A stretch of 59,408 nucleotides of DNA, counting the filler. It is 4 parts of 4 records of this genome, joined end to end, with 100 filler letters (N's around TTAATTAATTAA, not from the genome) between each part and the next. Parts side by side here need not be neighbours in the genome. Positions count along the whole stretch, not along the records: positions 27,294 to 33,637 come from SRR31156797_1666; 3 more parts are not named here. One strand, written 5' to 3'. This document shows, in pieces, positions 1 to 59,408 of the stretch. Positions within the stretch are counted from its first letter, which is position 1. Each line of letters begins with the position of its first letter. Under the pieces are notes generated by a model that was not told where the DNA came from, ran no database searches, and saw only the letters and a program-made list of their open reading frames with translations. The position numbers and the translations under genes are program-made.

Positions 1-30
1 GATGTGCTCTACCAGCTGAGCTATTGAGTC
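1..30 (-). tRNA. 5' fragment of a tRNA (acceptor stem and D-arm), probably tRNA-Lys; truncated by the window edge
   Basis: Reverse complement reads GACTCAATAGCTCAGCTGGTAGAGCACATC, with a canonical TAGCTCAG-TGGTAGAGC D-arm. The anticodon is outside the window, so the isotype is inferred from resemblance to Bacteroidota tRNA-Lys. Confidence 0.8.
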
Positions 31-46
31 GTTTTTTATGAGGTTG

Positions 47-77
47 CAAATATAAAGGCTTATGGTTAGTTGTCCAA
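47..77 (-). promoter_or_regulatory. Bacteroidota housekeeping-sigma promoter of the tRNA
   Basis: Minus-strand TATATTTG (54-47) matches the -7 consensus TAnnTTTG, with TTG about 20 nt upstream (77-75). It lies 16 nt before the tRNA 5' end. Confidence 0.65.
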
Positions 78-162
78 GTTTTTATTAACCAAATTTTGAA
101 TAAAATGAAGAATAAGAATAATGTTATATTGTAACATATTAGTTTATAGATTTTAAGTGTTT

Positions 163-1434
163 TCAGTATTTATATCTTTTTTTCCATCTTCGTTGAAGTA
201 CCTCTGCCATTTGATCTTCATGTCTATTGTTAGATGGTTCATAAATTACTTTTCCGTTTAATTGATCTGGTAAATATTGTTGATCTGCAAAATTTTCAGG
301 ATAATCATGACTGTATTTGTATGATTTGCCGTAATCCAGTTCTTTCATCAGTTTAGTAGGAGCATTTCTGAGGTGCAATGGAACAGGTAAATCTCCAGTA
401 TCTTTTACCAGCGCAATTGCTTTGTCTATAGCTAAATATGCACTGTTGCTTTTAGCTGAGTTAGCTAAGTAAATAGTTGCCTCAGATAAAGGAATTCTCG
501 CTTCAGGCAATCCAATTTTGTGTATTGTCTCAAAACAGGCATTTGCGATGAGCAAGGCATTAGGGTTCGCTAGTCCAATGTCTTCTGCCGCAAGAATAAT
601 TAATCGTCGGGCAATAAATTTGATATCTTCACCACCTTCAATCATTCGGGCTAACCAATAAAGCGAAGCATTGGGATCACTACCTCTTACCGATTTTATA
701 AATGCCGAAATTATATCATAATGTTGTTCTCCTTGTTTATCGTAATTAGCCGTAGTAGTTTGGAGAACCTTTGTTACCGTTTCATCATTTATTATTACTT
801 TTTTATTGTCAGTCTGATTGGCTAAAAGCTCGATTATATTGTAAAGCTTTCGTGCATCTCCTCCTGAATATCTATACAGCGCATTATTTTGTTGAATTTC
901 AAATTTGATTTCTTTAAGAATTTTATCTTCTTTAATCGCTTTTAAAGTGAGATAATCGAGGTCTTCTTCATCCAGAGATTTTAATACATATACCTGACAG
1001 CGAGAGAGTAGGGGAGTTATGACCTCAAAAGAGGGATTTTCAGTAGTAGCTCCAATTAATTTTATGATTCCTTCTTCCACAGCTCCGAGCAATGAGTCCT
1101 GTTGCGATTTACTGAACCTATGAATTTCATCAATAAAAAGAATTGCGCCATCTTCATTGAACATTTGTGCATTTCTTGCCTGTTCAATGGCTTTTCGGAC
1201 ATCTTTCACACCGCTTGAAATGGCACTTAACGTATAGAAGGGCCTATCAAGTTGATGACTAATAATTTTTGCTAAAGTTGTTTTGCCAACTCCGGGTGGT
1301 CCCCACAGAATCATTGAGGGGATGCGACCTCTTTCAATATTATTTCTTAGCACAGCGTCTTTTCCAACAAGATGTTCTTGTCCAATATATTCGTCTAGCG
1401 ATTTTGGCCTTAATCGTTCGGCAAGTGGTTGCAT
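163..1434 (-). CDS. rarA: Replication-associated recombination protein A (MgsA/RarA AAA+ ATPase)
   Basis: PLAERLRP start, Walker A GPPGVGKT, FIDEIHRF, GATTENPSF, SAFIKSVRGSDP, VPLHLRNAPT. Confidence 0.95.
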   Translation of the reverse strand: MQPLAERLRPKSLDEYIGQEHLVGKDAVLRNNIERGRIPSMILWGPPGVGKTTLAKIISHQLDRPFYTLSAISSGVKDVRKAIEQARNAQMFNEDGAILFIDEIHRFSKSQQDSLLGAVEEGIIKLIGATTENPSFEVITPLLSRCQVYVLKSLDEEDLDYLTLKAIKEDKILKEIKFEIQQNNALYRYSGGDARKLYNIIELLANQTDNKKVIINDETVTKVLQTTTANYDKQGEQHYDIISAFIKSVRGSDPNASLYWLARMIEGGEDIKFIARRLIILAAEDIGLANPNALLIANACFETIHKIGLPEARIPLSEATIYLANSAKSNSAYLAIDKAIALVKDTGDLPVPLHLRNAPTKLMKELDYGKSYKYSHDYPENFADQQYLPDQLNGKVIYEPSNNRHEDQMAEVLQRRWKKRYKY

Positions 1435-1491
1435 ATCTATTATTAAAATTGTAGCGCTAAGCTAATAAAATCTTTTGAATCAAACAGACAC

Positions 1492-1521
1492 AAAAAAAGC
1501 AGAACCAAAATGGCTCTGCTT
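1492..1521 (-). terminator. Intrinsic terminator after sucD
   Basis: Stem AAGCAGA-CCA/TGG-TCTGCTT followed by a T-run on the minus strand. Confidence 0.65.
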
Positions 1522-1543
1522 AAATTATATGATTTGAAAATTA

Positions 1544-2416
1544 TTAGTTTTGAAGTGCTTTAGCCATTGTTTCTCCAAGATGTGCAGGTGATTGCACCAC
1601 ATGAATACCACATTCTTCCATAATTTTCATTTTGGCAGCTGCAGTATCATCTTTTCCTCCAATTATTGCACCGGCATGTCCCATGCGACGACCTTTTGGG
1701 GCTGTTTGCCCTGCAATAAAGCCAACTACAGGTTTAGTAGCATTATCTTTAATCCAGCGAGCTGCGTCTGCTTCCATATTTCCGCCAATCTCACCAATCA
1801 TTATAATACCTTCAGTTTCATCATCTTCCATGAGAAGTTTAACAGCATCCAGAGTTGTTGTGCCAATAATTGGATCTCCACCAATTCCGATACATGTAGA
1901 TTGACCCAGGCCGGCCTTAGTAACTTGATCAACAGCTTCATATGTTAAGGTTCCACTTCGCGAAACGATTCCAATTTTACCTTGTGAATGTATAAATCCA
2001 GGCATAATTCCAACCTTTCCTAATCCTGGAGAAATAACACCCGGACAGTTTGGGCCAACCAGACGAGTTGCTTTACCTTCCATATAGTTTTTTACTTTTA
2101 CCATATCTGAAGTCGGAATACCTTCTGTAATAGCTACAACTAAGGCAACGCCAGCATTCGTTGCTTCCATGATTGCATCTGCAGCAAATGCAGGGGGTAC
2201 AAAGATAACAGAAACGTTTGCTCCGGTCGCATCAACGGCTTCTTTCACAGTATTAAAAACTGGTTTGCCGAGATGGGTTTCTCCTCCTTTTCCGGGAGTT
2301 ACTCCACCAACAACGTTGGTTCCATATTCAATCATTTGTTGGGCATGAAAGCTGCCTTCACTACCGGTAAATCCTTGTACCAGCACTTTGGAATTTTCAT
2401 TGATCAGTACGCTCAT
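1544..2416 (-). CDS. sucD: Succinyl-CoA synthetase alpha subunit
   Basis: [31 protein letters not shown], phospho-His motif RMGHAGA. Confidence 0.97.
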
Positions 2417-2429
2417 AAGTGTAAATAGT

Positions 2430-4958
2430 TTATATCTTTATACCTAATACCAAAATATCATCGATTTGTTCATTTTGGCCTTTCCATTCCTCAAAAGTAC
2501 GAATTAATATATTCTTTTGTATAGATAATTGCATGTTTTGTATATCATGCAATTTGTTTTTTAGTTGACTTGACTTATATTTTTGCATTTTATCCCCTCC
2601 AAATTGATCGGCATAGCCATCTGAAAACATATATAAGGTGTCATTTTTCTTAAGTTGCCATTCAAATTTCTCAAAGTTTTTCTGTTTCCTGTGTTTGATT
2701 CTACCAATAGATCTTTTAGTTCCTTGTATTTCGCTCAAAACACCTTCACGAGCAATAATAATAGGCCTTTTCGCACCAGCAATTTCCATTTTGCCATCTT
2801 TTTTGTTTATTACAGCCAGGACCATATCCATTCCATTACCAGAAATCTCAGGAGAGGAATGAGTATATTCTTTTATAAGCATATCCAAATGATATAATAC
2901 TTTTGCAGGGTCACTTATTCTCTTTTCTAGAATGATGGTTCGTAGTGCATTATAACCCAGCATACTCATAAAAGCGCCAGGGACGCCATGTCCAGTGCAA
3001 TCTACAACTCCTATAAATAATTGATTATCTGATTCTTCAATAAAGTAAAAATCACCTGAAACAATATCTTTGGGTCGATTAAAAATAAAGTAATCATTAA
3101 AGTGCTTTTCTAAAAAATCATTTCTTGGAAAAATACTTTTTTGAATGTATTGAGCATATGTGATACTATCAGTAATATGTGTTTTTTGCGTCTCAAGCAA
3201 CTCCTTCTGACCCTCAATTTGTTTCAGTTGAGCTTCTATTTCATCTCGTTGTGTCAAAATTTCCTCTTTCTGTTCAATGATTTCTGCATTGAATAATTTG
3301 AGTTTATTGTTAGCTCTTCTTTTGTTTAGAAATGCATAGAAACTAATGATTACAAGTAATAGAAGTAATACTCCTCCTGCAATGGCAAAATTACGTGTAA
3401 GCGTTACGTTCTTAATTTTTGATTTCTGAGCTTTGTTTTCTAATTCTTGCAGTTTATTTTTTTGAGTTAGTAACGTTATTTCTTTTTCTTTTTCGGTGAG
3501 TTTATATTTTTTTTCTATTTCAGTAATAGACCTCAATGATTCATTAGTAAATATTGAATCTTTCATACTGGTTGAGATTTCATAGTATAGAAGGGCATTT
3601 TTGTAGCTTTTTTTTGCTTTGTAATTTTGATACAAGAAATTATAAACAGAATACTTTAGATCAAAATCATCAACTTTCCACAACTTTTCTTGCGCTGTTA
3701 GTAGAATTGAGATAGCTGTACTATATTGTTTCTGTAAATAAAATAGGCGACTGTAGTCTATTAGGCTTCTAATGAGTAGATTATTGTTTTGAGATTCCCT
3801 TGATATTTTAATCGTTTTACTAAATAGATTTTTTGCTTCGGTGAAATTTCGTTGGCTCGCAAGAAAGGTTCCGTAGTTATTTAAAATTGTGATTTTATCT
3901 GAATTGTGCTCCGTATTTATTATTATATCTTTTGATTGTTCATAATACTTTTTGGCTTCCTTATCTAAGCCCTTGACTTGATATATATCAGCAAGATTAT
4001 TACATACGCGGGCAATCTCAATTTTATCTTTTTCTTTATCAAGAATATCAAGTGCTTTTAAATAGTATGAAATGGCTTCATCCTTTTTATCCCATGTTTC
4101 ATTTAAATTACCCAGGGAATTATAAACTCTTGCCATTTGTGGAGTATCATTTATTTGCTTATTGATGTCCAGTGCAACTAGTAATTTGTTTGCAGATGTC
4201 TTAAAGTCCTGCATTTTTTTATAAGCCCTGGCAATATTATACAACCTCAAAGCAATATCTGCAGAATCCTTTAAGTATTCGCTAATTTTAAGCGATTGGT
4301 TATAATACTTAAGGGCTTTTTTATAATCGAGATTTGCATAATAGATATTTCCAATATTATTAAGAGTAGAAGAAACTGATGTTGAATCATTAAAATTTCT
4401 TTTTGCATCCAATGCTTTTAAATAATATTCCAGGGCGCTTTCAGTCTCTGATTTTAATTCATAAATATATCCAATATTGTGTAATGATTTTGAGATAGAT
4501 AGTTCATCATTGTTCTTTTTAGCAATGTCAATACTTAAGTTCAAATATTTTATGGCTTCATCGAATTTATCTTGCCTCAATAATATGAGACCAAGGTTAT
4601 TTAGAACAGCATCAATTCCTTTTGAATGATCTGCATTTCTATATTTTTCAAGGGATTTTATATATTGTTTTTCAGCTTTTACCAGCTGTCTTTCAAAGAA
4701 GTATAAATTACCGCGAAGTTTGTGAGCTAGAGCTACAATTGTATCATCTTCTTCTATATTATCCTGATTCATTACAAAATCCAGAAAGTAGAGTACACTA
4801 TCATTTTTAGCATCATACCAATAGTTGTATAATTCATATGCAGCTTTAATTTTTTTTTCTCCTTTTGATGAGAAGAAAACATTAGATATACTGTCAATAT
4901 TTTGACTGAATAAATTGAGGACAACAAAAGTGAATAGAATTGTTAGCGAATATTTCAT
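2430..4958 (-). CDS. Membrane sensor: signal peptide, TPR array, TM helix, coiled coil and SpoIIE/PP2C phosphatase domain
   Basis: Repeated LNNLG/LHNIG/LNNIG TPR units, TM segment [22 protein letters not shown]2C motifs [36 protein letters not shown]. Confidence 0.9.
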
Positions 4959-5045
4959 TTAATTCAATACGTAAAAATGTCAAATTTGATGCTATTTTAA
5001 TGATATTTTTTGAACTTAGCACTTATAATTAGAATTTATTTGTAA

Positions 5046-6092
5046 ATGATTAAGCGTAAGATAGTTGTTGGTTTTAGTGGAGGTGTTGATAGCCTTGTCG
5101 CTTCGTATTTGTTGCGTGAGAACGGATATGAGGTGTTCGCATGTACTTTTGTTCTTAATGAAGAGCAAAATAATTCTGGTTTTATAAATCACGCTCAAGA
5201 TATTGCAGCCCGATTAGATGTTAAACATTCTGTAATTGATTTAAGAGTAAAATTTGCAAATAAAGTTCTTTCATATTTTAAGGATGGTTACTTAAAAGGT
5301 GAAACACCTAATCCATGTGTATTTTGCAATACAAATTTAAAATGGCCTGAACTTCTTGCATATGCTGACATGATTGGTGCTGAAAAAGTTTCAATGGGGC
5401 ATTATGCGCAACGTGTTAAGTATAATGCAAAGTATTATGTTAAGAAAGGTGTTGATGTAGAGAAGGAGCAGAGTTTTTTTCTATGGGGGCTTTCTTCGCA
5501 GCAAATTGAACGGATTGAGTTTCCTCTTGGAGACATGGAAAAAGAAGAGGTAAAACGCATTGCATCTGAAATTGGATTTGATGATGTTGTAAAACGAAAG
5601 GAGAGTACCGGAGCTTGTTTTACTAAGAAGGATTATAGAATTGCATTGAAGAATTTGATGACCAGGGACGAGAATCCGGGTTATGGCAATTTTATATCAG
5701 AAGAAGGTGAAGTTCTGGGACGGCATGAGGGATATCCCTTTTATACTTTAAGTCAACGGAAAGGTTTGGGGTTAAATAGACCCGATAGAATTTTTGTAAA
5801 TAAAATAATTCCAGAAACCAATCAAATATTATTGAGTGGTCCAGATAAACTATGGAAGGACTATTTTTATTTAAAGAATTTTCATGTTGTGGATGAAAAT
5901 TTACTTTTTGATAATGAAGTTGAGGTGAAAGTGAGATATAGAAAGCAATTTGTAAAGGGTAGGGTATTTATTGAGAATAATTATTTAAAAGTTGAATTGT
6001 TAGAGGCTGAGTGGGCAATAGCACCGGGACAAGCTGTAGCATTTTATTATGAAAAGATGCTGATAGGTGGAGGATTTGTGTTGAACAAATAA
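5046..6092 (+). CDS. mnmA: tRNA 2-thiouridine(34) synthase MnmA-family protein
   Basis: SGGVDS PP-loop, PNPCVFCN, GHYA, QRKGL, IAPGQAVAFY. Confidence 0.88.
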   Translation: MIKRKIVVGFSGGVDSLVASYLLRENGYEVFACTFVLNEEQNNSGFINHAQDIAARLDVKHSVIDLRVKFANKVLSYFKDGYLKGETPNPCVFCNTNLKWPELLAYADMIGAEKVSMGHYAQRVKYNAKYYVKKGVDVEKEQSFFLWGLSSQQIERIEFPLGDMEKEEVKRIASEIGFDDVVKRKESTGACFTKKDYRIALKNLMTRDENPGYGNFISEEGEVLGRHEGYPFYTLSQRKGLGLNRPDRIFVNKIIPETNQILLSGPDKLWKDYFYLKNFHVVDENLLFDNEVEVKVRYRKQFVKGRVFIENNYLKVELLEAEWAIAPGQAVAFYYEKMLIGGGFVLNK

Positions 6093-6102
6093 AAATAGTA
6101 TT

Positions 6103-6164
6103 AATCATATAAAATCTGTGTCTAATTAATCAACTCAAAATTAAAGACGCAGATTTCTCTGATT
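6103..6164. repeat. Imperfect inverted repeat (REP-like element or terminator) after mnmA
   Basis: AAATCTGTGTCT (6112-6123) pairs with AGACGCAGATTT (6145-6156), with outer AATCA/TGATT arms. A related arm occurs at 27162-27178. Confidence 0.55.
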
Positions 6165-6278
6165 ATTTTTTTATAGCTGTATGTTCTAAGATTAATATAA
6201 TCATTTGAACTAGTTTGCACATCTTAATATTTTTAAAAAAGTTAATTTGATTTAATGACCTATAGTCATTTAATTAAT

Positions 6279-6307
6279 AAAAAAAAGCTGCCTCAATTGA
6301 AGCAGCT
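6279..6307 (-). terminator. Intrinsic terminator after rocD
   Basis: Stem AGCTGC-TCAA/TTGA-GCAGCT followed by a T-run on the minus strand. Confidence 0.7.
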
Positions 6308-6331
6308 CTGAATATCTATCTGAACTTAGGT

Positions 6332-7552
6332 TTATTCGAACTCTTTGAAAGCTTTTTTAATCAATTCCATTGCTTCACGAAGTTGCTCTTCGTTAATTAC
6401 CAATGGTGGAGCGAAACGAATAATATCACCATGAGTTGGTTTAGCTAAAACGCCATACTCAGCCATTTTAACACAAACATCCCAGGCAGTTTTTCCATTT
6501 TTAGGCTTAATAATAACTGCATTAAGTAATCCTTTACCACGTACTTTAGCAATCATTTCTGATTTAATGTTACTGAATTCATCACGGAAGATTTTACCCA
6601 TTTTTTCAGCATTTTCTGCTAAGTTTTCGTCTTTAATTACTTGAAGAGCAGCCATAGCAACTTTTGCTCCAACAGGGTTTCCTCCAAATGTAGAACCGTG
6701 CTCACCTGGTTTGATTACTAACATGATATCATCGTCTGCTAATACACATGATACAGGGTATACACCACCAGAGATTGCTTTTCCTAAGATTAGAATATCA
6801 GGGCGAACACCTTCGTGGTCAACTGCAAGCATTTTACCTGTACGTGCTATACCAGTTTGTACTTCATCAGCAATGAAAAGTACATTGTTGGCTTTACACA
6901 TATCGTAAGCTTTCTTGATGAAACCTTCGTCCGGTACATTTACACCAGCTTCACCTTGGATAGGCTCAACTAGGAAACCAGCTACGTTAGGATCTTCAAG
7001 TTCTTTTGCCAGGGCTTCTGTATCATTGTAAGGAATTGTTACAAATCCAGGAGTGTAAGGTCCAAATCCGTTTCTTGCATCAGGATCTGTAGACATTGAA
7101 ATGATTGAAATTGTACGGCCGTGGAAGTTCTCAGCACAAACAATTATTTTTGCTTCGTTTTCAGGTACTCCTTTTTTCTCGTAAGCCCATTTGCGACAAA
7201 GTTTTAAAGCTGTTTCGTCAGCTTCTGCACCAGTGTTCATTGGTAATACTTTATCGTATCCGAAGAATTTTGTTACGTACTCCTCAAATTCGCCTAATAC
7301 ATTGTTGTAAAAAGCACGAGAAGTTAATGTGAGTTTTTCTGCTTGCTCTTTTAAAGTGTTGATGATTTTAGGATGACAATGTCCTTGGTTTACAGCAGAA
7401 TAAGATGACAAAAAGTCAAAGTATTTTTTTCCGTCAGTGTCCCAAACATAAACACCTTCGCCTTTTTCTAAAACAACAGGAAGTGGATGGTAATTATGTG
7501 CACCGTACTTATCTTCCCGAGCAATGTAGTCCTGAGCAGTCATTTTTGCCAT
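6332..7552 (-). CDS. rocD: Ornithine--oxo-acid transaminase
   Basis: [38 protein letters not shown]-lysine [17 protein letters not shown]. Confidence 0.96.
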
Positions 7553-7650
7553 TTGAATAATTTTTTTTGGAATTACTACTATAATCTTTCGGCAAAAATA
7601 GAAATGTTTTATCTCAAACCAAGCAACTTTTCAAATTTTCAACTATGTTT

Positions 7651-9633
7651 TTAAACTCTTTTTCTTAGAATTAGCATTAAAGTTTCGGATAGTATCATCA
7701 AAACAGCCAATAGAATAAACCACTTCCATAATTTTTGATTTGGTTGTAGAATGCTTTCCGAACTTTCATTTGCTGAAAAAACGGTTCCGGTTCTGTTGAT
7801 GAAAATATTATTTTGTAAATAATCTTCATCGTGAAAATTCAATTGTGATTCTATATTAATATGGTTAACTGCTAGATGATTAATTATGGTGTCTTGTCTT
7901 ATAACAGGGTAATAACCAGGCTCTTTTATTTGATTTTTTCTTATTGAAATAATAGTGTTTTGTTGCTTGGCGTAATAAAACGGAATAAATGCATTCCTAT
8001 CAATACCTATATAAATTGGATTTTGATCAGGATTGACAATTGTGCCTGTTGAAAAAGTTCCAGGGTAGGTGCATTGTAAGTGAGGTATGATATTTCTGCT
8101 TTTAATTACAGAAGCATTATACATGGTAGGGATAAATATAGGGTCAAGAGCAAATGTTTTTTCAAGTGGATTAAATGTGAATAAATATATGTTTCCATTT
8201 CCACTTTCAGCATGAAGTAATAATGGTTCTTTAAAATCATTTAATAATAGAGGATTGAAACTATTATTAGCATCTACTTTATAATATTGATTTATTTCGG
8301 GAAACTTTGTGTTTTTATCTACTCTTGAAATGGCCTCATTATAAATTGGATGGTTTAAGTTAACCTGCTTTATTTCAGTTTTTTCTACTGTTTTCTCAGT
8401 GAGCTCTGGAGTATTGAATCCTTGCAAAAGCTCGTTTAAAGCATTTAATTGTTGATATTGGTTAGGAATAATAATCAAATTTGTGCCTTCTTGAACACTT
8501 TTATTTATAGCAGAAACTATTCCTGAACTTAAATTAATAGATTGGTTTACAATAATTGTATTTGCATTTTGAATGTCAGAAAGACTTATCTGGTTTTTTT
8601 GTTTGGATGAAAATATGAATCTTTCTTTTTCATTAAAAAGAGTCTTTAAGTATTTTGAGGCTGTGTCAGCGATTTCTAATATTTCATATTGGGAGTTAAT
8701 AAATACTCCGGTATAATAATAGTTATCAAAATTTATGGGTAAATCCTGAATCTCTGCTTTTATTTTCAGCAAACCAGTATTGTTAAATTGGAGTTTTGTT
8801 TTGAAAACGTATGATGCATTAGCTTCAATGCTTTCACTTCCAACTGATGCCATTTCATTATTTAGAAATAATTGTATAGGCACATCTGTTGCGGGACTAG
8901 CGGAGTGGTTTTTGAGTAACACACTTATTTCTGTCTCTTCATTTGGAATGTGTACAGGTTTGTCGAACCAAATGGAGTCCACACTAATATTGGAGTTTTC
9001 TCCACGGTAAATCACAAGACTTGTACTTAGCAATGTGTCATTAAATAAGGTATCGTTGCTTATGATATTTGTTTGGAAATCAGATAGTACTATCAAATGG
9101 TTTTCCCTACTTCTTTCATTTATTCTTCTTGCAATTTTATTAATCGTGGTGTATCCATGTTGTAGTCTGGAGCTTTGAATTAAATTCTTTGCATCGTTTA
9201 GATTTGTATTGAAATTTGATTCCCCGGTAGCTGTAAAATGGATGTTTACAAGGCTATTTGATTCAAGATTATTGACAATTTCCAGCGCTTTGTTTTTTAC
9301 CTGATCATATAAGTTTCCTTTGTCATTGCTGTTTTGCATGCTTAACGTATTGTCAAGTATTAAGTGCATTTGCGTCCCTTTTTTACGAGTGCTTTTTTGT
9401 ATTATGGGTCCGGCAAAAGCAACAACTATTGCAGCGATTAAAATTGTTCGAATTATTAATAATATCCACTCATATATTTTTTTGGATCGGGATGTTTGTT
9501 GTTTAAGATTTTTAAGAAACCATAAAGAGCTGAAATACATTCTTTTATGTTTTCTTAGATTAATTAAATGCAAGATAAGTGGGATTAAAGCCAGGAATAG
9601 ACCGTACAATATGTTGGGAAATAAAAATTGCAT
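7651..9633 (-). CDS. BatA-type N-terminal double-TM domain and vWA-like membrane protein
   Basis: N-terminus MQFLFP..IPLILHL..FSSLWFL..LLIIR..AFAGP, vWA-like ILDNTLSM and SDFQ, C-terminal LWKWFILLA anchor. Confidence 0.8.
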   Translation of the reverse strand: MQFLFPNILYGLFLALIPLILHLINLRKHKRMYFSSLWFLKNLKQQTSRSKKIYEWILLIIRTILIAAIVVAFAGPIIQKSTRKKGTQMHLILDNTLSMQNSNDKGNLYDQVKNKALEIVNNLESNSLVNIHFTATGESNFNTNLNDAKNLIQSSRLQHGYTTINKIARRINERSRENHLIVLSDFQTNIISNDTLFNDTLLSTSLVIYRGENSNISVDSIWFDKPVHIPNEETEISVLLKNHSASPATDVPIQLFLNNEMASVGSESIEANASYVFKTKLQFNNTGLLKIKAEIQDLPINFDNYYYTGVFINSQYEILEIADTASKYLKTLFNEKERFIFSSKQKNQISLSDIQNANTIIVNQSINLSSGIVSAINKSVQEGTNLIIIPNQYQQLNALNELLQGFNTPELTEKTVEKTEIKQVNLNHPIYNEAISRVDKNTKFPEINQYYKVDANNSFNPLLLNDFKEPLLLHAESGNGNIYLFTFNPLEKTFALDPIFIPTMYNASVIKSRNIIPHLQCTYPGTFSTGTIVNPDQNPIYIGIDRNAFIPFYYAKQQNTIISIRKNQIKEPGYYPVIRQDTIINHLAVNHINIESQLNFHDEDYLQNNIFINRTGTVFSANESSESILQPNQKLWKWFILLAVLMILSETLMLILRKRV

Positions 9634-9676
9634 AATTATTTTATTTTATGCAAATGTAATGGATTCATCAAAATAT

Positions 9677-11152
9677 CTATAGAAGTGGACTGAATATTCG
9701 TGCAATGCTACTTTGAAGCTTTCGAGTTATTGGTTTTTTAATCCATAGATCTTTTGTAACCAGGTCGCAATCCTTAAGGTCTTTTTCAAAAGTTTCTACT
9801 AATGTATGAGCAGTTTTTTCATCGTAGATTAACGCATTAACCTCAAAATTAATTGAAATGCTTCTGTAATCAAGATTAGCTGTGCCAACTGAGGATAGAA
9901 TTCCATCAATAACCATAGTTTTACTGTGTATAAAACCTTTATTATAGAAATATACTTTTATACCTGCTTCTATGAGCTCAGAAACAAAAGATAGACTAGC
10001 ATATGATACCAGTCTGGAATCACTTTTTTTGGGTATAATTAATTTCACATCAACACCTGACAAAGCTGTTGTTTTGAGTGCGGTTAAAATTGATGAATTG
10101 GGTAGGAGATAAGGTGTGGTAATATAAATGAACTTTCTTGCAGTGGCTATACTTAAAAAATAGGTTTGCATAATTCCTGCCCAGGAGCTGTCCGGCCCAC
10201 TGGAAACAATTTGAACAATGCTTCGATCAGAAATATTGATTTTAGGAAAATATGCTTTATTTGTTGGCAATTGCTTTGTTAAAAAATACCAATCTCTTAA
10301 GAATACAGTTTGAAGTGAGTGAACTGCTTCACCACTAATTTTTAAATGAACATCCCGCCAACTGCCGAGCTTTTTTGTACCATGGATATATTTATCCGCA
10401 ATATTCATTCCACCCAAAAATCCAACTTTACCATCGATGACTACAATTTTGCGATGGTTTCTATAGTTTACTTTGCTTGTAAAATAGGGAAAGTTAACCC
10501 GCATGAAGCGTTTTATTTCAATTCCTTGTTTTCTCAGTTTTTTGATTTTTCGTTTTGAGAAATGCCAGCTTCCAACATGGTCAAGGATAATCTTTATTTT
10601 TACTCTTTCTTTTGCTTTATCTTGAAGTATTGAGATGATTTGTTTCCCAATATTATCATAATCGAAAATGTAATATTCCAAATGTATATGGTGCTTGGCT
10701 TTCTTTAATTCATTTAAGAGCTCCGGGAACTTTTCTTCTCCATTGTTAAGCACTTTAATGATGTTGTTCTGAGATACAATGGATTTGCTGTTGTTAAGGA
10801 GCAGCTTCATGATATGAAGCTTTTTAAATACTGGTTTGAAATTTTTAACCTCAGGGTTTTCAAGAAGTTTTAATTGATCGAAACGCATTTTATCTAGTTG
10901 CCTGAAATCTTCTAGACCTTTGCGTGAAAATATCTTTTGTTTCCTGAAGTTTTGCCCAAAAAATAGATAGAAGATAAGTCCTGCTAGGGGTAGGAAAATT
11001 AGTACAAGAATCCAAGCTAAAGTTTTTGAAGGATTCTTATTGTCAGTTATTACTAATAAAATAACGCCAATAATAATAAGCACATAACCCCAATAAATAA
11101 ACATATAAATATGGGGCCATAATTCTTTAATATATTCCCAGATGACTGTCAC
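9677..11152 (-). CDS. cls: Cardiolipin synthase
   Basis: Two HKD motifs (NHRKIVVIDG, HSKTMVIDG), N-terminal TM helices, GTANLDYRS. Confidence 0.95.
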   Translation of the reverse strand: MTVIWEYIKELWPHIYMFIYWGYVLIIIGVILLVITDNKNPSKTLAWILVLIFLPLAGLIFYLFFGQNFRKQKIFSRKGLEDFRQLDKMRFDQLKLLENPEVKNFKPVFKKLHIMKLLLNNSKSIVSQNNIIKVLNNGEEKFPELLNELKKAKHHIHLEYYIFDYDNIGKQIISILQDKAKERVKIKIILDHVGSWHFSKRKIKKLRKQGIEIKRFMRVNFPYFTSKVNYRNHRKIVVIDGKVGFLGGMNIADKYIHGTKKLGSWRDVHLKISGEAVHSLQTVFLRDWYFLTKQLPTNKAYFPKINISDRSIVQIVSSGPDSSWAGIMQTYFLSIATARKFIYITTPYLLPNSSILTALKTTALSGVDVKLIIPKKSDSRLVSYASLSFVSELIEAGIKVYFYNKGFIHSKTMVIDGILSSVGTANLDYRSISINFEVNALIYDEKTAHTLVETFEKDLKDCDLVTKDLWIKKPITRKLQSSIARIFSPLL

Positions 11153-11228
11153 TTTCTATGTACCTTAAGTTCTTACTACTAAATTAAACAAATTGTTTTA
11201 CTTAACGATACACAGATTTGTGATCAAT

Positions 11229-11259
11229 AAAAAAAACCTGCAGTGTTTCTGCAGGTTTT
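11229..11259 (-). terminator. Intrinsic terminator after cysQ
   Basis: AAAACCTGCAG-tgttt-CTGCAGGTTTT perfect stem with a T-run on the minus strand. Confidence 0.75.
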
Positions 11260-11276
11260 CTTAAAGAGTATGATTT

Positions 11277-12080
11277 TTATAAATACTTTTTATCTCTGAG
11301 GGCTACAAAGCCATTCACTAATAAATTCTTTTTATTAAAAGATAATTTCTTGTGACTTTCTGTACTAATGAATTGGAAATCAAGCTGATTTACAATGCCA
11401 AAACCTGCAGCAATATCCCATTCCATGCATGGTGAAAAACGAGGGTAGATATGTGCTTTGCCTTCTGCAAGTAATCCAATTTTTATAGCGCTACCTGCAG
11501 ATGTGGTATCTACATTTCTGGTTTGTTTAAGTTTTTCGATGTATTGCACTGTTGTGTCATCGAGGTGCGAGCGGGAAACAGCAACTTTTATGGTTTCATT
11601 ATCGTTCAGGTCACTGGGATTTAATGGTTTTACAGCTTTGAATATATCATTTACACTTTCTGTATTTTTACTTAATACTGATTTAAATGAACCATATCCG
11701 CTTTCTCCAAAATACACAATATCACTTGCAGGAGCCGCTATTACGCCTCCAATTGGGACATTATTTTCAATCAATGCAATATTGATAGTGAATTCACCAT
11801 TTTTCTTAATAAATTCTTTGGTTCCATCAAGTGGATCAACCATCCAGAATTGTTCCCATTGTAATCTTTCTTCGTGATCAGGAATTGGTTGTTCTTCGCT
11901 CAAAACAGGTAAACCGGTTTCCTCCAGAACTTGTCTAATTATTTTGTCAGCTTCTTTATCGGCAATAGTAACAGGACTTTGGTCTTCTTTCAATTCAACT
12001 TCAATTTCTCCGTCGTAATACTTCATGATAACTTTAGATGCTTCTAATGCAGCCTCTAAAGCGTGTCTGATATTTTCCAT
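11277..12080 (-). CDS. cysQ: 3'(2'),5'-bisphosphate nucleotidase CysQ
   Basis: SPVTIAD, LSEE, WMVDPLDGTKEF, SRSH, EWDIAAG. Confidence 0.92.
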   Translation of the reverse strand: MENIRHALEAALEASKVIMKYYDGEIEVELKEDQSPVTIADKEADKIIRQVLEETGLPVLSEEQPIPDHEERLQWEQFWMVDPLDGTKEFIKKNGEFTINIALIENNVPIGGVIAAPASDIVYFGESGYGSFKSVLSKNTESVNDIFKAVKPLNPSDLNDNETIKVAVSRSHLDDTTVQYIEKLKQTRNVDTTSAGSAIKIGLLAEGKAHIYPRFSPCMEWDIAAGFGIVNQLDFQFISTESHKKLSFNKKNLLVNGFVALRDKKYL

Positions 12081-12842
12081 TTAGTTTTGTAATTTGTTGG
12101 TTATTTCTATTTCTCCATTAATAATATTGAAAACATGCCATTTTCTTCCACTAGGTCCTCGGGGGATTTCAATGGTTCCAAGAAATTCATTATTGGCAAA
12201 TACTTTTACAGTTGCTTTTGATTTGCTGAGGTTAGATGAACTGGGATCATGTCTGTCTGAGTAATTGTAAACGTAGTATTCGTAATTGGCATTATCATCA
12301 ATATCATTTATTGTAATGGTTTCTGGACCATTTCCGTCTAAGTCATCTCGATCAAGTTGTCCTGTGCCATCACTTAAAACTTTAGTGTCCTGATAGGAGA
12401 TATGATAACCGCCTGATTTTTTGAAGTGAGCATCTAAATCTTCGGGTGATTCAAGCCAGTCAAGCACAATTCTCATGGATCCAAGCTCCAATTTGGGTGA
12501 CACTGAAAAGCGATTAAAGAAGATCATATCAGCAACTATCTCTACATCGAATTCACAAGTGATGTATCCATCTTTTTCTAAAGTAACTTTTAAATAGCCG
12601 TCTTCTTGATTCGGAAAACGTACTTTCCCCTCTTCGTCTGTAGTATACTCGCCAATGTCTTCAATAGCAACTGATGCTCCGGGTAAAGGGTCCCCAGTTT
12701 TAGCGTCAAAAAACCTAAGAGTTTGGTTATCATTATCAATGATTTCCATTTCATCATCGAGTACGTTACGCATTTTGTCTTTTTGACCAAAACTGATTGT
12801 CGTAGCAAATAGGAATATGCTAAGTATGATTAAATTTTTCAT
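12081..12842 (-). CDS. Secreted protein with a carboxypeptidase-regulatory-like domain and a YfaP/DUF2135-like domain
   Basis: Signal peptide, DAKTGDPLPGASV..TTDEEG beta-sandwich motif, IVLDW..DLDAH..LDRDD..GPETITI. Confidence 0.65.
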   Translation of the reverse strand: MKNLIILSIFLFATTISFGQKDKMRNVLDDEMEIIDNDNQTLRFFDAKTGDPLPGASVAIEDIGEYTTDEEGKVRFPNQEDGYLKVTLEKDGYITCEFDVEIVADMIFFNRFSVSPKLELGSMRIVLDWLESPEDLDAHFKKSGGYHISYQDTKVLSDGTGQLDRDDLDGNGPETITINDIDDNANYEYYVYNYSDRHDPSSSNLSKSKATVKVFANNEFLGTIEIPRGPSGRKWHVFNIINGEIEITNKLQN

Positions 12843-12864
12843 GATTTTGAGTCTTTTGATTTTA

Positions 12865-13887
12865 TTAATAGATTTTTCTTTTGTTCAGTGCCTTCCTATA
12901 TAATCTTGCATTTTCGTTATGCTGACGTAGTGTTCTGGCAAAAACGTGTTTGCCACTAAAATCATCTTTGGCGCAAAAGTAAAGATAATTGTGCGAATTT
13001 TTATTTAACACGCTGTTAATGGCTTGAATTGATGGCAGACTAATTGGTCCGGGAGGTAAACCTCCGTATTTATATGTATTATAAGGGGAGTCAATTTCGA
13101 GATGTTTATGTAAAACTCTTTTAAGTGAAAAATCTCCAACGGCATAAACTACTGTAGGGTCGGCTTGCAGCCTCATCCCTTTTTTTAGCCTGTTGTGGTA
13201 AACTCCTGCAATAGTACCGTATTCATCAATAATGCTGGTCTCTTTTTGAACTATGGACGCCAAAATGCTAACATCCAGCGGTGTAAGTCCAATTGAATTT
13301 GCTTTTTGTATTTTTTCTGGTGTCCAAAAACGTTTGTATTCCTTATGCATGCGTTCGAAAAGCTTCTCTGCACTTAGGTTCCAGTATACTTCATATGTGT
13401 TTGGCAGAAACATGCATAAAAAAGTTTCGTTGGTAAAACCAAATTTTTGGGCATATGCTGCATTATTTAAAAGTTGAACTATTTCTGTGCTATCAGGTTC
13501 AATTTGCTCGCTAAGTCTCTTTGCTAATTGATTTTTGGTTCTGATATTGTTGAAAGTGATGCGAACAGGAGTTTGTTCTCCTGACCTTAATAGCTCTACT
13601 AGCTCTTTATTATTTAACCCTGGCTTGATAATGTAGCGACCGCTATATATATGATTTGGTAGATTCATTTTTTTAGCGACCCAATCAAATGTCTCAATTT
13701 CACCTACTATTTTTCCTGAAGCTAGCTTTGATTTTACTGCTTCATAATCATCATTATGAGTAATAAAGAATGATGTTTCTTCTTTATGTCCAGTATTGGA
13801 TTTATAAATATATTTCCACCCCAGGAAACCAGCGACAGTGGCAAGGATAATGGTAATCAGGATAATGTAAAGTACTATGCGTTTCAT
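12865..13887 (-). CDS. mltG: Endolytic transglycosylase MltG
   Basis: LASIVQKET, YHNRL..MRLQADPTV, SPYNTY..GLPPGPI, YLYFCA. Confidence 0.95.
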   Translation of the reverse strand: MKRIVLYIILITIILATVAGFLGWKYIYKSNTGHKEETSFFITHNDDYEAVKSKLASGKIVGEIETFDWVAKKMNLPNHIYSGRYIIKPGLNNKELVELLRSGEQTPVRITFNNIRTKNQLAKRLSEQIEPDSTEIVQLLNNAAYAQKFGFTNETFLCMFLPNTYEVYWNLSAEKLFERMHKEYKRFWTPEKIQKANSIGLTPLDVSILASIVQKETSIIDEYGTIAGVYHNRLKKGMRLQADPTVVYAVGDFSLKRVLHKHLEIDSPYNTYKYGGLPPGPISLPSIQAINSVLNKNSHNYLYFCAKDDFSGKHVFARTLRQHNENARLYRKALNKRKIY

Positions 13888-13902
13888 ATATGCTTAAAAA
13901 TT

Positions 13903-14697
13903 CTACAAGTATTCAAATATATTCAATAATTTCATTGCAAACAGAATAATAATTACGATTAAAAACCATCGCACAAATCCTGCACCTTTCTTAATTGCTA
14001 GTTGTGAGGCAAATATCCCACCAATTAGATTTCCTATCGCTGCAATTAGTCCTAAATGGTAGTTTATTTCACCATTTATCATAAACACTGCTAGTGCAAA
14101 AGGTGCATACAAAAATACAGATAGCACTTTAATTGCGTTTGCTTTTACCAGGTCATATCCTGCGGCTAATACAAGAACTGCTAATAAGATTATGCCAACA
14201 CCAATATGGATAAATCCGCCATAAACACCCGTGAAAAATAATAATAAATACTGCCACCACCCTAATTTTTTTCTGTTCAGCTTTTCTTGTCCTTTAATCC
14301 ATTTGGCAGGGTCGAAAAAGATGAAAACTACCATGAAAATTAATACTGCTGCTAAAACTTTTTCAAACACATCATGGGGAATACTAACTGCAATTTGGGC
14401 GCCTGCCACAGAACCTAGTATAATGGGTAAACTGATAAAAAAACCTTTTCTTAATTCAAGCAGCTTAGCCTTTTTAAATGTAAGTGTTGCTGCCATTGTT
14501 TGCATGATTACACCAATGCGAATAGTTCCATTAGCTACATTTGCAGGTAGTCCCATAAGCATAAAAAGACTGTAAGTAATTACAGTTCCGCTACCTGCAA
14601 TAGTATTTACAACACCCACAAGGAAACCTGCAAATATAAGTAGTGCAATGGCTTCCCATGACCAGGGGTCAAGGTTAAGGAAAAATTCTGCAAGCAT
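13903..14697 (-). CDS. TauE/SafE (TSUP) family sulfite exporter-like membrane protein
   Basis: AGFLVGVVNTIAGSG, VANGT, GVYGGF..GVG, ANAIK; hydrophobic throughout. Confidence 0.88.
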   Translation of the reverse strand: MLAEFFLNLDPWSWEAIALLIFAGFLVGVVNTIAGSGTVITYSLFMLMGLPANVANGTIRIGVIMQTMAATLTFKKAKLLELRKGFFISLPIILGSVAGAQIAVSIPHDVFEKVLAAVLIFMVVFIFFDPAKWIKGQEKLNRKKLGWWQYLLLFFTGVYGGFIHIGVGIILLAVLVLAAGYDLVKANAIKVLSVFLYAPFALAVFMINGEINYHLGLIAAIGNLIGGIFASQLAIKKGAGFVRWFLIVIIILFAMKLLNIFEYL

Positions 14698-14712
14698 ATT
14701 CTAGGGGTATAA

Positions 14713-14744
14713 TAAAACTTCGCAACAAATGCTGCGAAGTTTTA
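14713..14744 (-). terminator. Terminator hairpin after pepD
   Basis: TAAAACTTCGCA-N8-TGCGAAGTTTTA perfect 12-bp stem. Confidence 0.7.
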
Positions 14745-14758
14745 ACATGGATTTGTTA

Positions 14759-16222
14759 TTATTTTTTCTTTGGAATTTTGGTTAAAGTATCTAACAGTAA
14801 ATCCCAGAATTTTTGAGTTGTTTCAATATTTATTCTTTCATCTGGTGAATGTGCTCCTTTAATGGTTGGTCCATAAGAAATCATATCCAAATGAGGGTAC
14901 TTTTCAAGAAATAGACCACATTCCAATCCAGCATGAATTGCCCTTACTATTGGCTCTTGCTTGAATAATTTTTTGTATGAAGTCTTAGTAATTTTCAAGA
15001 TATCTGAATCAGTATTTGGCTGCCATCCAGGATATCCATCAGTATGTCTCACATTTGCTCCTGCTAATCTGAAAACAGAGGCAATGCTTTCTTTGGCATC
15101 ATTGATTGCTGAATCAACTGAACTTCTTTGAGATGTAACTATTTCAATAATGTTGTTTTCTTTCATTTTAACACTTGCAAGGTTAGTTGAGGTTTCAACT
15201 AAGCCTTCAATATCTCTGCTCATTTCAAATACACCATGGCGTACTCCCTGAAGTGCATTAATAAGTTTTCGTTGCGTTTTTTTGTCAACAAGGAAAGTAG
15301 GCTTTTGATCCTTTACTAGTGCAACATTAAGTTTAGGTTCTGTTGTTTTTAGTTCATTTTTAACTTCAGCTTCAAATTTTGCGAAGTATTTTTCGAGGTC
15401 CTTTACATATTTTTCATCAACTGTAAATACTAAAGAAGATTCTCTTGGAATAGCGTTTCTTAAATTTCCACCATCGAATGATGCTAGTCTGGCTTTGAAT
15501 TTATTTTGAGCACCCAAAAAGAAACGTGTTGCAATTTTTACACTATTTCCAAGTCCTTTATGGATTTCATCACCACTGTGTCCACCGTTTAATCCGGTCA
15601 CATTAAAAGTATATGGTGTATGATTTTTTTTAAGTCCTTTTTTCTTATAGTTCATTGTTGCCACAGTGTCAATTCCACCAGCGCAACCTATAAAAAGCTC
15701 ACCTTCATCTTCGGAATCCAGGTTGATTAGATAATTAGCCTTAAAGAAATTTGATTCAAGTGCAAAGGCACCGGTAAGGCCTGTTTCTTCATCAACAGTA
15801 AATAGACATTCAATTGGTCCGTGTTCGATATTTTCATCAGTAAGCACAGCCATCTGCGCTGCCATGCCAATACCATCATCAGCACCTAAAGTAGTCCCAT
15901 TAGCTTTTACCCATTCACCATCAATAACAGGCTCAATTGGATCTTTATCGAAATTATGTTTTTTGTCTTTATTGGCCTCGCAAACCATATCCATATGGCT
16001 TTGCAAAACAACGGTTTCCAAATCTTCATAACCTTTGGTTGCAGGCTTTGAAATTAAGACATTCCCTGCTTTGTCAACATCGTGTTTTAAATTATGCTTT
16101 TTGGCAAAATCAACGAGAAATTTTATAATTTTTTCTTCTTTCTTGGATGGTCTTGGCACCTGACAAATTTCTTCAAAATAAGACCATACGAGCTTTGGTT
16201 CTAGATTAGTGAGTTTGTTCAT
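14759..16222 (-). CDS. pepD: Aminoacyl-histidine dipeptidase (M20C)
   Basis: PRPSKKE, LQSHMDMV, TTLGADDGIG, DEETGL, NLDSED, GGHSG, IHAGLECG, HSPDE. Confidence 0.95.
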   Translation of the reverse strand: MNKLTNLEPKLVWSYFEEICQVPRPSKKEEKIIKFLVDFAKKHNLKHDVDKAGNVLISKPATKGYEDLETVVLQSHMDMVCEANKDKKHNFDKDPIEPVIDGEWVKANGTTLGADDGIGMAAQMAVLTDENIEHGPIECLFTVDEETGLTGAFALESNFFKANYLINLDSEDEGELFIGCAGGIDTVATMNYKKKGLKKNHTPYTFNVTGLNGGHSGDEIHKGLGNSVKIATRFFLGAQNKFKARLASFDGGNLRNAIPRESSLVFTVDEKYVKDLEKYFAKFEAEVKNELKTTEPKLNVALVKDQKPTFLVDKKTQRKLINALQGVRHGVFEMSRDIEGLVETSTNLASVKMKENNIIEIVTSQRSSVDSAINDAKESIASVFRLAGANVRHTDGYPGWQPNTDSDILKITKTSYKKLFKQEPIVRAIHAGLECGLFLEKYPHLDMISYGPTIKGAHSPDERINIETTQKFWDLLLDTLTKIPKKK

Positions 16223-16375
16223 ATTTTTTTAACACAAATTTAATGAAAGTAATCGAAAATATATTTTGCAGTTAGAAAAATTTATCAGAAATTTACGTCT
16301 TTGTAAGCGACAGTTTTACAGGATTTTATAAGTCGCCGTTAATTTTCTCTTTTGTTATATTTATAATTGTCTATT

Positions 16376-18331
16376 ATGAGCTATTTGAAATTTGAAAAAT
16401 CAAAACTCGTGAACCTAGAGTATTCTTTGGATCGCGAATTGTTACGAACTAACAGAAAGGGTTCATATGCTTGTTCCAGTATAATTGATTGTAATACGCG
16501 TAAGTATCATGGTTTGCTAGTTACAGAAGTGCCTGAAATTGATGAAGGTAAGCATGTGCTGCTCAATGATCTTGATGCCACAATTATACATAACGAATTG
16601 GAATTTAATTTGGGCATTCATAAATATGCAGGAGGAGTTTATCAGCCTAAAGGACATAAGTATGTACAGGATTTTGAAGCTGAAGATATTCCGAAATTAA
16701 CTTATAATGTGGGAGATGTAGTTATTCGAAAAGAGAAAATTTTGGATAATGAACATGATCGCATTTTAATTCGTTATGAGGTTGTCGACACCTCTTCACC
16801 AATTAAGCTTAGACTTAGACCATTCTTGACCTTCAGAAATGTTCATAGTTTAAGTAAAGCCAATATGTATGCCAATACTCGTATTGAGATGGTCAGGAAT
16901 GGCATTCGTATGAAACTGTATGAAGGTTATCCATTTTTATATATGCAAATCAACAGTGAACCTGAATATATTCATGTACCTGATTGGTATTATGGTGTTG
17001 AGTATGGTGAAGAGCAAGTTCGTGGATACGATTATCAAGAGGATTTGTTTACTCCGGGTTTTTTCGAAATAAAGTTACGTAAAAAAGAGAGTATTGTTTT
17101 TGCTGCCGGAACAGATGAAATGAAACCGACCGGTATTAAGCATAGGTTTACCAGCTTAAGAAAAAGTCGTACACCAAGATTAAGTTTTGAGAACTGTCTA
17201 ATAAACAGTGCACAACAGTTTATTGAAAGACACCACAAAACAACTAGTATGGTTTCTGGTTATCCATGGTATGGAAGTGATGCACGTTTTACAATGATTT
17301 CACTACCAGGTATCACTTTATCGATTGATGACGTGGATAGTTGCAAAAAGGTATTGAATACTTTTATTAGAAGAATGAGTGGGCCAATGTTTCCTTCCAC
17401 ATTATCAGTTGATAATGAGCGGTTTGAGCAGGTGGATTCGCCTTTGTGGTTTTTCTATACACTTCAAGAGCTAGAAAAAGCTGAACCAAGGCTGAATATC
17501 TGGGAAAAATACGGTGAAACAATGAAAACGATCATCAATGGTTATCGTAATGGTACCATGGACATAGTGAAGATGAATGATTATGGTTTAATCTATGGAG
17601 GTGATAATGATAAACCTCTTACATGGATGAATGCCCTGGTTAAAGAGAAAGCAGTGACACCACGGAAAGGAATGGCAGTGGAAGTGCAGGCTTTATGGTA
17701 TAATGCAATAAACTATGCCATTGAAAAAGCAGAGGAGAATGGTGATGAGGAGTTTACAAAAGAATGGAGCTATTATCTGGATGTGATCAAAAACTCATTT
17801 ATCTCAAGATTTTGGAATGATAAAGGTTATTTAGCTGATTATGCTTCAACCAAGGAAGTTTATTGGGATGTGACTCCAAATCAAATAATTGCAGCAGCAT
17901 TGCCTTATAGTATGTTAACAGACGAACAAAAAGAAGCTGTAATTAAAACAGTGCGTCAGCAGTTGCTAACACCAAGAGGTTTAAGGACTTTATCTCCGGC
18001 ACATCCTGAATATCAGCCACATTATTATGGTAATCAGTTTGATCGCGATAGGGCATTACATAAAGGAACAGCCTGGCCCTGGTTGATGGAATATTATGTG
18101 AAAGCAATTTATAATCTATATGGTCTGGACGCATTGGATGAGATTCTTGAGATATATCATTCATTTGAAGACGATATGACGAATCATGGTATTGGAACAA
18201 TAGCGGAGATTTATGATGGTGATCCGCCGCATGAAGCAAGGGGAGCAATATCTTTTGCTCCAAGTATAGGTGCATTATTGCAGATTAGATTAATAATTCA
18301 AGAGTTGCTTGTAAAAAAGCAAACTAAATAG
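16376..18331 (+). CDS. Glycogen-debranching-enzyme family protein (GDE_N plus amylo-alpha-1,6-glucosidase (alpha/alpha)6 domain)
   Basis: NTRKYHGLL, GYPW, VDSPLWF, LTWMNA, EVQALWYNA, LLTPRGLRTL, GTAWPWL, EIYDGDPPH; ATG at 16376 chosen as start. Confidence 0.85.
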   Translation: MSYLKFEKSKLVNLEYSLDRELLRTNRKGSYACSSIIDCNTRKYHGLLVTEVPEIDEGKHVLLNDLDATIIHNELEFNLGIHKYAGGVYQPKGHKYVQDFEAEDIPKLTYNVGDVVIRKEKILDNEHDRILIRYEVVDTSSPIKLRLRPFLTFRNVHSLSKANMYANTRIEMVRNGIRMKLYEGYPFLYMQINSEPEYIHVPDWYYGVEYGEEQVRGYDYQEDLFTPGFFEIKLRKKESIVFAAGTDEMKPTGIKHRFTSLRKSRTPRLSFENCLINSAQQFIERHHKTTSMVSGYPWYGSDARFTMISLPGITLSIDDVDSCKKVLNTFIRRMSGPMFPSTLSVDNERFEQVDSPLWFFYTLQELEKAEPRLNIWEKYGETMKTIINGYRNGTMDIVKMNDYGLIYGGDNDKPLTWMNALVKEKAVTPRKGMAVEVQALWYNAINYAIEKAEENGDEEFTKEWSYYLDVIKNSFISRFWNDKGYLADYASTKEVYWDVTPNQIIAAALPYSMLTDEQKEAVIKTVRQQLLTPRGLRTLSPAHPEYQPHYYGNQFDRDRALHKGTAWPWLMEYYVKAIYNLYGLDALDEILEIYHSFEDDMTNHGIGTIAEIYDGDPPHEARGAISFAPSIGALLQIRLIIQELLVKKQTK

Positions 18332-18355
18332 GGACAACTAAAAACGGTTATTTTA

Positions 18356-19654
18356 ATGAGAGTATTAATGTTTGGTTGGGAGTTTCCTCCTCACATCAGT
18401 GGTGGACTTGGAACAGCTTGTTACGGTTTAACTAAAGGACTCGCAAACCACGGGATTGACATCGATTTTGTAGTGCCAAAAGCCTATGGCGATGAAGATC
18501 AGTCGATCGGTAATTTTCATTCGGCTGGCGATGTTGAATTCGACGTGCGTGAAAAAAGTATCAAAGAGTTTTGGGATAAGATTAAATATCTCGAAATAGG
18601 TTCAAACCTAATTCCTTATGTATCACCGGAGGAATTTGAGCGTATTATGTCTACAGATGCTCTTACATCTGATGAAATTGAGAATAAAGTATTGTCTACC
18701 AAATTTAAGTTTTCAGGTAAATATGGTACAGACCTTATGGAAGAGGTTAGTCGCTATGCATTAATTGCTGCTGTATTAGCTAAAAATCTCGAATTTGATA
18801 TTATTCATGCACATGATTGGCTTACTTATGGCGCTGGTATTGCAGCAAAACAAGTGAGTGGCAAGCCATTGGTTGTGCACATGCATGCTACTGAGTTTGA
18901 CAGAAGTGGTTCGGGCGTAAATCAAAATGTTTATGATATTGAGCGCAGGGGCATGACGATGGCTGATAAAGTAATAACTGTAAGTAACCTTACCAAACGC
19001 ACCGTTAATGAGAAGTATGGTATACCCTTAGACAAAATTACAACTGTATATAATGCGGTTGAACCCAAACATATGGTTCATGGTGAAGGAGAAAGAGGTG
19101 TGAAAGAAAAAGTTGTTACATTTTTAGGTCGAATTACGTTCCAAAAAGGCCCTGATTATTTTGTGGAAGCTGCATACAAAGTATTGCAAAAAGACCGAAA
19201 TGTAAGATTTGTAATGGCTGGAAGTGGTGATATGTTAAATCGTATAATCAGGCGTGTAGCCGAGCTCGGTATATCTGACCATTTCCATTTTACAGGATTT
19301 CTTAAAGGTGATGATGTACATAAAATGTTTTCTTTGAGTGATGTTTATGTAATGCCTTCAGTATCAGAGCCATTTGGGATTTCGCCTTTGGAGGCCATGC
19401 GTTCAAATGTACCGGTAATTATTTCAAAACAATCAGGTGTTGCCGAAATATTGGATTATGCCGTAAAGGTCGATTTCTGGGATATTGATGCCATGGCTGA
19501 TGCCATTTATGGATTGATAAATTACAAAGGTGTTTCTCAATTGTTCCGCAGTTTTGGAAAAGAGGAGGTTGATAGTTTAAAATGGGATAATGCAGCAGAA
19601 AATGTAATTGATGTTTATAATCGTGTGTTGGAAGAATTTAATGCACAAAAGTGA
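18356..19654 (+). CDS. GT4 glycosyltransferase (glycogen-cluster type)
   Basis: MFGWEFPPHISGGLG, IHAHDW, HATEFDR, GRITFQKG, PSVSEPFGISPLEA. Confidence 0.92.
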   Translation: MRVLMFGWEFPPHISGGLGTACYGLTKGLANHGIDIDFVVPKAYGDEDQSIGNFHSAGDVEFDVREKSIKEFWDKIKYLEIGSNLIPYVSPEEFERIMSTDALTSDEIENKVLSTKFKFSGKYGTDLMEEVSRYALIAAVLAKNLEFDIIHAHDWLTYGAGIAAKQVSGKPLVVHMHATEFDRSGSGVNQNVYDIERRGMTMADKVITVSNLTKRTVNEKYGIPLDKITTVYNAVEPKHMVHGEGERGVKEKVVTFLGRITFQKGPDYFVEAAYKVLQKDRNVRFVMAGSGDMLNRIIRRVAELGISDHFHFTGFLKGDDVHKMFSLSDVYVMPSVSEPFGISPLEAMRSNVPVIISKQSGVAEILDYAVKVDFWDIDAMADAIYGLINYKGVSQLFRSFGKEEVDSLKWDNAAENVIDVYNRVLEEFNAQK

Positions 19655-19693
19655 TTACCCCTAATTATTTCGAATATTAAAAAAAAATAAACG

Positions 19694-20980
19694 ATGAAAA
19701 AGATTTGCTTTTATTTTCAGGTACACCAACCGTTTAGATTACGTCCATACAGATTTTTTGATATAGGTCGCATCCATGACTACTACGATAATTTTGCCAA
19801 TCAAAATATTATGCAAAAAATAGCCAATAAGTGCTATATACCAATGAATAAGTTATTATTGGAATTAATTGAAAAATACGAAGGCAAATTCAAAGTTTCA
19901 TTTTCTATAAGTGGTGTGGCACTGGACCAAATGGAGATGTATGCCCCTGAAGCATTAGAAGGGTTTAAGAAATTAGCTAAAACAGGTCATGTGGAGTTTT
20001 TAGCCGAAACATATGCGCATTCACTTTCATCTCTTACTGATAGAGAAGAGTTTGAAATTCAGGTTAAAAACCATGTGAAAAAGATTAAACAGCTTTTCAA
20101 ACAAACACCTAAAGTATTCAGAAATACTGAGCTCATTTATTCTGATGAAATCGGAAGTTTAATTTCTGAGATGGGTTATAAGGGAATACTTACTGAAGGA
20201 GCTAAACATATAATGGCGTGGAAAAGCCCTAACTATTTGTATAGCAACACAATAGATCCTAAGCTTAAGGTTTTATTAAAGAACTATCAATTGAGTGATG
20301 ATATAGCATTCCGCTTTTCAAATCAAGGATGGGAGCAATGGCCTTTGACTACAGAAAAATATATAGGTTGGCTAAAGGCAATTGATAAGAAAGATGAGAT
20401 TGTAAATCTTTTCATGGACTATGAGACTTTTGGAGAGCACCAATGGGCTGAAACTGGAATTTTTGAATTCATGAAAGCGCTACCTGAAGCGATTTTTAAT
20501 TATACAGATATGGAATTTGTAACTCCTTCAGAAGCTATTGAGCAATTGCAATCTGTAGGTCCATTACACATTCCAGATCCTATTTCTTGGGCTGATGAAG
20601 AACGTGACCTGACTGCCTGGTTAGGTAACGAATTACAAGATGATGCCTTTGAGCAATTATACTCGCTCTGGAAAATTGTTAGGGCATCTAAAGATCCTGA
20701 TATAATTAGGGATTGGAGATATCTACAGACCAGTGATCATTTTTATTATATGTGCACAAAATGGTTCTCTGATGGTGATGTTCATAAATATTTTAACCCT
20801 TATGATTCACCATATGAAGCATATATGAATTTTATGAATATTCTAAGCGATTTCAAAATCAGATTGGGAGCAACAGCAGATGAAAAATCAGAAATTGAAC
20901 GCTTAAGAAAATTAACTGAACAACAAGAAGAAAAGATCCGGGAGTTGAATGAGAAAATTGGTGAAGCTCACCGGAAGTAA
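19694..20980 (+). CDS. GH57 alpha-amylase-family protein
   Basis: FQVHQP, ETYAHSL, FRNTELIY (nucleophile Glu), FMDYETFGEH (acid/base Asp), SWADEERD, QTSDHFYYM. Confidence 0.93.
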   Translation: MKKICFYFQVHQPFRLRPYRFFDIGRIHDYYDNFANQNIMQKIANKCYIPMNKLLLELIEKYEGKFKVSFSISGVALDQMEMYAPEALEGFKKLAKTGHVEFLAETYAHSLSSLTDREEFEIQVKNHVKKIKQLFKQTPKVFRNTELIYSDEIGSLISEMGYKGILTEGAKHIMAWKSPNYLYSNTIDPKLKVLLKNYQLSDDIAFRFSNQGWEQWPLTTEKYIGWLKAIDKKDEIVNLFMDYETFGEHQWAETGIFEFMKALPEAIFNYTDMEFVTPSEAIEQLQSVGPLHIPDPISWADEERDLTAWLGNELQDDAFEQLYSLWKIVRASKDPDIIRDWRYLQTSDHFYYMCTKWFSDGDVHKYFNPYDSPYEAYMNFMNILSDFKIRLGATADEKSEIERLRKLTEQQEEKIRELNEKIGEAHRK

Positions 20981-21058
20981 CTACTGCGGTTTATGAGTTG
21001 TTAAATAGCATGAATACAGTATTTTTTATTGTAAGATTAACTAAAAATTTTAATTAAA

Positions 21059-24000
21059 ATGTCGAAAACCAGACAACCAGATTACTTGTTTGAGACAAGT
21101 TGGGAAATTTGTAATAAAATAGGTGGAATACATACAGTTATTGCCACGAAAGTACAAAGCTTACAGAAAATCTTTGGCGATCATATAATTATGGTCGGTC
21201 CCGATACAATGCAGAATATAGAAGGAAATCTAGAATTTGAGGAAGATAAATCATTGTTTCCGCAGTGGCTGTCACTTGCCCATCAAGATGGACTAAGGGT
21301 AAGAACCGGGCGTTGGAAAATTGAAGGAAATCCTATTGCTATTCTGGTAGATTTTACTCCGATGGTTGGTAAGAAAAATGAGATACTTGCTGAGTTATGG
21401 GAAGAGTATCATGTAGATTCAATTGCAGGTCAATGGGATTATTTGGAGCCACTTCTTTTTGGATATGCTGCCGGTAAAGTAATTGAACATTTTTCAGAAT
21501 ACCAATTATCAAGCAGACATTCAATTGTAGCTCATTTTCATGAGTGGATGACTGGTAGCGGAGTGCTTTATCTGAAAAAGCATGCGCCATGGGTGTCTAC
21601 AGCTTTTACCACACACGCTACAACTATTGGTCGATCAATGTGTGGAAACGGTGTCCCATTATATAAAAATTTAGAAAGTCATAATGTAGAAAAATTTGTC
21701 AATGACTTTCAAATGACAGCAAAATACTCATTGGAGAAGCAATCGGCTAAAAATGCTGATGTGTTTACTACTGTAAGTGAAATAACGGCTGAAGAATGTA
21801 AATACTTACTTCAGGAAGAAGTTGATTTTGTAACGCCCAATGGCTTTGATATGAGGATTGTGCCTGAGAAGGCCCAGTTCAAATTGAAGAGGGAAGCTGC
21901 ACGTACTAAATTATTTGAAGTACTTGAGAAATTGTACGGCAAAAAAATCCAAAATGATGCGCTGGTTGTGTTAACCAGTGGAAGATATGAATGGAAGAAT
22001 AAAGGGATTGACGTATTCATTAAAGCTTTCAGTAAATTAGTAAATGATAATCCGGGAAGAGATATTATACCGCTGTTTTTAATTCCATCGGGGCATGGAG
22101 GAGTTAGGAATGAGTTATTAAACGCGTTGCAAGAAAATAAAAATGAAGGTCTCAAACAACCATTTTTAACGCATGTGTTGCATAACCGCGATCACGATCC
22201 AATTGTGAATGAGCTCTGTGCATTGAAATTACATGAAAAAGGAAGTGTTTATCCATTATTTGTACCTTGCTATTTGAATGGGGCTGATGGATTATTTAAC
22301 CTGGGCTATTACGATATGCTTACCGGTGCTGATTTGGGGGTATTTGCCTCATATTATGAGCCTTGGGGTTATACGCCACTTGAATCTATGGCATATAGCG
22401 TTCCAGCAATTACAACAAGTTTAGCAGGTTATGGCCGTTGGATTGATAAACCTGATTTGACAATTGATAAAGGAGCAAGTGTAATTCCTCGTTCAGATGA
22501 TAATGATAATGAGGTAATTGATGCTATTGTTGCAGATATTTCTGCCTATTTAAAATTAGATGAAAAAGAGGTCGAAGCAGCCAGAGATAAAGCAGCTGAA
22601 ATTGCCAGAGGAGCCCTATGGGAAAATCTGATTGAGAAATACGAGGAAAGCTATGCACTGGCACTTGAAAAATCATCTGACCGACATCGTAAACCAAGAC
22701 CAAGAATAGAAATTGAGAGACCTCAATTATATAGCGATAAAATTAATAATGAGCCGGGTTGGAAAAAAATGGTTATTCAGAGCTCCATACCAGAAGAGTT
22801 AAGCGCATTGAATGACATTTCTCAAAATTTATGGTGGACATGGAATTTCGAGGCTACGCAGCTTTTTAAATCGATGGATGAGGAATTGTGGTATGAAAAT
22901 GATAAAAACCCAATTGCCTTGTTGAATAAAATTTCAAAAGATCGACTTACATCGCTAGTGGCTGATAAAGAATTTATGAATTCTTTTGAGAAGGTAAAAA
23001 ATGCTTTTAATGAATACATGGCTGAAAAATCTGATGAATCACACACCATTGCATATTTTAGTATGGAGTATGGTTTTCATGATAATATTAAGATTTACTC
23101 GGGTGGTTTAGGAATTTTAGCCGGAGATTACCTGAAAGAAGCTTCAGATAATGCTGTAAATCTAATATCAGTCGGATTCTTATACAGATATGGATATTTT
23201 AAACAACAACTTACGCTTAGTGGAGAACAACAAGCTATTCGTGAACCTCATAATTTTAATGATTTACCTGTAACACCATTAAAAGATGAATTTGGTAATC
23301 CTGTGATGGTGAAAATTAATCTTCCGGGTCGATCAGTTTATTTGAAAGTATGGATTCTCATGGTTGGCCGTAATCCATTGTATTTGCTTGATGCCGATAT
23401 TGATTTCAATAATTATGAAGATCGACAAATTACCCATCAATTATATGGTGGAGACTGGGAAAATCGGTTGAAACAGGAGATTGCGCTTGGATTTGGGGGA
23501 ATTCGCCTGTTGAAACACTTAGGTTATAAAATTGATACTTTCCATTTAAATGAAGGACATGCCGCATTTATCAATATTGAGCGGATTGCCAATTTGGTTG
23601 AAGAAGAGAAGCTTTCTTTTGATGAGGCACTTGAAGTTGTGCGTAATACTTCATTGTTTACAACGCATACACCTGTACCGGCTGGTCACGATGTATTTAA
23701 AGAAGACCTCCTTCGTATGTACATGAGACATGTGCCTGAACGATTAGGTATTTCGTGGGAAGACTTAATGCAAATCGGTCGTATGAATCCTGTTGATTAC
23801 AATGAACCGTTTTCAATGAGCGTGCTGGCAGCTAATACCTGCAAGGAAATGAACGGTGTGTCTGATTTGCACGGAATTGTATCACGTGAAATGTTCCAGA
23901 GATTGTACAAAGGGTATTTTGCCAATGAATCGCATATTGGTCATGTAACCAATGGTGTACACTATCCAACCTGGACTGCCAAAGAGTGGAAAAAGTTACA

Positions 24001-25282
24001 TAACGATTATTTTGCACCTGATTTCTATAAACACGTGGACAAACGTGAATTATGGAAGAAAATATACGATGTGCCGAATAAAGAAATTTGGAGTATTAGA
24101 CAATTATTGCGTCAGAAGCTAATTGATTATATCAAAGAGCGTTTTGAAGATAACTTTGAAAAACGGAATGATAATCCAAGACGTATTTTGCAAGTATTAG
24201 AAACCATAAACCCCAATACTTTGACTATTGGTTTTGCAAGACGTTTTGCTACTTATAAGCGAGCACATTTGTTGTTTACAGATACTGAGCGTTTGAGTGA
24301 AATTGTAAATAATCCTGAAATGCCGGTACAGTTCGTATTTGCCGGTAAGGCGCACCCTGCCGATAAAGCCGGGCAAGATTTGATTAAGCATATTATCGAG
24401 ATATCTCAACGCCCAGAGTTTTTAGGAAAGATCATATTTATTGAAAACTATGATATACAATTGGCCAAACGATTAGTGAAAGGTGTGGATATATGGCTAA
24501 ATACACCTACCAGACCATTAGAAGCTTCCGGAACCAGTGGTGAGAAAGCAACCATGAATGGTGTGCTAAACTTCAGTGTGTTAGACGGTTGGTGGCGAGA
24601 AGGATATAGGCCCGGAGCCGGTTGGGCATTACAAGAAGAGCGTGTGTATGAAAATCAGCAATTCCAGGATGAGCTAGATGCTGTGAATATTTATTCTATG
24701 CTTGAGAATGAGATCGTTCCGTTGTTTTATAAGCGTGACGAAGATGAATTGCCCAATGATTGGATTGAGTATATCAAAAATAATATTGCACAGGTAGCAC
24801 CGGAGTTCACCACACATCGAATGTTGCATGATTATATCCGGAATTTCTATGAGCCATTGAAAGAGCATGGCAAAGAGATTTTAAAAGGTAATTATGCCAA
24901 GGCCACTGATATTGCCATTTGGAAGCAACATATTTACGATGCATGGGAAGAAATTGAAGTGGTGAATGTTGATTTCCCTGATACCTTAAAACATGATTAT
25001 CGATCAGGTAATAAGTATCATGGTGAAGTAGTATTAGCTCTTAAAAGATTAAAACCGGAAGAAGTTGGAATTGACCTGGTTTTAGCTTCTGACAATCATA
25101 AGATGGTAAACGCTGAGGAGGTTTACGAGCTGAAATATGAGAAAACTGCGGATAATTTATATTTCTACTCAATTGATATTGAGTTAGAGGATCCAGGTAT
25201 GTTTGAGTATGGATTACGTTTGTATCCGAAAAGCGATTTATTGAAATACAAAACAGAATTAAACCTTGTGAGGTGGATATAG
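21059..25282 (+). CDS. Fused GT3 glycogen synthase and GT35 alpha-glucan phosphorylase
   Basis: N-half: FETSWEICNKIGGIHTV, HFHEWMTG, FTTHAT, GRYEWKNKG, SYYEPWGYTPLE. C-half: AYFSMEYG, YSGGLGILAGD, HLNEGH, FTTHTPVPAGHD, FARRFATYKR, PLP motif EASGTSGEK. One uninterrupted ORF. Confidence 0.93.
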   Translation: MSKTRQPDYLFETSWEICNKIGGIHTVIATKVQSLQKIFGDHIIMVGPDTMQNIEGNLEFEEDKSLFPQWLSLAHQDGLRVRTGRWKIEGNPIAILVDFTPMVGKKNEILAELWEEYHVDSIAGQWDYLEPLLFGYAAGKVIEHFSEYQLSSRHSIVAHFHEWMTGSGVLYLKKHAPWVSTAFTTHATTIGRSMCGNGVPLYKNLESHNVEKFVNDFQMTAKYSLEKQSAKNADVFTTVSEITAEECKYLLQEEVDFVTPNGFDMRIVPEKAQFKLKREAARTKLFEVLEKLYGKKIQNDALVVLTSGRYEWKNKGIDVFIKAFSKLVNDNPGRDIIPLFLIPSGHGGVRNELLNALQENKNEGLKQPFLTHVLHNRDHDPIVNELCALKLHEKGSVYPLFVPCYLNGADGLFNLGYYDMLTGADLGVFASYYEPWGYTPLESMAYSVPAITTSLAGYGRWIDKPDLTIDKGASVIPRSDDNDNEVIDAIVADISAYLKLDEKEVEAARDKAAEIARGALWENLIEKYEESYALALEKSSDRHRKPRPRIEIERPQLYSDKINNEPGWKKMVIQSSIPEELSALNDISQNLWWTWNFEATQLFKSMDEELWYENDKNPIALLNKISKDRLTSLVADKEFMNSFEKVKNAFNEYMAEKSDESHTIAYFSMEYGFHDNIKIYSGGLGILAGDYLKEASDNAVNLISVGFLYRYGYFKQQLTLSGEQQAIREPHNFNDLPVTPLKDEFGNPVMVKINLPGRSVYLKVWILMVGRNPLYLLDADIDFNNYEDRQITHQLYGGDWENRLKQEIALGFGGIRLLKHLGYKIDTFHLNEGHAAFINIERIANLVEEEKLSFDEALEVVRNTSLFTTHTPVPAGHDVFKEDLLRMYMRHVPERLGISWEDLMQIGRMNPVDYNEPFSMSVLAANTCKEMNGVSDLHGIVSREMFQRLYKGYFANESHIGHVTNGVHYPTWTAKEWKKLHNDYFAPDFYKHVDKRELWKKIYDVPNKEIWSIRQLLRQKLIDYIKERFEDNFEKRNDNPRRILQVLETINPNTLTIGFARRFATYKRAHLLFTDTERLSEIVNNPEMPVQFVFAGKAHPADKAGQDLIKHIIEISQRPEFLGKIIFIENYDIQLAKRLVKGVDIWLNTPTRPLEASGTSGEKATMNGVLNFSVLDGWWREGYRPGAGWALQEERVYENQQFQDELDAVNIYSMLENEIVPLFYKRDEDELPNDWIEYIKNNIAQVAPEFTTHRMLHDYIRNFYEPLKEHGKEILKGNYAKATDIAIWKQHIYDAWEEIEVVNVDFPDTLKHDYRSGNKYHGEVVLALKRLKPEEVGIDLVLASDNHKMVNAEEVYELKYEKTADNLYFYSIDIELEDPGMFEYGLRLYPKSDLLKYKTELNLVRWI

Positions 25283-25354
25283 GCAGGTAATAGCTTCGCA
25301 ATAAGTATGTGATTGTATGACTTTCTTTAAGCCGATTATGGTAAAGAATTAAGA

Positions 25355-25416
25355 AGGCAGAAAACAGAAGACAGAAATATATAAATCTGTCTTCTGACCT
25401 CTGTCTTCTGTTTTTT
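25355..25416. terminator. Bidirectional terminator built from 7-nt repeat units
   Basis: AAAACAGAAGACAGA (25361-25375) is the perfect reverse complement of TCTGTCTTCTGTTTT (25400-25414). It lies between convergent genes. Confidence 0.7.
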
Positions 25417-26400
25417 TTATTTAACAGGTACGCACAATTTCGTCATCCATTTTGAAGTATCCGGTTCCATATTTGGACTGGTGAGATATACTTCGTAAGG
25501 TGAACCGTTTTGTTCTAATTCCATTTTCTGGACAGTTTGCATTAGAGTTCCCCATGCCTGAGGCGATTTATCATAGGCACCGTTATGCATTAATGTAGCT
25601 ATTTTACCGGCATATGTACTACTTATTTTAATTTCATCGTTTCCTTTAATTTCTTTCGAAATAGGGAAACCTACCTCCATATCACTTTCTTCCTGAGACC
25701 AAGAATGCCATATAGTTATAGGCGGCGCAATAGGAGCAATTTGGTTTTTGCCCAAATAAGTGCCCAGTTTAGTAAATATTATGGCCATGTTATTAGCAAT
25801 ATCTTCAGTTGAGCTTGTCATTCTTATGCTGAGTAATGGTACTGATTCAACCTCTTCGATAGTTACGGTAGGTGTTTTGGGTGCCAATGCAGATATGCTA
25901 TCAAGCTTTGATAATCCTTTTTCATAACTCTGCTTAATCATGGGTTTAATGAATAGTACGCTAAACCATCTCCCCAATGGATAAGGGGCATCAGATTCAA
26001 AATCCCAGGTTACTTTGGTACCTTCATCCATATCTTCAAATAAAAAATTAGCTTTGGCTGTTCCTTGTTCACCAAAATCCAGTTCAGTTTTGATTATTGA
26101 ATAAGGATTGCTTTCTGAAATAACCTGCTTTCCTGATCCACCCATTTCATCTTTCCATGACATGGTAGCACCTTTTCCTTCAGATATTTCACCGAATTTT
26201 ACTTCACTCACACCTTCCCATGGACTCCATTTACTATTGGCTTTTAAATTGTTCACATAATCGAAAATCACTTTCTTATCAGCTTTCATTTCTTTTGTGA
26301 CAGTAACTTCAATCTTTGATGGCATAAAAGCTGCACCAATGAGAATAATGGCTGCCAAAACAATGACAATCCATAGTAGAACTTTTAAAAATTTCTTCAT
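25417..26400 (-). CDS. Membrane-anchored SRPBCC and GyrI-like small-molecule-binding protein
   Basis: N-terminal TM, WSPW..GKGATMSW..GTKVTW (SRPBCC), HNGAYD..GSPYEVYLTSP..TKLCVPV (GyrI-like). Confidence 0.85.
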   Translation of the reverse strand: MKKFLKVLLWIVIVLAAIILIGAAFMPSKIEVTVTKEMKADKKVIFDYVNNLKANSKWSPWEGVSEVKFGEISEGKGATMSWKDEMGGSGKQVISESNPYSIIKTELDFGEQGTAKANFLFEDMDEGTKVTWDFESDAPYPLGRWFSVLFIKPMIKQSYEKGLSKLDSISALAPKTPTVTIEEVESVPLLSIRMTSSTEDIANNMAIIFTKLGTYLGKNQIAPIAPPITIWHSWSQEESDMEVGFPISKEIKGNDEIKISSTYAGKIATLMHNGAYDKSPQAWGTLMQTVQKMELEQNGSPYEVYLTSPNMEPDTSKWMTKLCVPVK

Positions 26401-26547
26401 GGCAAATTTTTTTAATGATTAATTGCGTATCCATAATTTCTTATTTGGAAAAGATACAAATAAAGGAATGGAAAATGAAAATTTATTTAATTCATCAAGT
26501 TGTTATTTTCCTTAAACTTTTTTCCTTTTCGTTGGTCTTAAACAATT

Positions 26548-27159
26548 ATGAAGGAATTTTGGGACCAACGATACAGTAATGCCAATTATGCTTATGGGGA
26601 AGAGCCCAATAGCTGGTTTAAATCAAGGATGGATGGGATGAAACCCGGTAAAATTTTGCTTCCCGGTGATGGTGAAGGCCGTAATGGCGTATATGCTGCC
26701 CGTCTTGGGTGGGAAGTACATTCATTCGATTTAAGTTTTGAAGGAAAAGAGAAAGCTCAAAAGCTCGCAGAAAAATACAAAGTTGAAATAGACTACAAAG
26801 TTGGTGAATTAACTCAACTGGATTTTGAAATTGAATCATACGATGCAATAAGCCTGGTTTTTACCCATTTTGCACCCGGTTTACGAGCTAAATATCACAG
26901 ATTGCTGGGAACCTATTTGAAACCAGGTGGTCGCTTTATTATTGAAGGCTTCAGTAAAGAACAATTGTCCAGGGTCTCTGAAAATGATTCGGGCGGTGGA
27001 CCTAAAAATCTGGAAATGCTTTACTCTGTTGAAGAAATTCAAAGCGATTTTTCTGATTACGACATTAAGGAATTACATGAAAAAGTTATCCATTTGGATG
27101 AGGGAGCGTTTCATAATGGGATGAGTTCTGTTATACGTTTCGACGGCCGAAAAACCTAG
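26548..27159 (+). CDS. Class I SAM-dependent methyltransferase (TehB-like)
   Basis: FWDQRY..YAYGEEPN, SAM motif LLPGDGEGRN, LKPGG. Confidence 0.88.
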   Translation: MKEFWDQRYSNANYAYGEEPNSWFKSRMDGMKPGKILLPGDGEGRNGVYAARLGWEVHSFDLSFEGKEKAQKLAEKYKVEIDYKVGELTQLDFEIESYDAISLVFTHFAPGLRAKYHRLLGTYLKPGGRFIIEGFSKEQLSRVSENDSGGGPKNLEMLYSVEEIQSDFSDYDIKELHEKVIHLDEGAFHNGMSSVIRFDGRKT

Positions 27160-27161
27160 TT

Positions 27162-27186
27162 TTAATTAGACGCAGATTAGACTGAT
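27162..27186. repeat. Second copy (one arm) of the 6103-6164 element, at the contig end
   Basis: TTAATTAGACGCAGATT matches the reverse complement of 6113-6129 at 16 of 17 positions. Confidence 0.5.
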
Positions 27187-27193
27187 AATATTT

Positions 27194-27293
27194 NNNNNNN
27201 NNNNNNNNNNNNNNNNNNNNNNNNNNNNNNNNNNNNNTTAATTAATTAANNNNNNNNNNNNNNNNNNNNNNNNNNNNNNNNNNNNNNNNNNNN
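27194..27293. other. Artificial contig linker
   Basis: N44-TTAATTAATTAA-N44, with stops in all six frames; composition and gene content change across it. Confidence 0.97.
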
Positions 27294-27890
27294 ATAGTTG
27301 GTAAAGTAACAAATCTTAAGCAGTTTGCCTGAAACCGCGTAGAATTCTCCTTTGAGGGGGTAAAAAGTCTCTTTCATCACCCAAATCCGCACCTTATGAT
27401 ACGTCACTTTTTCATTTTTCGCTGTCAGATCAAGAACATAAAATGCTTTTTCTTTAATTGTTACCTCTTCTGTTAAGACCGGGTCATAGTCACCTGAAAA
27501 ATTTGCCCTTGCAATATCACCATTGGCAGCCTCGCCAAAAAGCCTCTGCTGCAAAGAAATTCTAAGGGGTTTGGAAATATTCTGAAGAAATACCCATAAG
27601 TCATACCTGAGCATTAACAGAGAAGTCCCTCTGTCCATTTCAGGTTCCAGGGTTTTAATGATGGTTTTATCCTGCCCTTTCATTAAAATTTCATAGGCCG
27701 CTGTTTTATCCTTTTTCCCGGGTTTTTTGCTGACCAACTTTGCGGTGACCTTGTAGTCGGATTGAGGATTTCGCACGGCATCCATATTCTGCAGTATTTT
27801 TTCCGCCGTCAGTGCGTTTGCTGATGCAACCGTAGAATAAATAAAAAATCCAGCCATTGCAATCGCCATAAATCTGAAAAAAAAATTCAT
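27294..27890 (-). CDS. Outer-membrane lipoprotein-sorting (LolA-like) protein, 3'-truncated
   Basis: Signal peptide ending ASANA, PEMDRGTSLLM, PLRISLQQRLFGEAANGDIARANF, FYAVSGKLLK. Confidence 0.8.
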
Positions 27891-27902
27891 TGAAAAAATT
27901 CC

Positions 27903-29153
27903 TTAATAATGTCTCAATGCATCTGTAATATTGAGGTTAGAGGCTTTAAACGCAGGATAAAAAGATGAAATTAAAGCTGCTGTAACTGAGATCATCATTG
28001 AGGAGACCAGAAGCTTTGGGACGACCTTGATAAATGCAACCCAACCTACTGTAGCACCGGGTGGCGGCGGCATTGGGATGCCGATAAATGAGATCCCCCA
28101 AGCCAGACCGGCACCCATTGCAATACCTGCAATACCGCCTAAAAATCCTAGAATCAGTCCTTCGGTTAGAAAGAGTTTTAATATATCTGTCTTTTTGTAC
28201 CCCATTGCCATTATTGTTCCGATCTCACGGGTCCGCTCCCAAATCGCCATGTTGATGGTGTTAAAAATACTTAAAACCACAATAATGGTTATAATCAACT
28301 TTAAAACGAAAAACTGCCTGCCATACAATTCAACAGTTTTATTATAGAAATCGGCCAGCTGGTTCCAGACCTTTATTTCAAGCCTCATACCTTTAATTGT
28401 TTTCAGGACCTGTTTTTTGACTGCCTGTGTATTTTCGGTTCGGTCAAGGAGAACAACAAGGGTCTGAATGCCCTGTGTCCTGATAAGTTTTTGGGCAATA
28501 TGCATGGGTAACCGCAGCGCCCTGTCATCAAATTCCTTTGACGGTGTGAAAAAAATACCCTTCACATTCAGGTCAAAGGCGTTTAAAGATCCGCCGACGG
28601 TATTGGTCAAAAGTACCAACGAATCTCCGGGCTTAGCCCCGATATTTTTTGCCAGTCCCCGGCCGAGTATGATTTCAAACTCATCCCCTTTTACAAGGTT
28701 GGCACCGGCCTGAATGGCAAGTCCCGTATCGGCACTTTTGATCGTATCAATCTTATTTAAAAGCAACTCTCCCTGCGGATCTATCCCCTGGCAGAAAACG
28801 GCAACGGTATTGTCCCCGGTGCTGATCATACCTGAAAATGAAATTCTGGGGGTAACCAGCTTAACATGTTCCAGAGCAGTAAGTTTGCCTGTAATTTCTT
28901 CTGGGGCTTCAATCAAATAATCAAAAGGCGCTGAAGAGCCATGGTCATTATACCCTTTCTTATAGATCTGAATGTGCCCAAGATGGCTGTGGATAACGCC
29001 TTCCCTCATCTGCATAAAGGTATCCTCAAAAAAACCGCCGGCAATAATGATGGAGACTGAGCCGAATGCTATAGCGGCAAGGGTAATCAGGCTTCTGATT
29101 TTATTTCTGAATACATTCTTCAATGCTAATTTTAAACTTATAGGTAGTTTCAT
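27903..29153 (-). CDS. ABC transporter permease, LolE/MacB/FtsX family
   Basis: LALKNVFRNKIRSLIT, GHIQI, large periplasmic loop, NTINMAIWERTREIGTIMAMG, C-terminal YPAFKASNL..DAL. Confidence 0.9.
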   Translation of the reverse strand: MKLPISLKLALKNVFRNKIRSLITLAAIAFGSVSIIIAGGFFEDTFMQMREGVIHSHLGHIQIYKKGYNDHGSSAPFDYLIEAPEEITGKLTALEHVKLVTPRISFSGMISTGDNTVAVFCQGIDPQGELLLNKIDTIKSADTGLAIQAGANLVKGDEFEIILGRGLAKNIGAKPGDSLVLLTNTVGGSLNAFDLNVKGIFFTPSKEFDDRALRLPMHIAQKLIRTQGIQTLVVLLDRTENTQAVKKQVLKTIKGMRLEIKVWNQLADFYNKTVELYGRQFFVLKLIITIIVVLSIFNTINMAIWERTREIGTIMAMGYKKTDILKLFLTEGLILGFLGGIAGIAMGAGLAWGISFIGIPMPPPPGATVGWVAFIKVVPKLLVSSMMISVTAALISSFYPAFKASNLNITDALRHY

Positions 29154-29914
29154 TTAATTAGACTCCCTGCGCTGGTTTCCTGTTCTTCTTTCCTCCCCTT
29201 GATAAGATCCGTTTTCGATGCCGATCCGCCTGTCAAATGGCTGTATTTTGAAATTTTCCCGTCACGGATGTTGATAATTCTTGAAGCCATACCCATGACT
29301 TTGGGGTCGTGGGTGGAAAAAACAAAGAGGGTCTTTTTTTCTTCATTAATCTGTTTCATAATTTCAAGAATTTTTTCGCCTGTTTTAATATCAAGATTGG
29401 CCGTGGGTTCGTCGGCAAGGATGATTTTGGGATTTGTTACCAATGCTCTGGCAATGGCCACCCGTTGCCGCTGACCGCCGCTGAGTTCATCGGGCCGATG
29501 TTTGATATGCTTGTCAAGCCCAACACTATGCAGGGCGTGTAGAATTCTATCCCGTCGCTTAGCCGGATTTTTTTCGCTCATGAGAAGTGGATATTCCACA
29601 TTCTCATAAGCAGACAGCACCGGGATAAGATTAAAAGTTTGAAAAATAAAGCTTAGTTTTCTGGCCCTGATATCAGCCAGTTGGTTTGAATTCATCCGGC
29701 TTACATCCTGACCGTCAATTTCGATATATCCTTTATCGGCTTTATCAATACATCCAATCAGGTTCAACAAGGTGGTTTTACCGCTTCCAGAGGGACCTGC
29801 AATGGCCAAAAATTCTCCTTTGTCAACGCTAATACTGACATCATCTAACGCCGTTACCTTTACCTTACCGAGTTGAAAAATTTTTGTTACATTTTTTACC
29901 TTTATAATATTCAT
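29150..29914 (-). CDS. ABC transporter ATP-binding protein, LolD-like
   Basis: GPSGSGKT, FIFQTFNLI, LSGGQRQR, ILADEPTANLD, STHD; 4-nt overlap with the permease. Confidence 0.93.
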   Translation of the reverse strand: MNIIKVKNVTKIFQLGKVKVTALDDVSISVDKGEFLAIAGPSGSGKTTLLNLIGCIDKADKGYIEIDGQDVSRMNSNQLADIRARKLSFIFQTFNLIPVLSAYENVEYPLLMSEKNPAKRRDRILHALHSVGLDKHIKHRPDELSGGQRQRVAIARALVTNPKIILADEPTANLDIKTGEKILEIMKQINEEKKTLFVFSTHDPKVMGMASRIINIRDGKISKYSHLTGGSASKTDLIKGRKEEQETSAGSLIK

Positions 29915-29943
29915 AGCTATTCACCGGATAATTTATGGGTAAA

Positions 29944-31962
29944 TCAAATCAACAGATCTTTCATTTGCTTTCTCAGGGTTTGGTATTTTATCTTTGGGGC
30001 TTTACCAAACCTGAATAGCATGACCTGGCCCTTCTGTTTAAAATTGCAGCCTGAAAAAATAGATTCATACTCATCCAGAATATCGTTAAGCAGCTTCCTG
30101 TGCCTACGATCAAATGCCATATCTCCTTCGAGCTGCTTTCGCAAAAAAAATAAGGTGACTGCCGTCATGGGCTGAAGTTCAAATCCGTATTGGGTCAGAG
30201 TGAGCCAGATCCGTTCCAGAGCACGTCCTCCGTTGAGAAAATTTTCCTCCTGGAAACCTTGGGTAACCACAAGGCCGGCACCGGACGAATTGATGATGGC
30301 GTCATATGCCGTTTTCGCAATAATTTTACCGAATCCAAGTTTATTTGCCATGTTCATTACCGGCCATGAACGGGTGGTACGAAGAAAAGCTTCACCATGC
30401 ATACCGGCCTCAAGATTTTTAATATAAAATCCGTTCCTCTTATTCAATGTTTCATCTATAGAAAAGCGGATCATTTTAAGTAAATGTTCGTGGAGATCCT
30501 GTCTTTCCGTCCTGATCCGATCTGATTTGCCCACAAGCCGTGCAAGTTTTTTAAGCTGCAGCCTATTCGTTATAAAATGAATATCTGTACCTGGAATGTC
30601 CCGGATTGAATTGCGCAGTTCACTTAGCAATGCCTGGGAGATCTTTTGGTTGTCAAATAACTTTCGATTGGTTTTTCGCTGCCAAATATAGCCGGCAAGT
30701 GTATCCTGTTCAATGGTGTCGGTTTGAGATAAATTTATTTGTGCGGTTTTGCCGTCCTGCCCGTAACAGATATCTGCTGTCAGGCCAAAACAGGTAGCGG
30801 CAACTTTCATATTTTCAATCACAGCACCGCAGGAAATGACTGAGGCCGTCTGGTTTACGTTGAAAAAAGAATCATCCGCAGTCCTGTCCAAGTAGAGGTC
30901 TATCTGGTTATTTGATTTGGCAAATTTCCAAGGCTGGGCATTGTCGCCGGAAGGTGCCTGTATCCCGGCCTTTATAATGTAGTCAAGGATATCTTCGGGT
31001 ATATTACCATCCTGCATCTGAGTTTTTGGTATTTCAGGTTCCTCAGGTCCAATGGGAGTGTTTCTGCTCAACATTTTTTTTACCAGCTCGGCTTTGACTT
31101 GTTGCCAGGGGTTTTTATTGCCCATATGCAATTTTTTTGTGCAATATTTCCGAAGATAAGGATCAAACTGATAATAATGGGGAACCGGTTTCACACCACC
31201 CTTTCCCAAAATGATTCTAACCGCCTCTGTTCCAGCGATACCCGCGCAAAGCTGGCAGGCAATATTCAGGGATGGGGCTTTCCTTGACTTAAAACTGAGC
31301 TTTGAGGTGTCCATGTATTGAAACTGGAGTGCTTTGGGCGCAAGTCCCATGGCAAAGGCAAGATATTGGTCTTCCGGTTTCATATCTTCGACAATATTGA
31401 AATACTCATCAAATTCCATTCCTTTGTCCGGTGCGAATATCAGCATAGCGGAACCGAATCCTAAAGGGCCTGCCGTAATTACATGAATCCCTTTTTCCCT
31501 TGCTCTGTTAAACAGTTGCCTGCGGATATCAAAGGCAAAAAAATCCAGAGAATCTAGAACAAGAGAAACACCTTCTAAAAACGCGTCTATATTTTCTTTA
31601 CAAATTCCTTCTGGAAATTCTTTGATCTCCAAAAAGGGATTGATGCTCAGGGCTTGTTCCTTCATTACTTCCAGTTTGGGGCGACCGAATTCCGGCACTC
31701 GGGCCCCGAACTGACGATTAACATTAACCGGTTCGTATATATCAAAATCGGCAAGATTAAACCTTGCGATTCCCGTTCTCACCATAGTGATGAGGTATGC
31801 ACCGCCCACACCGCCCATGCCCGGAATGGCAATTCTGGCCCTGGCAAGGGCTTCTTGTTCTTTCGGAGACAGGAGGCCGATATTTCGTGAAAAAGCCTCG
31901 GCATGATATTCCTTCTGGGAAAAAATGCCGTATTCCCTAAGTTTTTTAAAATATGTGTCCAT
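29944..31962 (-). CDS. ThiF/E1-like adenylyltransferase fused to a nitroreductase-family flavoprotein (OxzB-type architecture)
   Basis: N-half: FSRNIG, GMGGVGG, DFD..VNVNRQ, KLEV, LDSLD. C-half: QAPSGDNAQPWKF, GAVIENM, QRKTNRK, GGRALERIWLTLT..LQPM, LFRFG. Confidence 0.88.
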   Translation of the reverse strand: MDTYFKKLREYGIFSQKEYHAEAFSRNIGLLSPKEQEALARARIAIPGMGGVGGAYLITMVRTGIARFNLADFDIYEPVNVNRQFGARVPEFGRPKLEVMKEQALSINPFLEIKEFPEGICKENIDAFLEGVSLVLDSLDFFAFDIRRQLFNRAREKGIHVITAGPLGFGSAMLIFAPDKGMEFDEYFNIVEDMKPEDQYLAFAMGLAPKALQFQYMDTSKLSFKSRKAPSLNIACQLCAGIAGTEAVRIILGKGGVKPVPHYYQFDPYLRKYCTKKLHMGNKNPWQQVKAELVKKMLSRNTPIGPEEPEIPKTQMQDGNIPEDILDYIIKAGIQAPSGDNAQPWKFAKSNNQIDLYLDRTADDSFFNVNQTASVISCGAVIENMKVAATCFGLTADICYGQDGKTAQINLSQTDTIEQDTLAGYIWQRKTNRKLFDNQKISQALLSELRNSIRDIPGTDIHFITNRLQLKKLARLVGKSDRIRTERQDLHEHLLKMIRFSIDETLNKRNGFYIKNLEAGMHGEAFLRTTRSWPVMNMANKLGFGKIIAKTAYDAIINSSGAGLVVTQGFQEENFLNGGRALERIWLTLTQYGFELQPMTAVTLFFLRKQLEGDMAFDRRHRKLLNDILDEYESIFSGCNFKQKGQVMLFRFGKAPKIKYQTLRKQMKDLLI

Positions 31963-32262
31963 TAACTTTTTATACCTTTTGTTAATGATTTTTGGTTGTT
32001 AAAAGATATTATCTACAACGACTTTTTCATTAAGAAAGTGATTCCCGTTAATTTTTCCGCATCAATCAGGTTTATTCAGTAAGCAGTCTCTTCAAGGTAG
32101 GTAGTTTTAAATTCCTGGCGGGCTTTTACCACGTATAAAACATCCGCCATCCGCCTTGATTTTTTTATTTTAACTTGACTTCCACATGGCCTCTAAATAT
32201 TCTGATATTATCACGGGCAAAAATCCTTATCCACATAAAACTTATAAAATCAGGGGTTTCAA

Positions 32263-33003
32263 ATGTTTGAATTCAATTATGGAAAATTCCGTTTCAAGGA
32301 AGTAGATTCGGATGACCTTCGCAGGCAAGTCTTTAGACTGAGGTATGATGTTTATGCACGGGAATTCGGCTTTGAAAATCCTTATGACTTCCCGGACAAT
32401 TTGGAAAAAGATGAATACGATGATCACTCAGCGCATTTCGTCGCTCTGAATGAGGAAAAGGAGGTGATTGGAACGGTGAGGATGATATTGGACTCGCCAA
32501 AAGGATTTCCTGTGGAGCATGCAGCCAAGATAACAGATTTTAAAGACAAGCCGAATCCGGCCTTTATTACGGAAGTGTCGAGGCTTGCTGTATCTAAAAC
32601 AATGCGCCGCAGGCCCGAAGACGGCATCTATGGTGTGGAATCTTATATTCCCAAATCCAAAGGCGGTGTATCCGATATCCCTAATAAAAACAATCTCGCC
32701 ATCGAAAAGCGACAAAGGCCGATGATTATTCTCGGGCTTTATAAAACTGTTTATTTAAAATGCAAGGCACTGGGAATCACACATATGTATATGATAACCG
32801 AAGATAAATTGTTTCATGCATTAAGAAAATTCGGTTTTATTTTTACACAGGTTGGGGAATCGGTTGACTATCATGGCAAAAGAACACCTTACGCCACTTC
32901 GTGGGAAGTCATTGAGAAGTATATGGTACAAAATCATCCTGATTTGCTGGAATTCTTAACATTCGGTCTTAATGAAAAATATCGACCCAAATTTTTGGAT
33001 TAA
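32263..33003 (+). CDS. GNAT N-acyltransferase of the N-acyl amino acid synthase (FeeM/OxzA) / PEP-CTERM-associated acyltransferase family
   Basis: VFRLRYDVY..E.GFE, EKDEYDDHSAH, IGTVRMI, EVSRLAVSK..RRR, VDYHGKRTPY. Confidence 0.85.
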   Translation: MFEFNYGKFRFKEVDSDDLRRQVFRLRYDVYAREFGFENPYDFPDNLEKDEYDDHSAHFVALNEEKEVIGTVRMILDSPKGFPVEHAAKITDFKDKPNPAFITEVSRLAVSKTMRRRPEDGIYGVESYIPKSKGGVSDIPNKNNLAIEKRQRPMIILGLYKTVYLKCKALGITHMYMITEDKLFHALRKFGFIFTQVGESVDYHGKRTPYATSWEVIEKYMVQNHPDLLEFLTFGLNEKYRPKFLD

Positions 33004-33160
33004 CGTTTTTAAGCCTTTGCTACTTTTACATTTATCATCTTCCGAATTTCGTTCAGTCGCCCGAAGCATTCTTCACCCTGTTGCAAATTAAAGAGAGACC
33101 TTGATGAAAATAATCCCAGGCATAGTCTTCAAATTTCCTCCTTATCCTGCCCAAGTTTAT

Positions 33161-33457
33161 TTAGATAAACTTAAAAAATGATACAATGGTTATAATTTTC
33201 TGGCGGGAAAAGTTTAAACTCAAAAGCAGAAAACCAATTTTCATTACATTTGAAAATATTTGTTGCTCCATCTCGTATGCTTCATATTCTGGTGCCATCT
33301 CTTTCATAAGATTAAAAAGCTTATTGACCTGGATTTGACCTTCCGATATGCTTTATTTCTAATGAGAATGCTTGTAATCTCATATCAATACCTCATCTTT
33401 TTTTTGTTGCCACATAAAAATCTAAGATAAGTTCAAATGGACTACAAGCATTCTCTC
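33161..33457 (-). pseudogene. Probable IS left end with a frameshifted transposase N-terminal fragment (ISKra4-like, tentative)
   Basis: GAGG SD and ATG at 33383 (MRLQAFSLEIK), continuing in another frame as SEGQIQVNKLFNLMKEMAPEYEAYEMEQQIFSNVMKIG. A 15/16 inverted repeat links 33440-33455 and 33364-33379. Confidence 0.4.
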
Positions 33458-33467
33458 ATAGGCAATC

Positions 33468-33637
33468 CTATGTTTTGTTTTTTCGAGAAGCGATACATCG
33501 AGCCGGATTCCCCACTGCAATAGCATAGTCCGGTAATGAATTTATAACAATGCTCCCCGCTCCGATTACGCATCCTTTGCCGATATCGGCTGCGATAATA
33601 GCACCATTTCCTATCCAAGCGTCCTTCCCGATGGTAA
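33468..33637 (-). CDS. Hexapeptide-repeat O-acyltransferase (LbH), 5'-truncated; absent from the ORF track
   Basis: My translation: TIGKDAWIGNGAIIAADIGKGCVIGAGSIVINSLPDYAIAVGNPARCIASRKNKT*. Confidence 0.85.
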
Positions 33638-33737
33638 NNNNNNNNNNNNNNNNNNNNNNNNNNNNNNNNNNNNNNNNNNNNTTAATTAATTAANNNNNNN
33701 NNNNNNNNNNNNNNNNNNNNNNNNNNNNNNNNNNNNN
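33638..33737. other. Artificial contig linker
   Basis: N44-TTAATTAATTAA-N44. Confidence 0.97.
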
Positions 33738-33738
33738 C

Positions 33739-34023
33739 TCCATCATGGGCAAAGGCTCCTGGTGGTCGGTTCCCCTCTCTGTCGTGATCGGGGTGCCCAT
33801 GTACTCCAATGCGGCGGGAATCATCCCGGTGGTGGAAGCGCTCCTTGGCAAGGGAGCGGCCCTTGGCACCGTCCTGGCCTTCATGATGAGTGTGATCGCC
33901 CTGTCCCTGCCTGAGATGGTGATCTTGAGAAAGGTGCTGAAGCCCCGGCTGATTGCCACCTTCATCGGCGTGGTGGCCTGCGGTATTCTTTTTGTCGGTT
34001 ATCTGTTCAACATGATCATATAA
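33739..34023 (+). CDS. ArsP/DUF318 family permease, 5'-truncated
   Basis: GVPMYSNAAGIIPVVEALLGKGAALGTVLAFMMSVIALSLPEMVILRKVLK. Confidence 0.9.
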   Translation, partial: SIMGKGSWWSVPLSVVIGVPMYSNAAGIIPVVEALLGKGAALGTVLAFMMSVIALSLPEMVILRKVLKPRLIATFIGVVACGILFVGYLFNMII

Positions 34024-34069
34024 ATACCAGGAATTCAATTCACTACAATAAAAGAAAAAGGAGTCACAC

Positions 34070-34303
34070 ATGGAAATCAAAGTACTGGGTCCGGGTTGTG
34101 CAAAATGCAACAAGACCGAAAAGCTGATTCAGGAAGTCATCACGGAAACAGGCGCGGATGCCACGGTGGAGAAGGTAACGGACATGATGGAGATCGCCGG
34201 GTACGGCGTTTTCGCCACCCCCTCCGTGATCATCGACAACGATGTAAAATGCACGGGCAAGGTTCCTAAAAAAGCCGACATCAAAGCCTGGCTGAACAAA
34301 TAG
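34070..34303 (+). CDS. Small redox-active disulfide protein (thioredoxin-like, MTH895/ArsE family)
   Basis: IKVLGPGCAKC, YGVFATPSVIID; AAGGAG SD; typical partner of arsP. Confidence 0.9.
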   Translation: MEIKVLGPGCAKCNKTEKLIQEVITETGADATVEKVTDMMEIAGYGVFATPSVIIDNDVKCTGKVPKKADIKAWLNK

Positions 34304-34316
34304 AAATATAATATTC

Positions 34317-34355
34317 GTTACAGGGCCTGCCCCCCCACCGGAAAGGCCCTGTAAC
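34317..34355 (+). terminator. Hairpin closing the arsP-thioredoxin operon
   Basis: GTTACAGGGCCT/AGGCCCTGTAAC perfect 12-bp stem; weak U-tail. Confidence 0.55.
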
Positions 34356-34438
34356 CTTACTCTCCCCGGCAGCCTTCTGCATTGCCGGAACCGCCTCAAC
34401 CGCCGTCCATCCCCCCAATCCATTCCGTCAAATTTTTA

Positions 34439-34468
34439 TTGACAATTTCCGAAGCAAAACATTATATA
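34439..34468 (+). promoter_or_regulatory. Sigma70-type promoter upstream of the AraC gene
   Basis: TTGACA at 34439, then 17-18 nt to TTATAT/TATATA, within an AT-rich island. Confidence 0.45.
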
Positions 34469-34544
34469 TTCGAAATAATATAAGGTGAGCCAAAAATATT
34501 TTTGAAGGATAAATGACTTTACACTTCCAGACAAGGCCCATGCC

Positions 34545-35498
34545 ATGCAGCCCCATCCCCTGAAAGAGACTAAAAACCGGCCCTTTCCCCTCCTGGACCC
34601 CGAAAAGCGCCTGTCCGGGGAGAACCGCTGGGAGTTCCGGATCCAGGACGGGTTCTGGCTCAGTCTCCTGGATGTCCGGCCCGAAGAAAAACTCCGGCTT
34701 GCATATGAAAAAGACCGGCCCACCCTGAATTTCGGGTTTATCCTGTCCGGCAATTACCTCAACCGGATCAAGGCCCCGGGCCTGGGGCAACAGGGGTTAT
34801 CCAACCATGAGGGCGCCAGCGGCATCCTCTACCTTCCCCGCCAGCAAGGGGAATTGATTCTCCCGGGCCAAACCCGGGTCCGGGTGCTGCACATCCATCT
34901 GTCCCTGCCGGTTTTTTATGACCTCTTTCACCTGGACAGGGCCACCATCCCCCAAAACCTCACGCCCCTCCTGGAGGGTCCCGTGGACCACGCCTATTGC
35001 TTCAGGGCCGGCATGGCCATGGATGTCCGGTGGACCCTGGACCGGCTGGTGCAGGGCCCCCCCCCGGGCACCCCGGCCCGGCTCTTTTACCAGGGCATTG
35101 CCCTGGACCTGGTGGCAGGCCAGATTGCCCGGGCAAACGCCGCCCCCCCGTCCCCCGGGGAAATGGGACTGGATGACCATGACCGGGTGATCCAGGCCCG
35201 GCACCTCCTGGTCCGGGATCTTTCCTCACCGCCCTGCCTGAAACAACTGGCCCGGCAGACCGGCCTGAACATGAACAAACTCCAACAGGGGTTTCACCGG
35301 CTCTACGGCATGTCCGTGTTCAAATACCTGCACCAGTACCGGATGCAGGAGGCCAACCGCCTCTTCCATGAGACGGACATGAATGTGAGCCAGGCCGCAT
35401 CCGCCGTGGGGTACACCAATATCAGCCACTTCAGCAACGCCTATAAGAAACAGTTCAACATCCTTCCCAAAAAACACCTGGCCTGCATCAAGGGCTGA
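34545..35498 (+). CDS. AraC-family regulator, PchR/YbtA-like
   Basis: C-terminal PPCLKQLARQTGLNMNKLQQGF..YGMSVFKYL..RMQEA..NVSQAASAVGYTNISHFSNAYKKQF. Confidence 0.9.
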   Translation: MQPHPLKETKNRPFPLLDPEKRLSGENRWEFRIQDGFWLSLLDVRPEEKLRLAYEKDRPTLNFGFILSGNYLNRIKAPGLGQQGLSNHEGASGILYLPRQQGELILPGQTRVRVLHIHLSLPVFYDLFHLDRATIPQNLTPLLEGPVDHAYCFRAGMAMDVRWTLDRLVQGPPPGTPARLFYQGIALDLVAGQIARANAAPPSPGEMGLDDHDRVIQARHLLVRDLSSPPCLKQLARQTGLNMNKLQQGFHRLYGMSVFKYLHQYRMQEANRLFHETDMNVSQAASAVGYTNISHFSNAYKKQFNILPKKHLACIKG

Positions 35499-35627
35499 AG
35501 TTTGTGTCTGACGGGTTAAAATTCGGGTGGTTCCGGGTAGAATCCAAGTCCCTCCTTTCAGTATAGTTCCCAAGACTCAGCACGGGTGCTGATTTCAGAA
35601 TTATTTCCCAGTTTGAAAGGAGTTCAA

Positions 35628-36272
35628 ATGACATCCAATGGACAACGCCCCCCTGTGGGGAAGATGACGCGAAAAACAACCTCCCTGACCCTGGCCTTTT
35701 CCGGCCTGGTCATGCTGGTGACCAGCCTGGTCCTCTATTTCGGACCGGCCGGCCAGGTGGGCCACTTCTGCCCCTGGTCTTTCATGGGCCTTTCCCGCCA
35801 CCACTGGGGAGCGCTTCACCTGAATTCCGGCCTCCTCTTCTGCCTGGCCATGGGGCTCCATGTTTACCTGAACTGGTCCCTGCTCCTGGCCTATGTGAAA
35901 AAGCAGAAGCCCGGGTATCCGGCCCTGGCAGTTTCCCTGATCCTTACCCTGTATACCTGCGTGGGGGGATATTATGAACTTGCACCCATGGGCCAGTTCC
36001 TGGACATCGCCCGGGGCTGCCGCATGGCATCCATGGAAAAATACGGCTCCCCTCCCTACGGGACCGCCACGACCTTTCCCGCGGCCCACATTGCCCGGTA
36101 CATGGGATGGGACCCTGAAAAAGCCTTAAAACAACTCACCGCCAGCCACATTGCGGTCCACTCCCCCAACCAGTCCCTGGCGGATCTTGCCCGGGAAAAC
36201 CACACCAGCATCGGCCGGCTTTTAGACATCATGTGCACCCGGTCAAACGGAGATTTTGAAAATGAGAAATAG
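35628..36272 (+). CDS. DUF4405-domain membrane protein (cytochrome b-like histidines)
   Basis: TSLTLAFSGLVMLVTSLVLY, WGALH, GLHVYLNW; GGAG SD before ATG 35628; C-terminal SLADLAREN domain. Confidence 0.75.
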   Translation: MTSNGQRPPVGKMTRKTTSLTLAFSGLVMLVTSLVLYFGPAGQVGHFCPWSFMGLSRHHWGALHLNSGLLFCLAMGLHVYLNWSLLLAYVKKQKPGYPALAVSLILTLYTCVGGYYELAPMGQFLDIARGCRMASMEKYGSPPYGTATTFPAAHIARYMGWDPEKALKQLTASHIAVHSPNQSLADLARENHTSIGRLLDIMCTRSNGDFENEK

Positions 36273-38436
36273 ATTTGCCTCCCCCACGGGGATTGCTTCC
36301 CTTTTAGGGTCCCTGGCCCTGTTCATTTTTTTGGCCGGCCCTGTTTCGGCCGAACCGGCCCGGGCGGACCAGGAACCGAATCCGCCCTCCCTGGCCCTGG
36401 AATCCACCACGGTCACGGCCCACAAGCGGACCCTGCAGGTCCGGGATATCCCGGACTCCATCACCGTGCTCACGGACACAATAATGGAGGATGCCGCCAT
36501 CACGGGCATGGAAGGATTGTCCCTCCATGTGCCCGGCCTGGAATTCTATAATTTCGGATCCCGGCGCCATAGCCTGGCGTTCATGCGGGGCATCAAGAGC
36601 CTGCACAACGGGGAACCGGCCACCGGGTTTTACGTGGACGGGGTCAACTACGCCAAATCCTATATGTTTGATTTCCCTTTGTTTGATGTGGAGCGCATTG
36701 AAATCCTCAAGGGGTCCCAGGGCACCCTTTACGGGAAAAACACCATGGGCGGGGTGATCAATGTCCACACCCGCCAGCCCGGCAATGACACCGAGGCCCG
36801 GGTGGGCGTAGAGTACGGGGAAGACAACCTCAAGGGGGTGAACGCAGCGTTAAGGACGCCCCTGGTCAGGGACCGGCTCTTCCTGGGCCTGGCCGCCACG
36901 GCCCAGTCCAGGGACGGGTACATGGAAAACGACACCCCGGCCCCGGGAGAGGAGGGCCGGCATACCGAGGGCGGGGCCGGGCGCATCAAACTGAAGTACC
37001 GGCCCAGCGACCGCCTGGATATCAATCTGAGCCTGGACGGCCAGGACCATGAGGGCGGGGCCTTTCCCCTGCGCCGGACCCAAAGAAACATGTTCGTGAA
37101 AAAAGGCCTCCTGCCCGCGGACCCGTCCTACCATTATTCCCACGATTTCGAGGGCACGGCGGAGGACCGGTTCTTGGGCGCCGCCCTCAACGCGGATTAC
37201 CGCATGGACCACCATACCCTGACCTGGATCACGGGGTACCGGGATTACCGGGACCGGGAATCCGTGGATTCGGATTTTTCCCCCCTGGACATGACCCGGC
37301 TCAACTATGGCCAGGATGAAGAAAGCGTTACCCAGGAGGTCCGGCTGGCCTCGGACGGCGACCGGGACCTGGACTGGCTGGTGGGGGCCTATTATTTCCG
37401 CAATGAAAGCGACAACTCCCAGGAAACCCTGTTCCGGTCCGCCATGGCCGGCAACCCCAACAACCCCTTTGGGGACGGCACCGGCGCCCGGCGCCTCGAC
37501 TCCAGGGGCGTAAATGAAGGGACGGCCCTGTTCGGCCAGGCCACGGTAACCCTGCCCGCCGGCCTGGAACTGACCGCCGGGCTCCGGTATGAACATGAAA
37601 ATGCCGACATGGACCGGACCATGACCAATACCCCGGACCGGGGCAATCCGTCCCGGATGGTGTTTCCCGATGCGTCCAACACGTTTGACGCCGTCCTGCC
37701 CAAGGTCAGCCTGGCCTGGGCCATGACCGACCACCACCGGGTCTATGCCACGGTTGCCACAGGCCAGCGCTCAGGGGGATTCAACGCCACCCCCCGGGCG
37801 GACTTGGCCGATTTTGATGAAGAAACCAGCCGCTCCTATGAGATCGGCACCAAGCTGGGATTCCCGGACAAGGGGGTGAGCCTGAACCTGTCCGGTTTTT
37901 ACATGGAGATCGACCAGGAACAGATCACCCAGTTTGATGTTGACACCAACTCCCCCTATATCGTCAATGCGGGCCGGTCCCACCGCCTGGGCCTGGAGGC
38001 CGAGCTGGCCTGGGCCCTGGCCCCCGGCCTGGACCTGAACGCCGGCCTCACCCTGCTGGAAGCCGAATATGACCGGTATGCCGACCCGGCCCTGGGCATC
38101 GATTTTGAAGGCAACCGGGTGTTCGGGGTCCCGGACCATACCTATAACCTGGGCCTGAGCTACCGCCGCCCCCTGTGGGAACAATGGAACTTCATGGGCC
38201 GGGCGGACCTGTCCGGCACCGGGAGCCGCTATTTTGACGATGCCAACACCGCCAAGGAAAGCGCCTACCAGATCGTCAACCTGAAGCTGGGCCTGGAAGG
38301 CAACCACCTGGATGCCTATGTCTGGGCCAAAAACCTGTTTGACCGCCACTACCTGGCCTTTGAAAACGCGGCCAAGGGCATTGCCGAGGACGGTCCCCCC
38401 AGGACCGTCGGGGTGTCGGTCAGTTACCGGTTTTAA
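36262..38436 (+). CDS. TonB-dependent receptor (FyuA/pesticin-receptor-like)
   Basis: Signal peptide, TonB box LESTTVTA, YVDGV..DVERIEILKGSQGTLYGKNTMGGVINV, NLFDRHY, C-terminal YRF. Confidence 0.93.
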   Translation: MRNRFASPTGIASLLGSLALFIFLAGPVSAEPARADQEPNPPSLALESTTVTAHKRTLQVRDIPDSITVLTDTIMEDAAITGMEGLSLHVPGLEFYNFGSRRHSLAFMRGIKSLHNGEPATGFYVDGVNYAKSYMFDFPLFDVERIEILKGSQGTLYGKNTMGGVINVHTRQPGNDTEARVGVEYGEDNLKGVNAALRTPLVRDRLFLGLAATAQSRDGYMENDTPAPGEEGRHTEGGAGRIKLKYRPSDRLDINLSLDGQDHEGGAFPLRRTQRNMFVKKGLLPADPSYHYSHDFEGTAEDRFLGAALNADYRMDHHTLTWITGYRDYRDRESVDSDFSPLDMTRLNYGQDEESVTQEVRLASDGDRDLDWLVGAYYFRNESDNSQETLFRSAMAGNPNNPFGDGTGARRLDSRGVNEGTALFGQATVTLPAGLELTAGLRYEHENADMDRTMTNTPDRGNPSRMVFPDASNTFDAVLPKVSLAWAMTDHHRVYATVATGQRSGGFNATPRADLADFDEETSRSYEIGTKLGFPDKGVSLNLSGFYMEIDQEQITQFDVDTNSPYIVNAGRSHRLGLEAELAWALAPGLDLNAGLTLLEAEYDRYADPALGIDFEGNRVFGVPDHTYNLGLSYRRPLWEQWNFMGRADLSGTGSRYFDDANTAKESAYQIVNLKLGLEGNHLDAYVWAKNLFDRHYLAFENAAKGIAEDGPPRTVGVSVSYRF

Positions 38437-38473
38437 CCCCGCAAACGCCGCGGTGGAAAAGGGCACGGGGCGT

Positions 38474-40393
38474 TCACTCCCCGACCTTTTCCACCCGGCC
38501 CCCGAGATGCTTGCCCAGGAACGCTTCCATGGCCCGGTAAAAATCAAACCGGTTCTCCTCATTATGGAAGCCATGGCCCTCATTCTCCTTTACCATATAG
38601 GGAACGTCAATACCGCGCTCTTTCAAGGCATTGACAATCTGGTCGGCTTCGGCCTTCTTCACCCGGGGATCATTCGCCCCCTGGGCCACAAACAGGGGCG
38701 CCTTGATCTGATCGGCATGGAATACCGGGGAAACCGCTTCCAGAAGCCCACGGTCTTTTACCGGGTCGCCGACCATTTCATAGAACTTCTGCCTGCCCGG
38801 CTCCCAGTAGGGCGGCAGGGTTTCAAGCAGGGTGAAGATGTTGGAGACCCCCACATAATCCACGCCGCAGGCATAGAGATCCGGGGTAAACGCCAATCCC
38901 GCAAGGGTGGCATACCCGCCGTAGGAACCGCCATAGATACCGATCCTGGCCGGATCGGCAATCCCCTTGTCAATCAACCACGCCACACCGTCTGAGATGT
39001 CGTCCTGCATCTCCTGTCCCCATTTTTTAAATCCTGCCTGCCAGAACGCTTTGCCATAGCCGGTGGAGCCCCGGAAGTTCATCTGCAGCACGGCATAGCC
39101 CCGGTTTGCCAGGAACTGGGCCTCGGGGTTGAAGCCCCAGTGATCCCTTGCCCAGGGGCCGCCGTGGGGATTCACCACCACCGGGAGATTTTTCTGCTCC
39201 CCCCCCTTGGGCAGGGTCAGGTAGCCATGGATGGTCAACCCGTCACGGGATTCATAGGAGATGGGCCGCTGGTCGCACATGGCGGCTTCATCCAGCCAGG
39301 GACTCACATCCGCTATTTTCATGAATTCCCCGGAATTCAGATCATAAAAAAAATAGGCACCCAGGGATTTATCGCTGTAGGTTCTCACCAGGATACGGGT
39401 TTCATCCCGGCTGCTGCTGACAACAGCGACTTCATAGCCGGGCAGGCGCTTTTCCAGGTCTGCCTGGACGTCCCTTCGCAGGTCATCAAAAAAAAGGGTA
39501 TGGCGTTTGTCCGTCACATAGGTCACCCCGGTGATCTTCTTGCGCTTTTTACTCCTCATAAGATGGGAGACATCGACATCCGGGTGTTCATAGATCAATT
39601 CCAGGGCTTTGTTGGCGGCAATGTCATATTTGTAAATCGCGGTTTTGTCACGGCCCAGGTTGGACGCCATATAGACAAACCGGTTGTCATAGGTGAAGAA
39701 CAGGGGGGCCAGTGTCTCCTTGAAATTTGTGGTAACAATGGTCTTGAAAGGCTCTTTTTCCGTTTCCCTGTACAGCAGGGACTGGTTGACACCGTCCGTG
39801 GCCATGGCCATCCTGAGCCTGCCGTCATTGTCCGTGAGCCACCCCTGGATGTTTCCCGGGTTTTCAGCGATCATCTCCATCCCGCCGGTCTCGATGTTGA
39901 GGCGGTATACATCAAACACCCGGGGATCTCTCTTGTTCATGCCAATGAGCATCTCATCTTCGATCTCTTCCAGGTCGTCAACGATACTGACCCGAACGCC
40001 CTCAAAGGGAGTCAACTCCCTTAGATTGTTTCCGTCCGTATCCACGGCAAACAGATGAAAGTTTTCATTGCCGCCCCGGTCCTGGATAAAGGCGATCCGG
40101 TTGTTGTTGGCCCAGAAATATCCGGCCACATCCCTTGCCGTCGACCGGGTCACCCGGGTCTCCCCGGGTTCCCCTATTTTCCGGACAAACACGTTCATCC
40201 GGTTTTTCCAGGGCTTCATGAACGCCAGGAAGGTGCCGTCCGGAGAAAGCTCAAACCCGGTCTGTTCCGGATTCTTGAAAAACGCTTCCATTGGGATCAG
40301 TGATGTTTCGGGTTGCAGATGGCTGCAGCCGGACAGCCAACCAAGGGTTAACAAGCCAATGAGGATGAGGTTTATTTTTTGTCGAATATTCAT
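38474..40393 (-). CDS. S9 family peptidase (dipeptidyl/acylaminoacyl peptidase), lipoprotein
   Basis: Lipobox LSGC, HGGP, MNFRGSTGYG, catalytic GGSYGG, NDPRV, NEGHGF. Start trimmed to MNIRQK (AAGGA SD). Confidence 0.9.
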   Translation of the reverse strand: MNIRQKINLILIGLLTLGWLSGCSHLQPETSLIPMEAFFKNPEQTGFELSPDGTFLAFMKPWKNRMNVFVRKIGEPGETRVTRSTARDVAGYFWANNNRIAFIQDRGGNENFHLFAVDTDGNNLRELTPFEGVRVSIVDDLEEIEDEMLIGMNKRDPRVFDVYRLNIETGGMEMIAENPGNIQGWLTDNDGRLRMAMATDGVNQSLLYRETEKEPFKTIVTTNFKETLAPLFFTYDNRFVYMASNLGRDKTAIYKYDIAANKALELIYEHPDVDVSHLMRSKKRKKITGVTYVTDKRHTLFFDDLRRDVQADLEKRLPGYEVAVVSSSRDETRILVRTYSDKSLGAYFFYDLNSGEFMKIADVSPWLDEAAMCDQRPISYESRDGLTIHGYLTLPKGGEQKNLPVVVNPHGGPWARDHWGFNPEAQFLANRGYAVLQMNFRGSTGYGKAFWQAGFKKWGQEMQDDISDGVAWLIDKGIADPARIGIYGGSYGGYATLAGLAFTPDLYACGVDYVGVSNIFTLLETLPPYWEPGRQKFYEMVGDPVKDRGLLEAVSPVFHADQIKAPLFVAQGANDPRVKKAEADQIVNALKERGIDVPYMVKENEGHGFHNEENRFDFYRAMEAFLGKHLGGRVEKVGE

Positions 40394-40636
40394 TTTTTCC
40401 TTTTCCATGGGATCCATGCCCTGATGGGGAGTCATACCCTCCCCGGGGGGATTATTTTTCAAATAATTAATTGCAGAAAATCCAACCGCATTATATAGGT
40501 GGAATTTTATAGTGCAAGCAAAACTTTGTTCGGACATCATACTTGGAAGCGGATTCAAATCCGCAGGCCGTTTCACCATGGAATTCTCCATCGAAGCGAA
40601 GGGTGGAGACATTGCCGGAGCAGAGGAGATTAGCCG

Positions 40637-41278
40637 ATGGAACAGCAAGCGCGACAAAATAGAAAAGAGTTCTGGGGAAAGGCCACGGCCGGGTATGATG
40701 ACCGCCCCACAGGATTCAGGAACAGTTACCAGACACTCACAGAACGGATTACCCGGGATGTGGAGGATGCAACCCGTATCCTGGATGTGGGAACCGGCAC
40801 CGGAGAGATGGCGCTGGCCGTTGCCGAAAAGGCCGCCGCCGTGGAGGGTGTCGACCTGACCCCGGAGATGATCGAAAAGGCAAAGGCCAAGGCGGCCCGG
40901 CAAGGGTACGGGAACATCCGGTTCACGGTTCAGGATGCGTCATCCCTGGCGTTCAACGACAACGCCTTTGATGCGGTGATCGTCTCCAACCTGCTCCATG
41001 TGATCGAAAAACCTGAACAGGTTCTCCGGGAGATCCACCGGGTGCTCATCCCCGGGGGGAGACTGGTTGCCCCCACCTTTCTCCACGGGGAAACGGTTGC
41101 CAGCCTGTTTTTATCCCTGGTCTACCAGATAAAAGGATTTCCGATTCATCACAGGTTTTCCACAAAGCGCCTTGCCGGGCTGATCAACCATTCGGGGTTC
41201 AAGGTGCTCTCCCAGACCCGGCTCCCCGGGGTCATGCCCCTTTCCCATGTGGTGGCCAGGGCCCTGGACGGCCATTGA
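40637..41278 (+). CDS. Class I SAM-dependent methyltransferase (UbiE-like)
   Basis: ILDVGTGTG, GVDLTPEMI, FDAV..NLLH..LREIHRVLIPGG; GAGGAG SD. Confidence 0.88.
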   Translation: MEQQARQNRKEFWGKATAGYDDRPTGFRNSYQTLTERITRDVEDATRILDVGTGTGEMALAVAEKAAAVEGVDLTPEMIEKAKAKAARQGYGNIRFTVQDASSLAFNDNAFDAVIVSNLLHVIEKPEQVLREIHRVLIPGGRLVAPTFLHGETVASLFLSLVYQIKGFPIHHRFSTKRLAGLINHSGFKVLSQTRLPGVMPLSHVVARALDGH

Positions 41279-41335
41279 CATCCCGCCGGGTTTCAGAAAA
41301 TGACAAAAAAGAATTCACCATGTGATATCTTTTAC

Positions 41336-41389
41336 CGGCATCTCCATTGTAAAGAAGGGGGAAACCCCGACACTGAAAAGGAGATGCCG
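41336..41389 (+). promoter_or_regulatory. Structured 5' leader sequestering the SD of the MBL-fold gene
   Basis: CGGCATCTCC (41336-41345) pairs perfectly with GGAGATGCCG (41380-41389); internal GGGG-GAAA-CCCC hairpin. Confidence 0.45.
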
Positions 41390-41391
41390 TT

Positions 41392-42360
41392 ATGAACCCC
41401 ATGCTGAAAGAGATCGAGAGCGTTGAGATCACCACGCTCCAGGACAACTATATCGATGTACTGGCCATGGATGGCGATGATGTCGTCCAACGGCCGTTTC
41501 CGGTCAAGGAGATGCCGGGAAAGGGGATGGAACTCTCCGCAAGCCCCATTGCCGAACACGGATTTTCCGCCTTTGTCACGCTGACGGACAAGGGGCAGCC
41601 CCGGAGCATGCTCTTTGATTTCGGCTGCTCCGCCCATGGGGCCGCCTATAACGCAGAGCTCCTCTCCATGGATCTGACAAGGGTCAGCGCCCTTGCCCTC
41701 TCCCATGGCCACCTGGACCATGTCGGGGGCATGAAAGCCCTTGCAGGGCGCCTAGGGAAAGACGACCTTGAGCTTGTGGTGCACCCCGGGGCCTTCAGGG
41801 AGAAGCGCTACATAAAGACGCCCACCGGATCAAAAGTATTTTTCCCGTCCTTTATGCGGGAGGATGTCCTTGAAGCAGGCCTTTCCATCAAAGAGACCGT
41901 CTCTCCCCTGAAAATGGTTGACGGCAGCGCCCTGTTCCTGGGCGAAATCCCCAGGGCCACCCCCTTTGAAGAGGGAATGAAGAATGCTTTTTATGACCGG
42001 GACGGCATTGAAACACCCGACGCCATAGAAGACGATTCCGCACTGGTGTTCAATATCCGGGACAAGGGGCTTGTGGTTCTGTCCGGGTGCGCCCACTCAG
42101 GCATCATCAACACGGTCAATTATGCCAGGGAGGTGACGGGTGTGGAAGCGATTTTCGCCGTGATGGGCGGTTTCCATTTGACGGGCCCGGCGTTTTCAGC
42201 CAAGATCGCGCCGACCATCGAGGCGCTGAAAGCCTTTCACCCCACATTCGTCGTTCCCTGCCACTGCACCGGGAGAGAGGCGGTCATGGCGATCGAAAAG
42301 AAGATGCCCGGGCAATTTCTGCTGAACATGCCCGGCACGCGCCTGCGCTTCAGGCAGTAA
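41392..42360 (+). CDS. MBL-fold metallo-hydrolase (MJ0448-like dihydropterin-synthase annotation family)
   Basis: AEHGFS, LFDFG, LSHGHLDHVGG, DDSAL, SGCAHSGIIN, GGFHL, PCHCTG. Confidence 0.88.
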   Translation: MNPMLKEIESVEITTLQDNYIDVLAMDGDDVVQRPFPVKEMPGKGMELSASPIAEHGFSAFVTLTDKGQPRSMLFDFGCSAHGAAYNAELLSMDLTRVSALALSHGHLDHVGGMKALAGRLGKDDLELVVHPGAFREKRYIKTPTGSKVFFPSFMREDVLEAGLSIKETVSPLKMVDGSALFLGEIPRATPFEEGMKNAFYDRDGIETPDAIEDDSALVFNIRDKGLVVLSGCAHSGIINTVNYAREVTGVEAIFAVMGGFHLTGPAFSAKIAPTIEALKAFHPTFVVPCHCTGREAVMAIEKKMPGQFLLNMPGTRLRFRQ

Positions 42361-42364
42361 AAGC

Positions 42365-42400
42365 AAAAGCCCGGCCCGGATGACCCCGGGCCGGGCTTTT
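42365..42400. terminator. Bidirectional intrinsic terminator
   Basis: AAAAGCCCGGCCCGG-N6-CCGGGCCGGGCTTTT perfect stem between convergent genes. Confidence 0.85.
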
Positions 42401-42441
42401 TCTCTCAAACTCCTGTGTAACAACCCATTTACCGATTGCGC

Positions 42442-44445
42442 TTAAAAGCGAACAGAGGCAAGCACGCCCATGGTGCGGGGAGGCCCCACCGCGTATAAGC
42501 CAAAGGTCCGGGAACTGAAATACTCCTTGTCCAGCAGGTTGTTCACATAAAAATAAAGATCCCAGTTTGACGCTTCATAACCGATCTTGGCATGAACCAA
42601 CTGGTAGGGACTCCGTTTATAGGTATTGGCTTCGTTATAGTAGGTGGTACCGTATCCCTCCATTTCTCCCCGGAGGAAAAAACCGGAAGCATGCCGGTAC
42701 TGGGCGGCCAGGTTATAGGTATATTCCGGCGTTTGCAGGGTGGTCTTGCCGGAGAATTCGCCATAGTCATCAAACTCGGATTCGGTCCATGCCAGGGCGG
42801 CGGTCAGATCCAGTCCCCGGACAGGCCGGGCCTTTGCTTCGATCTCAATTCCCTGGCAGTGGGCTTCAGCGGCATTGGAGGCAACCAGGATATTGTCCCT
42901 TGGATTGCTCCAGACATGCATATCCTCAATGTCCACATAGAAAAGCGCGGTGTTCAAAAACAGGCGATTATCGAACCAGGCGGTTTTTGCCCCGAATTCA
43001 TAGTTCAAAGAGGTCTGTTCATCAAATTTCGCAGCGTCCCTGTCATCCCCGAAATTATTCATACCGCCGGCCAGATATCCCTGGGAGATACTGAAATAGA
43101 TCATGGCGTCTTTGTTGATAGTCCAGGAAAGCACTCCCTTGGGCAGCAGGGCGTCCCAGTCCTCGTCCAGGTCCCACGCCACGGTTGAGATGAGGGCGTT
43201 GGTACCGAGACTGGTGATCCGGCTTCGGTAATCCAGCTCCTTATGGATCCGCTCGTATCGTAATCCGGCTGTAAAGTTCAGTGAGGGAACAATGGGAATG
43301 GTCATCTGGCCGAAGACGGCCGCGGCCTCTTCCAATTCATCAACGGGCCGGTCGATAACCATGTTGTAGGTGTTATAAACCGCCCCGGCCCTCTCGGAGT
43401 CATTTTCCTCATTGGAATAGTAGAGCCCCGCCAGCCATTTGATGCCTGTCTCATTCTGGGGGGACTGCACCCGGAATTCCTGGGTGAATGCGTCCGTATC
43501 CACCAGCCGAAAGGTCTGCACCGTTCCGTTTCGATCTTCCAGGTGGTCGTTTTCAGTGTTTCGATAGGTGGTTATGGAATTCAATTCCGCAAAGTCCGCC
43601 CGGTAGCAAACCTTTAACGCCGCATTAAAAAGATCTGCGTCGTTTTTATCGCTGGGATTCCGATTTTCATGGTACTGGATCGAATCCGAATAGATGGTGT
43701 CACTGGAGCCATTACGCTTTTGGGCAAGCCCGGCATGGAGGTCTATCTCCAGCCGGTCGGACGGCAGCCAGTTGAGTACGGCATTGGCGGCATTCGCTTC
43801 CCTGTCGCCATAGTAATCCCTGTCCGGATGATCATTTTTCAGAAAGCCCCGGGTTTCATGATGTTTGGCGGAAAGCCCCAGATACAGTTTATCCTTTATG
43901 ACCGGGCCGTTGATAAACCCTTTGAGCCCATAGGTTTCATCTTCTCCCGCCTCACCGGTCAGTTTTGCTTCCACCCGGTTGCCCGGTTTTTTGGATATGA
44001 CATTGATCACGCCGCCGATGGCGTTCTTCCCGTACAAGGTGCCCTGGGGACCGCGCAGGACCTCGATCCGATCAACCCCGGCCAGGTCCAGGTCATAGAA
44101 CAAGGCATTGTCAAAGGGGATGCCATCCACAAAGATGACAATGGGATTCTTGCCGGTCAGGGTACTGACGCCCATACCCCGGTAACTGGCATTCTCCATG
44201 CCCGATGCATCCAGTGTCAGCCCGGGGATCATCTCAATGACGTCCCCGATGGTTTCCACCCCGGCATCCTCGAGTTCCGTCCCGGTAAAGGCCGTCACGG
44301 CCGCCGGGACTTCCTGAATATCTTCCGCCCGCTTATCCGCCGTGACCGTGAGGGATTCCAGCTTGTATTCCTCTGCCGCCGACACCTGAAACGGCCATAC
44401 AATTACTGCCAGGAGCAGCACCACAAACACATTTCTCAATTTCAT
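42442..44445 (-). CDS. TonB-dependent receptor (FyuA-like)
   Basis: Signal peptide, LESLTVTADKR, RIEVLRGPQGTLYGKNAIGGVINV, NNLLDKEY, C-terminal VRF. Confidence 0.93.
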   Translation of the reverse strand: MKLRNVFVVLLLAVIVWPFQVSAAEEYKLESLTVTADKRAEDIQEVPAAVTAFTGTELEDAGVETIGDVIEMIPGLTLDASGMENASYRGMGVSTLTGKNPIVIFVDGIPFDNALFYDLDLAGVDRIEVLRGPQGTLYGKNAIGGVINVISKKPGNRVEAKLTGEAGEDETYGLKGFINGPVIKDKLYLGLSAKHHETRGFLKNDHPDRDYYGDREANAANAVLNWLPSDRLEIDLHAGLAQKRNGSSDTIYSDSIQYHENRNPSDKNDADLFNAALKVCYRADFAELNSITTYRNTENDHLEDRNGTVQTFRLVDTDAFTQEFRVQSPQNETGIKWLAGLYYSNEENDSERAGAVYNTYNMVIDRPVDELEEAAAVFGQMTIPIVPSLNFTAGLRYERIHKELDYRSRITSLGTNALISTVAWDLDEDWDALLPKGVLSWTINKDAMIYFSISQGYLAGGMNNFGDDRDAAKFDEQTSLNYEFGAKTAWFDNRLFLNTALFYVDIEDMHVWSNPRDNILVASNAAEAHCQGIEIEAKARPVRGLDLTAALAWTESEFDDYGEFSGKTTLQTPEYTYNLAAQYRHASGFFLRGEMEGYGTTYYNEANTYKRSPYQLVHAKIGYEASNWDLYFYVNNLLDKEYFSSRTFGLYAVGPPRTMGVLASVRF

Positions 44446-46190
44446 CTTCTTTCTTCCTTTATCGTCCAGTTGCAGGATTTCTCGTGTAACGTCACCATCT
44501 TGAAATAGTGACCTTTTTGCTTCATCAATGTCCTGTGGGTCCCCATTTCCTCAATTTCGCCATCCTTGAGCAGCAATATCCGATCCGCATTCCGGATGGT
44601 GTTGAGGCGATGTGCAATGACAAATACGGTCTTTTGGGCCATCAACCGGTCCAATACGCCATTGATCCGGCTCTCATTGTCGGCATCCAGGGACGCGGTG
44701 GATTCGTCCAGCAGCAGGATCGGCGCATCCTTCAGGATCGCCCTTGCAATGGCAATGCGCTGTTTTTCCCCCCCGGACAATCCGATGCCGCCCTGGGCCA
44801 ACAGGGTGTGATACCCATAGGGAAGTTTTTGGGCAAATTCCCCACAGCAGGCATCTGCCAGCGCTTTTTCTATCTCCCGGTCAGGGGCATTGGGGTTGGC
44901 GATTTTCACATTGTTCCAGATGGTATCTTCAAACAGGATATTTTCCTGAAACACCTCGGCCATCAAACCGAGTACGTTGTCGGGATGGATTTCCCGGATG
45001 GGCTTTCCGCCGATATAAACAGTACCCCGGGTGGGGTCATAAAACCGTGCGATCAGGCTTGCAATGGTGGTTTTCCCACTGCCGGACGGACCGATCAGGG
45101 CTGTTTTACTGCCGGCGTTTGCCCTGAAACTGATGTCGTAAATCACTTCTTTGCCGCCGGAGTAGGAAAAACACACATGGTCGAACACCACATCGGGATT
45201 TTCCTGATCCACCGGATTCCCGGTGTGGTTCCCGTACGGCAAGGGGGCATACCGGAATACGGTGTCGATGTTTTCAACAGCAAGGGACAGGTCCTTCAGC
45301 ATCAGATAGTAATGCTCAAAAAAGCCAAGTATGACGGTAAGCGAAACACCCATGATCATAAACGCAATGAACGCCGTTGGGGCCAACTGGCCGTTGAGCA
45401 GCCGATACCCGCCAAGCATGAGGACCAGGGGAAAGATCATTCCGGTTACGGTACCGTAAAGGCAGGAAAACAGGGCCAGGGATTTCTCGGCCCGGATACT
45501 TTCGGTTTTCATTTTCTCCAGGGAATCCATCATTCGGGTAAAGCCCTGTTCCGTCATGTTATGGGACTGAAAGACCTTGACACCGTCCAGGAACTCCATG
45601 ACCACGGAGACCTGCTGTTCCATGATCCGCCGTTTTCCGGCGCCATGCTTTTGGAGACGCCGGTTGCCCAGGGCCAGAACAGGCAGGGAGACACCGACAA
45701 CCACCAATTGAAGCAGGGCCAGGTGAATATCGATGAAAAAGGTGCCCGCCACCATGAACACGCCCAGGGCACAGGTCCTTAAAAAGAAGGGAAAGGCATG
45801 GGTCAGGATGCCTTCAAACTGGCAGACATCGCCGGTCAGGGTATTCAGGAGATATCCCATGCCGCGCTTGTCAAAATACCCCATACTCAGCTCTTTCATA
45901 TGATTGGCAAGTCTTTGGCGCATTTCATGGGTGATCTCAACGCCGGTGCGGAAGGATTGATCATAACCGGCCTGGTAGACAAGTAACCGGAAGATCAAAA
46001 CCACTGCGCCGGTCACCGTATACCGTGTCAGCATTTGGGGCGTAAAATCTCCCAGGACCAGGTGAACAATGGTCAGATAGAGCAGATAATACAAGGTGGC
46101 CGCCCCCAGGCAGTCCAGGAGCAGGTACCCGGTGGGACGCATCACCCTGTGCAGGTTTTTGCCAATGAGATTTTCCATCCGTGCCCCCAT
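44442..46190 (-). CDS. ABC transporter, fused TMD-NBD (YbtQ/IrtB-like)
   Basis: TM helices, GPSGSGKT, LSGGEKQR, LLDESTASLD, IAHRL. Start at 46190 overlaps the upstream TGA. Confidence 0.9.
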   Translation of the reverse strand: MGARMENLIGKNLHRVMRPTGYLLLDCLGAATLYYLLYLTIVHLVLGDFTPQMLTRYTVTGAVVLIFRLLVYQAGYDQSFRTGVEITHEMRQRLANHMKELSMGYFDKRGMGYLLNTLTGDVCQFEGILTHAFPFFLRTCALGVFMVAGTFFIDIHLALLQLVVVGVSLPVLALGNRRLQKHGAGKRRIMEQQVSVVMEFLDGVKVFQSHNMTEQGFTRMMDSLEKMKTESIRAEKSLALFSCLYGTVTGMIFPLVLMLGGYRLLNGQLAPTAFIAFMIMGVSLTVILGFFEHYYLMLKDLSLAVENIDTVFRYAPLPYGNHTGNPVDQENPDVVFDHVCFSYSGGKEVIYDISFRANAGSKTALIGPSGSGKTTIASLIARFYDPTRGTVYIGGKPIREIHPDNVLGLMAEVFQENILFEDTIWNNVKIANPNAPDREIEKALADACCGEFAQKLPYGYHTLLAQGGIGLSGGEKQRIAIARAILKDAPILLLDESTASLDADNESRINGVLDRLMAQKTVFVIAHRLNTIRNADRILLLKDGEIEEMGTHRTLMKQKGHYFKMVTLHEKSCNWTIKEERR

Positions 46191-47947
46191 CACGCCGCCT
46201 CCGTTTCCCCGGTAAACCGCCGGGCGGATACATAGGTATCCCATAACGCTTTGTAGTGGCCGTTGTTCGCCAACAGCGCACCATGTGTCCCTTTTTCAAC
46301 GACCCTTCCATTGTCAAACACAAGGATCTGATCCACGTTTATGATGGTGTGCAGACGATGGGCAATCATGATGGTGGTTCTGCCGGCCAGCAAATTTGAC
46401 AGGGCCTGCTGTATCCGGTATTCGTTTTCAATATCCGTGTAAGAAGTTGCCTCATCAAAAACAACAACCGGGGCATTTTTCAAGACAGCCCGTGCAATGG
46501 CAATGCGTTGTTTTTGACCGCCGGACAACTTGATCTCCCCTCCCCCGATGACGGTGTCGTATCCGTTGGGCAACCCCTCAATAAACCCATGGATATTGGC
46601 GGCGGTTGCAGCGGCGGCCACCGCCTGCCGGGGATGGTCTTTCCCCATGCAGAGATTCGCGTGAATGGTATCGTTCATGATAAACGCGTCCTGAAAGACA
46701 AAGGCCGTAAGGTTTCGGACGGTCTCCCTGTCTAATTTTCCAATGTCGATGCCGTTGACCCGGACCGTTCCCTCCTGCGGTTCATAGTATCGCCCCAACA
46801 GCTGTGCGGCGGTGGTCTTTCCCGACCCGGATCCCCCGACAAAGGCGGTGACCGTGCCCGGGAGGATTTCAAAGGAGAGGTCCGTCAGCGCCGCTGTTAC
46901 CCCATCGTAGGAAAACCCGACGTGCTTGTATTCCAGGGCGACACCACCGGCGGTATCCACGCTGCCGTCACCGTAGCGGATGGGCGTTGTGTCCCTTATC
47001 TCACGGATACTGTCGAGACCGATATCCATCTCCTTCATGCCCATCATGATGTTCATGACCGACGCAAACGAACTGTAAAACGCGATGGACAATAAAAGCA
47101 TGAGCAGATAGGTGGCGAGATCGATGCCGCCGTTAAAGAACAAAACGCCGCCGACAGGAACGGCAAAGGCCACTGCACTGTCCAGCACAACCACGGAGAT
47201 GGAAAGCATCCTGCAGGCAAGGGAGCTGACGGTCTTGAAGCAATCAAGGTAAGCCCGGAGCGCCCTGGCGTGGGTTTCAAATTTTTCCACCGTCAGTTGA
47301 TACATTTTGATAACCGGCATGGTGGTGATGAATTCCGTGGCCGATGCATTCACCGCCCTGTACTTCCGGGTGAACTCTTCCATCATGACGGGGTACCGGT
47401 TCAAGATGATCATGGGAATGCCGATCCCCAGTATGACGGGAATCATCAGGAGGACTCCCATCAGGGGATTTAACACCAGCAGTCCCGCCAGCAGGAGAAT
47501 CGGCACCACAACGGCCTGAACCATTTCCAGCAGCCCATGTGCCAGGATGTTTTCAAGCCTGCCGACATCATCAAAAATGGCGGTTTTCAGATGCCCGGTG
47601 GAATGGGTGTCAAAAAAGCCTGAATGCAGCCGGGACAGCCGGCGCAGTACGGTTACCCTCAGATCATGGAGGGTGTTGTAGGCCGCCGTATGGGAAAGGA
47701 CCCTTGCCCCGTTGCCGAGTGCGATCCTGCCTATGGCGGCAACCACCGCCCCGGCGACCAGCAGCCCCAGGTCGGCTGACGTCATCTCCCGGGCGATAAG
47801 CATCTTCAGGATCTGATAGATCATGCAGTATGGAATCAGGCCGCAAATTTGTGCGGCTATGGCCAAAAAAATAGCAATGATAAGTCCGGGCTTGTGTTTA
47901 CCTGCAAGGGAAAGCGCAAGTGTTAAACCGTTGTTTTGTTTTTCCAT
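46190..47947 (-). CDS. ABC transporter, fused TMD-NBD (YbtP/IrtA-like)
   Basis: LSHTAAY..LR, DDVGRLE.ILAH, GGSGSGKT, LSGGQKQR, FDEATSYTD, IAHRL. Confidence 0.9.
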   Translation of the reverse strand: MEKQNNGLTLALSLAGKHKPGLIIAIFLAIAAQICGLIPYCMIYQILKMLIAREMTSADLGLLVAGAVVAAIGRIALGNGARVLSHTAAYNTLHDLRVTVLRRLSRLHSGFFDTHSTGHLKTAIFDDVGRLENILAHGLLEMVQAVVVPILLLAGLLVLNPLMGVLLMIPVILGIGIPMIILNRYPVMMEEFTRKYRAVNASATEFITTMPVIKMYQLTVEKFETHARALRAYLDCFKTVSSLACRMLSISVVVLDSAVAFAVPVGGVLFFNGGIDLATYLLMLLLSIAFYSSFASVMNIMMGMKEMDIGLDSIREIRDTTPIRYGDGSVDTAGGVALEYKHVGFSYDGVTAALTDLSFEILPGTVTAFVGGSGSGKTTAAQLLGRYYEPQEGTVRVNGIDIGKLDRETVRNLTAFVFQDAFIMNDTIHANLCMGKDHPRQAVAAAATAANIHGFIEGLPNGYDTVIGGGEIKLSGGQKQRIAIARAVLKNAPVVVFDEATSYTDIENEYRIQQALSNLLAGRTTIMIAHRLHTIINVDQILVFDNGRVVEKGTHGALLANNGHYKALWDTYVSARRFTGETEAA

Positions 47948-48143
47948 CCATGTATTTCCATTCGTTATAAAGCATAAAGTTTCAAAGTCAATCATTTCTT
48001 AGCCCAAGCTAACTTGCAAGGGGTTATACAGTCATCATCATTGAAAATCAATACAGTCGCATTTTCACACCCCCAAAACGCCAACCCGCCATTAACATTA
48101 ACAAAACAACCAGTTACAGCCCGCCAAAGCGCCCCAACCTGTT

Positions 48144-48173
48144 ATAATGTGACAAAATTAAATGATAATGTGA
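48144..48173. promoter_or_regulatory. Direct repeat ATAATGTGA with a 21-bp period (candidate AraC-family operator)
   Basis: Exact 9-mers at 48144 and 48165, in the divergent region between the ABC operon and the AraC-like gene. Confidence 0.5.
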
Positions 48174-48212
48174 TACTATGGGCGCCGAACGGACAAAGGA
48201 GGATGAATCAAA

Positions 48213-48545
48213 ATGTCAGCATCTGTTTTGGACTATTACCGGACTGTTTTGGAACAGTTTCACTTCGTAAAAATCCATGAGCAATCAAGACCGGGAGATA
48301 CTTTTTACAAGATGTTGACCGGGTATGGAGAAGGGAGCATTCGCCTGATTGACTTCAACGATATGTTTATCATTTTGATTGCGGACTATACCCCCAAAGC
48401 CACCTTTCTGAAAACATCGACGATCACCGGGGACTATCTGGAGATCAGCCTGTTTGCAACCGGGGACAGCTCATACAAGGTGGGGGGACGAAAGCTCAAC
48501 CGGGTCGAAAAAGGCATTTTTTGCTACATCAATACCAGCAAACAG
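48213..48545 (+). CDS. Probable AraC-family regulator, N-terminal domain, 3'-truncated
   Basis: AAGGAGG SD; YGEGSIR..ILIADYTP..YLEIS resembles sensor domains of AraC regulators of ABC importers. The HTH is beyond the gap. Confidence 0.65.
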
Positions 48546-48645
48546 NNNNNNNNNNNNNNNNNNNNNNNNNNNNNNNNNNNNNNNNNNNNTTAATTAATTA
48601 ANNNNNNNNNNNNNNNNNNNNNNNNNNNNNNNNNNNNNNNNNNNN
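48546..48645. other. Artificial contig linker
   Basis: N44-TTAATTAATTAA-N44. Confidence 0.97.
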
Positions 48646-49689
48646 ACTGAGGGCGCCGGCCGGGTCTTTGACGGAAAAGCCCCTGATTTCCCCCCCCTTG
48701 TTGATGATCTGGCGGAATATGGCATACTCCGTGTTCTTAAAAATTTCCGTCACATCCACAAAAGCCATGTCAAAACGCAGGTCGGGCCGGTCTGTTCCAT
48801 AGAGGTTCATTGCCGTTTCATAGGTCATCTTGGGAAAGGGTGTTGGAAGCGTTATGCCACCGATGGCAAACATTTGAACCGTCAGGGTTTCAATGGTTTC
48901 ATAGATGAATGACTCATCAACAAAGGAGGCTTCCATGTCCAACTGGGTAAACTCCGGCTGCCGATTGGGCCTCAGGTCTTCATCGCGAAAACATCTTGCG
49001 ATCTGGAAATACCGGTCCATGCCCCCGATCATGAGGATTTGTTTGAACAGCTGCGGCGATTGGGGCAGAGCATAAAATTTTCCGTGATGAACCCGGCTGG
49101 GAACCAGGTAGTCTCTCGCGCCTTCAGGGGTACTTCGGGTTAGAAAGGGCGTTTCAATTTCAATGAAGTTCAGGGGATCCAGGAAATCCCGAATACATTT
49201 GATGATCCGGTATCGTTTGAGGAAGACGTCCTGAACCGAGGGTCGTCGAAGGTCCAGGTATCGGTATCTGAGCCTTATTTCTTCATCCACATTTTCGGGG
49301 CCGGTCTGAACCTCTTCTCCAAACACCATGGCCTTTTCACTGATCTGAAAGGGTACGGTTTTGGATTTGGATAATATTTTCAAGCCATTGGCGAGGATCT
49401 CAATTTGACCCGTCATAAGGGTGGGGTTTTCAGCCGATTTTTCCCTCAAGGTCACCCGGCCCCGAACTTCAATTACATATTCTTCCCGTATCAAAGATGC
49501 CGATTCATAACTGACCCTGTCTTTTTGTGGATCAAAAACCACCTGAATGATACCGCGTACGTCCCTCAGGTGAAAAAAAAGAATGTTTCCATGGTCCCGA
49601 ATGGCATCGACCCAGCCCATGACTAGAACCGATTTTCCTGCATCGGAAGCGGTCAACGCGCCACAATATGTCCTTTCTTTCCAAGTCAT
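48646..49689 (-). CDS. aspS: Aspartate--tRNA ligase, 3'-truncated
   Basis: GWVDAIRDHG, RYRYLDLRR, STPEGARDYLVPSR, ALPQSPQLFKQ, RCFRDEDLRPNRQPEFTQLD. Confidence 0.96.
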
Positions 49690-49880
49690 CAAAATCCCCT
49701 GGCTGTTTCCATCCACAAAAGTATGCAGATCTGCTATGCTGGCATCATAATCCGTAAGGAAGACCCTTAAATTGAACCAATAAAATCCATCTTTATACTT
49801 AAGATTTTTTTTTTAGTCAACATTGGGTGCCTTCTTTTTTTGAACGGTTCCGTAACCGGAAATCGTTAGGGTGGTTTACC

Positions 49881-50804
49881 ATGCATATCATCAATACGAT
49901 TATCCCTATCTTTGTGCTGATTGTTCTTGGGTGGTTTGCCGGGAGACGCGGTTTTCTGCCGGCCTCATTCCTGGGACCGGCAAACCGGCTGGTTTTCTAT
50001 CTGGCGATTCCGGCCATGATATTCCGGGCACTCTCCAAGACTGACTTTCATGCGGAATTTGATCCTCAGGTTGTAGCGGGGACCCTGTTGGCGTTGATAA
50101 TCGTCTTTGCCGTAGCGTGGGGTGTCTGTTCCATGCTTCATTTAAAGCGCGGTCAAAGGGGGACCTTTATTCATACCACCTTTCACGGTAATCTGGGCTA
50201 TATCGGTTTTGCGGTGGCCTACTATTTCCTTGGGGCCCAGGGGCTCGCCCGGGCCAGTATCATCGCCTCTTTTGTGATACTGGTTCAGAATTTCCTGGCG
50301 GTTCTGGTGCTTCAGGTCTATTCAAGCGACCTTCGAAGTTATCTTCATAACCTGCGGACCATGATCCTGACCATTCTCGGAAACCCGGTGATTATTTCAG
50401 CTGTTGCGGGCATGTTGTTTTCAATTTTTTTCATTCCCGTTCCCCTGATTATCGGCAGGAGCCTGGATATATTGAGCAGCCTTGCACTTCCCCTGGCGCT
50501 GCTGATTATCGGCGGTTCCATTTCCTTTTCATTCATGCGATCCAAAATGGGATTTATTCTTCTGGCGTCTGTGTTGAAATTGATTGCCCTTCCCATTACC
50601 GGTCTGATAATATTTAATTTCCTCAATCTTGCTCCAGGGGACTATTTACCGGGGATCATTCTGCTGGCATCCCCCACTGCAACGGTAACTTATGTGATGG
50701 CCAGGGAAATGAGGGGGGATCCTGATTTCGCCAATGCGGCCATTTCCCTTTGTACCATCCTGTCCGCCGGAACGTTCATATTCTGGCTGGCTTTCGTTCC
50801 CTGA
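49881..50804 (+). CDS. AEC (auxin efflux carrier / malate permease) family transporter
   Basis: IIPIF..LG, NRLVFYLAIPAMIF, GNLGYIG, NPVI, ALPLALLIIG, ASPTA..YVMA. Confidence 0.9.
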   Translation: MHIINTIIPIFVLIVLGWFAGRRGFLPASFLGPANRLVFYLAIPAMIFRALSKTDFHAEFDPQVVAGTLLALIIVFAVAWGVCSMLHLKRGQRGTFIHTTFHGNLGYIGFAVAYYFLGAQGLARASIIASFVILVQNFLAVLVLQVYSSDLRSYLHNLRTMILTILGNPVIISAVAGMLFSIFFIPVPLIIGRSLDILSSLALPLALLIIGGSISFSFMRSKMGFILLASVLKLIALPITGLIIFNFLNLAPGDYLPGIILLASPTATVTYVMAREMRGDPDFANAAISLCTILSAGTFIFWLAFVP

Positions 50805-50911
50805 AGTTGTTTTGGGTATTTTTTTTATCACCTGAGGTAAGCGGTTCCGGGCCCCGGGCTAAAAGTGTGTGAAAGAGTGACTCCATGGAATCTTTTCACA
50901 AGGAGAAAAAA

Positions 50912-51107
50912 ATGGCTATTGGAAGATCTTTTTGGTTTTTGGTGTTGTCAATATGGGAGGGCCCGGGCTGAAATGGGTGATATGACCTTGGCACTGCGGG
51001 ATGCGATCATGGCCTGTGATCTCAATCCGGACAGCCGGAAATATGATGATCTTGTCTTTGGATTGAGGCAGGCCATGAAAAAAAATAGGGGAAACCGCCG
51101 CCTTTAA
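50912..51107 (+). pseudogene. Possible remnant of a TPR-type protein gene (internal deletion or frameshift)
   Basis: AGGAG SD and a signal-peptide-like 19-aa ORF (MAIGRSFWFLVLSI...), overlapped by a TPR-like tail in another frame (YGRARAEMGDMTLALRDAIMACDLNP). Confidence 0.3.
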
Positions 51108-51128
51108 CCGTAGAAAGGAGGGCTTGTC

Positions 51129-51422
51129 ATGAAAGCAGGAATTGTTTTTGGAGGTACCGGTCCGATTCTGATTTTAACCAGTTACGAATCCTTTAAAGAT
51201 GGAAAGTTTGTGGCAAAATTGGCAGCCAAGGGGATCAAAAAATTCATTGCATCCGAGGTTCCCATGGAAAGCGTCAAGAAAAAGTACGGCAAGCATTTTG
51301 ACGTGGTTATGGGGGATCTCCGCCAAAGCGATGATTTACGGGTAATGGACTACGACGGGCATAATGTTTTTTATAACTTTCCTTTTTCAGAAATGGAAAA
51401 GCCGGTTTACCACGAAGTGTAG
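51129..51422 (+). CDS. Conserved hypothetical cytosolic protein
   Basis: AAGGAGG SD; MKAGIVFGGTGPILILTSY..KGIKKFIA..DLRVMDYDG pattern of an uncharacterised family. Confidence 0.8.
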   Translation: MKAGIVFGGTGPILILTSYESFKDGKFVAKLAAKGIKKFIASEVPMESVKKKYGKHFDVVMGDLRQSDDLRVMDYDGHNVFYNFPFSEMEKPVYHEV

Positions 51423-51595
51423 GGGTGGAAGTTTTTTCCGACAGGTAAATGCTTTTTTTGATAAATACTTGTTCAGTTAAAGGTGGCTCCGGCAACCGGT
51501 GATCCCCTGATTTTTTGGGAATTGCCGGTTGCTCAGAATTTTGTCGCAGGTTCAAAAGGGTTTATTAAAGCGGAACGTGAGAAAGGGGGTTTGCC

Positions 51596-52504
51596 ATGAA
51601 AGTTCATATCAATACCATTGTTTGCACCACCGATTTTTCAGACTTTTCAAATCGCGCCATCCCTTTTGGTGTCGCTCTGGCCAAAGAGTTTGGCGCTAAG
51701 CTGTATTTATGCCATGTGATTGACTTGTCTTCGGTTGCCATGTATGGCGAGGGATTTTCGGATCCGCTGATGCTGGAATCCAAAATTACGGATTATGCGC
51801 ACACGCACTTGCGGGATTTGATCGGTGAGACGGATATTGCGTGGGAATCGTTGACATCGGTGGGGCATACGGCTGATGAAATCGCTCAGATTGCAAAAGA
51901 AAAGGCGGCCGATCTGGTGGTGTCCGCCACCCACGGGCGTTCGGGATTGAAGCGGTTGATCCTGGGATCGGTGACGGAGCGTTTAATGCGGACCCTCCCC
52001 TGTCCCATGTATATTGTGCGCAGTCTGGAAAGGGAGCCTGCGGCGCCCGTTATGGCTGAGATGAAACTCAAAAGAATCCTGGTGGGGTGTGATTTTTCCG
52101 CCGATTCGGATCTGGCTGTGCAGTATGGGATCAGCCTGGCCCAGGAATTTCAAACGGAGTTGTATCTGGCCCATGTGCTTGAACCGACGGTATATAAGGA
52201 TATGCTGACCCAGGCGCCAGGGGCAACTGATTCGGATCAAGAAGGGTTGAGGGATCAACTGACCCGGAAACTGGACCTAATGGTGCCGGAGGAGGCAAAG
52301 CAGTGGTGTACAACGGAAACATTGCTCTTGGCGGGACATCCTTCCGATGAACTTACGAAATATGCCGTGGTCAATAAGATGGATTTGATTGTTCTGGGTG
52401 TTCGGGGTCACAGTGTTATGGAATCACTGTTGGTGGGTTCGACCACGGACCGTGTTGTTCGGCAGGCGCCCTGTCCGGTTTTATCGGTACGGCCAAAAGG
52501 GTGA
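51596..52504 (+). CDS. Tandem-domain universal stress protein
   Basis: Two USP domains: TDFSDFS..ATHGRSG..LGSVTE..PCP and DFSADS..GVRG..VGSTTDRVVRQAPCPV. Confidence 0.93.
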   Translation: MKVHINTIVCTTDFSDFSNRAIPFGVALAKEFGAKLYLCHVIDLSSVAMYGEGFSDPLMLESKITDYAHTHLRDLIGETDIAWESLTSVGHTADEIAQIAKEKAADLVVSATHGRSGLKRLILGSVTERLMRTLPCPMYIVRSLEREPAAPVMAEMKLKRILVGCDFSADSDLAVQYGISLAQEFQTELYLAHVLEPTVYKDMLTQAPGATDSDQEGLRDQLTRKLDLMVPEEAKQWCTTETLLLAGHPSDELTKYAVVNKMDLIVLGVRGHSVMESLLVGSTTDRVVRQAPCPVLSVRPKG

Positions 52505-52531
52505 AACGGTTTGCAGCTACCGGTTTACGGT

Positions 52532-52575
52532 AAAAAAGGGGGCCGAGCAAGATAAAAAGCTCGACCCCCATTTTT
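52532..52575. terminator. Bidirectional terminator between the USP and OmpA genes
   Basis: AAAAAAGGGGG-CGAGC...GCTCG-CCCCCATTTTT stem between convergent genes. Confidence 0.7.
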
Positions 52576-52610
52576 GTTCCGGGTTAATAATTTAAAACAT
52601 CCGACGGTTC

Positions 52611-53789
52611 TTACGGCATGGGCGTCATTTCAACCCTTCTGTTCAGGGCGCGTCCTTCCGCCGTGTCGTTGGTGGCGATGGGACGTGAAAATCCGAAGCC
52701 CCTGGCTTTCAATCTGCTCGGGTCCACGCCTCTGTTGACCAGGTACTGCATGACGGATTTCGCGCGCTCCAGGGAGAGTTTCATGTTGTATTTCTCTGTA
52801 CCGATATTATCGGTGTTTCCCTGAATCTCCACTTTGATGGAGGGGTTGGCTTCGAAGACCCTGGCGGCTTTATCCAGGAACTGGTAGTACTGGGGTTTGA
52901 TGTTGTATTTATCGAAATCAAACAGCACATCCACCAAAACCCAGCATCCGAATTTGTTGACCCTGGCGCCTTTGGGGGTTCCCGGGCATTTGTCATTGGG
53001 ATCGCACACGCCGTCGCCGTCAGGATCCACACAGACCTCCACCACTTCCACAACTTCCGCCTTCTGCAAGAAGACGTTTGCCACGAAATCGGCCATGCCT
53101 TTGCTGGAAGCGATATCGTCGCCCTTCACCATGAACCCGCATTTCCCATCTGACGCAACTTGAGCCAGGAACTTGGCGGCTTCCTTGTTGTTGCCGATAA
53201 GCACGGGATAGATGCAGATCCTGTCGCCATACTGACTTTTCAGATTCATGACGGATTTCTTAACCGCGTCATAGTTCATGACTTCTTTGTTGGCATCCGT
53301 AAAGATGACAATGGCGATATTGCCCTGAGCGGATTTGAAATCCTGGCCCGCTGCATCCAGGGCCAGGTTCAAGGGGCTGTCTCCGTTGGGGAATCCGATT
53401 TGGTTCAGACCGGCGTCAAATGCGGTCTTGTCCAGAGCGGCCGGACCCCACAAAAGTTCCGTGCCCACCGGCTGTAAATTCGCTTTTTTACCAAACATTC
53501 TGAGTGCGCCCGTGATATTGGCATTCGGGACGGTGTGGTTAAAAGCGCTGGCCAGGTCCTTGGCACAATCCAGTTCGAGTTTCCCTTTATACATGTCTTT
53601 CATGGAACCGGATTTATCAACGATAACCATGAAATTGTTCGCCTTGAGCACATAATCCCCGCTTGTCAACATGGGATTGAGATCAACGGCATTAAATGGG
53701 GCAAGCGGTTTCGTAGTGGCGCAGGCGGCCAGAAGCAAAGCCAGTACTCCAAACAAGAGAACCTTCCAATAGCTGTTTCTTTTCATCAT
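52611..53789 (-). CDS. Lipoprotein with vWA domain, Ca-binding TSP3-like linker and OmpA-C peptidoglycan-binding domain
   Basis: Lipobox LAAC, MIDAS VDKSGSM and IFTD, CVDPDGDGVCDPNDKCPGTP, FDFDK..GNTDNIG..YNMKLSLERA..NRRVE. Confidence 0.88.
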   Translation of the reverse strand: MMKRNSYWKVLLFGVLALLLAACATTKPLAPFNAVDLNPMLTSGDYVLKANNFMVIVDKSGSMKDMYKGKLELDCAKDLASAFNHTVPNANITGALRMFGKKANLQPVGTELLWGPAALDKTAFDAGLNQIGFPNGDSPLNLALDAAGQDFKSAQGNIAIVIFTDANKEVMNYDAVKKSVMNLKSQYGDRICIYPVLIGNNKEAAKFLAQVASDGKCGFMVKGDDIASSKGMADFVANVFLQKAEVVEVVEVCVDPDGDGVCDPNDKCPGTPKGARVNKFGCWVLVDVLFDFDKYNIKPQYYQFLDKAARVFEANPSIKVEIQGNTDNIGTEKYNMKLSLERAKSVMQYLVNRGVDPSRLKARGFGFSRPIATNDTAEGRALNRRVEMTPMP

Positions 53790-54068
53790 TCTTCCTCCTT
53801 AGAATTTTGAGCAAAAAGCCCTTTTAAGTTTTTGACCGCCTATTTTTTTGTCAATAGCACGGCTACACCCTTCGCCATTTTACCTTGGAAATTACATATG
53901 GACTCTATTTTGCCTGAAAATCGCACCATAGGTCAATGTGTTTTTGTAACGAAAGAAAAAAAAATGATTAAACAAGCCTGAAGAAATGCCTCAATGGTTG
54001 CATTGCATGGTTCAAAACCCCTGTTGGTTCAGAATAAAAAAAACTAATTTTACTAAAATATAATAAGT

Positions 54069-55391
54069 TTATATCATTTGTCGGCAATGTGTTTCCTTTG
54101 AAAAACAGATGAGTATGGCAGCCATTATGGACCATGCCATCATCAAAACGAATGCGGATTCGTAGGTCCCGAGTTCATAAATCCTCACTCCCGATTCAAG
54201 AGCCCCGTTCCATTTGCTGTCCAGAATCCATCCCATGGCGGGTTGCAGGATCATGGGACCGGACATGACACCCATATTGACAACGCCCGATACGGTTCCG
54301 GACAGGGATGAGGGAACCGATTCCTTGGCAAATGCAAAGCTCAAAATCATGACACCCGAGGCGGTTCCCACCACGATGATGAGCAGGGTCAGAAACCACA
54401 TGGGAAGGTCATGGACAAACAGGATCAGATACCAGCAGGCGCATGCCACGAAACCGCCCACCATATAGACAGGCTTTCTGCAGCCCATGCGGTCTGACAC
54501 AACACCGGAGAGAGGTCCTCCAAGGCCCCAGGTGATCAGCAGAAGGGAGGTCAATACAGCACTTTTCGCAGGGGTCAGGCTGTAATGGGTGGTCAGAAAG
54601 GGGATCCCCCACAATCCGGAGAAAGCCAGCACCGATCCCGCAACGCCGCTGGGCGCAATGGCAATGATCCAGGTGTTTCTGTAGGTGAAGACTTTCAACA
54701 GGCCCGATAACAGCGAGATTGCGGAATGGTTGGCACCGGTTTCAGAAGGGATGAAACCGGTATAACCCTTTTCCGAAGGATCATCCCGAACGATTATCCA
54801 GATGCATATGGCGATGACCACGGAAACCGCGGCTGATGCCATCATCACCGGCCGCCACCCAAACTGATCAATGAGGATGCGCAAAGGCACTCCGGCGGAT
54901 ACGGCCCCCACGAGTCCGCAGCAGAGGGCCAGACCGCTGGTCGTGGCAAAGCGTTGCGGCGGAAACCAGTGCATGGAAAGTTTCAGGAGGGCAACCCAGG
55001 CCACGCCCACCGAACCGCCGATGAGGAGCCGACCGGCGTTGGCCACCAGGATGGTGGGGGCTGCCGCAAATAGAAAGGCGCCCAGGGCGGCGATAAAGGC
55101 TCCGGTGGTGAGTAGTTTTCTGGACCCCCAGGCATCAGCCAGAATGCCGGTGGGAATCTGGATGGCCACATAACTGTAGAAGTAGTAAGCGGATAGGTTG
55201 CCCAGGGCCGCAGCCCCCATGTGAAAGTCGGCCATCAGGTAGTCGGTCATGACCGCGGGCGCCACCCGCTGGTAAAATCCGCTCAGATAAAAAGCGGCGC
55301 CCAGCCCCCAGACGATCCATGATAAATACCCCGGGGGATATCCCTTTTCGGCAAAACCCGTGGGATGATTTTCTTCCTTATCCCTAGTCAT
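54069..55391 (-). CDS. MFS transporter
   Basis: About 12 TM helices, FYQRVAP, GILADAWGSRK and SDRMGCRK motif A. Start MTRDK overlaps the upstream stop. Confidence 0.9.
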   Translation of the reverse strand: MTRDKEENHPTGFAEKGYPPGYLSWIVWGLGAAFYLSGFYQRVAPAVMTDYLMADFHMGAAALGNLSAYYFYSYVAIQIPTGILADAWGSRKLLTTGAFIAALGAFLFAAAPTILVANAGRLLIGGSVGVAWVALLKLSMHWFPPQRFATTSGLALCCGLVGAVSAGVPLRILIDQFGWRPVMMASAAVSVVIAICIWIIVRDDPSEKGYTGFIPSETGANHSAISLLSGLLKVFTYRNTWIIAIAPSGVAGSVLAFSGLWGIPFLTTHYSLTPAKSAVLTSLLLITWGLGGPLSGVVSDRMGCRKPVYMVGGFVACACWYLILFVHDLPMWFLTLLIIVVGTASGVMILSFAFAKESVPSSLSGTVSGVVNMGVMSGPMILQPAMGWILDSKWNGALESGVRIYELGTYESAFVLMMAWSIMAAILICFSKETHCRQMI

Positions 55392-56529
55392 GTGAAAGGG
55401 CCCGGGCCACCACGGTTGAAATGTCCATGACCTCAAGATCCAGTTTTTTCCGCCTGACACTCCCTTTGATGCTTCGGACGCATTGCTGGCAGGCGGTCAC
55501 AACGGTTTTAGCGCCGGTTTTCCGGATTTCATCAATTTTTCTGTGGGCCACTTTCCCCGAAAGGAGCGGATCCGTCATCTCCAGGTTCCCTCCGCCTCCG
55601 CAACAGATGCTCCCCGCGCGGACGTTTTCCATTTCAACCAGGTCAAGACCCGGGATGGCGTTCAAGATTTTTCGGGGTGCCTCGTATTCCCCCCCGTTTC
55701 GACCGAGATCGCAGGGGTCGTGATAGGTAACGGACCATGGGAGCCCATTGAAGGAAAGGGTGTTTTCATCCATAAGCCGTTCAATGAACTGGGTGGAGTG
55801 GAACAACCGGAAATCGCTGGGATAGTGTTCCCGCCACATGCGAAAGCATGAGGGGCATGAAAAGAGAATGCTTTCGGCTTCAAGTGATTTTATTTTTTCA
55901 ACATTGTGCCGCACCAATTTGTCCATGTTTTCATCCGTACCCGCTCCCATAAGGGGAAAGCCGCAACACCATTCCTCCCCCCCCAGAATGGTGAAATCCG
56001 TTTTTGCAGCCGTTAGTATCTGGACCATATTTTGGGGAATCATCTGGGCCATGGGGAAAAAAGACGCCACGCACCCCACAAAATAAACCACTTTTGCTTT
56101 TTTCTTCCGGTACCGGTGATGGGGAAGGTCTTTGATGTCCTCCCGCCAGTCTCCCCTTTCTTGGTTGTCCTCACCGGAAATATTGTGATGGCGCATCAGG
56201 GAACGGGCGGCGGGTTCCATGGCAGGTAAGATCCCTTTTTTTTCGGTGATTTCCCTCCGCATGTGGGTAAATACCTGTGTCAGGTCCACGCCGCTGGGGC
56301 AGGTTACGGAACATGCACCGCACAGGAGACATCTGGCAAAAATTTCCCGGTAATGATCGCTGATGGCGACCTCTCCCTTGCCGTAGGCCCTGGCCAGTTG
56401 AATTTTTCCCCTTGGGGTGTATTTTTCCAGGAAAAGTTCATGGTTGACGGGGCAGTTGGCCAGGCACAGGCCGCACTTGATGCATTGGTCGAATTCACTG
56501 GAAATAAGAGACATTTCCATATTATTCAT
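55384..56529 (-). CDS. GlcF-like Fe-S protein (2x[4Fe-4S] and two CCG domains)
   Basis: CIKCGLCLANCP, CLLCGACSVTCP, WCCG, YHDPC, CCGGGG, TACQQC. Confidence 0.9.
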   Translation of the reverse strand: MNNMEMSLISSEFDQCIKCGLCLANCPVNHELFLEKYTPRGKIQLARAYGKGEVAISDHYREIFARCLLCGACSVTCPSGVDLTQVFTHMRREITEKKGILPAMEPAARSLMRHHNISGEDNQERGDWREDIKDLPHHRYRKKKAKVVYFVGCVASFFPMAQMIPQNMVQILTAAKTDFTILGGEEWCCGFPLMGAGTDENMDKLVRHNVEKIKSLEAESILFSCPSCFRMWREHYPSDFRLFHSTQFIERLMDENTLSFNGLPWSVTYHDPCDLGRNGGEYEAPRKILNAIPGLDLVEMENVRAGSICCGGGGNLEMTDPLLSGKVAHRKIDEIRKTGAKTVVTACQQCVRSIKGSVRRKKLDLEVMDISTVVARALSHD

Positions 56530-56551
56530 AATCCTTTCATGTTAAAAGCGG

Positions 56552-57925
56552 TTACAGAAAACTGCCCGGGTTGAGGATATTGTTGGGATCAAACACCCGT
56601 TTGATGCCCCGCATGAGGTTGAGTGCGGTTTCGCTGAATTCCATTCCCATGAACCGGGACTTGGCGATGCCGATGCCGTGTTCTCCCGTAAGCGTCCCCC
56701 CCATCCGGATGGCTGCTTCACACAGTTCTTCCAGCATTTGGTCCACTCGACCCATCTCTTCCCGGTCGCGAAGATCCGTCATGATCAGGGGATGGAGATT
56801 GCCGTCCCCCGCGTGGGCCAGGACTGCGATTTGCAGGTCGTACTTCCGGGTAAGGTGTACCACTTTTCGAATGATTTCGGGAAGCTTTTTGACCGGTACG
56901 GTGGCATCCTCCACGATGCAGTTGGGTCTCATACTGGCAACAGCCCCAAAGGCCGTTCTTCTGGCCTGCCACAGTTTGTCCGCTTCCTCGGGGGTGTGGG
57001 CCCGATCCACGGCAATGGCACCTTTTTCCCGGCAGAGGGCTTCGATCCGTTCGCCTTGCCTGTTCACCAGGTCCGGATCCCCGTCCACTTCGATGAGAAG
57101 CAACGCCTCGGCTTTCGCGTTGAATTGGGCGCCGCCGTAATCGCTGATCACATCCAGCACCGTTCGGTCCATCAGTTCAAGGGTGGTGGGCACCATGCCC
57201 GCGGCCATGATGGCGGTGACCGTGGTGGCGGCATCGTCAAGGTCTGCAAAGGCTGCCTGAAGGGTGGTTTTGGCGGGCGGCAGCGGGACCAGCCTCAGGA
57301 TGATTTCAGTAAAGATGCCTAAGGTTCCCTCCGACCCGCACAGGAGCCGTGTCAGATCATAACCGCTGACGTTTTTGAGGGTTTTTCCACCGGTTCTGAT
57401 GATCTCTCCCGACGGCACCACCACCTGAAGTCCCAGCAGATAGTCCCGGGTGACGCCGTATTTAACGCCTCTCGGACCACCGGCGTTCAGGGAAACGTTG
57501 CCGCCGATGGTGGACACGAACATACTGGCCGGATCCGGTGGATACATGAGATGATATTGCGCCACCTCTTTTTGCAGATCCCCGTTGATGACACCGGGCT
57601 GAACCACGGCGCACATGCTCTCCCTGTCAATCTCAAGGATCCTGTTCATGCGGTGAAAGGCCATGATGACGCCGCCTTCACGCGCCACCGAGCCGCCGCA
57701 GATATTGGTGCCGGCCCCCCTGGGAATGATGTTGATGTTGTGTTCGTTGGCAATTTTCATGATTTGGGAAATCTGCTCGGCGTTTTCAGGGACCAGAACG
57801 GCATCGGGCGTAAATTCCGGAAGAAAGCCGTCATAGGAATAGGTGACGATGTCTTCCGGTTCATCCAGGTACCATGTATCCTCCAAAACAGCTCGCATGG
57901 CGCCGGCGGCAGCTTGTGAAATCAT
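56552..57925 (-). CDS. GlcD-like FAD-linked oxidase (glycolate/D-lactate dehydrogenase)
   Basis: PRGAGT, YPPDPAS, TIGGNV..NAGG, KYGVTRDY, GSEGTLG, HAGDGNLH, GEHGIG, LNPG. Start MISQ follows a GAGGAG SD. Confidence 0.92.
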   Translation of the reverse strand: MISQAAAGAMRAVLEDTWYLDEPEDIVTYSYDGFLPEFTPDAVLVPENAEQISQIMKIANEHNINIIPRGAGTNICGGSVAREGGVIMAFHRMNRILEIDRESMCAVVQPGVINGDLQKEVAQYHLMYPPDPASMFVSTIGGNVSLNAGGPRGVKYGVTRDYLLGLQVVVPSGEIIRTGGKTLKNVSGYDLTRLLCGSEGTLGIFTEIILRLVPLPPAKTTLQAAFADLDDAATTVTAIMAAGMVPTTLELMDRTVLDVISDYGGAQFNAKAEALLLIEVDGDPDLVNRQGERIEALCREKGAIAVDRAHTPEEADKLWQARRTAFGAVASMRPNCIVEDATVPVKKLPEIIRKVVHLTRKYDLQIAVLAHAGDGNLHPLIMTDLRDREEMGRVDQMLEELCEAAIRMGGTLTGEHGIGIAKSRFMGMEFSETALNLMRGIKRVFDPNNILNPGSFL

Positions 57926-58089
57926 ATCGGAACTCCTCTTTCCCACCTTGTTTTTTAATGATTTTATGTTCCCATTTTAAATGCCCTATACTATTATCCT
58001 TTTAACCTGTTTGGTCAATTATCTTTTTTTCATTTTAGCGTGTTTCCACGCAGGTGCTTTGAAACGACGGGATTTGTGAGGTGTCATCC

Positions 58090-58995
58090 ATGGAAAAGAT
58101 CGATTTTGATTTGAAGCAGTATGAGGCGGATTTTGAAGCACTTCATTGCTATGAGCAAAATGCGGTTGAGGATCTAAAACGGGTGGGAGATAGGGATGAA
58201 TGGCAGCCCACCGATTATGAGCGGTATTATCTGCCGGGGCTTCGCCTAACGGGAATCAAGGACAAAAATCGGATTGTGCTGCAGAACGTGGCGGATCTCC
58301 ACATGCACACCCGGTGGTCCGATGGGGACGACCTGGAAAAGGTGCTGGATCGTGCCCTTGACAGGGGACTGGATGCCATCGCCATCACCGACCATGATGT
58401 CATCGAAGGTGCCATGGAAGCCAGGCGGCGGGTTCATGAGCGCCGCCTGCCCCTGGCGGTGGTTCCCGGAACCGAGGTGTCGTCTTCCGAGGGGCACATC
58501 GGGGGGCTTTTTGTCATGAGAAAAATCCCGAAGGATCTGAGTGCCGCCGAAACCGTTGACCTCATTCACCGGGCCGGCGGGGTCGCCGTGGCCCACCACC
58601 CCTATTCCCCCAAATGGCTGAATAAACTGCTGGGGGTTCAGCTGGGATGCGGAGATTTGATCAAGAGTGTCCCCTTTGACGCCGTCGAGTGTACCAATGC
58701 GGTGCCGGGTTCCGGTGTCAAGTACAACATCGCCGCCATTGACGCCATGCGGAAAGAGCATGTGAGCGTGGCCGTTACGGGGGGGAGTGACGCCCATTCG
58801 GCAGGTTTTGTGGGGAAAGGAAAGACCTATTACGGCGGCAACGAAGGGCTTTTATCCCTGTACCACTCCCTGCAGCTGGGGTTTACCCGGGGGGCCGAAG
58901 GATATTGGCGGACACGGGAAAAGGTCCATTATTACGCCCGGCTGATCAGGGCCATGATACGAAATGCCGCCCAAAGGAAGGGGTCCGTAAATTAG
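58090..58995 (+). CDS. PHP-domain metallophosphoesterase
   Basis: DLHMHT..SDG, AITDHD, PGTEVSS..GH, AHHP, GGSDAH. Confidence 0.88.
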   Translation: MEKIDFDLKQYEADFEALHCYEQNAVEDLKRVGDRDEWQPTDYERYYLPGLRLTGIKDKNRIVLQNVADLHMHTRWSDGDDLEKVLDRALDRGLDAIAITDHDVIEGAMEARRRVHERRLPLAVVPGTEVSSSEGHIGGLFVMRKIPKDLSAAETVDLIHRAGGVAVAHHPYSPKWLNKLLGVQLGCGDLIKSVPFDAVECTNAVPGSGVKYNIAAIDAMRKEHVSVAVTGGSDAHSAGFVGKGKTYYGGNEGLLSLYHSLQLGFTRGAEGYWRTREKVHYYARLIRAMIRNAAQRKGSVN

Positions 58996-59408
58996 ATTCT
59001 TGCGCACTTGTTCTGAGAGTTCATCTCTTACATTTGTAACACGTTGTATTTAAATATTTTTTTGAACCACAGAATATCGAACAAGGAATTTGGAATATTT
59101 CGACGCTCATAAATCTGAGAATTTGTTGGGTTGATCAAAATAATCATAAATTTTTTACCAGGATAAAGAGACAAACAACACGGGTTTTCAAACTATCACG
59201 ATGTCAAAGGTAAAATAGCCGTCATGCGTTAAGGTTTTTTGGAAGGATCAAAAAAGTCGACGTATCCTGTTTAAGGATTATGATTGAGATGGTGGTCCCT
59301 CATTCGATGTCTTTAAATGGTAAACCGTTGGACCACAAGATGTTGTGGTGGTACTCAAGGGGCATTCTCTACAGATATTGTTAAGATCACACAGGTTTTG
59401 ACAAGAAC

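Follow-up and report, generated by a model that had tools for sequence, protein, structure and literature searches.

A putative acyl-oxazolone module of a Desulfobacter-like sulfate reducer, with export genes and, in relatives, a PEP-CTERM association

The stretch of DNA analysed here (the window, 59,408 nucleotides) consists of four pieces joined by N44-TTAATTAATTAA-N44 spacers, with GC contents of 0.349, 0.415, 0.557 and 0.51, and the gene pair under study is confined to a single 6.3-kb piece (27294-33637). As listed in Table 1, this piece carries a gene for a fusion of a ThiF domain with a nitroreductase (NTR) domain, a divergently oriented gene for an N-acyltransferase (GNAT) and genes resembling an export chain. 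The ORF, its motifs, the FeeM-type acyltransferase and the spacer were all found as the first-pass annotation had described them. The hexapeptide O-acyltransferase placed next door by the same annotation is only a 3' end lying at the piece's border. Its resemblance to the hexapeptide gene in related cassettes is weak (37% over 54 aa), and it gave no match at 1e-3 in the neighbour-protein database, so there is no basis for assigning it to the cassette. Between 31900 and 33637, sigma-70-like sites were at chance level (5 seen versus 5.8 expected), and no exact match to the sigma-54 promoter pattern was found anywhere in the window.

Table 1. Features on the 6.3-kb piece carrying the ThiF-NTR/acyltransferase pair
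Feature	Position	Strand	Remarks
LolA-like periplasmic carrier	27294..27890	-	cut by piece end; PF17131, 6e-34
MacB/FtsX-type (LolC/E-like) permease	27903..29153	-	MacB_PCD + FtsX; 4-bp overlap with ATPase gene; 86% to L010
ABC ATPase, LolD/MacB type	29150..29914	-	29 bp past ThiF-NTR stop; 86% to same-position gene in L010
ThiF + Acg-type nitroreductase fusion	29944..31962	-	672-aa ORF; PRK14851-like; OxzB/TrzS-like architecture
ThiF part of fusion, putative E1-like adenylating cyclodehydratase	~residues 18-300		Pfam/NCBIfam profiles, predicted fold
Flavin part of fusion, putative Acg-type monomeric nitroreductase/FMN-dependent desaturase	~residues 320-672		profiles, predicted fold
Divergent intergenic region between fusion and GNAT	31963..32262	.	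exactly 300 bp
TIGR03694-family N-acyltransferase (GNAT), AHL-synthase/FeeM fold	32263..33003	+	246 aa
Hexapeptide-repeat acyltransferase, 3' end	33468..33635	-	55 codons, at piece edge

It had been proposed that the host is a Desulfobacterota-like anaerobe. Since the window is made of separate joined pieces, its neighbouring genes are not a valid basis for this placement, but homology of the two proteins led to the same host. Their closest named relatives belong to Desulfobacter, the fusion matching Desulfobacter postgatei proteins at 89% and the GNAT an uncultured Desulfobacter protein at 87%, and with these relatives an anaerobic host, a Desulfobacter-like sulfate reducer, is well supported.

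In the fusion protein, Pfam profiles detected ThiF (1e-41, residues 25-285) and Nitroreductase domains, with the motifs GMGGVGG at position 48, DFD at 72, NVNRQ at 80, APSGDNAQPW at 336 and RKTNR at 429. Over its full length it scored 1165.1 bits on PRK14851, which together with PRK14852 is a hypothetical family, against a curated cut-off of 1170; a 76% relative in genome G001 scored 1219.8. The fusion passed PRK08223 (359 bits, cut-off 266), as did the OxzB-like proteobacterial proteins used as proxies, and did not pass PRK07877, the family of TrzS and Rv1355c (273 bits, cut-off 476). An AlphaFold model (pLDDT 93) gave structural matches to AclA (9egb), Acg (2ymv) and ThiF (1zfn), while no solved structure of OxzB, TyzB or TrzS was found by sequence or fold search. 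GxGGVG, D72/D74, N80-N82-R83-Q84, K96, D137 and D140 in the ThiF part, and PSGDNxQ, R429, R433 and R484 in the flavin part, are invariant in both the anaerobe and the proteobacterial sets, and Q597, R651 and R664 are conserved at 97% or above. In a Rhodococcus Rv1355c-family protein, the positions aligned with R484 and Q597 are 530 and 641, each 10 below R540 and Q651 of TrzS, and by this constant offset through the Rhodococcus homologue they would correspond to the two TrzS residues whose mutation lowers FMN content and turnover (PMC12856293). Either D137 or D140 may be the equivalent of TrzS D217. Decay of the window gene was rejected, with 5 departures at 201 conserved columns versus a median of 4.

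The GNAT passed TIGR03694 (182 bits, cut-off 111.95) and also matched FeeM; its fold matched TofI, BjaI, LasI and FeeM (2g0b). A LuxI-type AHL synthase was considered and rejected, as the PF00765 match was weak (27.9 bits) and confined to the N-terminal half, TIGR03694 fitted far better and no LuxR was present among the scanned neighbours. By family membership, the protein is a probable N-acyl amino acid synthase. Craig, Cherry and Brady are said to have described, in 2011, exosortase-associated N-acyl amino acid synthases of TIGR03694. The window locus shares with these the family cut-off and, through its related loci, the PEP-CTERM linkage, and adds to them a putative ThiF-NTR tailoring step and an export chain.

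The enzyme chemistry itself has precedents. OxzAB was described in Pseudoalteromonas rubra and other alpha-, beta- and gamma-proteobacteria, to which the 56 OxzB of that study belong, with oxzA often upstream on the same strand (bioRxiv 10.1101/2020.06.11.147165), and TyzA/TyzB/TyzC (PMC10404671) and TrzA/TrzS (PMC12856293) of mycolic-acid actinobacteria have the same three activities as are predicted here. These published systems weaken the earlier expectation of a new product chemistry. TyzB and the ThiF domain of OxzB share an SSN subcluster, acyl-oxazolone formation is argued to be widespread among FDO-A enzymes that come with a ThiF partner (PMC10404671) and TrzS is a ThiF-FDO fusion (PMC12856293). 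The window pair has in common with OxzA/OxzB an N-acyltransferase plus a ThiF-nitroreductase di-domain of about 650-680 aa with a PRK08223-type ThiF, and with the OxzB-like proxies the invariant residues; it differs from OxzAB in its anaerobic host, divergent GNAT, dedicated export chain and separate tree branch. The TrzS family is only about 24% identical to the window fusion, and no PEP-CTERM or LolA/DUF1302 context is described in the available text on the Tyz and Trz systems (PMC10404671, PMC12856293). Domains, fold and catalytic residues supported the OxzAB-like enzymology that had been proposed.

A separate subfamily, likewise proposed, was borne out by the trees, in which Colwellia, Pseudoalteromonas sp. 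and Thalassotalea fusions served as proteobacterial proxies and P. rubra OxzB itself was not included. In a quick ThiF tree, 30 Pseudomonadota-type rows stood on one side of a branch of length 1.02 (SH-aLRT 100) with the window outside, and in the NTR tree the window lay inside a 37-row anaerobe clade (support 99). The window fusion lies outside the proteobacterial OxzB-like clade, on a separate branch in both domain trees. Identity to the proxies was 41-48% in the ThiF domain and 22-26% in the flavin domain, and the latter was undetected in 1 of the 10 proxies; substrate or reaction could therefore differ. We found no assayed member of the anaerobe clade in the literature. The fused form was absent from the 11 ThiF matches in 401 Pseudomonadota genomes.

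Gene content was counted in 22 related loci of at least 12 kb. The GNAT was found in 17 of them, so the two genes co-occur in relatives as had been supposed; L010 and L080 had none among the upstream genes covered, and the L010 genome has a GNAT at another site, beside a broken ThiF-NTR copy. Some GNATs of related loci bear a cNMP-binding domain. An MMPL or FtsX exporter was present in 18/22, in agreement with the exporter attached to the window pair, a DUF1302 barrel in 14/22 and a LolA-like gene in 13/22, and in the close relatives L009, L010, L013, L014, L080 and L084 an AMIN-DUF1302 outer-membrane barrel follows the LolA-like gene. AmeABCD of Castellaniella defragrans, which exports hydrophobes, likewise combines a DUF1302 barrel, a LolA-superfamily periplasmic protein and an inner-membrane (RND) pump (PMC6394551), whereas the window family has a PF17131 LolA-like protein, an ABC or MMPL pump and a biosynthetic rather than detoxifying context. 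The divergent layout, which had been taken as a mark of the subfamily, occurred in only 6 of 35 loci having an upstream gene, and tyzA too lies on the strand opposite tyzBC (PMC10404671). A new electron acceptor for the flavin step had also been suggested. No dedicated partner recurs near the module among the 105 neighbour proteins scanned, where redox candidates were sporadic (two loci with a GMC oxidoreductase cluster and one scanned locus with a B12 radical SAM protein), and a literature search on anaerobic azoline-oxidase acceptors yielded nothing relevant.

The linkage of the acyltransferase family to PEP-CTERM loci held, with PEP-CTERM genes in 11/22 long loci. Among Desulfobacterota, exosortase was found in 16 of 18 ThiF carriers versus 90 of 283 other genomes (p 2e-6), and in 9/10 carriers once the centre and 7 look-alike genomes were dropped; in Pseudomonadota the figures were 8/11 carriers versus 51/390 others. 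The module is nevertheless present in only 16/106 exosortase-positive Desulfobacterota and 8/59 exosortase-positive Pseudomonadota, and is thus accessory. This contradicts the protein-anchor role, put forward as an alternative, as a general one (90 of the 106 genomes lack the module).

A homologue with published data exists in Desulfovibrio vulgaris Hildenborough, where DVUA0034, a 989-aa FeeM-ThiF-NTR triple fusion 40% identical to the window fusion, has the XrtA EPS operon on one side and the three PEP-CTERM genes DVUA0030-0032 on the other. Its acyltransferase is FeeM-type and fused, while that of the window is TIGR03694-type and a separate gene. Earlier it was annotated only as a thiamine/molybdopterin-type protein. 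In published work, DVUA0034 transcripts were present in anaerobic biofilm cells, at TPM 5626 versus 1428 in dispersed cells, and overproduction of DVUA0034 changed biofilm formation; transposon mutants exist.

We favour, with moderate confidence, a lipid pathway that is accessory to its Desulfobacter-like, sulfate-reducing host and in which an acyl-oxazolone is made, exported and put to the service of a PEP-CTERM/EPS biofilm layer. From its sequence, the module most likely works as OxzAB, TyzACB and TrzAS do, by N-acyl amino acid formation, ATP-dependent cyclisation and FMN-dependent desaturation. As its family suggests, the acyltransferase would use acyl-CoA or acyl-ACP as donor and place the fatty acyl group on an amino acid, which is aromatic in all characterised oxazolone systems. 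The ThiF domain, with its conserved ATP-site residues, would then adenylate the carboxylate, and the amide oxygen would close the oxazolone, as in OxzB, TyzB and TrzS. The FMN domain, which has conserved FMN residues and is under purifying selection, would desaturate the ring to an alkylidene oxazolone. Desaturation by TyzC (PMC10404671) and TrzS (PMC12856293) is O2-dependent and occurs in aerobes, which would suit a strict anaerobe poorly. Because no recurring partner gene was seen, the flavin may be reoxidised by O2 encountered where oxic and anoxic zones meet, or by some general acceptor of the cell, rather than by a dedicated partner; lacking an oxidant, the saturated oxazolone would accumulate as with TrzS. 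Gene content and the AmeABCD precedent suggest that the ABC permease, the LolA-like carrier and, in relatives, the DUF1302 barrel carry the lipid, or the N-acyl(dehydro)amino acid left after its hydrolysis, outwards to the outer membrane or the surface, where it may serve the PEP-CTERM/exopolysaccharide biofilm layer with which the module is associated.

An unlikely alternative is that the product is a diffusible signal tuning biofilm, like N-acyl-cyclolysines, AHLs or stieleriacines, and that ThiF closes a lactam and not an oxazolone. The top structural match of the ThiF half is AclA, and N-acyl-cyclolysines are quorum signals in Bacteroidota; the AHL-synthase fold of the GNAT, the cNMP-binding domains and the biofilm effect of DVUA0034 point the same way. 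However, AclA is only 22% identical, compared with the 41-48% of OxzB-like ThiF domains, the 105 scanned proteins contained no recurring LuxR/TetR-type receptor, and a LolA-like carrier with lipid-type exporters suits a membrane-bound lipid better.

We also regard it as rather improbable that the oxazolone is not an end product and serves, once exported to the periplasm or surface, as an activated acyl donor lipidating exosortase-cleaved PEP-CTERM proteins or EPS, so as to anchor them in the membrane or decorate the EPS. Azlactones are reactive, labile acylating agents. A PEP-CTERM gene is the next downstream gene in 9/31 loci having one, besides the strong exosortase association, the last component of the export chain is an outer-membrane barrel, GT1 occurs in 7/22 long loci and the steps past exosortase cleavage were left open by Haft 2006. 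Against this, the few exosortase genomes with the module preclude a general anchor, sortase-type transpeptidation would require a nucleophile but azlactones are electrophilic, no exosortase was seen in 2/18 Desulfobacterota and 3/11 Pseudomonadota carriers, and the mycobacterial systems function without such a context. Its fullest form, an O2-independent sulfate-reducer pathway whose azlactone is shipped through an ABC (or MMPL)-LolA-like-DUF1302 chain and acylates PEP-CTERM proteins or EPS, is a long shot; if true, it would give oxazolones their first physiological role and corrosion-causing biofilms a new surface lipidation.

It is quite doubtful that the flavin step in anaerobes is seldom or never active, or works as a reductase, leaving a saturated oxazolone or N-acyl amino acid as working product and the NTR domain for O2 exposure or as a scaffold. 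Such a course would be in line with the cyclised saturated intermediate that TrzS accumulates under limited O2 (PMC12856293), with the lack of a recurring acceptor gene, with the NTR domain unseen at 1e-40 in 4/18 carrier genomes, which are incomplete, and with an NTR dN/dS twice that of ThiF (0.13 and 0.057, versus L010). Yet 0.13 is still strong constraint, so that the NTR domain is under purifying selection, if more relaxed than ThiF; FMN-contact residues are invariant in about 60 anaerobe-clade sequences, and NTR was detected in 14/18 carriers (5 fused, 9 separate). An enzyme of cofactor (thiamine/Moco) synthesis or RiPP maturation with no relation to the acyltransferase, as the database name 'molybdopterin/thiamine biosynthesis adenylyltransferase' would have it, is very improbable and largely refuted, since the ThiF/MoeB/TcdA equivalogs all scored far below cut-off, the neighbours showed no recurring sulfur carrier, YcaO or precursor peptide family and the GNAT is fused to ThiF-NTR in D. 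vulgaris.

The physiological role of acyl-oxazolones has been called a major open question in the literature. The anaerobe branch is unusual in keeping a normally O2-using flavin enzyme together with its own export genes and an association with biofilm surface proteins, and DVUA0034, with its mutants and biofilm effect in a genetically tractable sulfate reducer, makes product, acceptor and role directly testable. In sequence archives, all 6344 bases of the piece are contained with 0 differences in a 42.7-kb contig of run X1, which may itself be the source and not an independent record. RNA runs X4 and X16 held pieces of relatives, roughly 90-98% identical over the ThiF and exporter genes; as these are contigs, they do not demonstrate transcription. 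Other sequencing runs matched in small shares only and were left out of any habitat inference. Counting against the favoured reading, the window fusion has Tyr at one position where 236 of 238 relatives have His.

Both genes, their 300-bp divergent spacer and every motif named in the first-pass annotation were found in the sequence, on a piece of 6344 bases. The hexapeptide acyltransferase placed next door is present, but just as its last 55 codons, at the end of the piece. A 42.7-kb contig of sequencing run X1, possibly the source, contains the whole piece with zero differences. For the ThiF-nitroreductase fusion, the closest named relatives among the best 120 of 730 matches are a protein of Desulfobacter postgatei at 89% identity and one of Desulforapulum autotrophicum at 77%; for the acyltransferase, the closest comes from an uncultured Desulfobacter (87%). 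This backs the Desulfobacterota-like host suggested earlier. Desulfobacter are strictly anaerobic sulfate reducers. Close homologues occur at 24 GTDB loci, 20 of them in Desulfobacterota groups and four in genomes named just Proteobacteria or Deltaproteobacteria.

Coordinates of features in the window and in related loci
Feature	Position	Strand	Remark
Spacers N44-TTAATTAATTAA-N44	27194-27293, 33638-33737, 48546-48645		artificial, between the four pieces
Piece with both genes	27294-33637
LolA-like gene (cut)		-	in the piece
MacB/FtsX permease		-	next in the piece
LolD-type ATPase		-	next in the piece
ThiF-nitroreductase fusion, 672 aa	29944-31962	-	next in the piece
N-acyltransferase, 246 aa	32263-33003	+	last of the five
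1407-aa ORF	21059-25282	+	translation resembles glycogen synthase fused to alpha-glucan phosphorylase
Third-piece genes	34545-38436, 42442-47995		AraC regulator, DUF4405 protein, TonB-dependent receptors, ABC exporter(s)
Second locus (L033)	G001:C222:229276-231073		genome of closest GTDB relative
FeeM-fold acyltransferases	L004:6100-7284, L011:6206-7396
B12-binding radical SAM gene	L003:7280-8797

The fusion scored 1165 bits against PRK14851 (cut-off 1170), and its ThiF half lies above the PRK08223 cut-off. Membership of the ThiF, MoeB, TcdA or Rv1355c/TrzS families was rejected, scores being far below each cut-off. Its structure model (pLDDT 93) matches the monomeric nitroreductase Acg as well as AclA and ThiF of E. 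coli. The acyltransferase exceeds the TIGR03694 cut-off and has the AHL-synthase/FeeM fold. As described in the available parts of the sources, OxzA forms N-acyl-Tyr from acyl-CoA and OxzB with ATP gives the oxazolone, the 56 OxzB being all alpha-, beta- or gamma-proteobacterial (de Rond et al., bioRxiv); a case is made that ThiF-paired FDO-A enzymes broadly yield acyl-oxazolones, tyzA lying on the opposite strand (PMC10404671); the gene set extends to Planctomycetota (PMC12479983), and OxzB has been reviewed (PMC12596934). Against 10 fused proteins (Colwellia, Pseudoalteromonas sp., Thalassotalea and others) standing in for P. rubra OxzB, identity was 30-36% overall, 41-48% in ThiF and 22-26% in the nitroreductase domain. 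In a quick IQ-TREE of 76 ThiF domains (cut from 296 at 72% identity), all 30 Pseudomonadota-type rows fell on one side of a branch (length 1.02, SH-aLRT 100) with the window outside, and in a FastTree of 65 nitroreductase domains the window fell within a 37-row clade (support 99); group labels mostly reflect the search that retrieved each row, and intermediate lineages may be absent between the two separately retrieved sets. The fusion is thus OxzB-like in its working but outside the proteobacterial clade, as the proposal of a distinct subfamily had it. Our literature search, confined to openly accessible texts and without bioRxiv supplements such as Table S1 of de Rond et al., found no paper that assigns oxazolone chemistry to a sulfate reducer.

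Gene context was followed in 46 related loci (24 GTDB, 22 metagenome) and counted in the 22 that span 12 kb or more, excluding the window, the D. vulgaris plasmid and L101 (35% identical); L007 and L086 are apparently one locus counted twice, and L024 is frameshifted. An acyltransferase occurs in 17 (TIGR03694-type 12, FeeM-type 12, both 7) and an exporter in 18 (MMPL 10, FtsX 8), so that the co-occurrence of the two genes and the exporter linkage seen in the sequence both hold in relatives. DUF1302 (14), LolA-like (13), GT1 (7) and hexapeptide (3) genes also recur, as does PEP-CTERM (11; custom pattern, with which Pfam agreed for those scanned). Since ABC and MMPL pumps interchange while LolA-like and DUF1302 genes stay constant, a single export task is indicated. 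DUF1302 is described as a predicted 18-strand barrel, and in Castellaniella a DUF1302/LolA-superfamily/RND set is reported to export hydrophobes (PMC6394551, available part). The divergent layout recurs in 6/35 loci with an upstream gene, and a PEP-CTERM gene follows immediately downstream in 9/31. Thirteen of the 34 top acyltransferase matches compared lie on a contig equal in size to that of a ThiF-nitroreductase match, presumably the same one.

The data establish the genes and their families, the conserved residues, the selection, the clade and the co-occurrence; we infer all reactions, the substrate, the oxidant, the export and the role of the module. Most probably, acylation would be followed by ATP-driven closure to an oxazolone and, given an available oxidant, by FMN desaturation; the product would then be exported to the surface, where it would be an accessory lipid in the PEP-CTERM/EPS layer. 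Exosortase was found in 106 of 301 Desulfobacterota genomes and the ThiF family in 18; 16 of these 18 carriers have exosortase versus 90 of the 283 others (p 2e-6), or 9/10 carriers once the centre genome is dropped together with seven look-alike genomes (p 3e-4), kinship being crudely controlled only. The link also appears among 401 Pseudomonadota genomes (8/11 carriers versus 51/390 others; in 6 of the 8, ThiF and exosortase lie 10-48 kb apart) and is therefore general to the family, not anaerobe-specific. DVUA0034, on plasmid pDV1 of D. vulgaris Hildenborough, is a 989-aa FeeM-ThiF-nitroreductase fusion (PRK14852, 40% identical to the window fusion) with the XrtA EPS operon on one side and three PEP-CTERM genes on the other. 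It is reported as non-essential (232 central barcoded insertions) and is absent among the DVUA0057 sigma-54 targets listed. Its TPM was 5626 in biofilm versus 1428 in dispersed cells, and its overproduction significantly changed biofilm; the available part of PMC6170446 makes no oxazolone connection. A diffusible signal, compatible with the AHL-synthase-like fold, is an unlikely product. An acyl donor to surface proteins or EPS is marginally less likely still: the association favours the anchor idea raised at first, but the absence of the module from most exosortase genomes speaks against a universal anchor.

The accessory-lipid reading includes a flavin step that would run when an oxidant is available. 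Across 59 sequences of the anaerobe clade and 60 from proteobacteria, the invariant positions are the glycine loop, D72/D74, N80-R83-Q84, K96, D137, D140, PSGDNxQ, R429, R433 and R484; Q597, R651 and R664 are nearly so. R484 and Q597 have their counterparts at positions 530 and 641 in a Rhodococcus protein of the Rv1355c family and, the numbering of that protein being ten lower, probably correspond to TrzS R540 and Q651. Of 201 conserved columns, 5 differ in the window fusion, the median for 79 relatives being 4; its His56 to Tyr change occurs in 2 of 238 others. Against L010, dN/dS was 0.057 for ThiF and 0.13 for the nitroreductase domain; against L081, synonymous sites of the latter were saturated. 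From residues and dN/dS, anaerobes keep the flavin domain, which was found in 14/18 carrier genomes, as a fusion in 5 and as a separate gene in 9; in the other four it was not seen at 1e-40. No electron-transfer partner recurs around related loci, so the new acceptor proposed earlier stays conjectural. TrzS is described as cyclising first and then desaturating with O2, the saturated ring accumulating under limited O2 (PMC12856293, available part); a flavin step idle under anoxia would fit this, and the conserved domain makes it improbable. That the fusion is a cofactor enzyme, as the database names of its relatives suggest, is very improbable given its scores far below the ThiF, MoeB and TcdA cut-offs.

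Several loci vary the arrangement. L033 holds an intact TIGR03694 acyltransferase (66% to that of the window) divergent from a broken, internally deleted ThiF-nitroreductase copy; the same genome has an intact one with exporter elsewhere, without acyltransferase, and the L033 enzyme may act in trans. In L004, L011 and L093, FeeM-fold acyltransferases of ~395 aa within the export cassette carry a fused cyclic-nucleotide-binding domain (identified by Pfam in L004), which suggests lipid synthesis under second-messenger control. The radical SAM gene immediately after the fusion in L003 and L088 is possibly an O2-independent tailoring step. Past DUF1302, the cassettes of L009, L010 and L080 end with genes for a hexapeptide acyltransferase and, convergently, a GT1/UDPGT glycosyltransferase, which suggests that the products are glycosylated or O-acylated. 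Stand-alone ThiF genes adjoin MMPL, DUF1302 or LolA-like genes in L053, L056, L066, L070 and L071 (G614, G656, G633; two copies each in G614 and G656), no nitroreductase being detected with them; these are possibly an oxidase-free form. In Desulfothermus okinawensis (L024) the entire cassette is split over many small frames, by decay or sequencing error.

The four window pieces (GC 0.349, 0.415, 0.557 and 0.51) point to mixed organisms or a contaminated bin, and ORFs running over the spacers are artefacts. The first piece is Bacteroidota-like by impression, and the third-piece genes resemble an island for the uptake of metals or siderophores.
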